Source: Camelus dromedarius (taxonomy: Eukaryota). From it: a DNA stretch of 64,000 nucleotides. Under the pieces are notes generated by a model. The model ran no database searches. It was not told where the DNA came from and saw nothing but the letters and a program-made list of their open reading frames with translations. The position numbers and the translations under genes are program-made. The stretch is taken from the NCBI RefSeq assembly GCF_036321535.1, contig NC_087436.1:15934001-15998000 (forward strand). Reading direction: 5' to 3'. Positions 1 to 64,000 of the stretch are shown piece after piece. Position 1 is the stretch's first letter. Every line of letters starts with the position of its first letter.

Positions 1-379
1 AAAGTTTAGATTTCTTTCTTTGTAAACTTATGTTACCATAGTAACATTCTCAGAGAGTCTTTTAAAACAAAATATAAATGCATGTTACTATGGAATACAG
101 ATTTAACTTATTGCCTCATGTTTTGAAATTCCTTTGACTTTCCTCAAAAACAAACTTCTTCATTGCAGTTTCAACATAACCTATTTTGTACATTTAGAGC
201 GTAGTATATACAATTGCATGTGAGACTGAGTGCTTGTCTTTTTAGAGACATAAAACTCTTTAGGAGACTGACCTTTATGTTTCTTGTAAATAAGTGGAAA
301 AACTATTGGGAATGAGTATTTTATTTGCTTTGATGTCTTTGAAATACCCAGTATGTGTGTTTTTTCTTTTTTTTTAAAG

Positions 380-459
380 ATGGACCACGACCTAATCAAA
401 AAGAAATACTTTCCCTACGAGCATTCTTGTTGATGTTCATTAAGCAATTAGTGATGAAG
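380..459 (+). CDS. LRBA: LRBA coding exon (window exon 1, 80 nt)
   Basis: T-tract+aaag acceptor; (D)GPRPNQKEILSLRAFLLMFIKQLVMK; AAG|gtgagt donor; phase 1 to 0. Confidence 0.95.
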
Positions 460-1756
460 GTGAGTTTGTATTTCTTACCCTATAGCACGTGTGTATTGTA
501 ACTTACAATTTCACATAAAATAAAATCTTGGTTTATTTACTCTTTGCTCTGTTAATAGGAAAACACTTTGAGAGATATTTATTTACTCCTTTGTATTTTG
601 TCCTTCTTTCTTAGGCATCTGTTGATAAACATTAATGCAGACTTGGAGATTGTTAATTGTAATATATATTACATGAATTTCTGTGTCTAGGAGTTCAGGT
701 GTATTCATTCTTTCATTCAGCAAATATTTACTGAGTTCTGTTACTTGTGCTGTTCTTAGAACTGGTGATGCAGGAGTCAACAAAGCCTCTCAAGGAGGTT
801 TCATTTTTAGGGTCTCCTTGTACTTGATATTCAGATTTTGAGAAACAATTTTCCTGTGTAAATGTCCATGATATGTATATAGGCCTTTAGAAATGATGAC
901 ATTTCCCCATTTCATTCTATTACAGGTAAAGTAAAATTTAATATTATTTTTTAATGAATGTGTTTTGGTTTTGTAAGATGGCAGTATATGAATGTGTTTG
1001 TGGCCAATATTCTATTCGGTATTTTCCTGTATCATTTTATTTCTTACTCTTACAATTTAATGCTTTATTAGCTGTCATGTAATATTGTGGTAAGTAGATC
1101 TAACTTTTACTATATCTTCCAGACTCAGATAGTTTATTTCTATTTATTAAAAAATTTATCCCTTGAATTGTCTGCTTCTATTTTTACCTAGTGTATTTTG
1201 TTTCCTAGTTCTCTTTCTTACAGTTCTTTTTTGAGATTTCAGCTTTATGGTTAATAAATTAATACAGTAGCTTGAAATTTTCCATAATAAATTCATATTT
1301 TAAAATAGTGTTTTTCCCAGTGAAATTACTGTTCAATTTTTAGTACCTGACATTTTAACCTGGCAATTTAACAACTGTTCATTTTACTCCAAATTTAATA
1401 GAAAAAAGTAAATAGAAAAATTGTCTTCTGTATTTAGAGGAGTGATAGGTGTGAGTAATATCCTTTTACTTATTGTTTATTATTTTTCCTTAGTTCAAGA
1501 TTCTGTAGCTTTACTAGATAGGTTATATGTCATAAGACGCTCAACACAGGATTCTGATGTCAGATCTCCTTTGACTTCTACAGAGTCTTGCATATGGCAT
1601 GTCTTTAGTGCTTCCTCCAATTTTTATTTTAAATTTAGATTCTATATTCCATTATCTTTTATATTTATAGCAGCTGACCACGTTGACAAATCTATGTGTA
1701 TAATTTTTTTTTTTTAAGTTTTTTATATGTAAGATTCTTGTATTATGTTTTTAAAG

Positions 1757-1819
1757 GATTCTGGAGTAAAGGAAGATGAGCTACAGGCCATCCTTAATTA
1801 CCTTCTCACTATGCATGAG
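1757..1819 (+). CDS. LRBA: LRBA coding exon (window exon 2, 63 nt)
   Basis: tttaaag|GAT; DSGVKEDELQAILNYLLTMHE; GAG|gtaaca; phase 0 to 0. Confidence 0.95.
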
Positions 1820-2973
1820 GTAACATTTGAATTTTATATTTGTGGTTTTATTTTTTAAAGCTGCATTATGGGCTTTTTTTAAAAGTAAAAAAGTTAAAGA
1901 AATCTTTTATTAATCATATAACTATAATGGAGAGTAAATGTATCTAGGAACTAAATCTTAGGAACCTTCATTTAAATATTCTTTATACCACAAAATTCCT
2001 CTGAGAATAATCGTGAAAGACTTTAAAAGCTGTTAAAATTAGATCTCATTGACCTAATAATAAAGTAAACCAGAGAATACTTTCAGTGTTTTTCCAGGAA
2101 CCAGTTTAACAAATGGAAAAATAGGTAACAAAAATGACCAAAAATGATTGGACTTTTTAATTTATAACATCATCTTCCCACTGATTTTGCATGTTCAAAT
2201 ACTGTTAAGTTAAATAGCTCATTTATAATCAATTTAAAATTATGTGGTTGAAAAGGAGGCTAAAAAATAAATAGGTTGAAATATTTTTTAGCACTGGGAA
2301 AATGTAAAATATGCCAGATGTAGTCTAAATAAATTATCTGATTAAATGTGTTTTAAATAAGTAGAATTTGGAAATTGATTTCATATAAAATACAACATTT
2401 ATATTATAACTTACATTCCTATGTTATAATTCATGTCTTGTGAGTTTACAGATATCTGTTAACAGCATGAAATAGTACCTTTTAAAATCATTAATGGGTA
2501 AGAGATACTGTTTGGACCTATCTTTGTTAATTGGGGCAGAAAAGAATGGGGTAAATTTCCTGATTCACTTATATTTGAAACAAACATTAATGACTGTGAT
2601 TTCATTTTTGTCTAGAGTAGGATATAATTTTAGATTTTTCTGACCCTGAAACCAAAATATTTCACAAGACAGAAACTGAAAGTCACAGTGATTTTCTGTT
2701 TTCTCTGAAACTATTAAGTCAGGAATTTTTTCAGGTCCTTGAAATAACACTTTTACAAAGGCTCAGTACCTTACTTCTAGATCATTTTCTTAGCATATTG
2801 AAAATTAAATATTCAGGTAGCTACCACAGTAAAAGTTCAAAGGTGTGAAGAAAAACCTGGAGGTGGTGGCAACAGACATGAGTAACTGCTGCTTCTCTTT
2901 ACTTCTTGGGTTAGTGTTGCCATGTTGGCCCTAATGGTATGCATCCATACTGGATTATTCAATGTGAAGAATT

Positions 2974-3024
2974 AAAAAAAATTTTTGTTTTTTGGTGAGG
3001 GGAGGTAATTGGGTTTATTTATAT

Positions 3025-3055
<31 letters not shown>

Positions 3056-3149
3056 TAATGTTCGTCCTGGGGATTGAACTCAGGACCTCAGGCATGCTAG
3101 GCACACGCTGTACCACTGTGCTATACCCTCCCACCTGCCCCTACCTCCC
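2974..3149 (-). mobile_element. tRNA(Ala)-derived SINE, camelid Vic-1-like, with (TAAA)n tail
   Basis: Minus strand reads GGGAGGGTATAGCACAGTGGTACAGCGTGTGCCTAGCATGCCTGAGGTCCTGAGTTCAATCCCCAG (A/B-box-like). TSD tgtgaag(a/g)att at 2963-2973 and 3150-3160. Confidence 0.85.
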
Positions 3150-3882
3150 TGTGAAGGATTTTCTTGAAGTTTCTGGATTTCAGAACTCACGTGTGTTCCT
3201 CTGCTATTCTGCAAATGTTACCAAGTTATACCACATACAGTAGTATATTGACTCAGTAAACATTTATTGATCATCAATATCTTTAATCCAGACAACAGGT
3301 AATATATGAGAACTATCCAGCTATCATTTCCTAAATGGTTTTCCTTCGGAACTAGTTTCTTGACAGCCTCAGTGCTGAGAGTGGTCCTAGTTAAATAAGC
3401 TTAGGAAATGATACACAATGTTTCCCCCAAGACCACTACCATATTCACAACATCTGTTAGCATATTAAAGGCTTTAATATGTCTTGCTGTAATATGTAAT
3501 AAAAAAGAACAACCTGGTTTCTCCTCCTCCCCCAATTTCTTGATGTATAATCTTTCCTTTTTTTTTTTTTTTTTTTTTTTAAAAAAAACCAAACCTGAAA
3601 GTCAGATCGCTTGTATCTATAGAGTATGTTTTAGGAAATCTTGATACAATATAATGTAAGAGACATTTTATATCTTTGATTAGGAAATTATCTAATTATT
3701 TGATGTATATTTTGAGTGCTATAGATGAATATGTATATGTAAAGAACTAGTTTGTTAAAAACACATATATTTGTCCATTTGTCTACTTATTTTTTTAAAG
3801 TTGAAATTTTTACTGTTTAAGAAGTAGCCATTGTTCAAATAAGTTATTTTTCTTTATTTAAAAAATTCTGAAATGGTTTTAG

Positions 3883-3980
3883 GATGACAATCTAATGGAC
3901 GTTCTGCAGCTGCTCGTTGCATTAATGGCAGAACATCCTAACTCTATGATACCTGCTTTTGACCAAAGGAACGGGTTACG
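3883..3980 (+). CDS. LRBA: LRBA coding exon (window exon 3, 98 nt)
   Basis: ttttag|[35 protein letters not shown](R); CG|gtaaga; phase 0 to 2. Confidence 0.95.
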
Positions 3981-4361
3981 GTAAGAGTTCAACATATTGA
4001 CAATTTTAATATGTTTTATATAAGAGGTTAGTTTGGAAATGGTAGATTTTTAGATATAAAAAGTATTACTGGATCTTATAAAATGAGTTAAGATATAAGA
4101 TCCCTTTATTTCATGTGTTATGTTTTTGGAACAAATCTTTAATTACAGAGGCTGTGTTACGATTTAATATGTGAGGACAGATCAGGCAAATTGTTCCAGT
4201 GTTTTGTGTGGTTAGTGCTGTTACACAGCTGTTGTAATGTTGAATTCTTCAGCAGCATTATGTTTAGGTTTTAGAATAGTAGGATTCAATTGTGAGCCAA
4301 GAGAAGGTCTTTATCATCCCTTTAAAATATTACCTCTTCCACGCCAATCCAAAATCATCAT

Positions 4362-4751
4362 TTTATTAGTCTACCTGGGATGCCATGACAAAGTACCCTA
4401 GTCCAGTTGGCTTATGCACCAGAAATTTATTTTCTCACAGTTCTGGAGACTAGAAGTTCAAGATCGAGGTGCCTGCAGGGTTGGTGTCTGCTGAGGGCTC
4501 TCCCTTTGGGTTGCAGATAGCTGTTTCCTGTTTAATCACATGACTTCTTTGTGTGTGCACAGACAGGAAGAGAGAGAGCATGCTCTTTGGTCTCATTTTA
4601 TAAGGACACTCATCCCATTCAATGAGGGACCTACCTTTATGACCTGATTTAATCTTAATTGCTTTCTTGTAGGTTCCATCTCCAAATACTGCCACTGGGG
4701 GGCTTAGAGCTTTAACATATGAATTGAGAAGCACATATTCAGTCCATAACA
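4362..4751 (-). mobile_element. MaLR solo LTR (MLT1A/B-like)
   Basis: Typical MLT1 text (aaatttattttctcacagttctggagactagaagttcaagatc...cagtccataaca); 5-bp TSD ATCAT at 4357-4361 and 4752-4756. Confidence 0.85.
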
Positions 4752-5050
4752 ATCATCAGCAGCAAAAGAGAATACTTTTGTTTTAAATCTTTCATTTAAT
4801 GAGAAGGTTTTGGGGCCACAAAAATTTAATAGCTACTTTGCTGGACGATCAGTTACAGTGACTAATTTAGTGTTCTAGTTGTAATGAATTTCCTCCATTA
4901 AGCCTCTATTACGAATTCTTTACTTGCTACCTTTCAATACTCACTCTCTCCAAGAGAAGATGACTTTAAGCATTATCCTTATTTTTTCTGTAGCTACTTG
5001 TTTTCTTTTTCTTATCTCTTTCCTTTTTTTAAAAATTATTTTATTTCATC

Positions 5051-5149
5051 TTTTTTTTTTTTTTTTTTTTTTGAGTAGAGGTCCTGGGGATTGAACCCAG
5101 GACCTTGTGCATGCTAAGTATGTGTTCTACCACTGAGCTATTCCCTACC
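5051..5149 (-). mobile_element. Vic-1-like tRNA-derived SINE
   Basis: T22 tract followed by gaggtcctggggattgaacccaggaccttgtgcatgctaag...taccactgagctat. Confidence 0.85.
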
Positions 5150-5171
5150 TTTTATACATTATTCTTAAGGA

Positions 5172-5508
5172 GTATATTTTCAGAGATCCCCAGAGAAACA
5201 CAACTAAAATGGTAAAGAGTATGTGTATGTATATGAGAGAGAGAAAGAGAAATTGAAATTTATGTTAAGGAATTGGCTTATGTGATTGTGGAAGCTAACC
5301 GGTCCAAAATTTGCAGGTTAGGCTGGCAGGCTGGAGACCCAGATAAAAACTGATGTTGTAGTTTGAGTCCAAAAGCTGTCTGCCAGGAGAATTCCCTTTT
5401 CCTTTAGGAAAGTCAGTCTTCTTTTCTGTTAAGTCCTTCAACTGATTGGATGAAGCACCCACATTATAAAGGGTAATCTGCTTTACTCAGTCTACTGATT
5501 TAAATGTA
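5172..5508 (-). mobile_element. ERVL LTR fragment (MLT2-like)
   Basis: ccagagaaacac...aaggaattggcttatgtgattgtgga...ggctggcaggctggagacccag...taatctgctttactc, characteristic of MLT2. Confidence 0.75.
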
Positions 5509-6701
5509 AAAGTAAGTCCTGACCCCACAGAATGGTTTGGCAAATATCTCCTAGTCTTTCAATTTTCTTGTAGAGTTTGTATAGAATTGTTGGTATTTAT
5601 TCTTTAAATGTTTGCTAAAATTTACCAGTGAAGTTACCTAGGCATGCAGTTTTCTTCGTAGGGATCTTTTTAGCTATAAATTCAATTTTCTTAATAGATA
5701 CAGGACTGTTTAGGTTATCTGTTTCTTCTTTGATGAACATTGGTAAATTTGTATCTATCAAGGAGTTGTCTGTTTCATCTAAACTGTCAGATTTATTGAT
5801 ATAAAGTTGTTCCTTCATTTAAATATCTGAAAAGCTTGTAGTGATTTTTACCTCTCATTTATGATACTAATAATTTTTCTTTTTTATTTTTTTTCCAAGT
5901 CAGTCTGACCAGAGGTTCATCAAATTTATTGATTGTCACTGTTTTGGGACTCTTTTTCTTTTTGAATATAGGTGTTTAGTGCTTTAAATTTCTTCCTAAG
6001 CACTTCAGTTTAATGTCATTTTTATTCAATTTAAAATAATTTTTTTTTTCATTTCTTGTTTTATCCATTTGTAATTTGAAAGTGTGTTCCAGAGATCATG
6101 TTTGAATTTTAATTCCATCATGGTCTATGAGGATCTTTGTATGACTTGAATCCTTTTAAATTTATTGATACTTGCTTTATGGTCTGGAATATGGTTATGT
6201 ATCTGGGAAAATGTTCCATATGCACTGGGAAAATACATGTATTCTGATGTTGTTGGGTATTCAGTATTAGTAGATATTAGTATTCTGTAAATGTCAAGCA
6301 GGCTAACTTGGTTGATAGTGTTCTTCAGATCTGTTGTGCCATTACTGACCCTTGTCTACCTATTCTGTCATTTATTGAGATATGATTATGGAAACCTCCA
6401 ACTATAATTATGTTTTTCTCTATTTTTCTTTCTTTGTATTTTTACCATTTTTTTTGCTTCATGTATTTTAACTCTGATATTAAGTACAACTATATTTAGA
6501 ATTGTTGTCTTTTTGGGAATTGATGCTTTTATAATTATGTTATTACCTTTTTTCCCCCTAGAAATGTTTTTTGATATGAAATCTACTTAGTGTGGTATTT
6601 ATATTTCTAATCCAGCTTTATTTGCTTTGGGTTTGCATGGTGTATCTTTTTTTCCCCATTCTTTTAATTTATCTCTATCTTTATAGTTAATTGAATTTCT
6701 T

Positions 6702-6799
6702 TTTTTTTTTCTTTTTCAAATGGAGGTACTGGGAATTGAACCAAGTACCTCACGCATGCTCAGCATGCGCTCTACCAACTGAGTTATACACCCACCCCC
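6702..6799 (-). mobile_element. Vic-1-like tRNA-derived SINE
   Basis: ggaggtactgggaattgaacc...gcatgcgctctaccaactgagttatac; perfect 14-bp TSD taattgaatttctt at 6688-6701 and 6800-6813. Confidence 0.88.
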
Positions 6800-6823
6800 T
6801 AATTGAATTTCTTCATGACACAA

Positions 6824-7244
6824 TCCGATAGCAAATTTTGTGTCATTTTGGCTGGGCCATCCATAGTATCTTGATGTTTGGTCAAACATTATTCTGGATA
6901 TTTTGGGGAAGGTATCTTTTGGATGTAGTCAACATTTAAATTGGTGGCCTTTGAGTAAAGCAGGTTACCATCCATAATATGGGTGGGGCTTATCAAATCA
7001 GTTGAAAGCATTAATAGAACAAAGACTTACCTTCCCCCGAACAGAAAGGAATTCTGCCAACATAATACCTTTGGAGTTGAATTACAGTATTTTCCTCAGT
7101 CTCCCAAGTACTTGTCAATCTTGTAGATTTTGTACTTAGCCTTCACAATTGCGTGAGCCAATGTTTTAAAATAAATATTTGTCTTTCTCTGAGTATATAC
7201 ACATCCTGCTGCTTCTCTTTCTATAGAAAACAATGACTAATACA
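6824..7244 (+). mobile_element. ERVL solo LTR (MLT2-like)
   Basis: tttggtcaaacattattctggat...tttgagtaaagcaggttacc...gtgagccaat...gactaataca end. Confidence 0.8.
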
Positions 7245-8085
7245 CATAGTGTATATGGTTGGATGTTTTATTACTGTGAGTCACTCAGTCTTTTCATTGT
7301 GTTTCAACTTGACTTTTAATGTAATTTTTGATAAGGCTTTATCCTCATCTAGCATTTAATTATTTATTTGTCTCAGTATAATTTTTTCCCCTTTGTTTCT
7401 CCTTTTCTTTGTATTTGAATTCTTTTAAAATTTCTATTTAGTTTTGGATCTCTTTGTGTAGTTTTTTTAATGATTACTTCAGAAATTTCACAGTATACCC
7501 AGTGTTAATATTCTACCTTTTCAAATACAATACAGAACCTTTGCAAGTACATTGATACCTTTAACTTCCACCATTGTTCCATTTTACATCTAATGCATAG
7601 ACAATGTTACAATTTTTAGTTCCACTTGTAATAAGTAGTTTAAAGAATTTAAGAGAAGGAAAAACTTACATTTATTCAGAAATTTACAGTTCTTTGGATC
7701 TTCCTTCATTCCTGAGGGAAGCATTTCTTGTTGAATAGTTTTGAGGGAAGCATATTTTCTTAGTTTTTCTTCTGAAAGTATTTTTGTTTGGCCTTCATCA
7801 CTCAAGAATATTTTTGTTGCATGAGAATTCTGTGTTCCTAGTTTTTTTCTTTCAGTCCTTTAAAATATTTTCTGTCTGTTGGCCTCCGTGATTTTTAAGG
7901 AGAAATCTGTGTTAAATCCACTCTTTCTTTGCTAAATATAATGTGTTAGATTTTTGTACTTGCTTTCAGGACATATTCTTTAGTCTCTCCTCACTCCTCT
8001 ATACTCCCTGATGTTTCATTTTCTTTGTTATTATCATTCAAATTTAAGCCCTTGTTTTATTTTTAAAATTAATTAATTAAAAAAA

Positions 8086-8197
8086 TTTTGGGAGGGGTAA
8101 TTAGGATTTATTTAATTTATTTTAATGGAAGTACTGGGGGTTAAACCCAGGACCTTGTGCACGCTAAGCACATGCTCTACCACTGAGCTGTGCCCTT
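8086..8197 (-). mobile_element. Vic-1-like tRNA-derived SINE
   Basis: ggaggggtaattagg...gtactgggggttaaacccaggaccttgtgcacgctaagcacatgctctaccactgagct. Confidence 0.82.
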
Positions 8198-11100
8198 ATC
8201 TTAAAACATTTTTTTTTGTTTCAGATATTTTCTCTTTTATTTGGATTTCTAGTGAGTATTAGAGCTTTTATACACATCTGAGTCTCTTTTTAGTTTCTTT
8301 GAATCACTTTTCTCTCTGTTCTTCAGATTTGATACTTTGTTTATATAGAAACTTGATATGTGTGATAAACATGATCTTCAAGTTTATAAACTTTTTCTTT
8401 GCTTTTTCTATTTTCATATTGAGCTCATCTCATGAACATTTTATTTCAACTATTATACATTTCAGTTTTATAATTTCAACATGGTGAATTTTTATATTTT
8501 CTTTCTTTTTATGAGAATGCTATTTTCTGATCCATTTAGTCTGTATTTACCTTTACCTTCTGGAGCATAGTTGTAATAGCTTCTTTAAAATCTTTGTGTG
8601 CTAAGTCTAAGAATTTGCCTATCTCATTAGCATCTGTTCATTGTATTTTCCCATGAGAAATAGTCACATTTTCTTGGTTCTTCATACATTCAGTATTGTT
8701 TAATATGTCAAGGACATTATAAGTGTTATCTTTTATAGATTCTGTGTCTTATAATCCATTAACAAATGTGATTTGTTTTGTTTTGTTTCAGCAAGAAGGA
8801 TCAGATCACAAGTTCTACCTATCCTTTGTGGGTGGTGGTTCTGATGTCACTTCATTTTAAAAACCTCTCTTGTCTTGCTTTGGGTCTTTCTTGCACATGT
8901 ACCATTCAGGGATTAGGCCTAGAATTTGGTAATAATTCACATCTTCTTTCAATTTAGAAAGACTTGATATTCTGGTCTGAGTCTGTCCCATACATGAGCA
9001 TCTCTTGGGTCAGTTTAGGGCTTTTGCAGGTTTTTACACATATTTTCAAGTTCCTTCTCTCTTGTTTGCTTATTTTTAGGACTCCCCCTTGCCTCTCTAG
9101 CCTGTAAGTGCCCATTTTCTCAGTGTCTCTAACCAGAAGGACAGTATTTCTCAGAATATTAGCTACCTGAATGTCTGACAGGGACCAACTTTGAGCCAAG
9201 GACTCATTCTTAGGTCATATTTTACAAGAGAAAGGTGAAGATTGAGACTCTTACCTCTAAAATGGGTAATCTCCAAGTATTAGGTCTCCTGCACCAATAT
9301 ACCTGCTTTTGTTCAGTTTCCAGAGTAGTTAGGAAAATGCTTTTTAAAATTGTATATTTTTTCTATAGTTTTAGTTCTAATACACAAAGTAGTGAGGCTA
9401 TTATGCTTATTACTCCATCTTGGTTGGACAAATGTATAATGGCTTGTGCTCATCATTATGCAGAATATTTTCTCGACTCTAAAAATCCTTTATGCTCTGC
9501 CTATTCATCCCACTCCCCTCCGAACCCAACCACTGATCTTTTTATTATGTTGCTAATTTTGTCTTTTCTAGAATGTCATATAGTTGGTATCATACAGTAT
9601 GTAGCCTTTCCAGATTGGCTTCTTTCACTTAGGAATAAGCATTTAAGATTCCTCCATGTCTTTTCATAGCTTGATAGCTCATTTCTTGTAGGGCTAAATA
9701 ATATTTCATTGTTTGGATGTTCACAGTTTATCTGTTGACATACTGAAGGACATCTTGGTTGTTTGTAAGTTTTGGTAATTATGAATAAAGCTACTATAAA
9801 CATGCTTGTGCAGGTATGTTTGTAGAAGTATGTTTTCAGCTTTGTTGGATAAACATCAAGAAGTGAGATTGCTGAATTGAATAGTAAAAGTGTTTACTTT
9901 TGTAACAAATCGCTGAACTATCTTCCAAAGTGGTTGTACCATGTTGAATTCCCACTGGTAGTGATGAGAACTCTTGTTGCTCCCCATCCTCACCAGCATT
10001 TGGTGCTGTCAGTCTTCTGGATTTTGGCCATTGTAGTAGGTGTGTAGTGGTAATCTCATTGTTTCTTTAATTTGCATTTCCCTGATGACATATAATGTGG
10101 AGCATTTTGTATCCTACTCTTATTTGCCATCTGTATACTTTCCTTGGTAAGGTGTCTATTAAGTCATTTGTCCTAATTTTTTTTTAAATTTAATTGGTTG
10201 TTGAGTTTTAGAGTTCTTCGTGTATTTTGGGTAACAGTCCTTTATCAGATATGTCCTTTGCAAGTGTTTTCTCCCAGTCTGTGTCTTATCTTCTAATTCT
10301 TTTGATACTATCTTTTGCCAAGCAGTTTTTAATTTTAATGAAGTCTAACTTATCAATTTTTTTTTTATTGTGGATTGTGTCTTTGATGCTGTATCTAAAG
10401 AGATGTCACCATATCCATGGTCATCTAGGTTTTCCTCTGTGTTGTGTTTTAGGAGTTTTATAGTTTTGAATTTTACATTTAGGTCCATTTTTAGTTAATT
10501 TTTATGAAGGGTTTAAGGTCTGTGTCTAGATTCTTTGGGTGTGGATGTGTTGTTGTTCCAGCATCATTTGTTGAAAAGAGTACCTTTGGTTCATTGTCTT
10601 GCTTGTGTTCCTCTTTTGTCAAGATTGGTTGACTATATTTATGTGGGTCTGTTTCTAGACTCTCTATTTCATCAATCTATTCATGTATTCTTTTGCCAGT
10701 ACCACACTGTCTTGATTACTATAGCTTTTTAGTAAATCTTGAAGTCAGGTAGCATTAGTGTTACAACTGTATTCTTTTCCTTCAATACTGTGTTGGCTAT
10801 TCTGGGCCTTTGCTCTCTATAAACTTTAGAATGGTTTGTCGATATCTGTAAGATAATTTTCTGGGATTTTTGTTGGAATTGCATTGAATCTATAGATCAA
10901 GTTAGGAATAACATAGATCTTAAGAGTACTGAGTCTTCCTACCCACAAACATGGATTTTCTCTCCACTTACTTAGTTCTTTGATTTCATGCATCAGTTTT
11001 ATTGTTTTCCTCATATAGATATTGATTGTATTTTGGTTAGTATATATCTAAGTATTTCATTTTGGGGAGTCTTATGTAAATGTATTGTGTTTTAAATATC

Positions 11101-12163
11101 ATATTCCACTTGTTTATTATTGGCACACAGGAAAGCAATTGACTTTTTTATATTAAATTTGTATTTTGCAACCTTGTGGTAATCACCTATTATTTCCAGG
11201 ATTTATTTTGTCAGTTCTAGATTTTCTTCATAGTGATCATGTCATCTGCAAACACAGACAGTGTTATGTGTTCCTTCACAATCAGTGTATCATTTATTTC
11301 CTTTTCTTACTTAACTGTTTTAACAAGAACATCCTGTACAATATTGAAAAGAAATGGTGAGAGGGGACATTATTGCCTTTTGCTTCATTGTAGTGGGAAA
11401 GTATTGAATTTCTTCCCATTAAACATAATGTTAGCTGCAGGCTTTTTGTAGATAGTCTTTATCAAGTTGAGAAAGTTACCACTATCCTTAGATCTATTTG
11501 GAGTTTTTAAAATGAATGGCTGTTGGATTTTTCAGACACTTTTTCTGTATCTACTAATATAATCAGCTATTTTCTTATGTGTATGTGATTACATCAGTTG
11601 ATTTTCAAATGTTGAACCAGCCTTGCATACCTGGAATAAATCTCACTTGGTGATGGTACATAGTTCTTGGACTTTTTTGGATTTGATTTGCTAATAGTTT
11701 GCTGAGGATTTTTTCATTTTTATTAATGTAAGTTATTGGTCTAATGTAAGATATTGATAGTTTTCTTGTAATTTCTTTTTCTGGTTTTGTTGTAGGGCAG
11801 TGGTGATTCATAGAATGAGTTAGAAGTATTCCTTCTGTTTCTGAAACAGATTGTAGAGAATTGGTATAATTTTTTCCCCTAAATGTTTAGCAGAATTTAC
11901 CAGTGAACCCATCTGGATTTGGTACTTTCTGTTTTGGGGGGGTTACTCAGTATCTTTAGTAGATTTAAGCCTATTCAGATCATCAATTTTTTTCTTATGT
12001 ATGTTTTGACAGATTGTGTCTTTCAAGGAATTGGTCCATTTCATCTAGGTTATAGAATTTGTGGGCATAGAGTTGTTCATAGTATTCATTTATATCCTTC
12101 ATATGTCTATGGGACATGTGGTGAGACACGTTCTTTAATTTATGGTACTAGTAAATTATGTCC

Positions 12164-12354
12164 TTTTTTTTCTTATATAAACTATATTTAATGTAAGAAT
12201 TCTGTGCAGAGAGTTTATACTAAACCTGAGTATTTACTTCACAATCATTTAAAAAGAAATGTTAAAACCTAGTTGAAAACCAAGAATCAGTCATTTTAGT
12301 ATTTTAACACAGCATATTTCTAAACACAATTTTCAGCAGTCCAGAAGCACAGAC
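12164..12354 (-). pseudogene. Candidate 5'-truncated retrocopy of an mRNA 3' end, inserted in the L1
   Basis: Non-L1-looking ~190 bp flanked by TGTCCTTT (12159-12166 and 12355-12362). Minus strand ends ...ATTAAA-15 nt-A8. Parent unknown. Confidence 0.55.
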
Positions 12355-13360
12355 TGTCCTTTCTCTTTTTTCCTTAGCCTGAGTAGAAACTTATTGATTG
12401 TATTGATCTGTTTGAAGAACCAGCTTTTGGTTTTGTTCCTCTATTGATTTTTTAAAAATTTTATTGATTTCTTACTGTTGAAAACTTACTAGTTTTCTTC
12501 TGCTTACTTTGGATTGAATTTTCTCATTCAAGTGTCCTAGGGTGGAAAGTTAGGTTATTGATTTTAGATCTTTTTTCTTTTCTAATATATGCATTCAGTG
12601 CTATAAATTTTCCTGTAAGCACTGCTTTTGCTGCATCCCACAGATTTTTATAAGTTGTGCTTTCATTTTCATTTAGTTGAAAATACTTCTTTATTTTGAG
12701 ATTTCTTCTTTGTATTTAGAAGTATGTTGTTTAACCTTCAGTTATTTGGCATTTTGCAGCTTTATTTCTGTTATTTATTTCTAATTAAATTCCGTTGTGA
12801 TCTAAGAGCAAATTTTTCTGAGAGTGATAATTTACAGTCTTTACATTTGTTGTTTAGGTGTTGTATGGCCCCAGATGTGGTCTGCTTGGTGAATGTTCCA
12901 TGTTAGCTTGAGAAAAATATGTACTTTGCTATTGTAGGATGAAGTAGTCTGTAGATGTCAGTTATATTCAATTGACTAATGGTATTTTTGAAGTTAACTA
13001 TGTCCTTACTGATTTTCTGCCTGCTCGATCTGTTTCTGAGAAAGGTATTTTGAAGTCTCTAATTATGATAATGGATTCATCTGTTTTTCCTTGCAGTTCT
13101 GTCAGTTTTTGCCTTCCATAGTTTTAGGCTCTAAGTTAGGTGCATACATGTTAAGGACTGTTACGTCATCTTGGAGAATTGACCGCTTTATCATTATGTA
13201 ATGCCCTTCTTTATCCTTGGTAACTTTCCTTACTCTGAAGTGTTCTCTGTCTGAAATTAATACAGCTACACTTGCTTTTTGATTAGTATTAGCGTGGTAT
13301 ATTTTTCTCCATTCATTTACTTTTAATCTTTATGTAACTTTATATTTAAACTGGGTTTCT

Positions 13361-13496
13361 CGCTATGGCTAGGACTTCCAGTATAATACTGTACGCCAGA
13401 AATTGACATTATATTGATATTGACATTGACATTATAAACTGACTATACTTCAACTGAAAAAAAAGGGGAAAAAATTTTTAAAAGAATAGCCAAAAA
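13361..13496 (+). mobile_element. Young, extremely 5'-truncated L1 3' end nested in older L1
   Basis: ccagaaattgaca...taaactgactatacttcaa + A-rich tail, the same terminus seen antisense at 44090-44130. Imperfect TSD aaa(c/g)tgg(g/a)tttct at 13348-13360 and 13497-13509. Confidence 0.7.
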
Positions 13497-13693
13497 AAAG
13501 TGGATTTCTTGAAGACAACATGCAATTGATAAGCAAGTTTTTAAACATCAGAAATGTATATTAAAGTCACTCATACTTGAAGTTAGGCTTATAGTCATGT
13601 GACTATATGAAAAATGTACATATATACATATATATCTTAGATATTTACTTTTTGAAAAATCTAGTAATTTATTTTTAATTTTAATTTATTCAG

Positions 13694-13786
13694 TGTTATC
13701 TATAAACTGATGGCATCAACAAGTGAAGGAATCAGAGTACAAGCTCTCAAGGCAATGGGTTATTTTTTAAAACATCTGGCGCCAAA
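13694..13786 (+). CDS. LRBA: LRBA coding exon (window exon 4, 93 nt)
   Basis: ttcag|T; VIYKLMASTSEGIRVQALKAMGYFLKHLAP(K); AA|gtaagt; phase 2 to 2. Confidence 0.95.
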
Positions 13787-14274
13787 GTAAGTATGCATGA
13801 AATCTGAAATAGAATATGTATGTTACTTACTTATTTTAAAAATCTTTGGAATAATATTTCCATCATGTGATTCCTCTATTCTCACTTCTCTTTATTTTTA
13901 TTCATAAAATGCTATATAAATTTAATCCTATTTCTACTTATCAAAAATAAAATAGGAACAAGAGTATATATATGGTTTGTGTTTTTACTTAAATTTTCCT
14001 TTTTTTTTTAATTTATTATGAGAATACATTTGTATACATAGAATTCTAGGTACCATGGGGACTTCATTTCAGATGGCTTGATCATTTGCTTTATCTGTTG
14101 TATTAAGCTGACATGTTAACCTGAATGTTTGCCACATAGTTTGTTCTGCTATACACATAACTAAAAACTGAAACTTACATTTTTTTTCTTAGCTTAATGT
14201 AGGCATTCAAATCCTATCAATTATTCCTTATACCAGGATTGGTTTATTATAATAATTAACAATTTTGGTGGTAG

Positions 14275-14475
14275 AAATTTATTGGTAAACTTTCAGTCCA
14301 GCTGACTGACTGTAAATAAAGTTTCACTGGAACACAGATACATTTATTTGATTATTATCTATGGCTGCTTTTATGTTACAGCAACAGTGTTGAGTTGTTG
14401 CTGCAGGAAACATAGTCCGCAAAGCCTAAAGCATACAATATCCAGTCATTTGCAGAAAAAATTAGACAAATCCAG
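14275..14475. mobile_element. hAT-Charlie MITE (MER58A-like)
   Basis: tgtaaataaagtttcactggaacacag...tatctatggctgctttt...gcaaagcctaaa...tttgcagaaaaa. Confidence 0.7.
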
Positions 14476-14968
14476 GAGTAGAATTAAGTTTGTGGTCCTT
14501 CAGTTTTTAAATTTTTGCCTGAAAGTTTAATTTTACTGTATTTATCTTCACAGTATTCATTAAAAAATTTGCTTACATTTCTTCTACCTTTTCTTCTGTA
14601 TTGTTTTTCGACTTTACTTATATGGCTTTAGGTTATTATTTATAGTAGAGCTTAGCTCAGCGCTGACAGCGAGTAGCTGCTGATTAGTAAATATTCGCCC
14701 TGAAGATCTTGATGGAGGTTTTGCTGTCCTCCGGCACAGCCAGTCTTGTATGTTTTCACCCTTCATTGCACCTGTATTGTAGTGTGTCTTTCTCTGCGTA
14801 AAGACTTTGTGGCCATGTAAGTTGTAGGTTGAAGAAAATTGGGAGCGTTATTGAGTGGAAATTTGTTGATGTTAAAACATTTTTGTGCCTCCTTTGTCAA
14901 CGTGCATACTAAATAATGAATAATAAAACTCTACCTTTGATTTTTTTTTTTTTTCTATCTAATTGCAG

Positions 14969-15077
14969 AAGAAAAGCTGAAGTCATGCTTGGACATGGAT
15001 TGTTTTCACTGTTAGCTGAAAGACTGATGCTTCAGACAAATTTAATCACAATGACCACATACAATGTCCTTTTTGAG
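14969..15077 (+). CDS. LRBA: LRBA coding exon (window exon 5, 109 nt)
   Basis: poly-T, ttgcag|A; RKAEVMLGHGLFSLLAERLMLQTNLITMTTYNVLFE; GAG|gtagga; phase 2 to 0. Confidence 0.95.
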
Positions 15078-15477
15078 GTAGGAATGTAGTTAGAATTTTA
15101 TCTTACTAACTTTTTATAATGAAAATACTGGTATAACTGAGCTGCTAGTGTCTAGATGAGATAAGATCATTCAAGTTTGATGCACAATTTTGGAACTAGT
15201 TATATAAAGGAGATGTGGCTGCATCTAAATAAATTAGTCTGTGAATTATTAAACAGTGTGGACATCTCTGTTTAAGTATTTTTCTCCATTATATTGACTA
15301 TTTGATGTTTCATTTTATAATTAAGTAAAAATAGAGCTATAATGAAATTATTTGTTTTACATAATGTAGAAGATATTTAACATGACATTATTAGACTATA
15401 CTTAATGTTGATTAGTGTTGTGTTAAAGTTCATTAGTAGTGATTAAGCTAATACAATCTATTGTTTTACTTCTGTAG

Positions 15478-15559
15478 ATTCTTATAGAACAGATTTGTAC
15501 TCAAGTAATACATAAACAGCATCCAGATCCTGATTCTTCAGTAAAGATCCAAAATCCTC
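15478..15559 (+). CDS. LRBA: LRBA coding exon (window exon 6, 82 nt)
   Basis: tctgtag|ATT; ILIEQICTQVIHKQHPDPDSSVKIQNP(Q); C|gtatgt; phase 0 to 1. Confidence 0.94.
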
Positions 15560-15609
15560 GTATGTATTTAGTATACTTTTATTTTTTTGATACCTGCTTT
15601 TTGCTCTTA

Positions 15610-15945
15610 CAGCTTTATTGAAATATGGTTGATGTATAACATTGTGTAATTTTAAGGTATTCAGTAATTTTAAGGTATTCAGTCTAATAATTTGATACAT
15701 GTTTATGTTGTGACATGGTTACCACAATAAGGTTAGTCCATCACTTCACATAGTTAAATTTTTTGTTGTGTTAATGTGTGGTGAAAACTTTTAAGATCTA
15801 TTTCCTTAGCAACTTTCAAATACACAATATAGTATTAACTGTGGTCTCTGGCTTATACATTGCGTCCCTGGAACTTACCCACCTTATAACTGGAGGTTTG
15901 TACTCTTTGAGCACCTTCACCCGTTTCTCCCACTCCCATCCTTTT
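15610..15945 (-). mobile_element. L1MA-type 3' end fragment
   Basis: cagctttattgaaatatggttga...aagatctatttccttagcaactttcaaatacacaatatagtattaact...; contains an 18-bp tandem duplication (15646-15681). Confidence 0.75.
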
Positions 15946-16689
15946 TTACACTTTTTTTAAAATACCTTTTGCTACTAAAAGGAAAGTCATTGAAAAACCT
16001 AAGTTGATGTTGAAAACACATTTTTTCAAATAATATTTCATTACAAGCATTAATATAATACTAGTTTTATTTGTGTTTGATGTTGAGTATAACTTCAAAT
16101 TGCCATTAGGTTCTGTGGAAATGTTTATATATAGAGGTTTTTGAAGAATTATATGCATAAGATCTTGATTTAATTATATTCAGTTTTTGGTAAAGTTTTG
16201 ATTGAAGTATTTAGTGATGTCAGGCTAAATTACATGAACCACGGAGGTAGCTTTCTTCTTAAATTACTGTCAATCTAGAAGTATCAAGTTTGGAATTAAA
16301 AAACATCTTTTTTATTGTTTATGAATTTAGTCTTGGTTAACCATTTTTCTTTTGATATTTAGAATTCTTAAGCTTATATACCAATGCACATTTTTCATCT
16401 TTTAAGATTATTGACATTAAAAAACTGGTTTGTAGGGTTTACAGAATTAATTTTTATGTGACGAATTGTGTTCATGTTTGTTTTAAAAACATGTATGTCT
16501 AAAGTTTAATTTTTCTCAGCCTTCAGGGAGATGTGATACCATTTTAGAGAGCAAGAAAAGAAAGAATACCTTGATTTTATATATATAATGTGAAATATAT
16601 TTTTTTGTAGTTTGGGAAAGTTGACTTAATGAAGTAAGAATTTTAAAATATGTTAATCTGTGTAACGTATTAGCTTAGAAAGATAGGCA

Positions 16690-16920
16690 GTATAATGTGA
16701 TGTTTAAAAACATGGGCTGTCTGGCTTTTCAATCGTGTCTATATGTCTTAATAGTTAAATGGCTGGGTAAATTACTTAATTTCTATGTGCTTTAGTTTTC
16801 TTATCTCTAGAATGAGGATAATAATAGTATCTTGCTATCACTGTATAAGGATTAAATGTGTTAATACCTGTATTTTCTTAAAACAGTGTCACACGAAGGT
16901 ATATTCTCAAAATTAGTGAT
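16690..16920 (+). mobile_element. MIR SINE remnant
   Basis: ggcagtataatgtg...gggtaaattacttaatttctatgtgctttagttttcttatct...aatgaggataataatagta...aggattaaatg core. Confidence 0.7.
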
Positions 16921-17866
16921 TATCACCATCATCATCACTTTCATTACTACGATTATCATTATCATTGTAATCATTGTTCAGGTAGAGAGAATTTGAATTT
17001 GTTATTAGAAGAATTCAGAAATTGCTACCAAAATATGATTAATTTTCTGATAAGTATGTTCAAACTTGATATTTTGAACTTGTTGCTTCAGAATCACCAA
17101 AAACCTTGGGAAATGCTAGTTTGGAATTCCTCAATTTTTATTTGGGTAGGAAGTTGACATATTATTTAATTTTAAATTCAAGTTGTAGCTGTTTTTGTTT
17201 CTTTAAAATTTGGTATCTATATATTTTATAGAATTTCTATTCTTAAAGCTTAGTACTAGAAATTTAGACAGCGTTATGTTCAAGACCATTACAACAGCAG
17301 TTTTATTTGTGTTTGTTCGGGATGTTGAATAGGTTTTAATTCTCTTTTGAATTTTTTAATATCTAGTATAACTTTTAGAATTATGGAAGAAAATCTTGAC
17401 AGCTTTTAAAAATCATGATAATGAAAGAATATGTGCATATTATAAATTTTGTTGAAGAAGCTGAGAATTTATTCTCTTTCTGAGATTTTGATTATAGTTG
17501 TTTTTTTTTTTTTTTTTTATAGATATGCTTTACTCGCTGGCAGAGGTTAGGGAGAGGGTGTCAGCAGTTTTACCATCATTTAATTCATTTATAATTTAAT
17601 TTCATTTATAACAACCTTTTAAAATTCAACTTTACACATTCTAATGATGAAATTTAAAAATCCCTTTCTTGTTTACAGACGTTTTCTAATGAATGTATTA
17701 TCAGTCTTGTCTGCAGATGATAGTTTATAAAACAAAAGAGGATGTTTTCAGGAGACATTATCAAAGAAATGAAAGAAATTGCAATATATTGGTGATCTTC
17801 CATCATGAAGTTTTTTGTAGTGTTTTGGTTTTTACTAATTTATGAATTTTACTAATTATCTTACAG

Positions 17867-17990
17867 AGATACTAAAAGTAATTGCGACCCTACTTCGAAA
17901 TTCTCCCCAGTGTCCAGAGAGCATGGAAGTTCGCAGAGCCTTTCTTTCTGACATGATTAAACTTTTTAATAACAACAGAGAAAACAGAAG
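17867..17990 (+). CDS. LRBA: LRBA coding exon (window exon 7, 124 nt)
   Basis: ttacag|AG; ILKVIATLLRNSPQCPESMEVRRAFLSDMIKLFNNNRENR(R); AG|gtaagc; phase 1 to 2. Confidence 0.95.
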
Positions 17991-18288
17991 GTAAGCAGGA
18001 CTAGAAAGCATTTACTTGCAATATTCGAGTCTAGCTTTGAATGGGCCCATGTTTTCTAAAGAAAATTTCTTTAAGAATACTATGAAATGAATTTTCCAGA
18101 AGCTTTTTTCATTAAGGTTATGCAAGTAATGTACCATACAGTCAAATTGGGTTTTTAATACCACATTCTTGAATTGTTTTGAATACATAATAAAGCTGTT
18201 TTTTTGTTTGTTTTGAACTTTTGATGTTTAGAATTCTTTCAGGTGATTAATTTTTTTAAGTAATTCAGTATCCTCTTATAATTTTCAG

Positions 18289-18481
18289 GAGCTTGCTACA
18301 GTGTTCTGTGTGGCAAGAGTGGATGCTTTCTCTCTGCTATTTTAATCCTAAGAATTCAGATGAGCAGAAGATAACAGAAATGGTATATGCCATATTCAGA
18401 ATCTTACTCTACCATGCAGTCAAATACGAATGGGGTGGCTGGCGTGTGTGGGTAGACACCTTATCAATCACACATTCAAAG
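18289..18481 (+). CDS. LRBA: LRBA coding exon (window exon 8, 193 nt)
   Basis: ttttcag|[68 protein letters not shown]|gtaagt; phase 2 to 0; overlaps ORF 18293..18568. Confidence 0.96.
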
Positions 18482-19069
18482 GTAAGTTTCTGTATGAAAG
18501 TGTATTTCAGAATTTTAAATGTCTATAATTTTGAGTTTTATTTATTTATTAACATTTTATATACTTAAAATATGGGAAAAATGCAGATTATTCTGTGGAA
18601 ATGTAGTGAAATGAACAACTGAAAAAAGGAATGACTAAAAAATATGAAGTATTTACAACTTCTTCAGAAGCAAAATAGTTTTTTTTTCTCCACATATCAT
18701 TTTCACGTGTGCTCAAGTTAATACAATGAAACCTCATAATCCAGAGTAAAGGAATTTATATTTTCAGCAGCCATTTTCAAGCAAGGGTTCTCTGAATTTT
18801 ATGGTATTTTGAAGCTTTGAACACAAGGTGGCACACTATATTCAAAGATGGGAAGTTATTTTAGTAACGTAAATTGGTTGAGTAAACAGAAAAGCTCTGG
18901 CTAATTTTGCCTTTTCTCATGTTACAGTGAGTTAAATTGGTTTGGGAGAATCTACTAATCTCTTTTTTTGAAAAACTCAAGCTAGGGTTAACTTATTTAT
19001 GTATAGCTTTTGTTTAAAATTGTTAATGAAATGTGTTATGCATACAAAAAGGTATAAGCAATAATGTAC

Positions 19070-19880
19070 CTAGTACTGTTTATGAAATTGGGTTCCCCAT
19101 CCCAATTGCTTTGTCTACCATTTTTAGCCCCTCTCTCCTACCCCGCTTACCTGAGTTTGGTGTTTTCATTATGTCTGTGTTGTGTGTATTTTTAACTACA
19201 CACACATACACATACACACACACACTAAAGAATTTTTAATTTCATGTTTACAGTCAATATAAGTGGTATTAAGGCATTTTTCTGCAACTAGCTGTTTTTA
19301 CTTATTGTTTTAGATTTATCCATATTGACCAATGTAGCTGTGTTCATTTTTTCAGTTGTATTGTATTCCACGGTATGACTTTATCCATTTACGAGTTGAT
19401 GAGCATTTTTGATGCATTTTGTATGTATTGGGAAGTTTCTCTCTAGAGAAAAATATCTTCCTGGAAATAGAATTGCTGATTTGTAAGATGCAGATGTTGA
19501 ACATAATAAGATAATGCATTTCCTTTTCCAAAGCGGTGTAGTAGTGTACATTCTCTCCAGCAATGTATTACCCCATATTACCTCATCACTTGCTATGGCT
19601 GGAGTTAAAATTTTTTGCAAGTTTGATGATGCTATGTCTCCATAACATTAATTTGCATTTTCTTATTGTTTTGTGGGAGTTCTTCATGTTCTTGGTCTTA
19701 ATCCTTTGTTAGCTGTATTGTTTATGAATGTCTTATGCCAATTTATTCCTTATCTATTTATTTTTGGAGTTTTATGTTTGTGTCTTCTGAGGAAATTTTA
19801 CATCTCAAATAATTAATGTAGTAAAATTTATTAGTTTCTATTTATGGTTTGTGCTTTTTGTATGTTTAAGAACTTTCTAT
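19070..19880 (-). mobile_element. Old L1ME-like 3' fragment
   Basis: aaatagaattgctg...ttccaaagcggtgtagt...tttaatttgcatttt-like motifs of the antisense L1 3' region. Confidence 0.55.
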
Positions 19881-20308
19881 AGATTCACAGAAGGAATATA
19901 ATTAAATAAACATTCATATTATAAATTGACTAGAAGGCATAAAGAATAGAAACGATAAATTTGATATATCTTTAAATGTTTCATTTTACTGACTATCATA
20001 GTTATTACTCTGGAATATTTTGCCATTCTATTGGAATATACTGTCATTTTCTAAATATATGTTTTTGGTTGTTTGAATAACTTTTAGCTCTTTGAAGGCA
20101 CCTAAGAGTTACTCATTCTGTCTCCTCCTTCAGTGAGAAGAGGTGTGTTCCTATCATGAGGATTTATAAAGATACATTAGATCAGAAGATATTACCATAC
20201 AAATTTATGTTTGAGAATAATCCAGTGCTAGATGGAACAAAGGTGTGATTTTATAAAATGGCTTTCTTTTAGTCACTACATTTTTTAGCTGACCGGTTTA
20301 GTCTAAGG

Positions 20309-20523
20309 CAGAGTTCAGCCAAGCATGGCCTGAGGGCCAGTCTGGCCTGACCTGTTTCGATAAATAAAATTTTATTGGAACACAGCCGCTCCCGTTAATT
20401 TATATATTTTCTATGACTGCTTTCATGCTATAAGTATTGAGTATTTGCAACAGAGACTGTGTGGCCCCCCAGGCCTAAAACATTTACTGTTTGACACTTT
20501 ACATAAACACTTTGCCACCTCTT
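20309..20523. mobile_element. hAT-Charlie MITE (MER58A-like)
   Basis: ggcctgagggccagtctggcc...taaataaaattttattggaacacagcc...gcaacagagactgtgtggccc...tttgccacctct. Confidence 0.75.
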
Positions 20524-20842
20524 GTCTGACTTACTCTAGTTTGTGCTGGTGCACAGCTGATCTGGTTTCTGTTGTAGTGGGCTGCTGAAGTCTGCACTGA
20601 TTTTCTTCTAGTATTGTTTTCCTCTTTACAAAAGATCATGAAGAAAAACAGGATTGAGTTTTGGCTTCACATAATTCGGATTGGATTTCAGAGATATCCG
20701 GGAGAATTGTAGGTTACGAAGTACCTGTATAAATTAGGTTTTTCAAATTTTCTAAATAGTATGTGTTAATTTGGTGCTTTTGCATACGCTTTATGCTGTC
20801 AGGTCCTTAGGAAGAATGGTTAGAGGAGTATAACCTTTAGAA

Positions 20843-21310
20843 CAGTAATTTCTTGAAGCACAGCCTGAAGATGTTGGGAGCCTAAGAGACCATTTCAGGG
20901 AATGGTGAGGTTTTCCTTTCCCAGCTACTTACCTAGTTAGAGGGTGGGTTTTCCATGTACTTCAACCAAAGCAATATAATGCAACAGATTCAATATAAAA
21001 ACAGATATTAGGAAGTAGCCTTCTTCTATTTAGCCAAAATGGAAAGAGATTTGCAAAACTGCAATAATACTGCTCTTCTCATTATTATTTTTTTGTTTTG
21101 AAAAATAATCATTTTTCAGAAAATATGTTACTTATACTAACATACATTGGATGGATTACTATTTTAAAATGAATTATTTGTAAATTTCTTAGTTTTAATT
21201 TCTAATATGATAAGTAGTAATAGATATACCTCATATAAATAGAAGGTTTGGGGGATGTACTTTTGTAAGAGTGTAAGGGATCCTGAGACCAAAATGCCTG
21301 AGAACTGCTG
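20843..21310. mobile_element. hAT-Charlie DNA transposon deletion derivative
   Basis: Termini cagtaatttct...tgagaactgctg; internal cttcaaccaaagcaatataatgcaacagatt and gtaagggatcctgagaccaaaa motifs. Confidence 0.6.
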
Positions 21311-21649
21311 AAGTCCTAGGCTAGGGCCAGTAGCCTAGTCTCCTAGAATTTTCTATCCAAAAAATAAAAGGGTTGGACTAGGAGATATCTCAGGTACCTT
21401 TGAGTTTCTGAGCATCTATTACTAAGTATTTACATCCAGTCACCATTCCATTTGTGTAAGTAATGAAGGGAACATGAACTTTGGAGACAGGATAGTCCTG
21501 GGTTTGAATTCTGATTTATAGTGATTTTTAGTTGTGTAAACTCAGGGAAGTTTCTAAACTTTTCTTTATGTCTAAACTAGAAATGGTAAATGTGTAATAT
21601 GTGTATATATCTGGAATTAGGAGTTAATAAGTGAAATAACAGAAAATAG

Positions 21650-22500
21650 AATTAAATGATTATTTTCCTTTGTTACACTTCTGTCATTCCTCCAGTTAAT
21701 CCTTTTGTTCTCATTCTTACTGCAGGCTAAACCTGATTGCCATCTTGAATTTGTGTTTACATTCCCCTCTCAAAAAAGTTTAAAAAAAAGTATTCCTCAA
21801 TGATACATTCTCTCATTTTGCCTATTTTTATATTTTATGAAAATGGCATTGTACTGTGTGGACTCTTCTGTTACTTAATTTTTCCTCATCAAACGTTTTG
21901 TCTCTGAGATTCTTCTTTAGTGTCACATATAGATTTGCTTCATTCATTTTCACTTCTGTGAATAACTCAGGTGCTCAAAGGCAACGATTTCAATAGAGTT
22001 GTCATTTTCAAACTTCATGTGACTCACAGTGAGACATTTACTGTGACCAGATATGTCTGTGTACACCCATGTGCCTGCGCACAGACACGCACATACACAG
22101 AGACACGCACACACACCTTTCTCCCACCACACACCTGAAACAGAAGTTTCGTGAGACAGTGTTACCCTTTAAATTTTGGTATATAGTGATGCACTGGAAT
22201 GTTCTTTATTCTTTTTCATTTAAAAATGCTGATGATGCCTCAATAAATTGATTCCATAATCCGCCAACTGAGTCATCTTCAGTGTGAAAACAGCTCTGCT
22301 CTAGGAAATATTAGTAGGAATAGAATTGCTAGGTTCTAAGTAATATCAGTTCCTAATCCTTTATACTGTTAGACTTCTTATTTTTGTAAGGTTTTGTCTT
22401 TTGCCTACTTTGAATGATTCTTAATGATTTGTAATTCTTTGTACATGTCCAGATTACTTCTAGTCTGGATATTTCTAATGGTCTGTAGCCTTAGGTATTA
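21650..22500 (-). mobile_element. Old L1ME-like 3' fragments with embedded CA-rich segment
   Basis: aaatggcattgtactgtgtg...ttgcttcattcattttcact...gaatagaattgctaggt; (CA)-rich run 22070-22135. Confidence 0.45.
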
Positions 22501-22914
22501 TTTTCTTCTAGATTTATTAAGCTAAAAATAACTTTATTTAAAAATGTTATTCCCCTCCATAAACACTCTGTTCTCATCTTCTTAGAAAGGCAAACGATTT
22601 CTACCTAATTTTTCACTATTTCCCTTGAAAAAACGTACTTCCTACCTCACCTTACACAATTTCACTTGACAAAAATCTCCACTCTGGCTATGTTGGTTCT
22701 ACTCTTTTTAAAATTAATCAGGCTTTGTTAAATCATCATTTTTGTTTATTTGTGACATGAACTTTGTGCTCATTTGTACTTACCCAAATTATTTATATTG
22801 TTTATGATTTAGCTGGCTACATCACTGTTATATGACAGTTTTTTGTACTCTCAGGCCATGTTGTCATTCTGTATGAATTTACAGCACTTAATTTTCTCTT
22901 GGTGTCTTTCTTAA

Positions 22915-23260
22915 GTTGTTTTTCTCCCCCTCCCTCCCCTCCTTTCCCTCTTTCTTCCTCCCCCTCCCCCCTCCTCTCTCCCTTTCTCCCCTGCTTCTCC
23001 CACCCCCCACTTCCTTACTCCCCCTCTTTCCCCCAGCCTCCTCCTCTTTTTCTCCATTTGGTATGTTTTGTCTGCTCCGTCCTCCCCTGTCTGTGGTTGG
23101 CCTGACCCTCCATGGTCTCTTTCACTCATTTTTGGTCACTATGTCTAGGTCTTACCACAGTTGCCCACCTCTTTCTTTCCCAGTATACTTTGTCTTTCCT
23201 CTTTTTGTTCTTTCCATTCCTCCCTTTTGTTTTTCCTGTCTTCTTCTATTTGAGTACCTT
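22915..23260. repeat. Polypyrimidine (C/T-rich) low-complexity tract
   Basis: 22920-23055 is almost purely C/T on the + strand, with many C3-C6 runs; pyrimidine bias continues to ~23260. Confidence 0.9.
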
Positions 23261-26049
23261 TAGGTTAGAGATATGAATCAGGAAGAGGTCTTATCCTGAA
23301 AGAAATTACATTCAAATATGGAAGTTAATACATGTACTGAAAAACGAGGCAGGAAGGCATAAATGCCATAGAAGAGAGATTCACAGTGAAAGGAGAGGGC
23401 CTTTCAGATGTTTGTAGAGCAGATGTCACTCGACTACAGTCTTGAAGAGTAATAAATAAGATTTGGGCACGTAGCGATTGAGGTGATGAGAATCACTGGT
23501 GGAGGAATTGGCATAAGCAGAGGTGCAGAGGTGGTATCACTGAGGGAAACACGTGGGGAATTGTTTGGTTTGCATGGGGTGTGTAATGTACATGAAGAAG
23601 AGCGGTGGTGAGTGATGTAGCAGATGTGGACTGGCATTTGGTCTTGTCTGATCCTGTGATAACTGTCATGCTGTGTTACTGGTTGAAAGTGGCTGTTACT
23701 TATGAGCTCTCATCAGTAGGGATGAAAGGCTGTATACTCCACGTCTCCCACGGCTGTGCATAGTGCTGAGGACTTGGCAGTTGCACGGTAAATACTTGTT
23801 TCAGGAAGGAGAAGGAAGAAGTACACCATGACTGGTTAGGGCTCTTCGGTGCCACTGTCATGGGGCACCATGCAGCCCTGTATGTGCCTTAGCACCTCAG
23901 TCCTCTCTTATCAGTGATGAAAGTGTCTGTGTCCTTGTCACACAGAGTATGTGGGGGAATCACCTCACCTTGGGATGTGCATCTTACTATGGTTTCCTGG
24001 ACCCTATCTCAATATCTTAATTTGAGTCTCTTGGGATGTTCCTAGAAATCTGTATTTTAAAATAAGCCCGTCTTACGCAGTTCAAATTTTGAGCACACCA
24101 GTGAGTGTACAGGGAATTATTTTTACTATTATAAAATTCTCCCCTTCCCACTTTCACACTAAGATGCTAATATAATATACTCTTTAGAAAGTCTACATTT
24201 TGAGGATAGAAGAATTCTACATAAATTAAATATAGACCCCAGTTAAGACCCATCATACATTTTTTTAAATCTAAGTAAAGCCAGTTTACAGTGTTGTGCT
24301 AATTTCAGTATACTTTTTTATCGTAAAGCAAAACATATTTTTTCTTTCTGAGAGCTTATTTTAAGGCACAGAAAATATTAAAGGAGGAAATATAAACTAT
24401 TCTTATGTAGCATCTGAAATCATTATTTTTGAGGCTCAAATTTACATACAACAAATCCAAAGGAGGCTTTGAGTTTTCTGTGTGGAAAAAAAAATATATA
24501 TGTATATATTTAATTAGCTCATATTTTTCTTTGCTCCAGTGACTTATGGCTTTAAACAGATCTTAAAACCTTTGAAAAGAAAATAGTTACTTTATGGAGA
24601 GGCCTCTTTTGCCTACATTGAGCCAAGAACCAGTCTTTGACTCAAGTTTTAGGATTACAATTATAAAGTGGAATAGATGCATATTAAATTCATTGCAGAG
24701 TGTTTTATCTAAGTAAAACTGCACCTATCCCTTTTTGCTGTTAAGTATACTTTAAAAAAATAACTGTTAAAGCTTTACTCTAAGAAGTGGAAAAGAAAAC
24801 ATTAAAGTTACAAGTTGCTTCTTGTGGGTTTCACCTTTAATTTTAACGTTTCATAAATGTCTTTCAGTGTTATTTCTTTTTATGACTTTTCTTCATTGAT
24901 TAAAGAGTTTTTCTCTTTAATAGGGTTTATATAAAATAGTTTATTTGAGTGTAGCTTTGTTAATGTTTTTGGAATTTTAATATCTTTGTATGTATTTTTA
25001 AAATAAAATGGAAAACTTACACTCTATAGCTCTTCAAATCAATATTTAATAAAGTTTAGGATGGAGCTGAAGTGATTCAGTAAGTAGGTGAACAATTTGT
25101 AGGATGCTGATAATTCTGAAATTATTGAAACCCAATTTTTTTCTCTGTAGATATTCTAAAGGTTTATAAATATTTTCATGCATTTAATACTAAAGAGATG
25201 CATATTTTTTTTCCTTTTTGCAGCCATTTAAAACTCAATATCACAAATTTATAACATGGTTATTTATAAAGAACTGGTGTGTAAAAAACTAATGTTGCAG
25301 AATTGGATAGCTTTTGCAGAGTTACATCAGGATTCATGTAGCTGCTATAAAAAGCCAAAGAAACTCAATTGCAATTTTATTGTCCAGTTTGATAGATATC
25401 CTGCCACCTTTGTAGCAGGGAAGCTGTTTGTCACTGTATCCCTCTCCTCCAACACTTGAACTAGGTTTTATAAGCGGTAATAGGCTCATCTAGTGTAACT
25501 GCACTATGTTAGTTACTTTGGTGTCGGGTTTCAGGTGTTTAATTTCATTATTTTCTTGTGTGTTTTCTAGGTTTTTATTATTCATCTTTTTTTTTGTTTT
25601 TTTCAAATTGAGCATTATCTTGAATAATTAAATAAGACTGTTTTTACTTGGTATGCTAAAATGGTTCTACTCTTTCATTGAAATTTAGATTAAAACATTT
25701 AATATGTTCTGAATTATGAGAACTGTCCAAAAACATTTTTTTCCTAAACAAATAAAACTACAATCTTTAGATACTATATTTTGTCTAGGCCTATATTCCC
25801 AGGGTAGAATGGGCCTATGACTTAAAATAATCAACAAGTGAAAGTTTTTCACACTTACTTAAAGATATAATATGATTTCGATTTTTTCCCCAGATAACGA
25901 ATTTGGGTTAAAGTATTTAATTATCTTGACTTATTTGGATTATTTTAAGATTTTACTTGCTGTTAACAGTCTGATGAAATGGCTTAAACATAAATGTGAG
26001 TCATTTTATTTAAGAAGAAAGTACAGTTATTCATATACAAACTCAGGTT

Positions 26050-26373
26050 GTGTCTCCAGGTGAGCCAACAGGCCCCGGAGGTATGGACCACCTGGTCAGA
26101 GAATCATAAACCGGAGACAACCTGACTTCTGAAACTGCAATTAAGAAGTGTCACAAGACGATGATTAATCCCAGCTTCTTTGTTCTTCCCCTTTAAAAAC
26201 ACCCCTAACTCAGAGACCAAGTTGGAGTGGATCTGAGACTTGTTTCCCATTCCCTTGCTGGGAGCCCTGCAAAAAAAACCAAAAAAACAAAAAAAACCCT
26301 TACTTTGTTGCAAACTTCGCTGTCTGAGTTTGGCTTTCTGCGCCGTGGGCACACAAGCCTTTGCTGGGTTACA
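26050..26373 (+). mobile_element. ERV1-type LTR (3' part)
   Basis: ccctttaaaaac TATA-like box ~26192, A-rich run where the polyA signal is expected (26271-26297), U5-like gtttggctttctgcgccgtgggcac...gggttaca terminus. Confidence 0.6.
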
Positions 26374-26614
26374 AAGCCTAGCAACTCCTGTACCTGTAGC
26401 AGGCCCAGCGCACAGGTCTGTTGACCTGTGGAGCAGCCAGGTTCGAGGAGCTTAAGGAGAGCGCAGTGCAAGCTGGGCGGTCCAGAGTGGGCGCTTTCAC
26501 CTGGGGGAGGGGCCTGGTCTCCAAGAGAAGAGCCTGGTGCCTTGGTAACCTTCACCACTTGGGAGGTAAAATGAGGTCCTTTTTCGTTTTCTCTTGAGGA
26601 GTATCCTTCCAGAT

Positions 26615-26777
26615 CAGCTGTTCTCAACCTTGTCTGCTCATTGAAATCACCTGGGGGCTTTCAAAGCCCTGGTCCTTGTGCCCGCCTCCAGGGATGCTGA
26701 TTTAACGAGTCAGGGGTGTGGCCTGACACTGAGATTCTGACGCACTTGGTGTTGGCAGCCAGAGCTGAGAAGCACTG
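26615..26777. mobile_element. MER5A-like hAT MITE
   Basis: Terminal inverted repeats cagctgttctca...tgagaagcactg, internal aatcacctggggg; decayed 8-bp TSD ttccagat/ttctagac. Confidence 0.7.
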
Positions 26778-27084
26778 TTCTAGACTTTAAAATGAGGTTT
26801 AAGCAATTAGCCAAGGACACAGAAGCTTGTGAGCCGTGAGGAGCCACCTAGGACGGGAGCTGTAGGCTGCTTTGAGCGGGGCACGCAGCAGCCACTGATT
26901 TCTCTGGATGGGGTGCTGCTGCATCTGTGCAGACGGCTGAGTTCAGGTAATGGCATTTTCCTTCTCCCCGTGTTTTTCAAAATGAAAATTCCTCCAGGTA
27001 CTGTTCTGGAAGGAAACCGCCCCCCACCCCCACCCCAACCATCTGTGTGCGTTGCTTTGGAAAATGTATGCCAACGCAGACCTC

Positions 27085-27545
27085 TTCTAGGTCCTCTCCC
27101 CGGTCTCATCATTCCCTCGGCCTCCTCACTTTGTGCTGAACACACTGGTCTTTAGGTTCCTTGAACAGCTAGGCTGTTGGTCCCACAGGACTTGGCCTGG
27201 GCTGTGTTTTGCTTTCATGGAATGTTCTCGCCCCAACCCTCTACACTTTCTGCACCCCTGCGCCCTCTCATCCCATCCTGCCTGGCTTGACTTGAAGGTG
27301 TTTCTCAGGGAGGCCTCCTCCTGCCTAGGTTACTTTCTGTCACACAGGTTTAGTTCCTAATGACGTCACAGTGTAGCCTGAGTCTCTGATTAACTTATTT
27401 ATCTACTTGTATATCATCTAGTCCTTTAGGCTGTGAGCCTCATCAAGGGGAGACCATGTGTTATCTAGTTACTGCTGCACCTCAGATTTTAGCACAGTCC
27501 TCACCCATATCTTGTATTTAATAGATTTTTGTTGAATCGATGTGT
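27085..27545. mobile_element. L2 3' fragment
   Basis: ggctgtgagcctcatcaagggg...tagcacagtcc...ttttgttgaat, typical of the L2 3' end. Confidence 0.55.
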
Positions 27546-27705
27546 TAGTCAAAGAGGTGTTTGTGCTTGTGAAAATTCACTATTTGCTATATGTAAGATG
27601 CATGCATTTAGATACATAAATTATATCAACATAAAAGAAAACTAAAGTGAACATAATTATTCAATTCTTTGTTTTGTATACCTATTTCTGGGCCAAAACT
27701 GCACT

Positions 27706-27840
27706 TTTTTGAGGGAGGGGTTAATTAGGTTTGTTTATTTATTTATTTAATTTATTTTTAGAGGAGATACTGGGGATTGAACCCAGGACCTCTTGCATGC
27801 TAAGCATGTGCTCTAGCACTTGAGCTATACCCTCCCCCCT
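27706..27840 (-). mobile_element. Vic-1-like tRNA-derived SINE inside an old L1 fragment (~27660-28260)
   Basis: tactggggattgaacccaggacctcttgcatgctaagcatgtgctctagcacttgagctataccctcccc; perfect TSD aaaactgcact at 27695-27705 and 27841-27851. Confidence 0.88.
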
Positions 27841-28887
27841 AAAACTGCACTCTTTTGATCACTGTAACTTTACAGTAGGTTTGCTACCTACAGAATAAGT
27901 CCACCTTTTTTCTTTCAAAAATTTCTTGCGCATGTTTGCTCACAGGTGAATTTTAGGATCAATTTTTCAAATTCATTAGAAAAATTGTATTGTGATTTTT
28001 ATTGGGATTATGCCTTATTTTTAGTTTATTTTTAAAGTGATTATATTTCTACAATATTGACACTTTCCATCCAGTTAACATGGTTCATTTATTCTAGAAC
28101 TTTCAATCAAGTTTGGTATTCTTTAGGTAGGCCTTTAACATTTTGGGGTGTATTATGTATATATGATGTGTATTACATAATTACGGTTTCTGTTGCTATT
28201 ATAAAGGAAATATTTATCCCATTACATTCTCTAATCATTACTGGTATCTAAAAAGGCTTTTCTCTGTTTAAAAAAAAGAAGAAAGTACAGTTTAGTTTAA
28301 GTAAAGAGCATATGGGAGTCAGTTTTGTTAGAATTCTGTAAGTGGTTTCTAAAAAGCATTTAAAATTTTTTAAGATACAAACTGATGTATATAAAATGCA
28401 TGTTATTTGTATGTGTGGGTTTGTGGTGGCTGTATAATAAAATTAAAAGCCACATATTTTAAGAAATTTCAAAAGAGTTACAAAATGTTCATATTTCATG
28501 GATTTTCAGTATTTTACACTTAATTTCTAAAGTTTTCGTTGGCTTTAAAAATTTTTAAACCAAATAGTATTATAAAAATATTTAAAATAATATATGCTCA
28601 TTGTAGTAAATTTGGAACCTACTATAACTCTACACAAAATTCAGGAATCATTTGTTATCCAGTCATCTGTACATAGCTTAATATTTTGGTGAAAGACTTT
28701 CCAGTCTTCTATACATAAATATACATATACATATACATATACATATAATTATGTTCTTACAGAAATACCACATTTGTGGTATTTTACAGTATTTCAATTA
28801 ATGATATACTTTTAAATGAATTTTAGTGGCTGTGTATTATTAGGTATATGTATATTACATCATATTATGGAGAAATAAAGTTAAGGG

Positions 28888-30020
28888 CAAAAGCTGCAGC
28901 TTTGATGTAACGTCCAAATGCTATCAGACCACTTGCAATTCTTGAAAGGAGTGATTGAGTAAATGATTCAAGTTTACTTTTCATATTCTGACATTTTCCA
29001 AAGTGTTATTTGGGAAAATTGGTGGAGGTGGTATTTTAAAAATCTACTGAGTTGTGTTACAACGTATTGCATATGCGCCATAGTTTAATTTTCCCTTGTC
29101 TTTGAGCAGTGATGAGCCTGCTCCTGGTATTTTGCAGGATAAATTCCTAAAGTTACAGAAGGAGGTGTCCGTACATGTTTTTAAAAGTTTTAGAACGTTT
29201 TGCTAAATAGGTATCTAAACAATTCTGTTACAGTTTATTATTCTAGCTTTGGATGAGATCACCTGTCTAGGTTGTTCTTCAGAAAACAAAATTGGTCAAG
29301 ATGACTGTTTTTAAAAAAGAAAAGATTAGTAAGTTAGTAACTGTGTGATACTATTTTATTTCACTGTGCTTTCGATCTTCATCTATATGAAATGAGTATT
29401 ATACTACCTGTCTTTTTAGGGCTGTTCTGAAGATTCTCTCAATACAATGCTTAGAACAGTATAGAGTACCCATTCTGTATATCTTAGCTATTGTTGCAAG
29501 TACTTAAAAACCTTATTGTCCACCAAAATGAGCTCAGCTTGGTATTTATTACATATATTTTCAAGCATGTTGTGGAACAGGGAACAATTATTGATTAGAT
29601 GGTAATCTTCATTTTTAAGGAAGTTGGAGGGAAGAATATATTTTTTAAAGTAAATTTCTTTTACATTAATTATGGAATCTTTCCATATGTTAGTATGATA
29701 TTTATAGAGATTAAGAGACTACAAAGTGGTTGGAAGGTTTCTCTTTAAATTGCATCCTCACTTGATGTTAATAAGGAAGTGTTGTTCAAAATCATTTTAT
29801 GAAAGAGTAAAGTTTGTTTTTATATTTAGTAGTATTGCTTACTGAAAAAGGTGAACTTAAAACCAAAAGTTGCAACTTTGATGTAACATCTGAATATTAG
29901 ACCACTTAAAATTCTAGGAAGAAACAATTGCATGAATTAGCTTGCTTTTCATATTCAGGATTTCTTTAAAACTCCGTTCAGAAAAATTGGTGGAGGTAAT
30001 TTTAAAAAGTATATTGAAAT
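28888..30020 (+). repeat. Diverged direct repeat, two ~160-bp copies (28888-29051 and 29864-30020)
   Basis: Collinear shared blocks: caaaag(c/t)tgca(g/a)ctttgatgtaac, agaccactt, tttcatattc, aaaattggtggaggt, attttaaaaa. Confidence 0.8.
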
Positions 30021-30046
30021 TAATTTAAAACATATATATATATTAT

Positions 30047-30526
30047 TGTTGAAGAGAACCAGAGTCAGATAATAGTTAAAGCAGTAAAATTGAATTTTAT
30101 TCAGGAACTATTGCACTAGGGGAACAAAAACCTGAGTATAGAACTTACTCAGTTTTGAATACAACAAGGAAAAGTGGGGATTTATAGCCAAGGAGCAAGG
30201 TCGGAGTGAGGAGGGGGTTCAGTGGATGGGAAATTAATAGGAGGAAATATCTAGGGAGAGAGGGATTCTGGTTAAACAGACTTTAGTGGGACTCTTGCTG
30301 AAGGCAGGCCAGGCTGATTAGCTGTCAGCTGGAGGACGGTGGAAAAATGAGGAATTTGATCAGATAGGAGGGTGGTCAGATATTGAGGATAGGGGATTCT
30401 CCCTAAACTGATGTAGGATTCTGGCTGAAGCTCCGAGGTGTAGGTTGGACAAAGACAGAGGGCCTAGCTGAGATGACGGTTCAGAGGAACCTGACTAAAG
30501 TTTGGTAAAGGAGAGAGTCTTTGTCA
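30047..30526 (-). mobile_element. ERV1 solo LTR (MER31-like)
   Basis: TG...CA termini; minus strand starts TGACAAAGACTCTCTCCTTTACCAAACTTTAGTCAGG and has AATAAA near its 3' end; flanks ttat/gtat. Confidence 0.8.
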
Positions 30527-31179
30527 GTATAAACAAAAAGTACAGTTGAACTACTGTTAAATTCATTTCTCTTTCTGTGGCAGTTTGCGTATATTTATGT
30601 CCCATTTTTTGTTTTTTATCCTTTCTGTTTTTTGTAGTGAATTTATTTTTAGCTACAAATGAGTGGAATAGTAGGGTTTACAAGTCAAATCCATTTAAAA
30701 ATCAGGTAGTTGCCTTTTTAAGCAGTTTATAAAGCTTGCCCTTACCTGTAAGGATTAGACTCTGACTCCTCGTGGTTCACAAAGCCTTTAGTAGTCCAAA
30801 ACCTGCTTACCATTGACACTGCTTACTTAGTATTTTTATTACATGTCCCTCCTAGAAATGCTGTAATCTTATTGCTTTACCAAATAACTCAGTGTCTTAA
30901 ATGAACCATGTTCTTTCAGCATCCATTCTTACACTTATCTTTCAAAATTCCTTCCGCGTGGCATCTCCCTTTGCCCTTAATTCTTCTCTATCTTGCTTAT
31001 CAGTAATCATTAATGAAGACCAAGCTTAAATGTCAACATCTTCCTGGTCCTTCCAGGTATTTCTGGGCACAATTATGTACTGCCAGTAGTATCCTGTATA
31101 TATCTCTAAACTACAGTTCGAATTACTCGAAAAAGTCCTTAAAACATTCCCAAAGGGCACACAAAAGGCATGAACAAGC

Positions 31180-32930
31180 GGAAAAGCATATTTGCTAAAA
31201 TGGGAAGACTCAACATCATAAAGTTTTAGTAACTTAACATTTCTTTAGGTTATTTTATAAATTTAATGAAACCCCAGGAAAATACTAATTAACCGCTTTT
31301 CTTTTTGTGGGGAGAAAATAGAGCAAGCTAACTATTAAGGAAAAGTGAGGCAAAGTAAACAAGTAAAAATATCCAAGAAGGCTCTGTAAAGAGCTATGAG
31401 AGGTGACTTACTACCAAATACTAACATTATTACCAAATGTCATTAATTTAAAAGATGTAGTGTTGACACATGAAGAGATAGGCTGACCGGGGAAAAAGAA
31501 AAGAAAGTCCAGAAACATACAAAATTCCATATAAGACTTTAGTGTATTATAAAGGATGAATCTCAAAACACCAGGGAAAAGTCAAACTATTCAATAAATG
31601 GTGTTGGGATAATAGAGGATTCATCAGAAAGAAAAGTTGGAGCATCAATAAATTTAACATATCGATCAATTAAATGGGTAGTGAAGTGGAGGTGGGGAAT
31701 GGAAGAAACCGTAAAAGTACTAGAGGATAACACAGATAATTCTTCTGTAACCTTGGAGTGTATAAGAATTTTCTAACTGTAGTTTAGAATCTGAAACCAT
31801 TAAAGAGGAATAAAGACTAATTTTTTTTTTACTACATTAAAACAGATACAAACCTTTGTGACCAAAAACCGAACAATACCATAAGCAAAATCAAAAGGCA
31901 AATGACAAATTTGAACCAGGACAAAGGACCAGAGCAAAGATAACATTTCTAAAATACAAAGTGCTCCTAAAAAAAGATAGGAAAAGACAGCCTAATAAAA
32001 AAATGGATGAAAGTCATGACCAAAAACCTGTAGAAAACTAAGTAAAAAATACTTTCGATTTATGAAAAGATGCTCAACCTACTCATTGTAAGGGACTGCA
32101 AATTTAAACTATTCTGAGATAGTTCTCCAAGATATATTAAGTGACAAAAGGAAGTGTGGAACAGAGTGTATAGTGGATATTAGTGAGTTAAACAAGTGGG
32201 AAAATGAGAATTCATATATGTGTTTATATGCACAAAAATACCCTGGAATTAATGGCTGATTGCTTGGTTGTTGAGGAATTGTGTAGATGAGGACTGGGTG
32301 TGAGGGGGACTTTACACTATATACTATTTTATACGTAAGTCATGTGACTTGTAGGGGAGGAGAAGCTTTGCCTTTACCCTCTTAAGGTCCCTGACTGCAA
32401 CTGAAATTTAAGCTGACCAAGAGTGATTATCAGGAGGAAAGTATATGATTTTATTTAATGTAAGTTTTATGTAACATGGGAGCCTTCATAAGGAAATGAA
32501 GACCCAAAGAAACATTTAAGTTTGAGGGTTTTTTTTTTTATTTTAAGTTTGATGAAGAGTCGAAATTCAAGAAAAACCTGGTCGGACAAAGGGTTTGAAC
32601 TAAGGGTAGTAAACTGGGGGAGAATCAGCATAGCCTGTTCATTCAGATTCTTCTCAGCATCCCTGTGTCTTTTGAGATAAGGATGCTCTTTTTGTTTGGG
32701 TGTAAGGAAGGCACCTCTGATTATAAGGGGTGAAATTACAGGGCCATCCTAGAACCTGCTGTTTCTATGATCTGCTTCAGGGGAGGGTGGCGGGGTCAGA
32801 GAGTCTTTCCTGCACCTACTGTTACTCAGATTCCTTCATCTTAAAATGATCAGTATGCCAATGTGCCGTATTTTGGGGTAGTGTGTTCTGGACTCCCATC
32901 AAAATATACTACCTATTCAAAAATGTTTTT
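31180..32930 (+). mobile_element. Old L1ME-like ORF2 3' part and 3'UTR (sense), interrupted by an LTR
   Basis: gggaagactcaacatcataaag, tattcaataaatggtgttgggataa, aaaaggcaaatgacaaa, tatgaaaagatgctcaacct; A-rich + strand. Confidence 0.75.
32350..32901 (-). mobile_element. ERV1 solo LTR (MER34/MER39-group-like)
   Basis: TG...CA termini; minus strand starts TGATGGGAGTCCAGAACACACTACCCCAAAATACGGCACATTGGCATACTGATCATTTTAAG. Confidence 0.75.
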
Positions 32931-35900
32931 AAGCTTATTACGCAAATGTATAGTGCTTGTTGTATATATATGACTTGTTTTCTTCATGGGATTTGTTTCT
33001 CTTTGTTATTGAACTTATGTTGTTTTCATAACCAATTCTTTTAGGCAGTTTTGTTAGGATAGCCTAGGCTTTATGCTTGATACACCTCCACTCAGGTTTT
33101 ATTAGGGTAGTATGTAAGAGCGTAGGTTTGACCAGTGTTCAGATTTGTAACTAGGGTGCTTTGTATAAAGTAGATCACTGAATATGTATACACTTACAAA
33201 TATTTATAATTTGATTTTAACTATTGTATCTTTTACCTTACGCTATTATTGTTGCAAGCTGTTGTATCAGAGTCTCTATAAAACATGTCCTGTTATGTGG
33301 TGGTGGTCATGTTGAGCTGTGCTTGTTGATACCACATATGGGAAGATTCAGCTATTTTAAAAGAAAAATATGTCTTATTTATCAAATGTGAAAGGTTGGT
33401 AACCTCTAAAAGTTAGAAGTTAGCATATCATATTCAGCTAGATTTCCAAAGGAAAATAGCATACAATGAAAAAGGTGCATTTGCTTAAAAAAGAAAGCCA
33501 GTTCCTAAACATTGCCTAACATTTAAAACAGTCTAAATTTTATAGATTAATTTTTTAAAATACATGGATTAATGATGTTGGTGTCTTGCTATATTGCATT
33601 CATCTTTTATCTCCTAATTAGTAAATTTGAGTCAATTAAGTTGAAAGTAATAGCTAAAGAAATGTTGTAGTTATTAGCTCATGAATATCTTTAACTAGTA
33701 GTTTATAGAGTGCTTTCCAAACATTACAAACAGCTATAGATTAGCTATCAAATGATTGTGAAGATTAATGAGTAGTCTTTTAGCTGAGTAATTTAGAACA
33801 ATATCTGGTAATTAATTAAGAATTATCAGTCACAAATACCTTTAGGAAAACAGTATCAAAAAAAGATAACAACAATGATAGTTACTCTGTTGTCATTTAG
33901 CTTTTAGACTATTGGAGTACATTAAAAGGAAGTTTAAAAATCAACTTCAAAAACTTAAAAGCACTTTTAATATTCATACTTACAAAAGAAAGAGTAAGCA
34001 AATTGGGTTGCTTAGGAAAGACAAAGCACTGTTTAGTACAGATTTGACTACAAATCTGCTTATCACAAAAGAAAATATATTCCTGGCACACTGAGAATGT
34101 ACTTTATGAAACTGTACATTGCTTTCAATTGAAATGTGTATTATCTAAACCATCTTCTTGTGCTTGAAAATTTAACATTAAATACTAGCTTTTAACTGTC
34201 TTTTCAAATGGCCAATTGAAAGTTTGTCTGCTGATTATGAATATAGTTAGAATGTGAAAAAGAAATATGTTCCACAGATTTACACTTCACGCTTAGAATG
34301 AACGGTCTCGTCAAATGTTTGAAAGACCATGACGACATGTTGTAAATTAAGTGAATACTGGTAAGAGCATCATGTAAACAAATCTTTAAGAGGGAATTTG
34401 GGATAGCAAATATATATATTTTCTAACGGCCTTGACGGAGATATGGAAATCCAAGAGAACTTCCTCAAGTTGTTTATAAACCAGCAGGAAAGGCCAGTTC
34501 TATATAATTGACTATATGCTATAGCTAAAATAAGGTATAAAAGTTTTGTTTCTTTGATGTATCTATGTTAGTAACCTTGATGAAAGCATTAAGATAAAAA
34601 TATGAGTGATATTTTTCAGTACTTTAATCATTTTACAGTTTTTTCTCCATTAAGATTGTGTCCTATTACCAAGTAATTTAAAAAATATTAGTATTTAGAT
34701 TTAACATGTAGATCAGATATTAAGATTTCAAAATGTTTATTAAGTCCCTGTTGTACACCATTTTAGGATGATGATTGACATTCATCTTAAATATATATTG
34801 GGCAAAGATAGTTGTAGGATTTTGAAATTTTACCATACTGTTTTAACATCCTGAATGAGTTTTATAGTGGCAATAATGTGGGTTCTAACTCTTCAGTTTC
34901 AAGTCTGCTTGATGTACTCTCTAAGACAGTGCTCTTTAGTATGGGAACATACTTGGCTTTGGAATGGATTACAGTGTTTTTGCTAATAACTTTCTTTGTG
35001 CTAGTTATATTAGTAGATCTGGAGGTGGAGTGGCAGTCCGCCTCCACCCCACATTAGGAATATCACTGTTGGTCTTGTTATAAGATGAAAATTTATCCTT
35101 ACTCTACTAATTATCCAGTGTCTCAGTTTTTTTCTTATTTGAATTTATTTTTAATTTCACTCAAAAATTTTATTTTTTATTTACATTCCGCCACTTCAGA
35201 CTTTGTTCATTTTTACTTACATGTTTTTCTGGATATTTGCAATGGTTCTGTTTGTCTCTATAACTTGGTACTTTGTGATGCTGGCTCAGAATATACTTAG
35301 GTTATTAAAACATTTGTGATTGTTTTCACTTAATGCCTCAGTTCCAGCTTTCATTATTTAAATGTAATTGATTCAGACTTATTCCCGTGTCTGTGATCAT
35401 AATGACTTACTCTGAATAGTTGTTTTTGATGTTCATTTGTCTGAATTGTTTATATTTCGTAAGAATAGAAAACTTTTCTTTTTTTTAGGTGGGCCTGTCT
35501 TATTAATATCACTGATCTGTACTTGCCCAAGAAATTTTGACTGAAAGAATGTTACTTTGTTATATAGGGCAATTTGCTAGATGCATATCTGTCTTAATAG
35601 CATAATTTTTGGTAGATCTTTCTATGGGTAGCACAATGCCCGGCATGCTACAGCTGATCAGTACATTTTTGTTGAGTGAATAAATGGGGAATTAATCAGT
35701 TAAAATAAAGAACTCAGTTTAAGGAAGGTATTGGCCTTCTGGGTATAAAAGAAATTGATTAATTTTGTTAATGTTACTGTGCCATTTTACTCTTTGGTGT
35801 TGAGTACATGCACTTCATTTTGAAATGAGTTCCCAAATATTTGCAGTTAGGAAAAATGTTTATTTCCTAAATATTTTTATTTCAGTTATACCGCATTATG

Positions 35901-37102
35901 GCAAGAATGTGTTGTGTATGTCATGAGGAAAGGGTAGTTAATAGTTAATAATTTTGTTTACCTTTTACCCATGTGCATGTGCACCTGTGATCCAAAAAGC
36001 CCTGTGGATCTTCTTTTGTTATTATCTCCTACCATCCTCTTATATATACTAGGGCTCAATAAAGGTTTCTTGAATGAAGATTCAGTGTATTATATATGTT
36101 GTAATAATACAGGTTACAGGAGCAAACAGTTCTAGCACTGATAAGCTGTAATTATGCCTATACCTTCTGCTGGTGTTACCCTGTTTTTTTGAGAGGTGTT
36201 CCCATTGAAACACTGGTGGCAGTCGCATAATTGTGACTATAGTAATCCTCGATGGGATAAGAAAACTATAAACCTTTTGACGTTAATAATCACAGCACTC
36301 TCTTTTATACTTTTCCTTTTAATTTATGTTTTCCTTTTAGTTGGGTTACAGGCTAAGCGTGATATGGACATGTTCACAGTGCTGAATTCGTAGTAGTCTC
36401 TCATATATAACATACAAGTGGAATGAATGGATGTATGGATGGATGAACTGGAACTTTCAGATCATTTGTGATCAGTTCAATTTTGAAAATTATGGTTGAC
36501 CTTTAGGGAAGGATTGGACCTTTCTTTTTAATTGCTAAAAGAATTTGAATTCTATAGCTTAGTAAGAAAAAGATTTAGTAGCTTTTATATGGAGCTACTG
36601 TTATATGTAACATATATAACATATAAGTATATAATATGCATAATATATAAAGTGAACATAATTGATATTTTTTATCTCTGCTGAGGATAAATCATGGGGA
36701 AATGGGTTTTTATCTCATTTGAAACAATGTATTACATAGTGCACAAAGCACTTCCCAAGGGTACATACTTAGATCCTAGTAAAATTATAGAGGTCAGTAG
36801 AATAGTGTATTCTTTTCCTATATTATATATCTTTAAAAATAGGCTAAATAGTTATGTTCTTGTTGTTGTTTGATGGCATGCCACCTGTTAGCATTAAGAT
36901 TAGCTGTAATTTTTTAAGTATTTAGATTTTAGTTATTGACTTATGTTTTATTTATCATTTTATGTGATAAAGATATAGGAAAATTATCTTGTTGCATTAT
37001 ATAAACCATGTATTTGAAAAATTAAATATTTTTATTTTATGTTCTATATGCTCTGTTCATTTGTTGGAGCATATTTTGACTGCTTGTATGTTTTTCATTT
37101 AG

Positions 37103-38164
37103 GTCACTTTTGAAATACACAAAGAAAACCTTGCCAATATATTTAGGGAACACCGGGGACAAATTAATGAAGAAATAGGACAGTGTTCTTCAAGTCCAAT
37201 TCAAGCAGTCTCTGGCATTAGCAGGGGTGTTAATGTTTCAGTAGGACCCCAGCAGTCAGATACAAAGGATTCTCCCTTGTCTTCTCATATCACCGGAAAT
37301 GGTGATGAAAAGTCAAGTGTTGAGAAGACAAGTTCAGTAGAGTCTGCATCCAGCGTTGAACTGCAAACTTATAATACATCTCATGAAGAAAGGAAAACTG
37401 GGCAAGAAAATGAGGAGCTACTGGATGAAGTCCCTTTAGAAGAAACACTGACAAATGAAACAGTTAATACAGGTGATTTAGAAGTATCTTCTGACATAAT
37501 AGAAGCTGCGACTGTTTCCTCTAATTCTTTTAAAACAACTGACAAAGATACAATGACTGTCAGTGAAGTAACTGCTTCCATAAGTTCTCCTTCAGAAGAG
37601 GATGCTTCAGAGGTGCCAGAATTACTGGATAAGTTAATAGTAGAGGAAGAAGATGATGACGATTATGTAGAACTGAAGGTAGAAAGTAGCCCTACTGAGG
37701 AAGCCAGTTTGCCCACAGAGCTCCAGGATAATCGTTTGTCTCCAGCTGCATCTGAAGCCAGTGAAAGACTCAATGTGTTTAGTAATGACCACAAATTAAT
37801 ATTTCAAGAAGAACCTGTAAGTAAGAAGCAAACTGACATTGACACTCAAGACCCTAAAGATTCTGGCATCTTGACAATGACAGCATCGGGGTCTTCAGCT
37901 ACCTCACCAGGCACTACTGCTTCCCAGACAACTGACCAGTCAGACTTTGGTCAGATGCTGGAGGAAGGGGAGAAAACAGCTGACGTTGCTGGAGAAACCA
38001 AACTAATTAGTGAGTCTCATGGTAACATACTCGAGTCTCCTACTACTTCTGAGCAGAGGATTGCTAAGTTGGATGTTTCCAGTGTTGCTACAGATACTGA
38101 GAGACTGGAATTGAAGGCTAGTGGAAACATGGAAGCATCTCAACCTCATCAACCTGTGCTTGAG
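37103..38164 (+). CDS. LRBA: LRBA large coding exon (window exon 9, 1062 nt), acidic Ser/Thr/Glu-rich linker
   Basis: catttag|GTC; VTFEIHKENLANIFRE...EEEDDDDYVELKVE...QPHQPVLE; GAG|gtgatt; 354 open codons, in frame with ORF 37277..38215; phase 0 to 0. Confidence 0.95.
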
Positions 38165-38329
38165 GTGATTATATTTATTGTCTTCTTGAAATGTATTTGC
38201 ATTGATTTAAAATAGAACAAGTGTATATACTTACATTTTATTCTGTTTTGGAGTTGGTTCATATCCTATTTACAATTACATAAATGCAATGTAGATATAT
38301 ATATATATATTTTTTTTTTGCATCTTTAA

Positions 38330-38546
38330 CACCTTTTTATAATTGAAGTATAGTTGATTTACAGTGTTTCAGGTATACAGCAAAGTGATCCCATTATACA
38401 TGGATATAAATATACTTAAGATTCTTTTCCATTATAGGTTGTTACAAGGTATTGAATATAGTTCCCTGTGTTCCCTGTTGTTTGCATGTTTTATATGTAG
38501 TATTTGTATCTGCTAATCCCAAACTCCTAATTTATCCCTCCCCCCC
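38330..38546 (-). mobile_element. Artiodactyl-type L1 3' end fragment
   Basis: aattgaagtatagttgatttacagtgtttcaggtatacagcaaagtga...gattcttttccattataggt...ctaatcccaaactcctaatttatccc. Confidence 0.8.
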
Positions 38547-39404
38547 AAAGATTCTGTTTCTTATCTTGAGCACAGACTTGACTTTTGTATGAGTTTGTTA
38601 AATGGTAGCTTTTATTGTTATTTTCACAACAGTATCATAAAAAGTTACTACTTTCAAGTTTCAGCATTATCATATTTTTACCTTGTTAAGCAAACATTGG
38701 AAATACTTGCCTTTTACCCTTTATTTAATAACTCAGTCACAGTTATCACATTGGTTTTCCAGCAAAACCTAGGACCACCTTCCTGCAGAACCATCTGCTA
38801 GTGTATAACCTTATATACAAAGTATATGGTTTAAAGTTGTTCCATGGGGTCTGTTTACTTTTGTAAGAGGGGGGCACCCGTGTGAGACCCAGAGGTCCAG
38901 CTTTCTCCCTTGCTGGTACCTCAGAGTGTTTATGACTCAGTGGCTGGTTGCATGTTGTCATTTCCCACTTCATTCAATTCTTCCTCCTTTCTTTTTCATT
39001 GGTTTATTCTTTATTCTGTTGTCTTTATTTTTTAGTTTTTCTTAATTCCAGCCAATTTATAATCTAGATATGGCCTTTCTTTCATGCCAGTATTCAAAAC
39101 CAAGAACTTAATAAAATGCTACATTACCTGGTGATAATACTAACATGGTCCAAGCCAATCACTACTGAATTGTGGTAGTTCAGCATTTTTATAACTTTAC
39201 TTTAAATGTTTTAATAATGTATTAATGTTATTACTCCTTGATAATTTTTCTCTAATTTGGTTCCTTAGTATCTATGGTTCCTTACTTAGTGTATGTGTAT
39301 TAGTATTTAATAGATGAATTGGGTAGAAGCTATACAATTATATACCCATGCCTTCCATTGAAGTTGAACTTGATTTTATTACTCTTTTAAATTGTTTCCG
39401 TTAG

Positions 39405-39580
39405 ATGTCAAGGCAGCAGGAGCAGCCAGGGCAAGGAATTGCACCAGACGCAGTTAATGGGCAAAGGAGGGATTCCAGATCTGCGTTTCGTATTCCTGAG
39501 TTCAAATGGTCTCCGATGCATCAGCGTTTGCTCACTGATCTCTTATTTTCAATAGAAACAGATATACAGATGTGGAGAAG
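39405..39580 (+). CDS. LRBA: LRBA coding exon (window exon 10, 176 nt)
   Basis: ccgttag|[14 protein letters not shown]...[31 protein letters not shown](S); AG|gtttgt; phase 0 to 2. Confidence 0.94.
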
Positions 39581-40425
39581 GTTTGTCCGTATATTTATTA
39601 TGGTAGCTCTGTATAGATTTTAGTCTTTGTTTTCAAAGAAATTTATACATTTAACGTTTTGTAAGTAATTTCAGTCATTGGATTGAAAAATAGAGTATAA
39701 ATTATTTCTATCATAGGGTTTTATTGAATTAACGTTCATTCTTTGTTATAAAAATGAGCTACCATATTTGGATTGCAAGAATTTGAAAATCAATTATTTT
39801 TCTTTTAAAAAATTTGCTGAAAGTCTTCTGTAGCATATTTTATAGCATATAATATGCCCAAATGGGTTTATTCCTAGAAGTACTAAACAAAATTGGGATT
39901 TATTTAAAACATCTAATTTTCCAATGTATTTTTGGTAGAAAAAGTCTGTTTTTCAGATTATCCTTCATTGTTTGATTTGTGATTTTAAAAAACCTAATTT
40001 GTTTATTGTTGTTTATATGCTACTCTTATTTTGTTTAAAAATGTGCTTTATGACATTATCTAAGAAAGTGTTACTAGAAAATTCATTTTTAATAGTACCT
40101 TTAGCACTATTTACCTCTTAACTTTTGCTACATGACTTCTTAATTTTGTTCCTACATAAAAATAGTTTAGTTCAACTTTTATATCAAGTGTAAGTTGAAT
40201 CCTATTAATGGTTCAACACTGAGAAAGGGTGTGGATAGTAACTACTGATATGAATGGTCTACATCTTCTGAGGAAGTATACACCCCCCAAAATGCCTGCT
40301 GCATCATTATCTTTCCTCAGCTTTCAAGATGAAGCAAAAGCACCTTATCCTCCCTCCCCTGAAGTAGGCAAAGTGTGATTTCCTTTCTTTAGCTTTATCA
40401 GTAAACATCATTTATCTTTGGACAG

Positions 40426-40579
40426 CCATTCAACAAAGACAGTTATGGACTTCGTGAATAGCAGTGATAATGTCATCTTTGTACACAACACAATTCATCT
40501 CATCTCTCAAGTGATGGACAATATGGTCATGGCTTGTGGGGGTATACTGCCATTGCTTTCAGCTGCTACATCGGCTACA
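40426..40579 (+). CDS. LRBA: LRBA coding exon (window exon 11, 154 nt)
   Basis: ggacag|[55 protein letters not shown]|gtaagg; phase 2 to 0. Confidence 0.95.
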
Positions 40580-40987
40580 GTAAGGACATAACTACTATAT
40601 AAAATTGGTGTGAAAACATGACTTATGCATTTTTTATTGATTAAAACTTGAATGTGGTAGTTACTATGAATCATAGGTTCTATAATTCAAAAGCAACAGA
40701 ATCTTTTACAATTACCTGAAAGGACCTTAGAATCTGTTCCAGGAATCAAAGGACTAAAAAGAATGTTGAATTCTTAGGGATGAGTCAGCTAGTGAGAAAT
40801 ATGATTGACAGTATTTCACCTGTATGTACGCCTCTTTTTTTAGATGAAATGATAATGAAATCACTCTACTGAACTAGATTTCTGAAAGCCTGGCTTTTTA
40901 TAAAATTTAGAAATTTGGGGAATGTGTCTCATAAAATTGGATTTTTGGCAGAATATAGATGTAAATGTCAAACTTTATTCCTTACAG

Positions 40988-41168
40988 CATGAGCTGGAGA
41001 ATATTGAACCTACTCAAGGCCTTTCAGTAGAAGCCTCTGTGACATTTTTGCAGAGACTAATCAGTCTTGTGGATGTGCTTATATTTGCAAGTTCTCTTGG
41101 CTTTACTGAAATTGAAGCTGAAAAAAATATGTCATCTGGAGGAATTTTGCGGCAGTGTCTCCGACTGG
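40988..41168 (+). CDS. LRBA: LRBA coding exon (window exon 12, 181 nt)
   Basis: cttacag|[63 protein letters not shown](V); G|gtgagc; phase 0 to 1. Confidence 0.96.
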
Positions 41169-41449
41169 GTGAGCTGTTAAAATCCATTACTTAGGAATTT
41201 ACTTAAAATTTTTTCAGTAATCCAGACATACTAAATTGAATATTTTCTTTCTCCTGTTGGTGGGAAAATGTGTGCTAGGCAATTTGTCTTTTGCTACTTT
41301 TTAACCTCCAAAGAATGGAGAGCTGTATCTGTACTATGCTATAGTAGTGGTTGTGAAGTTGCATAGAGGAGAAAGGACATTGTTTGAAAATTCTGCTAGG
41401 TTGATTCTGGTTGGCATTACCTCCCCTGCCCCATCTTTTTTTTGCTTTA

Positions 41450-41620
41450 AAGTAATGCTTCCCATACTTTAAGATGATTCATACACATAAATGACCAGAG
41501 TGTCTTGTTAAAATGCTGATTAGATTATATGAGTCTGGGATGAGGCCTAAGATCGTCTCTCTCGCATGTCCCAGGTAACGTTGATGCTGCTTCTCTTACA
41601 AACACACTTGAGTAGCAAGG
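41450..41620. mobile_element. MER5A-like hAT MITE
   Basis: tcttgttaaaatgctgatt...gtctgggatgaggcctaaga...cccaggtaacgttgatgctgc...cacacttgagtagcaagg. Confidence 0.7.
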
Positions 41621-42493
41621 TTCTAAACTAGCATCATTCAAGATCAGCCTTTATTCACACATGTTATGATAATTTGTTGAAGCAGTTAATAAAATTATTA
41701 AATCTCTGTTCTTCTCCTGGAAGCAGTTTGTCCTTAGGTAAAAGTTGAAATAAATGAAATGAATTTTTAGTAATATCTGAACTTTCTTCAGTGAAGCAAG
41801 ATAATTTTTCTCTCTGCAGCAAATTTCCTTTAACTAATTGTAAATACTGAGACTTTGTTAATGATTTACTTATTAACTTGAGAGAAGTAGGTGTAGGGAG
41901 GGGGACCAAGAAATGGAAGCAAAATCTTTAGGTACCTTGGCCATAGGAAGACAGATCAGAAATAAGGCACCTATGAAAATACAATATCAGCAGTTGAAAA
42001 TCTAATTAGTTAATGAAATATTTTCCCATATTTAGCAAGAGTATCTGTTATATAAACAGATGTGCTTGTACTTAGATTCTTTTGGTGCAATAATTATTTT
42101 CACTGAAAATGCTATTCAGAGTACGTAGGATACTCTAAAGAGCTTGGTATACTATTTTTAGAAAGTTGTTTTAAAATTCTCATTGAGAGAGATTCAAATG
42201 GTGAGTACAACCAAACAAAAGCTGTTATTTATTGACTACAGTCATTTGTCATTATTGCTGATTTTCACAGTGAGCCTGCAACCATTTTCTTTCATTCAAT
42301 TATTTTATTCAGTTCTATATTCTTCCTTTTATTCATGAGGGAATTTGAGATCAGAGAAGTTAGGAAACTTACTGAAAATTCAAAAGCTATAAATCTGTCA
42401 AGTTGGAATTTAAATATAGTTTAACTAGTGTTCCCTACACTTTCTATTATAGAATACAGCCTTAAACTTTGTATCAGTAATATACTTAAAATG

Positions 42494-42536
42494 TTTAGAA
42501 TCCATTGCTTTTATATTTAGAATCCATTGCTTTTAT
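42494..42536. repeat. 22-bp-period tandem duplication
   Basis: TTTAGAATCCATTGCTTTTAT at 42494-42514 and 42516-42536. Confidence 0.9.
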
Positions 42537-43730
42537 GTATGCCATTTGTAAACCTTTCCACTTTCCTACAAAGAGTACATTTTTAGAATCCAAATGTTTT
42601 GATCCTGAGGCTGAGGGTGAGAAGGTAGGATGGCAACAGTAAGAATAAGTTGTACTACTGAGAGTGATTGATATTTGGCCATCTGCTGTGGTTTTTGAGC
42701 TTGTAATGTGGATGCAAACCTGATTTTATACAACCTGTGACAAACGTAGTAGAAAAATTATTTTCCTGGGCCTGATTCCAAATTTGACAGAGTTGTGTTG
42801 CATATTCTCTCTCCCTCCCCCTTCTTTACTATGTTCCTTCCTTCCTTTTCTCCAGCTTCTTTTACTCTTTTGGCACCTTTCTGAACACTTTCCCTTTTCA
42901 ATTCTGTGCCTGCTAAGCATATGATAGTCTGATGGTACTTAGAGTTCCCACTTAAGTTTGCTACTTTGTTCCTAATTTGCTCTCCCATTCTAGTTGAGTT
43001 CAGATACCTTCAGTGTTACCAATTTGTTTGGGAATTGAGATGATTGCATGATAGAAAGCAATTCGTGATCAATTATGTATTACCTGTTTTGTCATTTAAA
43101 ACTCAACAACTTGTAAGTAACCTGAGTTAACTGCCTGATTAGTGAGCTGTTTAGAGAGGTAATTGTGGACTGTACATTAATCACAGTCTCTTTTCTGTTG
43201 CCTATTTTTCAAATAGTTTTAATGAAAGCCAGTAAGAGGTAGACCCTATAAATAGTCCTTTTAATGCTATACCCCTATCATTCTCTGTTAGTAATGATAA
43301 ACATTATAAGAAAAACTTGCAAGTTTCTAGTTTAACTATTTTACTTTAATGAAGGTAACAGAGGGTTATTATCCTGGACTAGTTGATGGCAGTGTGATTT
43401 ACTTTCTTTATTCTTACACCTTTTTTTCAATTCTTTTTTTCCCCTATCTTTTCCTCCTTAAAAGATCATTTCATGTAGCTAAGATGAGATCTGAGAAACA
43501 GTAGAGTGTTTATTAAGATTATTGAACTTGTTTTCTGTTAGCAGTGGACCCTAATAGGGTAGCTAACAGTCGCAAAACAGACAGGTGATAAAGTCCAGGG
43601 ACATTTTAGGAATTTGCTGAAGGTAATCTGTTTCAAAGATGATCTTATGTAACTTGTATAGATGATTTTTATCAGTTCCATAATCTTAAATGCAATTTTT
43701 TTCTTGCCCAATTTTTTCCTTAAATTACAG

Positions 43731-43858
43731 TGTGTGCAGTGGCAGTAAGGAATTGTTTAGAGTGTCAGCAGCATTTACAGCTGAAAAGTAGAGGTGATAC
43801 AGCTAAAGGCCAGAAAACAATACCCAGCCTGATTCCCATGGGGAAATCTGCAGCAAAG
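43731..43858 (+). CDS. LRBA: LRBA coding exon (window exon 13, 128 nt)
   Basis: attacag|TG; CAVAVRNCLECQQHLQLKSRGDTAKGQKTIPSLIPMGKSAAK; AAG|gtaagc; phase 1 to 0. Confidence 0.95.
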
Positions 43859-44076
43859 GTAAGCGTACAGAATAATTAATTCAAGTTTAAAAATTGCTCT
43901 CTTATTTTATGATTAAGATCTTAAATATATTTGTCCATTTCAACATAAAGTTAAGTAAATCTGACAGAGGTCTTAAAATAATTATCTTAGTCTGGGGACA
44001 TAACCTTCAATGTTTGTGTTTAAATATACAGTAAGTAAAGATTTGCTTATACTTAATCTTGTCTGTTTTTCTTTCT

Positions 44077-44688
44077 TTTTTTTTTTTATTGAGTTATAGT
44101 CAGTTTACAATGTTGTGTCAATTTCCAGTGTAGAGCACAATTTTTCAGTTATACATGAACATACATATATTCATTGTTGCATTCTTTTTCACTGTGAGCT
44201 ACCATCAGATCTTGTATATATTTCCCTATGCTATACAGTATAATCTTATTTAACTATTCTACACATACCTGTCGGTATCTACAAATTTCGAACTTCCAGT
44301 CTGTCCCTTCCCACCCTCCTCCCTCATGGCAACCACAAGTTTGTATTCTATGTCTTAGAGTCTGTTTCTGTTGTGTATTTATGTTCATTTGTCTTTTTCT
44401 TTTTTCTTTAAGATTCCACATACGAGCGATCTCATATGGTATTTTTCTTTTTCTGGCTTACTTCACTTAGGATGACATTCTCAAGGGACATCCATGTTGC
44501 TGCAAATGGCGTTGTCACTTTTATGGCTGAATAGTATTCCATTGTATAAATATACCACATCTTCTTTATCCAGTCATCTGTCGATGGACATTTAGGCTGT
44601 TACCATGTTTTGGCTATTGTAAATAGTGATGCTATGAACATTGGGGTGCAGGTGTCTTTTTAAAGTAGGGTTCCTTCTGGTTATACGT
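44077..44688 (-). mobile_element. Relatively young 5'-truncated L1 (3'UTR plus ORF2 C-terminus)
   Basis: T-tract then tattgagttatagtcagtttacaatgttgtgtcaatttcc...catccatgttgctgcaaatggc...gatggacatttaggctg...gctatgaacattggggtgca. Confidence 0.88.
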
Positions 44689-44955
44689 TTTCCATGTTTA
44701 GTTTCCTTGTGTCCATGTTACCTTGTCTTTCAGATAAGTCAGTTTGTATTTCATGTACTTGGTGAGTCAGCACGCAGTTTCTTTTTTCCTTCATGACTGC
44801 TTGCTACACCTCCCACCTCTATCCTGGCATCCAAAAAACTGAAGAGAGAAAGAAGTAGGAAAATAAACTGAGGAAAACAGTATTATAGCCTATGGAATAC
44901 GTGTTTATTTTTAAAAATGTCTGTGTAATGTACATTTTTTTTTTGTCTTAATTAG

Positions 44956-45063
44956 AGTCCACTGGACATTGTAACTGGTGGTATGTCTCCAGTAAGAGAT
45001 TTTGACAGGCTTCTGCAAGACATGGATATTAATCGGCTTAGAGCAGTTGTCTTCAGAGACATA
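44956..45063 (+). CDS. LRBA: LRBA coding exon (window exon 14, 108 nt)
   Basis: aattag|[42 protein letters not shown]|gtaagt; phase 0 to 0. Confidence 0.95.
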
Positions 45064-45289
45064 GTAAGTTACTGTATTTCTTTTACAAAATATATCAGCT
45101 AATAGCATATTTCCTCATAGGCCCGAAGAGTGAATACTCGTTGTGATATAAAATAGTCGAGTAGAGATAGGAGGGCCTAGATGCAAGTTCTCTTGACAGT
45201 AATTTTAGAATCTTAGAATATCGGAAAGTATTAATTATATAATTGGAGCTAATATATCAGAGTAAAGATACTAAAAAGAATAACACATT

Positions 45290-46890
45290 ATTACATAGTA
45301 AGCACTGTAAGTGCTTTATATGTTCTCATTAGTTCCAACAACGTCTTGAGTCGTGTACTTTTGTAATTCCCATTTTATAAATGAGGAATTAGAGGCACAG
45401 AGAGTGCGACTAACTTGTTCAAGCCAATGGAACTAGTAAATGATAGGATTCAGACCCAGCGATCTATGCTCTGAAAGTTTTGTATGATATGAAAGTATAT
45501 GATGAAATGTGTGGTGTTTTTAATTTTTTAAAGATGAAAAATAGTTTTATTTTAGCTAGTTTGATATATAATATGGCAGAGTCTGGTGCAGAAAATGTAA
45601 CATTATTTAAGAAAGTATAAAGATGAGAATAAAAATCACTTGTGATCCTACTCGCTGGGATTTGGAGTATTCTCATTCATATTTATTGAACACTTGCTGT
45701 GTGTTACGTTTTGGCTGCTCAATATTACATATAAGTTTTTTAAAAAATATAAACTTTATAACTTCCATTTTAAATTCTCCCTCCTCTTTCTCCAGTGCTT
45801 TAGTCCTCTCTTGATTCTTCACTGTTTTATACATGTATACAATTTAATAGTAGTTACAGATAATACTTATTAGCTATAATTACCATTATTGCACACTTAC
45901 AGCATATTAAGCATAGAACTGGATGCTCTATTTGTATTACCTCATTTAATTCACAGAATAATCCTATAAGAAAAAAGCACTATTAGCTTAAATAATCGCC
46001 TTAAGATCACACAAGTATTAAGAGGTAGAAGTGGGTTAAGGACCTTGGGAATCTGATTCTTGGGATTTCGATCTTAACCGTTATGCTATACTGCCTCACT
46101 TGACCTCACTTTTTTGCTTTTTGGTTGCTATTATTGAGAATTATTATTCTTATTAATTAAGAAATATTATTTCTTACTAATTAAGAGACCATCAACTTTT
46201 GTTTTTTTCTGCACCCAGTGACTGGTTCATTTTGGGACCAAATATTGCTTCCTTTTCTCCCCACTCTCTTTTCTTGAGCAGGTGTTGTCTGTTGCCCTAT
46301 AACTTTGTATTTCCTAGAGTGATCTTTAAAAATCTAGAATAAATGACATACCTCTTTGGCTTTAAAACTTCTGTAATGGCTTTCCATAGCATTTAAAATG
46401 AAATAAAAACTCCTCACCCTGGCTCTATACAATTTGGCTCTTTCAAATGTTCTAATAATTTATTACATCACAGTATTTGGACAGAGAATCAGAGTGTCTC
46501 CTCTGTCTACCTTATCATTTCTGACATTAACAAATAATTTTAATTTTTTGGTAATTGTGAAAGTTACATAATCACCTTATAGAAGTTTTCAAAAAGAGAA
46601 AAGACCATATTTTCCAAACAATATCCCAGAGGCGCTTCTAGCATAAGCAAACTTTGAAGAAAAAAGAAATGACCTAAGACTGGGGATATAAAAAAATTAG
46701 TACCCTGAGGTTAAGAGTTAAGGTTTTTAATCACTCTAATGCTAGTTCAGATTTGCTTTTTCATTTACTGTATGCCCTTAGGCAACTTACTTAACTTCTC
46801 TAAGCCTCATGTTGTGTGAACAGGTTAATGAATGTATATGAAGTACATAGCACAATGCCCGACTCATAGTAAGTATTCAATAAATGACAG
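45290..46890. mobile_element. Cluster of MIR/L2 remnants (approx. 45290-45480, 45880-46095, 46300-46440, 46700-46890)
   Basis: cccattttataaatgaggaa..gaggcacagagag; cctcatttaat..cacag; ggcaacttacttaacttctctaagcctc; tagcacaatgcccgactcatagtaagtattcaataaatg. Confidence 0.6.
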
Positions 46891-48210
46891 TTTCAATTGA
46901 AAACAAATTTGTTTCAGGAGTTAGGACCTATGGGATATTTTTTATGGGCACAGATCAGGCATACGCTATAAACTTCATACTGTAGTTAGTAAACATTGAA
47001 CATATTAATGGGCTAATTAAGGATTTGGATAGGCATACATAATTTATAATGAATTAAGAATACCAAGTAAGTTATATGCCTACATTTTTAATGTCGATAT
47101 CGTTAGTAGCAGTTACTGTAATAGATGTAGGATTGCATAGCAGAGGAACACAGGCACTTCTGGAGGAAAGAGATGGTTAATAAAAAAGGAAAAATACACA
47201 TTTGTCTTTTCCCTCAAGACTAATATACATGAACCTAAAAAGTACCTAAGATTTTTGTCAGATTATAAACATGTCTGATAATTCTATCAAGTGGTTATGC
47301 AGGTAGAACCTGAAATCTCATTTTTTCCTGTGAAGTTGTATCTAAAACTTTTCATACTCATTAATTGTTAACTTTTAGTTTCATTTGTACCACTTGTTTC
47401 CTTTTATTTATCTGCTAGGCAACAATGTTCTTTGTTTTCTTCATCTTAAATTTATCTGCTAGTTGGGGCACCGTTAGTTTGCAGTATTTAATGGATGAAT
47501 TTGAGTTTCTCCTTTAAATTAATTAAGTTCCAAGCTGTTTTGAAAAGTTACCAAAATTAGTGATGTGTTAGGATTCCTTGGAAAATGGGGAATTTCACTA
47601 GATGAAGAGATCACTGATACACAGATATGCAGGTGATCTGTAGAGCTGAGACGAAGCCAGGATCTTTCTAGAGGTCAATCTAGTTTGCCTCTTTATTTGC
47701 TGGCAAACACTGTAGTTTCAATCCTGGGTGCGTGGTTGTCTGTACTATTTTAAAATACTCTTGAGGATTTCTTTGGCATCCAGTTCTGTGTCTGATAACC
47801 TTACTTTTTTTATCTTGAGTGTTTTATCTTTTAGAAAAACTGTTACTGTGATTTTTTAAAAACATTTTAATTCTTATGGTTAGAAGTAAACATAATTATT
47901 CATTTATAATGATAATTGCTATTTGATTAATCTTATAAAGTATATTAGGACATATCTCTTCAGGTTGAGTCACTTAATTTAAGAAAATGAACCACATTCT
48001 CTCTCTCCATGTTTTACAAGCATAAAACTTCACGTTTACAGGCATTTTTCCAAAAGCCTTTGCCTAATCTTTGCTTGGATGAATTTATTACTATTTTCTG
48101 TGTATATTGAAAGATTTGTTAATGTGTTTTGTATTTAATATTGTCAGGTAAAATGAGTTAAAATGTGTTATTTAATAGTGGCATGATCAATTCATTTTCT
48201 TTTCCCCCAG

Positions 48211-48370
48211 GAGGACAGCAAACAAGCTCAATTTTTAGCCTTGGCAGTTGTATACTTTATCTCTGTTCTTATGGTCTCGAAGTACAGAGACATTTTGGAA
48301 CCCCACAATGAAAGGCATAGCCAGTCATTTAAGAAATCTGGTAGTGAAAGTGGAAATTTATCACTCCCTG
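48211..48370 (+). CDS. LRBA: LRBA coding exon (window exon 15, 160 nt)
   Basis: ttcccccag|[57 protein letters not shown]|gtaagt; phase 0 to 1. Confidence 0.95.
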
Positions 48371-48900
48371 GTAAGTTTCCATGTTTTATTCCCTAACATC
48401 CAAAGTTCAAATAAAACATTACCTACTTATGATTTAGTTAAGATACTCTTTCTGGAATTTAAATCCATTTATGTATAAAGTGAGAGCATTCATTTGTTTT
48501 TATTAGTAACTAAATATTTTAAGTACCATGTAGTTAATTGCAATTGGGAGATAATTTCTTTTATGAGCCATCTAATTGAAAGATAAGTGAAAAAATGTTA
48601 TTCTTCACAAATAAAGTAGTAAACATTTTTATTTACCTTAGCATTTGTTGTGGAGAAAAAGTAACTTATATTTTCTTATTAGAGACAGATTTGTTGACAA
48701 ATAACTGTAATGATTGAAGTAGCTGCCAGTTATAAGATGTACAGTTAGAGAAGCAGCCGTTGTAGTTGTAGAAGTAGCTCCTTCCCAGCAGAGGTGATTT
48801 GCTTATCCAGTATGTGTTCATTCAGTGCCTGCTAGATACTTGTTCACTATGAACAAAGGAAGAAGTCTGCCCTCATGGAGCTTATGTTCTAGTGAGTGGA

Positions 48901-49150
48901 TTTTTTTTGTTTTTGTTTTTGTTTTTGTTTTACTTGTGGAAAAATAAATCACACTTTATTTTAACATATGCTGGTAGAAGCAGCACTTACAGCATTAAAA
49001 CAAGTCTTTTAACAGCCTGGATCATGTGGAAGATGACCTAAGATTGTGGTGGATTGCACAATAATGTCCTAACCGCCCCCCCCAAACAACCGCAACACAA
49101 CAACAAAAAGGACAACAGCAACAACGAAAACAGGAGTCAGAATTGATTTA
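48901..49150 (-). pseudogene. Candidate retrocopied mRNA 3' end with (A5C)n tail; far boundary uncertain
   Basis: Interrupts an L2 fragment. Minus strand ends ...AATAAA-23 nt-(AAAAAC)n-A8. Parent unknown. Confidence 0.5.
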
Positions 49151-49213
49151 TGTTTCTGAAATTAACACTTGGGATTGTTTTAAGACTGTGCCCTACAGGG
49201 CAAGGAAAACCAG

Positions 49214-49787
49214 TGTTCTGGTTATGTACTGCTATGTAGCACACTGCCTTGACGCTAAAACCACGACTGTTTTCGTCTTTTTATCCTGACTTTGTGAATT
49301 TGATTTGGACAAAGCACACTGGTAATGATTCACCCCTGCTCCAGATGATGTTTGCTGGGGTTGAAAGCCTGAGATGGATCTTCTGCTCATGTATCTAGTG
49401 TCTGAGCTAGGATGGCCTCAAGAGCTAGGGCTGACTGACTGCAGTGGCTTGGCTGGATTTGTATGTGTGGGGCCTTGATACTTGTTCTCAGCTGAATTCT
49501 GTGGTTTTGCTCCATTAGTTAGGAGGTCCTCTTCCTCTTTATGTGGTCTCTATGCATGTTCTCTCTATCAGGGTAGCCAGATTGCTTACAGAGATGTGCA
49601 GGGATTCTGAGAATGCACAAGCTGCCTGACATTCTTAAAGGCTGGGCACAGACCTGGCCCAGTGCTCTGTCTCTCACATTCTACTGGTTAAAGTAAGTCA
49701 GGCCCAGCCCAGATTCAAGGACTTCTCAAGGGGGTGAATGCCAGGAGGCATGGGCCTGTAGAACCATTCATGTGACAGTCTGACATA
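49214..49787 (-). mobile_element. Old MaLR solo LTR (MLT1J/K/L-like)
   Basis: tgttctggttatgtactgctatgtagcac...ttctactggttaaagtaagtca.ggcccagcccagattcaagg; 5-bp TSD ACCAG at 49209-49213 and 49788-49792. Confidence 0.75.
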
Positions 49788-50840
49788 ACCAGTTAGGGGG
49801 ATATTGCAGTAATCTAGACAAGAGGTGATGTGGGGATGGACTGGGGTGGTAGCTGTAGAGCTGGTGAGACTCTGTCAGATTCTGGATGTGTTCTGATGGT
49901 GAGAAAACAGGATTTTAAAATATTGGGTGTGGATATGTGAAAGGTGGAAGGTAGTCAAGAATGATTATAAAGTATAGTGGAACAGACTGAAGGTAAAACA
50001 TATTCAAGGAAAGATAAGAAACTCAGTTTTCAGCATACTGAGTTTGAGATGTCTTTTAGACATAGAAGATGTAGAATAGGCAGTTACAGATAACAGTCTG
50101 AATTTTTTTTTGACATAGTGGTTTTTAGAACTTTGAGAGTGAATGAGACCACAAAGGGAATAAATGTTGCCAGAAAAAAATAAATGGGGTAAGAACTAAG
50201 TCCCTCTGATTTAAGAAATCAGGGAGAGAAAGAAGTGAAGAAAATTGAGGAACAATCAGTGAGAGAGTTGATGAAAAACCAGATGAGCGTGGTGTCCTGT
50301 AAGCTGAGTGAATACAGTGTTATCACGCTGGAGGGAATAACTAGTTGCTGCAGCTGTGTCAAGTGATGTGAGGACTGAGAACTGACTATTGGACTTAGCA
50401 TTTTTGTTGGAATGGAGTGAATGCCTGGCTGGAGAAATGAAAATCAAATAGAAAAGGTAGTGCTACTTATTGAACTAGCTTTTAAGGATCATTGAGTTAT
50501 TCATGCACTGTAGGAGGGGTAACAAGTTTTTTTTAGCAGTAGAAACCACGTTTGAGGTAGATGTGTTGGGATCAGTCTCTGAAGAAATGCCCATGTATAA
50601 AGGCATGGAAGCTCAAAACACGTCCCATGTTCAGCAAGCAGTTTACTGTGGTGAAGAATAATGTGCTATGGCGTGGGTAGCAGGAGATAAAGGTGGAGAT
50701 GAATAGTCATCTGGTAAGTATTTACTGACCACCCACTACTTGCTAGGCATTGTTGTAGGCCCAGGCATTGTTATGGGTGCTGGTGATGAAATATTAAAGA
50801 AGACAAATTCGCTGCCCTGATGAAGTGTATGTCCTAGTAG
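49788..50840. mobile_element. L2 fragments
   Basis: accagttagggg.atattgcagtaatctag..aagaggtgatg; gagtttgagatgtc; gaggactgagaactgactattgga; tatttactga...tgccctgatgaag. Confidence 0.7.
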
Positions 50841-51176
50841 ACTCTTATTATTGAAGAACCTTGTATTTTATCCTAAGGATTTTGGGCTTTTTCTTGTCGG
50901 CCAGTGGCTTCCAACTCATTGGTATGTCATGTTCAGTTTGGGATTTTCTCAGATACTTTGTTATTATTTATTGTTTTATTAAACTATCTATTTTGATGCT
51001 GTGTGTTTATGTGACGCATTTTATAGATTATGTAATTTATTTTTGCCTTTTAGAACATGCCATATATCTCATAATTTAAAATAGTAGATGGATATTAGGA
51101 CAAAATTAAGAAGTCATATATCAAAAATGGGTTCTGAATTTTTTTTATTTGTATTTTTCTTCTCTTTCTGGGTAAG

Positions 51177-51624
51177 ATGTGGAAAGCTCACCAGCAGCAT
51201 CCAGCCCGTTATCTCCGGCATCAGTGGAGGAATCGGGAAGCACATCATCTGCTCGAAGGAGGGACTCGGGCATCGGGGAAGAAACAGCTACTGGTTTAGG
51301 AAGCAGTGTGAGTGTAGCTTCTCCTGTGGCACCTCCAAGTGTCAGTGCAGGCCCCGATGCAATCAGTGAGGTGCTGTGCACTCTTTCTTTAGAAGTCAAT
51401 AAATCTCAGGAAACCAAAAATGATGGAGGAAATGAGTTGGATAACAAGGCTGCACCGTCAGTTCCAGTTTCAAAAAATGTCAACGTGAAGGACATTCTCC
51501 GAAGCTTGGTTAACATACCAGCAGATGGAGTCACAGTGGATTCTGCCCTCCTGCCACCGGCTGGCCTTGGAGCTCTTGGCGATCTGTCTGTTGAACAACC
51601 TGTGCAGTTCAGATCTTTTGACAG
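51177..51624 (+). CDS. LRBA: LRBA coding exon (window exon 16, ~448 nt; 5' boundary less certain)
   Basis: First AG after the pyrimidine tract is ggtaag|AT (in frame); (D)VESSPAASSPLSPASVEES...KNVNVKDILRSLVNIPADG...QFRSFD(R); AG|gtagtg; phase 1 to 2. Other in-frame AGs exist at 51194 and 51197. Confidence 0.9.
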
Positions 51625-51750
51625 GTAGTGTAAATAGTCTTCTGTTTTGGTATGCTTATAAATGTATAAATTATAAAGATTTACAAGGTGAACAGGAATT
51701 TAACTTCACTCTGCTAAATTTTGTAGCTTCAATATAAAAAAGGGATATTT

Positions 51751-51799
51751 TACCAGAAATTGACACAACATTGTATGTTGACTACAATTTAAAAAAAAA
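51751..51799 (+). mobile_element. ~50-bp L1 3' terminus (extreme 5' truncation)
   Basis: taccagaaattgacacaacattgtatgttgactac + A9; flanks aaaaaagggatatt / aaaaaggggatgtt resemble a TSD. Confidence 0.7.
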
Positions 51800-52279
51800 G
51801 GGGATGTTCGATCTAGTTTATAAAAATTACAGGGATATTATGTTGTAGGATTTGTATATCATTTCAGATTTTTACTTATCAATATAATCAATAAGATGAT
51901 GTAAAATAGTTTTAATGATACACGGGCAAGTTGTATTTTAAACAATTTTTTTCTTCATTACAACTTAGAAATCACCAATACTTACAAATGGTTGCCTTTC
52001 ACTTCCCTGCTGTTGGTACTGTGTTAGCCTTTGTGAAAAAAAGTGGGAATCTGTGAATTCCAATAGACTCAGGAATTCAACAAAGTATGGAGAGTCTTGA
52101 CAGCTTGAGAAAGCTGACTGCAGACTCTTGACTTGGCTGTCCTAAGAAACCTTCTGCTAATTTGCCTAAAATTTTTCTATGTTTTAAAATTTTCTGCAAT
52201 TCTATCTGTAAGGCATGTATATATTAGAGTTATGAAACACATTCTTTTTCAAAACTCAATATTTTTATCTGGAAACAAG

Positions 52280-53070
52280 TTCTAATTTAATAGAAAAGTT
52301 GTCAGTTAAAAGAACTTTTATTTTTCCTGAGTCATTTGAAGGGACGTGGACATATATGTACTCTGTTACTCTATCTGTGAGTAGTATACTGTATATTTTC
52401 TATGTAGCCACAATACGTTTATCAAAATTAGGAAATTAATACTGCTATATCACTACCTTCTAATCTTCAAACAGCTTTCAGATTTCACTAATTGTCTCAA
52501 TACTGCTCTTTATAGAAGATAAAATAGAAGGATCCAATTAAGAATTATGTGTTGTTTTTTGTTGTGTCTCTTTATTCTTCTTCAATCTGGAAGAGCAGCT
52601 CCTTAGTCTTTCCTTGAATTTAATGATCTTGACACTTTAGAAGATGAGAGCCCAGCTGTTTTGTAGAATGTCCCTCAGTTTAGATTTGTCTAATGTTTCC
52701 TCAGGGTTAGATTCAAGTTAAAGCATCTTTGGCAGTAATATCACAGAAGTGACATTGTTTCTTCCTGTTGTGTTGTAACAAGTGGTACATGGTTTTATCT
52801 CATTACTGATGATGTTCATCCTGATCGTTTATTAAAATGATGTTTTCTCCACTGTGAAGGTATTCCTTGTGAAGAGGTGCTCTGAGACTCTTATTATCTT
52901 CATCTAATGAATTCAGTACATTCATTATGGTCTCATGGTTTCCTATATTATTCAATGAATTATAATCTGTTGTTCTTGTTATTTATGTTGATGCTCAAAT
53001 TGTCTGTGATTTGGCCTCTGGGATTCCCCTCTGGTTGGCTCTGCTTTCTTTTGACATACCATCATCATAA
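52280..53070 (-). mobile_element. Old L1MC-like 3'UTR fragment
   Basis: tcttcaatctggaa...ttttgtagaatgtccctcagtttagatttgtctaatgtttcctc...ggcagtaatatcacagaagtga...gatgctcaaattgtc. Confidence 0.7.
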
Positions 53071-53419
53071 TTTCCCTCTGTCTGATTGTTTATTTCTTTA
53101 TCTGCAGTTCTCTTTATTTTATCTCATCTCCTAGTTTTCTGCTTCAGACTTGCTGACACATTGGATATACCAAGCTGGTTAAAATTTTTTATGGTAATTA
53201 AGATGCTCTGAAAGAACACAGGGAGTATATAATTTTAGTGGAAAATCTTTTTGCCATCATCCTCTGTCATCCTGTTCCCTCTACCTCTGTTTAAAAGTTA
53301 GTCAGTGTCCTGAAATGAAGAGATTGACAAGAGTCTAAATTCCAGGTATATAGCATATTGGCATGTGTATAAAGTGACATTATAGATATAGTGGCTGCTA
53401 GATTCAAATGTCTTTTTCT

Positions 53420-54780
53420 TTTTTTAATAGGCTTTGAAATATAGGAGTTAAAATATTGACTCTAGAAATCAAACAAACTGAGTTTGCGTTCTGGCTTTAT
53501 GACTTATTAGTGAATGTAGTAGACAAGTTACCTCATCCTCTTGAGCCTCATTTTCCTTGTCCTTAAATCGCGTAATACCATATTGCCATTAAACAGAAAA
53601 GAAAAGCAGAACAGTATGTACTGGTGTGAAATGTACTGAAGATGTACTAATGTAAAGCATTTAGCTTGGAGAAATTCATCAATAAATGTAAACCGAGCTG
53701 TCACATCTGTTGAAACCCTCAGCTGCTGCTGTTCTTTGGTGTGTGCGTGCGTGATTATATGGACACTAAGTATTTGGAATACATACTGCAGGTAAAAGGG
53801 TTGTATTCTCAGTATATACATATAATGCTAAAAAACGGATAAAATGACTAATCTAGAAAAACTGACAAATGACGGGAACAGGTAGTTCATGTAAGAAGAG
53901 AAATACTGCTAATATGCAGATATGTAAAGATACTCTATGTCACAAATAATGAAGGAAATAAATACTAAAATAACCAGAAGATTGTTTCATCTGATTAAAT
54001 TTGTAGAGATGTAAAAGATGGTGCCTAGTGTTAGTGAGGATATGAAGAAACATTTTTCTGTTTTTGAGAGGGCATATTGGTACAGTTTATTCAAGGGAAA
54101 ATTGGCAGTTAATTTTATTAATTAAAATTTAACATATGTAAACCTAATTATATCTCTGGATGTTTATACAGTACATATATGCAAGTATAAAATGTTTTCT
54201 ACTGTAAGAGGAGTTTCATTGTTAAGCTAATACCTGTTGAGCTTTTACTCTGTGAAGGCCTGTTAAAGTGCATTTTTTAGATAGTAGGTAGGTAGGTGCA
54301 TAGATGGATACTATTTTTAGTCTTACTTTAGAGATGAAGAAAATGAGGCATACGGAAAGGAAGTAAGTAGCTTAAGCTCTTGCTAGTAAGTGATAGAGCT
54401 AAGATTTGAGCCACGGCCAGTGGACTCTAGACCTTGTTGGGTGTGCTTTGCAAACATAGTTGCTAATTTATGAAGGATTGCTTACATGTGTTGTTTCATA
54501 TACATATATAATAAATACTGTGCAGTCATTAAAAGAGAGAAAAGCACGATACTATATATTGATATAAAGTGATGTTGAAGATTTATTATTAAATGAAAAA
54601 AGCAGTGTACAATTTGTTTGGAATTTGTGGTCTTTCAAACAAATATATATATGTTCACATATGCCTCAAAAATTATATAACAAATTGCAATGGCTATATT
54701 GTGAGGGAGAGAAAAAGTGTAAATGATTAGTTTTTTAATGGTCATAATTTTTATAATTTGTTTGAATTTATATTACTCTT
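53420..54780. mobile_element. Mixed MIR (approx. 53440-53690, 54220-54435) and old sense L1ME remnants
   Basis: acaagttacctcatcctcttgagcctcattttcct; ttagagatgaagaaaatgaggca; aaatactgtgcagtcattaaaa. Confidence 0.55.
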
Positions 54781-57519
54781 AGATTGAGTAGTCAGAAAAA
54801 CTTACTGTATAGATTTTTAAATTTAATATACCTTTCTAATACACTCAAAAGTTGTTTCCTTAGAAATGCCCCAAATTTCATATATTTTTGGCATTTCTTT
54901 CTTTTTAAATAGGGTAGAAATTAAGTCTATACCTTAGTGATACCTTCAGTAAGTAGGTTGTGAACTTATTTAGGAAACTGTGCTTAGGGAATACATTTTA
55001 AGGGGTTCATTGAAATAGAAAAACAAAGGGGGATTTTGGTAATAGCATTTTTCAGGGTGTTATTTGGAATTTACATGTTTGGTATGCATTTAATGTATTG
55101 TCTGATGGCAAGCAAACTGCTCTGTTTTTCCCCCTCTTTTTCTTAGTAAGAGATACCTTTTGAAAAACGGTTTTCATGCAGCTTTAGACCAGAGGAATAC
55201 CTTTTGAGAATTTCAAAGCATCCCTCTGATCGTGTGTTTATCTCTGGAATGCTGTGTCAGAAATCACAACTCTCCTCATATCTTAAGAATTATCAACTTC
55301 CAAGCAATAACTGGAAAGTTTAGAGTAACAGCTACATGAGTGGAACCTTGCTGAAAGGCTGCCAGGTTGTGGGCCTTTGTGGATGGCAAGGTGTTTGTGC
55401 TCATTCCCATGCCGGAATTCTTGCTCTTATCTAATTCGAAGATCCTCTCTGGTGATTAGTGGATGCCAGGGATTTATCTTGATAAAGTTCAAGGGCTTGT
55501 CTGGCTTTTCAACTAGATCCTTAGGGACTGAAGTACTAGGCTTAAAATGCTCTTTTCTCTTTCAGTGGACTATTTGCATGTTAAATAAAATAGCATTTAT
55601 ATGAAAGTTTGTGATATTTCAAACTGATAGTACTTCTGAAATGGAACTTCTGAACCTTAGTGATCTGAAAGACATTGTTTCTTTTTGCTGTTGTTACTAG
55701 TTAAAAGAAAAAATCTTAAAAAAAAAAAAAAAAAAAGAGACTCCCTAGTTCAGGTAAAAACCCCCACAAAAGTCAGCAGTGTTTATACTTGCTTTCTGTC
55801 GAGGCCTAGGAAAATTACTTCTTTCTCATCTGTAAAATGGACATAATAGTATGTAATGTTTACCTTATGGGTTGTTGTAAGTTTAATTTCCTCACGGGTT
55901 GTTGAAAATATAAATAATTCATATGTGTCCTTAGTATAGAGCCTAACAAATACTAATTATTCATTAAAGTTGATGAGTATAAATAAAAAGAATAATAATA
56001 TGTGCAATTTTATACTTTAGTAATTGGTTTTTAATTGAAAGTTTGGAAAAATAGCTTCCCTAACTAAAAGACATACTTATCTTCCAAATTTTTAATGCCA
56101 AAACATTTGAAATGCTTTTTGTTAAAATGGATGGTGGATATTAAAAATTCAGTGATTTCTTTCTTAAATATTAGCAAGGATTTCAATTTGTCTCTTAAGT
56201 AGACACTTAAGCTATAGCATGAGAACAGTGCATTTAAAAAAAATACTGTAAAACATGATAAATACAGCTTTAAAGATTGAAGATTGTTGAAGATTTTAGG
56301 TTTTTTTTACACTGAAATTTTATAATAGCAAAAACAGTTGGTAAATGGCATGAAAATATCCTGAAATCTGCCTACTGCTTAATATCCTTTTAAGTGAATC
56401 ATTGTGACTGAATTTTCTTTGTTTTTATGTAGCCCAAAGCTGAAGTATTACTGTGTTACTTCCTCAGAGATGATTTGAATCAGTCAATGAATTTTGAAAT
56501 TGATTTATTTTATTTCTCTAGTATGTACTAAGTACATAGCTGGCCCAAAGAATATGGTTTGTTCCATTTGTGAGCAGATACATTTTTGTATGTTTGTAGT
56601 AGGACATAGATAATTTTTTATCTTGGAAGTCTTTATTACCATTGCTTATCAATGACTATAATATAGAGTATGTTTAAATATTAATATGATTGTGACAATG
56701 GTTTCTCAACTCTTTGAACATTCTAAAAACCATGTAAGTGTACTCTTTAAATGAATAATAAATTGTATGGTATGTGAATTTATCATAATAAAACTTAAAG
56801 GTCAGTATGAGGAAATAGTTGAAATTTGAGGCTCTTATTTAGACAAACCTGGAATTGTGGGGCAGTTTTGCCTTTACCTTGGCAAGTTAGTTACTTTACC
56901 TTTCTGAGCTTTTACTTTTTACATTTTTTAAGTGGAAGTAATATTTATGTTAGGACTGTTTTGTGAATGGAGTCATAATTCTTGGCATATTGTCAGTGCT
57001 TAATCATAGCAGCTATTAATTTATAAGTTTATATACTAAGATCCTGTAGGACTACAAAGAATAATGCATTATGAACTTTGACTTGGCAGTCTGAGGAGGC
57101 TTACCTTTGAGTAAGGTTTTGAAAGGTGAGAAGGAAGTTTGCTGGCAAGCAGGACTAAGAGGAAGGCATCTTGGCAGAACAAAGGATCAGAGTTGTGAAA
57201 TGATGTACACATTCAGCTCAAGAACTATCAAAGCATACTGAGAAGTGTAAGGAATGCTGGTTAAATGTAAATTCATGTAGGAAACCATGAGATGTGTCAG
57301 GAAGGAGAATATGTGAAAGATCTTGGACAATAGACATTTACTGAACTGAAGGAAAGTATAGCTGTTCATGATTGAAAGCATTATTAATGGCCATTGTTGA
57401 AAGGAATAGAAATGAGGTCAAGTTCTTTTGTTATCTTTTATTAACCATGTCCTCTTGGGCAAATACAGATTGTGCATATTATATTATAGGACATCTGTGG
57501 TAAATTTGTTTTCTTGTTG

Positions 57520-58350
57520 CTAGTTTTCCAACATTTATAAAATGAAATAATGAAAATGTTTAAACGTACAGAGAAGTTAACGGTAGTGAACATTCAGAGA
57601 CCCATCACTGAGATTCTGCAATTAACCTTTAGCTGTTAGTGTCATTGAACAATTCTCCATATATCCATCTTTCTATCCATCAGTCTTATTTTTTTGTTGG
57701 ATTGCAAAGTATGCTGCAGATGTCAGAACCCTTCACTGTTAAACATTTCAGCATGTAGATCTCGAAACAGTGGTCGATATAGCTCATAAGGTAAAATGTA
57801 CATACAATGAAAGGTACAGGTCTTAAGTGTGCCATTTGATGAGTTTTGACAGATTTAAACAGCTGTGTAACCTAAGTTTCCAATCAAGATATCATCAGTC
57901 TTTAAAGTTCCTTCATGCTCTTTCCCAGCCAATGCCTGTCTCCACCCTCTGCAGGCAATTATTGTTCTAGTCTTTGTTTTTTGTTTTTTTAACAACAGAT
58001 ACATTTGCCCTTTCTAGAACCTCATATAAAAAGAAATACCAAGTTTGTGTTGCTCTGTGTAAGGCTTCCTTCAGTCAACATAATGCTTTTGAGATTCATC
58101 CATGTTATGTTTATCAGTAGCTTGTTTCTTTCTTTTTATTGCTGAATATTACTCCATTGTATTAGCATACCACCGTATTTTTATTCGTTTTTCTGCTTAA
58201 AGGATTCAGGGCTGTTTCCAATTTTTGGCTGGTATAAAATAAAGCCTTTCTGAATTTTATTCTACCCATTTTTTCTCAACATATGTTGTCTTAGGGAAAT
58301 TTCTAAGAGTGGAGTTGCTGGTACATAGGGTAGGTTTATGTCTTAAATTT
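57520..58350 (-). mobile_element. Old L1 (L1MB/ME-like) 3'UTR fragment
   Basis: tcttaagtgtgccatttgatgagttttgaca...aacataatgcttttgagattcatccatgtt...ttttattgctgaatattactccattgta...gagtggagttgctgg. Confidence 0.75.
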
Positions 58351-58649
58351 CAAATATAGAAAACCAATTTCACTATTTTAAATATTATTTTCTGTTGCTC
58401 CTATCTGTATTTATCTATTGTATGCGGAAACTAGATCTTGCTACTTCTTTGTTTTGGGAACAAATGTGAAAGTAAACTTTTAAGTATTCCTTCTCCCCTC
58501 TCCCCCAAAAAATAGGTTGCTAGGAAATAGGTAGCTAGAGATTCTCTTAAATAATAGGCTTGTAAATTTCTGCCTCGAGTAGGAAATACACAAATTACTT
58601 TTAATACAAAACAGTTCAGTTTTCTGAATGTACCACCAGCCCACGTGGA

Positions 58650-58668
58650 CACACACACACACACACAC
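58650..58668. repeat. (CA)n microsatellite
   Basis: About 10 perfect AC/CA units. Confidence 0.9.
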
Positions 58669-60009
58669 AGGGGTCATATCTACTTCCCCTAAAGTTAATA
58701 ATCTTCATCTGATATAAGCTACCATGATTTAAGCACACCATTTTGGATTGAGGGCTCAGGTGGCTGTTGCTTCTATTTTTTAGTGTATAGTTAACATTGG
58801 CAGTCACCCTTATAATGAAGCGACACCAGCTATCCCCAAATACATTGAATAAGCCATGCTTAGCACGAGAGAACTTGATTTAATTGGCAACAGTGTTTGC
58901 TGTCACATGATAGGCACTGGAGTAAAACGGAACCTATTTCACTTTGTTTTGTCTCTTTCTGATGTAACATCAAAAACAAAATATATTTTTAAAGTACTGG
59001 AATTACATTATTTCCACTTTTGAATACAGTTATTGGGATCAAGTATCTAATAAGTTTATTTAGAAACTGAATTCTTTAAAGCTATTAAGGGAATACTTGA
59101 AGCTTGCAGTTACAATATTGTCAACAAAAGATGTGATTAAGTAAATTGAATGTTGAAGACTTTGGGCTTACGGTTAACATCAGGTAATTAAAAGTAAGCA
59201 CTGCTGTGGGAATGCATTATATATCAGCTGTCCTCTTTACCTCATTAACTGGATTTTTGCATGTTTATGGAGCTAACTTCAATTAAAAATGCCTTTTAAG
59301 TTATGCCTAATAAGGTCTTTTAGTTACTATTTTGGTATAAAGTATTACACTTTAATTGAAATTGGTATATCATAAATACTTGTATTTGAATAATTCCCAA
59401 GATGAACAGATTTGATTATTTGATATTTTTATATCTAGCTTTTATGCCTATGTGTTGTTTTCTCTATGTAATGTTGTCAAAAGACAGTCTTTTAGGGTTA
59501 AAAAGTAAAACGAGTTGTATACATGTTAAAAAATATTCATATCTGATTTCTAAGGTTTTATCATTTCAAATTAGCAGTGCTTTAAAATCCTTATAGAAAC
59601 ATGTTGAATTTTCTGCTTCACTTCTGAAGTTAAAAAAGTTAATTTCTTTTCCACTTGGGTGCCAACATTTTTTATTTATACCTTTGGTTATATCTTAAGT
59701 TGGAAAATTAAAGATGATCCTAAATTTAAAGAATATAATGAATACAGGTTAAAATTTTAAAATGGTATTTCCATAGAACATTGTCCCAATTCTTAAAAAA
59801 CAAAGAAATAAATGAGAACACTGTTGAAGAGATTTCTTGGTTTTCTTTTTATTGAACAGATTTCTTATCGAGAGTATATTCTAAATTGTACATCGAAATG
59901 GCGGTAAGAAAGAAAATTAGAGAAGTTAGTTCCCTATTTCTGATCGGAAATTCATGTGATTAACTTGAGTGATCTGTATTTTAAAGTCTGTTTACTTTCT
60001 TTATTACAG

Positions 60010-60143
60010 AAGTGTCATCATTGCAACAAAAAAATCGTCAGCCTTACCTTGCACACTTTCTACAAGTATACCTACCAATGCTGTTAGTGTGGTGTCTTCA
60101 GTAGATTCAGCCCAAGCCTCAGATGTGGGAGGAGAATCACCTG
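60010..60143 (+). CDS. LRBA: LRBA coding exon (window exon 17, 134 nt)
   Basis: attacag|A; SVIIATKKSSALPCTLSTSIPTNAVSVVSSVDSAQASDVGGESP; G|gtgagt; phase 2 to 1. Confidence 0.94.
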
Positions 60144-61654
60144 GTGAGTTTCAACAGTGGTTCTAACAAAAAAAAGTTTTTAGATCCCATTTTAGCAAAG
60201 CTTAGGATTTTTGATAAAGTTAAATTTTTTTTAGGGATATTATAAATCATTATGCTTTTGTACTATACTGTTGATTGTTCAATAATTTTCTGAATAAATT
60301 TGAGTAATATCAGATGAGGTAAATCAAGGATTTCAGTATTTTCTCCACTTGAAGGTAGTAGTGTGTAATTGGTTGCTGCTGGTTGGGTGGATGAATGCAT
60401 GAATGAATGATAGATTTATTAAAATACTTAATACTTCTTTTCCTTTCCCTGCACTTGAGAAGACATGTATAAACAGTGATTTATATGTGAAAGTTTTGGT
60501 GACATTTGGTCTTTTAATCTGGTTATCAGTTACCAGATGTTCATATAATATCCAGCACTTTGGTTTCTCTTGCGTGGTTTTCTGAATTAGAGACTTGGTA
60601 GGGGGATGCTGCCCTGAAATCTGTCATCATTCTAGCATTAGTCATAGTAGTTCAGTAACTCTTACTGCAATTTGATTTTTGCTCATCCCTCTTTGTATAT
60701 TCCTTCCAAGTACAAAAGTATTTGGGTGTGTGTGTGTGGATACAAGATCCTAAATCCCTAAATGTTGACTGGAAGCTTAGTGATATACCAGGTAAGCTTG
60801 AAGACTGTGTGATATTAAAATGACCAAGTTAGGGCAAAGGGGATATTATTTTATATAAGTAGTATTTTTTTAAGTGTTGTGGTATTTTGTTAAAAAAAAT
60901 TAACAACTGAAAAAAAAAATAACCCCACAAAAGAGTCATTGATTCTTGTTACACTAGAATGAGATTAATGAAAAATAAAAAAATTTTGAAGGAATGACTA
61001 GGTGGCTTGTATTAAAGCCAGGTATAATGTTTTTCCTTCATCTTTTGGATCATCTCATGCCTGCTGTCTGTTGTTCTACTTTTATTTGCTAAACTAATCT
61101 CAGAGAGTTCTGCTTCTCACTTGGTGTTTCTTCTAGCCAGTTGTAAGGGACATTAAATTTTTCCTTTCTGTGTACTATATATCATGTGTTCCAGAAACGA
61201 AGACCGTAATTGTTTATTTTGTCTTTCTCATTTTTTTCTTTCACTGTAACTATTTTGTGTTAGCAAAAATATTTTTTAAAGTTGTAGGTATGATTAATTC
61301 TCTACACATTTCTTAGTGTTAAATAAGAGAAAATGCTCACAGCAAGTTAAGTAAAAAAAATTATATGAAGTGTTTTACATAACTATGTGAACTATGTATA
61401 TACTTTTATTACATGAAAAAGCAAAAAAATGTACTGTGAAGTTACTTGATTATTTCTGTCTGGTTGAATTACTGGAAATTTTATTTTCAAACTTAAATTT
61501 TAGCATATTTTTCAAAAACTTACCAATAGTTCTGTATTATTTTTATACTTAGGAAAAAATAATTGACGAAAAATTTCCACAGGGAAACCAAAAGCTGCAG
61601 TGGTAGTAGACAGAGTTTTGTGCTGCTCTGCTCTTTTTGTTTTATTAAAGCATT

Positions 61655-61805
61655 TTTTAAAATTAATAGACCTTATTTTTTAGGTCAGTTTTAGGTTATA
61701 GAAAGTTTGAATGGAAAGTAGACAGTTCCTATCTACCCCCTAAATCTCACCCTCTCTGCATTCCTTTGTTATTAACATCTTGCAATAGTGTGGTATATTT
61801 GTTAG
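61655..61805 (-). mobile_element. L1MC/MD-like extreme 3' end
   Basis: aattaatagaccttattttttaggtcagttttaggtta.agaaa...ttattaacatcttgca.tagtgtggtatatttgtta. Confidence 0.65.
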
Positions 61806-64000
61806 TTTTTTTTTTTATCCTTGTCTTAGAAAATATAAAGAAAAATTAAAGTGTAGAACTCTAGCAGGTTTTCTTTCTTCCTTATTGTTCCATTATACTC
61901 TGATGCTTTTTTTTTTTTTTTTTTTTAACTTTGGAGAAGAAACAATCTGGTAATCTATTTTGGGCTGGTTATGCAAATTTCAGTTCTTCCATCCCATCCA
62001 AGCTCTTAAAAAAATCAACTATGATTTTTCTAGGCTGGCCTCTTTTGGGAAAAAGGCAGAATTTACTAATATCTATGAAGCTGTATGCCTTCTTTTTAAT
62101 TCAGTAATAGTGAATTCCTGATAAGTTCCCAGAGCATATGTAGTAAATTCAGAGGTTCACAGTACACTGAGTAAAATATTATCTCTTATTTTGAATACAT
62201 TGCCCTTTAATCTCATTTTATGGGACAAAGCAAATAGGACCCTCTGATTGCTTTTTAATATATTTTTCAAAATTCATGCATCAGAAGAGATAAGAAACAA
62301 AGCTGATACATGGGCAATAGTTGATATAAAAGTATATAATAAATTTCTCTCTGAAGCCATTGTATATGTTCTGGTAAATCTATTATAAAATACTCTCCTT
62401 GAAGAACCATATGCAGAATTACAGAATAATTTGCTGTCTTGAAGACCATTGTGTTTATTGGTAAAACCCCACAAAACCTGTATCTAGCCCATAATGTACC
62501 TTTGCCCCCTATTATTTAAACTTTGTATAATTTGTGGTGGTAGTGTTTCTCAAATAGTTTCCAGGTTTTTCCATTTTGGGCTAGAATTTTTAGTTCTTTC
62601 TTTTCCCTCTCTGGTCCCCTTTATTTAAAAAAAATAATTTATTCCTTTTTAAAGTCATTCTAAGTCATCTTTGTGATGATGATCTTTCTTTTTGTCCTTC
62701 GTTTTGATTTTCGTACCTGACCCTTTCCTCTTCCTGTCACTACACTCTTGTTGTCACTGTTATATGGTGTCTCCATTTTAGTTTATCACTTCTAGTCTGT
62801 TCCATTGATTGCTGCCATGGACATTACTGCCTTGATAAGAAATCTAACCTAATTGAGTATTTTCAGTCATTTTATTTCTTGCTTTCCCACAGCCCACTTT
62901 TCATATTTTTGCCTACCATACTTGCCCTTGTATTCTGTTCTCTTTTCACTTGCAATCCAAATCCCACAAATAAAGAGTTATCTCTCCAACATCAGTATTT
63001 TCAACTGATAGATTTTTGTATTCTTTTTGGTAGATCTCTTGATTTAAGTTATTTGCCATTAAAAAAAAAATACACTCTTTACAGTATATTGCAAGATTAT
63101 TTTCCTTCTTCGGGTTCAAGCAGGATTTGGGAAAAGTGATTTGTGGTTGAATTGATTGTTATTGTAATTACATGCTGAGCTGGGCGATTTATTCTTGCAG
63201 ATCTGGGTAAGCTGGGTATTAGTCTTGGTTTGGTCTTACGTATTTTCTTTATATGAAAGTACAGTTAATATCTTTCCCTGTGGAACATAAACCTTTGTGC
63301 CTTGGGATGACTTCAGTTCTGAATTTTATAGTGAGTCAGTGACAAAAAATGAGCTGCTTAAATTCAGTAATAGATTATCGGTTAATAAAAAATATGCTTG
63401 ATAGAACATATACATTAGTAAAAATGAGAATTTCTTTGGAAGAAACCATGTGAATTGAAAACATAAAATATAAGTTTTGTAGCAGAAAAGTCAACTATTT
63501 GGAAATTTAGATATTGAAATGGGATTTCTAAATTTTACATATGGCACAATTAAGGAGAAACTGGGACTGGATCCCAAAAACAGAGTTAGAGCTTGTCAGC
63601 TTTGTATGAGGCCAAAGGTTCTTTTGTCAAAACATAACCACTCAAATAATTTTATAATTTTGTGAAAAAATTAAGGATTTGTAAATACATTTTAAAACTG
63701 TGTACATTATTAAAACTATAGTCAGTATTCAAATTTTGACTACATACAAATTTCAGATTTTAGTTTGAATAAGGTTTCTTAGTTTCTTAGCATTTTATTA
63801 GCAAATAGTATAATCTAATAATAATGGCAATTTTTTTCATAATAAGTTGTAAAAGATTTATCAGAGAACAAGGTATATCATTTGTATTTGTACATTTATA
63901 AAGAAAACTAAGAGATAAAGAGTTTTTAGTAAATATATAAAAATATTTACATTTTAAAGTTACTCATCAGCAAAGGTTTAAATGGCCAGAGAACAATATG

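Follow-up and report, generated by a model that had tools for sequence, protein, structure and literature searches.

The L1 machinery is known to insert DNA other than its own, and such events are fairly rare. One described form is the L1 3' transduction; the available portion of PMC12350158 counts 48 orphan transductions against 878 partnered ones in 1,019 human genomes and assigns an insert to the orphan class when it aligns by at least 75% to another, non-exonic genomic locus. Insertions that arise through target-primed reverse transcription (TPRT) leave target-site duplications, for which a range of 5-25 bp is in use, at L1 endonuclease motifs of the type TTTT/A, TTTT/G or TTTC/A, with TTTT/A(A) as the consensus (PMC12016303, available portion). 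The accessible part of PMC5322556 also records priming from within A-rich RNA, again with duplications.

We analysed 64,000 nucleotides of the Camelus dromedarius genome (hereafter the 64-kb window, meaning the whole stretch of DNA under analysis). Within it, two neighbouring LRBA exons are separated by an 18.6-kb intron, and this intron houses both copies of an exact 17-bp repeat, which bound a block at 26029-28275 (Table 1). We consider this block likely to be a single, 5'-truncated copy of a non-exonic read-through RNA, made by the L1 machinery through TPRT; an RNA intermediate, a donor locus and the truncation are what we infer from its structure. A literature search, with most subscription papers outside its scope, gave no report of an insertion in the camel LRBA intron, and a search of the same scope for orphan transductions in species other than human likewise gave no match.

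Comparison with described systems places the block near several of them. Like an orphan L1 3' transduction, it appears to consist of non-exonic genomic DNA without a companion young mobile element, bounded by a target-site duplication whose nick site is L1-like and ending in a 3' A-run. It differs in that its tail is only six A long and lacks a poly(A) signal, its donor and source L1 are putative, and it is probably old rather than polymorphic; moreover, at 2.25 kb it exceeds the 51-1570 bp spanned by validated primate germline transductions in the available portion of PMC4862182, which counts against a retrocopy. The tailless or internally primed retropseudogenes described in the accessible part of PMC5322556 share the flanking duplication and the little or no oligo(A) tail, and priming on A-rich RNA would explain the 3' end of the block. 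However, those copies derive from defined RNAs (tRNA, snRNA, 5S, 7SK and mRNA), whereas the block resembles unspliced genomic DNA. The gibbon LAVA element, in the available text of PMC5174737, is likewise a patchwork, with a SINE, unique DNA and an old L1 piece in antisense orientation before an A-run, shows TPRT hallmarks and lies in an intron; the block differs from it by lacking a VNTR, an SVA part and a poly(A) signal at its end, and by being single copy in 64 kb. The L1-mobilised HERV-W processed pseudogenes resemble the block in carrying LTR-derived sequence moved by L1 machinery rather than integrase (PMC5016936 and PMC5537654, available portions). The block differs in having the 3' part of an LTR-like element alone, about 1.9 kb of host-type DNA beyond it and no internal viral sequence. 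The HERV-W pseudogenes are reportedly copies of viral RNA that end within the LTR.

Table 1. Features of the block and its host intron (positions in the 64-kb window)
Feature	Position	Strand	Evidence
LRBA coding exon 5' of host intron	18289..18481	+	Open AG..GT exon; Pfam DUF4704 positions 424-486, E 1.3e-21
TT before left repeat (TT|AAGA), L1-endonuclease-like nick site	26010..26011	+	Sequence
Left copy of 17-bp target-site duplication	26012..26028	+	Exact match; GC change-point interval 26032-26056 adjoins
3' part of LTR-like element, sense to LRBA, CA end at 26373; 5' end apparently cut by insertion edge	26029..26373	+	Sequence
GC-rich, apparently unique non-coding sequence	26374..26606		GC; no match elsewhere in window; covering ORF without protein relatives
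Decayed hAT-type MITE (26615-26777, 163 bp) and its 8-bp flanks	26607..26785		Inverted repeats, central palindrome
Unique GC-rich sequence, then decayed repeat sequence	26786..27560		Composition; ORFs without real protein relatives
tRNA-derived SINE and the 18-bp duplication around it (27695-27712, 27841-27858)	27695..27858	-	Rfam tRNA 27762-27834, 43.9 bits
Old L1-like fragment, antisense to block, ends near right edge	27860..28269	-	Alignment to 10707-11134
Run of six A, residual tail or site of internal priming	28270..28275	+	Sequence
Right copy of 17-bp target-site duplication	28276..28292	+	Exact match
Next LRBA coding exon, large	37103..38009 (3' end provisional)	+	Exon scan; protein relatives

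A preliminary description of this DNA had reported an identical 17-mer at the two edges of the block, TT before the left copy and a short A-run before the right, all of which is borne out. The repeat, AAGAAGAAAGTACAGTT, matches 17/17 at both positions and has no third site in the 64-kb window with up to two mismatches allowed; two matches to it, as a pattern picked after the fact, arose in 0/100 shuffles. Its length falls inside the 5-25 bp TPRT range, and the nick site reads TCTT/AA on the bottom strand, with the TT|AA core present and one mismatch to the strict motifs. By itself the repeat is weak evidence, because non-simple 17-mer pairs 100-10,000 bp apart appeared in 27/100 local Markov resamplings of the window, which also holds two further, unrelated exact 17-bp pairs (7376/11864 and 16063/17299). 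Such pairs favor an alternative in which the contents are native to the intron, an LTR having inserted in place beside an old GC-rich stretch, with the 17-mer match coincidental. The full signature, defined after seeing the site as TT before the left copy, a repeat starting with AA and at least five A before the right copy, on either strand, was found in 0/100 resamplings. Repeat, TT|AA motif and A-run stand in the right order for TPRT, and we infer a duplication rather than a chance match.

The A-run is short: six A, compared with medians of 30-38 for the poly(A) tails of recent human insertions (PMC12016303 and PMC12350158, available portions). It could be a decayed tail or an internal priming site. 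Its shortness, like the lack of a poly(A) signal near it, counts against a retrocopy. As had been stated for the vicinity of the tail, AATAAA is absent, and so is ATTAAA, from the entire + strand of the block, an absence short of significance (null mean 2.1, P(0)=0.125); selection against poly(A) signals was rejected on the same value. The poly(A)-signal-like hexamer closest to the run is TATAAA at 28200.

Base composition marks the left edge sharply. The left GC change-point, 26041 (support interval 26032-26056), is the largest GC step of the whole window and sits some 12 bases off the left repeat; the 500-bp step at 26028 is equalled or topped at 0.06% of window positions. The right change-point is 27506, so that the GC-rich part, previously put at the first ~1.3 kb, is real and extends for ~1.5 kb, to ~27500. 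Its unique sequence had been called GC- and CpG-richer. GC is indeed 0.54 over 26375-27085, compared with flanks that are equal on both sides (0.292 and 0.289), and CpG observed/expected is 0.34 versus 0.19 for the window; a CpG island was rejected because the ratio is just 0.34. The last ~770 bases are AT-rich like the flanks (GC 0.304), so the right edge is unmarked by composition. This likeness of the right third to the flanks agrees with contents native to the intron, and an LTR inserted in place would likewise make a GC step. However, that reading requires the nick motif, the A-run (0/100), the largest GC step and the L1-like end all to coincide with the 17-mer copies.

It also requires an LTR that inserted as such. 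A TATA-like stretch occurs near 26193 in the LTR-like piece, which we take to be ERV1-like, and at ~26271-26297 an A-rich microsatellite occupies the place at which the layout of an LTR would presumably put a poly(A) signal. This 5' end of the block is LTR-like by eye and similar to none of the L1-like stretches of the window. A solo LTR inserted in place should show a 4-6-bp duplication and a TG start. It has the CA end, but no exact 4-6-bp duplication followed by TG was found at its left within 25700-26150, where there are two 4-mers with one mismatch only; the sole exact 4-mer match for the flank lies ~950 bp upstream, in an AT-rich stretch at 25421. These results speak against a solo LTR inserted in place, and the native origin of the block as a whole appears distinctly unlikely.

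Inside the block, the patchwork given in the preliminary description is recognisable, including a decayed MITE, with its family labels (ERV1-like, MER5A-like, L2/MIR-like, old L1) as presumed resemblances, and that inventory lacked the tRNA-derived SINE on the minus strand. The terminal inverted repeats of the MITE (presumably MER5A-like) match 10/14 and its 8-bp flanks 6/8, with a central palindrome. That this decayed element lies within an outer repeat that matches 17/17, a point made earlier and upheld here, supports TPRT. Decayed sequence within 26786-27560 is presumably L2/MIR-like. The SINE, which we assume to be vic-1-like, has four more copies in the window at 80-88% identity; an Rfam scan found the tRNA heads of three SINEs and nothing else. 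Its duplication matches 17/18, and dating the block by its own perfect repeat was for that reason rejected as too weak. The same comparison (17/18 versus 17/17) would fit either order of SINE and block insertion. The fragment next to the right edge, which we regard as old L1, can be aligned up to 28210 with a second old fragment, at 10707-11134 (score 66, shuffle maximum 49), so its best alignment stops 60 bases before the edge, a point against the retrocopy. The 376 bases past the right repeat score 39, with a shuffle maximum of 44; the old L1-like similarity ends at or before the right repeat. No splicing is seen in the block, and neither its sequence nor the repeat list shows a tandem array or VNTR.

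The block does not look like a coding retrocopy, because five of its ORFs have no Pfam match and three have no real protein relatives; an lncRNA or a 3' UTR would be a candidate source. The protein search with the ORF at 26208-26660 (minus) confirmed 0/70 candidates, and that with 26811-27152 (plus) against longer proteins 0/184. A full HMMER search with 26810-27151 (minus) returned two matches, P0001 and P0002. Both are Myb-family proteins in which one segment is repeated in tandem 16-17 times; they were rejected as artefacts because the tandem copies each match at only 12/37 residues (24 bits).

No second copy of the block lies within the 64-kb window. A metagenome scan for a donor confirmed 0/502 candidates, a scan for an empty site with the left-junction frame 0/203 candidate stretches, and one LTR 21-mer had 0 matches in viral contigs; these results carry little weight because the collections contain no mammalian genomes. 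The failure to see a donor in these places suits contents native to the intron, and that no donor copy or empty site came to light counts against the retrocopy. In sequencing runs, 0.98 of the words of the interior (26029-27690, of which the LTR piece is about a fifth) were found in 14/24 listed runs, a figure that covers the interior only and is silent on the junctions. Six of the 14, from four studies, are not flagged as a possible source, so the interior DNA is real in the species. Four runs with a word share of 0.00 were left unused and are no proof of absence. An assembly artefact, in which a contig from elsewhere was set into the intron via a short overlap, would fit with a run comparison that covers the interior alone. 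It seems scarcely credible; a misjoin gives no cause for an endonuclease motif and an A-run, and the interior reaches 0.98 in runs of several studies, which leaves its position unaddressed.

Three RNA runs from reproductive samples (two studies) hold 0.44-0.65 of the interior words, and three runs of another organism, guessed to be RNA (two studies), hold 0.75-0.81. These shares would be compatible with a LAVA-like case of L1 acting in trans, on either a non-autonomous composite retroposon of camelids or a non-coding transcript that was retrocopied repeatedly; in LAVA, it is the 3' end that the unique DNA, SINE, antisense old-L1-like piece and A-run resemble (PMC5174737, available text). Such a family is most unlikely, as there is no second copy in the 64-kb window, the VNTR and terminal poly(A) signal given for LAVA in that text are missing, and the RNA words may stem from LRBA pre-mRNA or library DNA. 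In an elaborate version, an LTR would have lost its poly(A) signal to the A-rich microsatellite and so released a camelid read-through RNA expressed in the germ line, of which the block would be one truncated copy. Retrocopied many times, this RNA would make an undescribed LTR-headed composite family comparable to LAVA, which also puts a sense-strand LTR promoter into LRBA. This version is hardly more probable.

The preliminary description had proposed L1 insertion from another locus, and nick motif, repeat, A-run, GC step, cut LTR and decayed contents all speak for it. In the retrocopy that we favor, a polymerase II transcript from another, more GC-rich locus would have begun upstream of an LTR-like element and run through the LTR, which lacked AATAAA, into ~1.9 kb of ordinary genomic DNA. 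L1 ORF2p would have cut the LRBA intron at TT|AAGA, with reverse transcription primed on a since-shortened poly(A) tail or an internal A-run. Synthesis may then have halted inside the LTR, short of whatever drove the transcript, and a second nick 17 bases off would have produced the duplication. As to the RNA, the alternatives offered previously were an orphan transduction or a pre-mRNA/lncRNA retrocopy; read-through of an LTR without a poly(A) signal is a third possible source, missed there. Given TPRT, L1 3' read-through (a true orphan transduction) is the foremost, if tentative, candidate, and a host pre-mRNA or lncRNA is possible, at somewhat lower confidence. Provirus read-through past a 3' LTR is unlikely, and very little room is left for any other source. 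That the copy starts ~160 bases upstream of the TATA-like stretch makes the LTR's own promoter an unlikely source. The unspliced state of the block and its very short A-run would also fit a copy made at the DNA level, by templated insertion into a staggered break or by duplication. A related alternative is a partnered L1 transduction whose L1 portion was lost afterwards. Both are highly improbable: a 17-bp duplication that starts at TT|AA, with its A-run on the proper side, is the pattern of TPRT, and clean loss of L1 up to the repeat requires a second precise event.

If confirmed, the L1-machinery retrocopy would be a further instance in which kilobases of DNA other than L1 were moved by L1, here in a non-primate mammalian germ line. 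Such events are probably undercounted in camelids because repeat annotation splits them into unrelated fragments. The block could act as a presence/absence marker among camel species, and greater importance would follow only if the donor were a multi-copy, germline-expressed element. With it, an LTR fragment in sense orientation sits inside an immune gene's intron, but an exon scan of 26029-28275 gave no candidate coding exon, there is no canonical poly(A) signal, and the block is most likely neutral passenger DNA. As to the identity of the host intron, of the 13 relatives with the ITHSK motif, 12 have the exon at 18289-18481 joined straight to the 37103 exon, and the latter exon has 16 relatives at E<=1e-20, seven of which are named LRBA by a source.

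The window carries LRBA on its plus strand, with exons on both sides of the block at 26029-28275 (see the table), and seven of the 16 relatives of the large exon at E<=1e-20 are named LRBA by a source. Of the 13 relatives bearing the motif ITHSK, 12 join the exon ending at 18481 directly to the exon starting at 37103, so the block sits within a single 18.6-kb intron, 18482-37102.

The block is bounded by a 17-bp repeat reported as perfect in the preliminary description. The 17-mer is indeed exact at both positions, 26012-26028 and 28276-28292, and occurs nowhere else in the window. By itself, such a repeat is poor evidence, because 27 of 100 local Markov resamplings contained a pair of non-simple 17-mers no more than 10 kb apart and because the window holds two unrelated exact 17-bp direct repeats (7376-7392/11864-11880 and 16063-16079/17299-17315). 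Those two pairs have neither nick motif nor A-run and are taken as chance or old-repeat matches. The full signature (a left copy preceded by TT and beginning with AA, and a right copy preceded by five or more A), a criterion set after the site had been seen, was matched in none of the 100 resamplings; the nick site is one base off the strict motif. Independently of the repeat, a GC change-point falls at 26041 (interval 26032-26056). No GC step in the window is larger than that one, and 0.06% of window positions equal the step measured where the left repeat ends. GC in the last third of the block is no different from that of the flanks, which are themselves alike (0.292 versus 0.289), as would be expected had they formerly been continuous.

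Features of the window in and around the block
Feature	Position	Strand	Details
LRBA exons	13695, 14970, 18290	+	Pfam DUF4704 matches; 18290 exon, E 1.3e-21
LRBA large exon	from 37103	+	16 relatives at E<=1e-20; best identity 74-79%
LTR-like piece	left repeat to 26373		CA end
GC-rich unique DNA	3' of LTR-like piece, before MITE
MITE	after GC-rich unique DNA		163 bp
Further unique and decayed repeat-like DNA	between MITE and SINE
tRNA-derived SINE	after decayed repeat-like DNA	-	own duplication 17/18
Old L1-like fragment	between SINE and 6-A run
6-A run	between old L1-like fragment and right repeat
Other tRNA-derived SINE	3040-3149	-
Other tRNA-derived SINE	5057-5166	-
Other tRNA-derived SINE	6702-6811	-	exact 14-bp duplication
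Other tRNA-derived SINE	8107-8216	-
Inverted repeat	28463-28642		imperfect, AT-rich, ~180 bases, 61% self-complementary
Repeat pair	28888-29042/29864-30008		70% identical over 155 bases, ~976 bp apart
LTR-like stretch	~30047-30527	-	G-skewed; TG..CA bounds; near-matching 4-bp flanks
L1-like fragment (presumed)	~31100-32150	sense to LRBA	A-rich, old
Second LTR-like stretch	~32350-32901	+	TG..CA; label by eye

To the repeat pieces of the block we presumptively assign the family names ERV1, MER5A, L2/MIR and L1. Near the left edge, no TG start accompanied by a matching 4-6-bp duplication was found for the LTR-like piece, which fits truncation at the insertion boundary. The MITE is as decayed as had been described, its inverted repeats matching at 10 of 14 positions and its 8-bp flanks at 6 of 8. 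The L1-like fragment aligns with another old fragment of the window as far as 28210 (score 66, shuffle maximum 49); the 376 bases past the right repeat gave no such alignment (score 39, shuffle maximum 44). Since old, decayed repeats sit inside an undecayed duplication, the contents would have aged at another locus and moved into the intron later. The block's SINE is 80-88% identical to the four other copies, a family that we take to resemble camelid vic-1. In SINEBase, vic-1 is classed as a simple SINE found in camels (PMC3531059).

Taken together, a duplication this long, a TT|AA nick and a 3' A-run match what L1 target-primed reverse transcription (TPRT) leaves behind (PMC12016303). The block is probably a 5'-truncated L1-machinery copy of non-exonic DNA, and the insert is most likely neutral. 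The interpretation proposed earlier is partly supported, and orphan transduction and retrocopy both still stand as candidates. Because the copy begins upstream of the LTR's TATA-like stretch, the source RNA would have begun further upstream than the LTR's own promoter. Given this mechanism, three sources fit. Read-through by an L1 past its own poly(A) signal has somewhat under an even chance, and a host pre-mRNA or lncRNA is a somewhat less likely candidate. The third, provirus transcription continuing beyond a 3' LTR that lacks a poly(A) signal, is unlikely. In the block's LTR-like piece, an A-rich microsatellite occupies the position where an LTR would normally carry that signal. At the 3' end, no signal hexamer lies within 70 bases, in agreement with the reported absence of AATAAA near the tail, so this end may derive from a tail since shrunk (6 A, versus human medians of 30-38) or from internal priming, a process described for tailless retropseudogenes in a section of PMC5322556.

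Public sequencing runs were searched with the interior 26029-27690 only, and 24 rows were listed. In 14 of these, 0.98 of the interior's words were present; eight carry a flag marking them as a possible source, and the other six rows come from four studies. Word shares were 0.44-0.65 in three rows of RNA from reproductive samples (two studies), 0.75-0.81 in three rows of guessed RNA from another organism (two studies), and 0.00 in four of the 24 rows. The interior therefore belongs to the species' genuine DNA, and sequence resembling it turns up under one or more other organism labels. The RNA-row shares exceed what the LTR piece could contribute (about a fifth of the query) and are compatible alike with transcription of the donor (the locus copied from), LRBA pre-mRNA or DNA carry-over. 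In collections poor in mammalian introns, neither of two metagenome scans turned up a donor or an empty site (0 of 502 and 0 of 203 candidates confirmed), a viral-contig scan gave 0 matches, and the block's ORFs found no true protein relatives. Two matches to the minus-strand ORF 26810-27151, P0001 and P0002, were rejected as artefacts. Both are Myb-family proteins in which a 60-residue segment is repeated in tandem without change, 16-17 copies in all, and this is probably an anomaly of assembly or of exon duplication in an unrelated organism.

Among known systems, the block behaves as would either an orphan L1 transduction or a retrocopy primed internally. To count as an orphan, an insert needs a donor outside exons (PMC12350158), and we therefore file the block as a probable TPRT insertion rather than a proven orphan transduction. 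Events of this kind are rare and already known: 1,019 human genomes yielded 48 orphans alongside 878 partnered transductions (PMC12350158). The block is longer than the 51-1570 bp transductions validated in primates (excerpt of PMC4862182). Its layout recalls the 3' end of LAVA, a composite retrotransposon of gibbons, but it has no VNTR or terminal signal, and further copies are not known (compared with LAVA as covered in part of PMC5174737); membership of a multi-copy LTR-headed composite element is very improbable. A literature search of main texts found no paper on this insertion, and the portion of the camelid transposon survey PMC8605555 examined holds no passage on such events.

The right flank contains other repeats. 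From its sequence, the pair of similar segments there appears to be an old local duplication, the inverted repeat is possibly a decayed MITE, and the G-skewed LTR-like stretch, labelled by eye, is probably a solo LTR.
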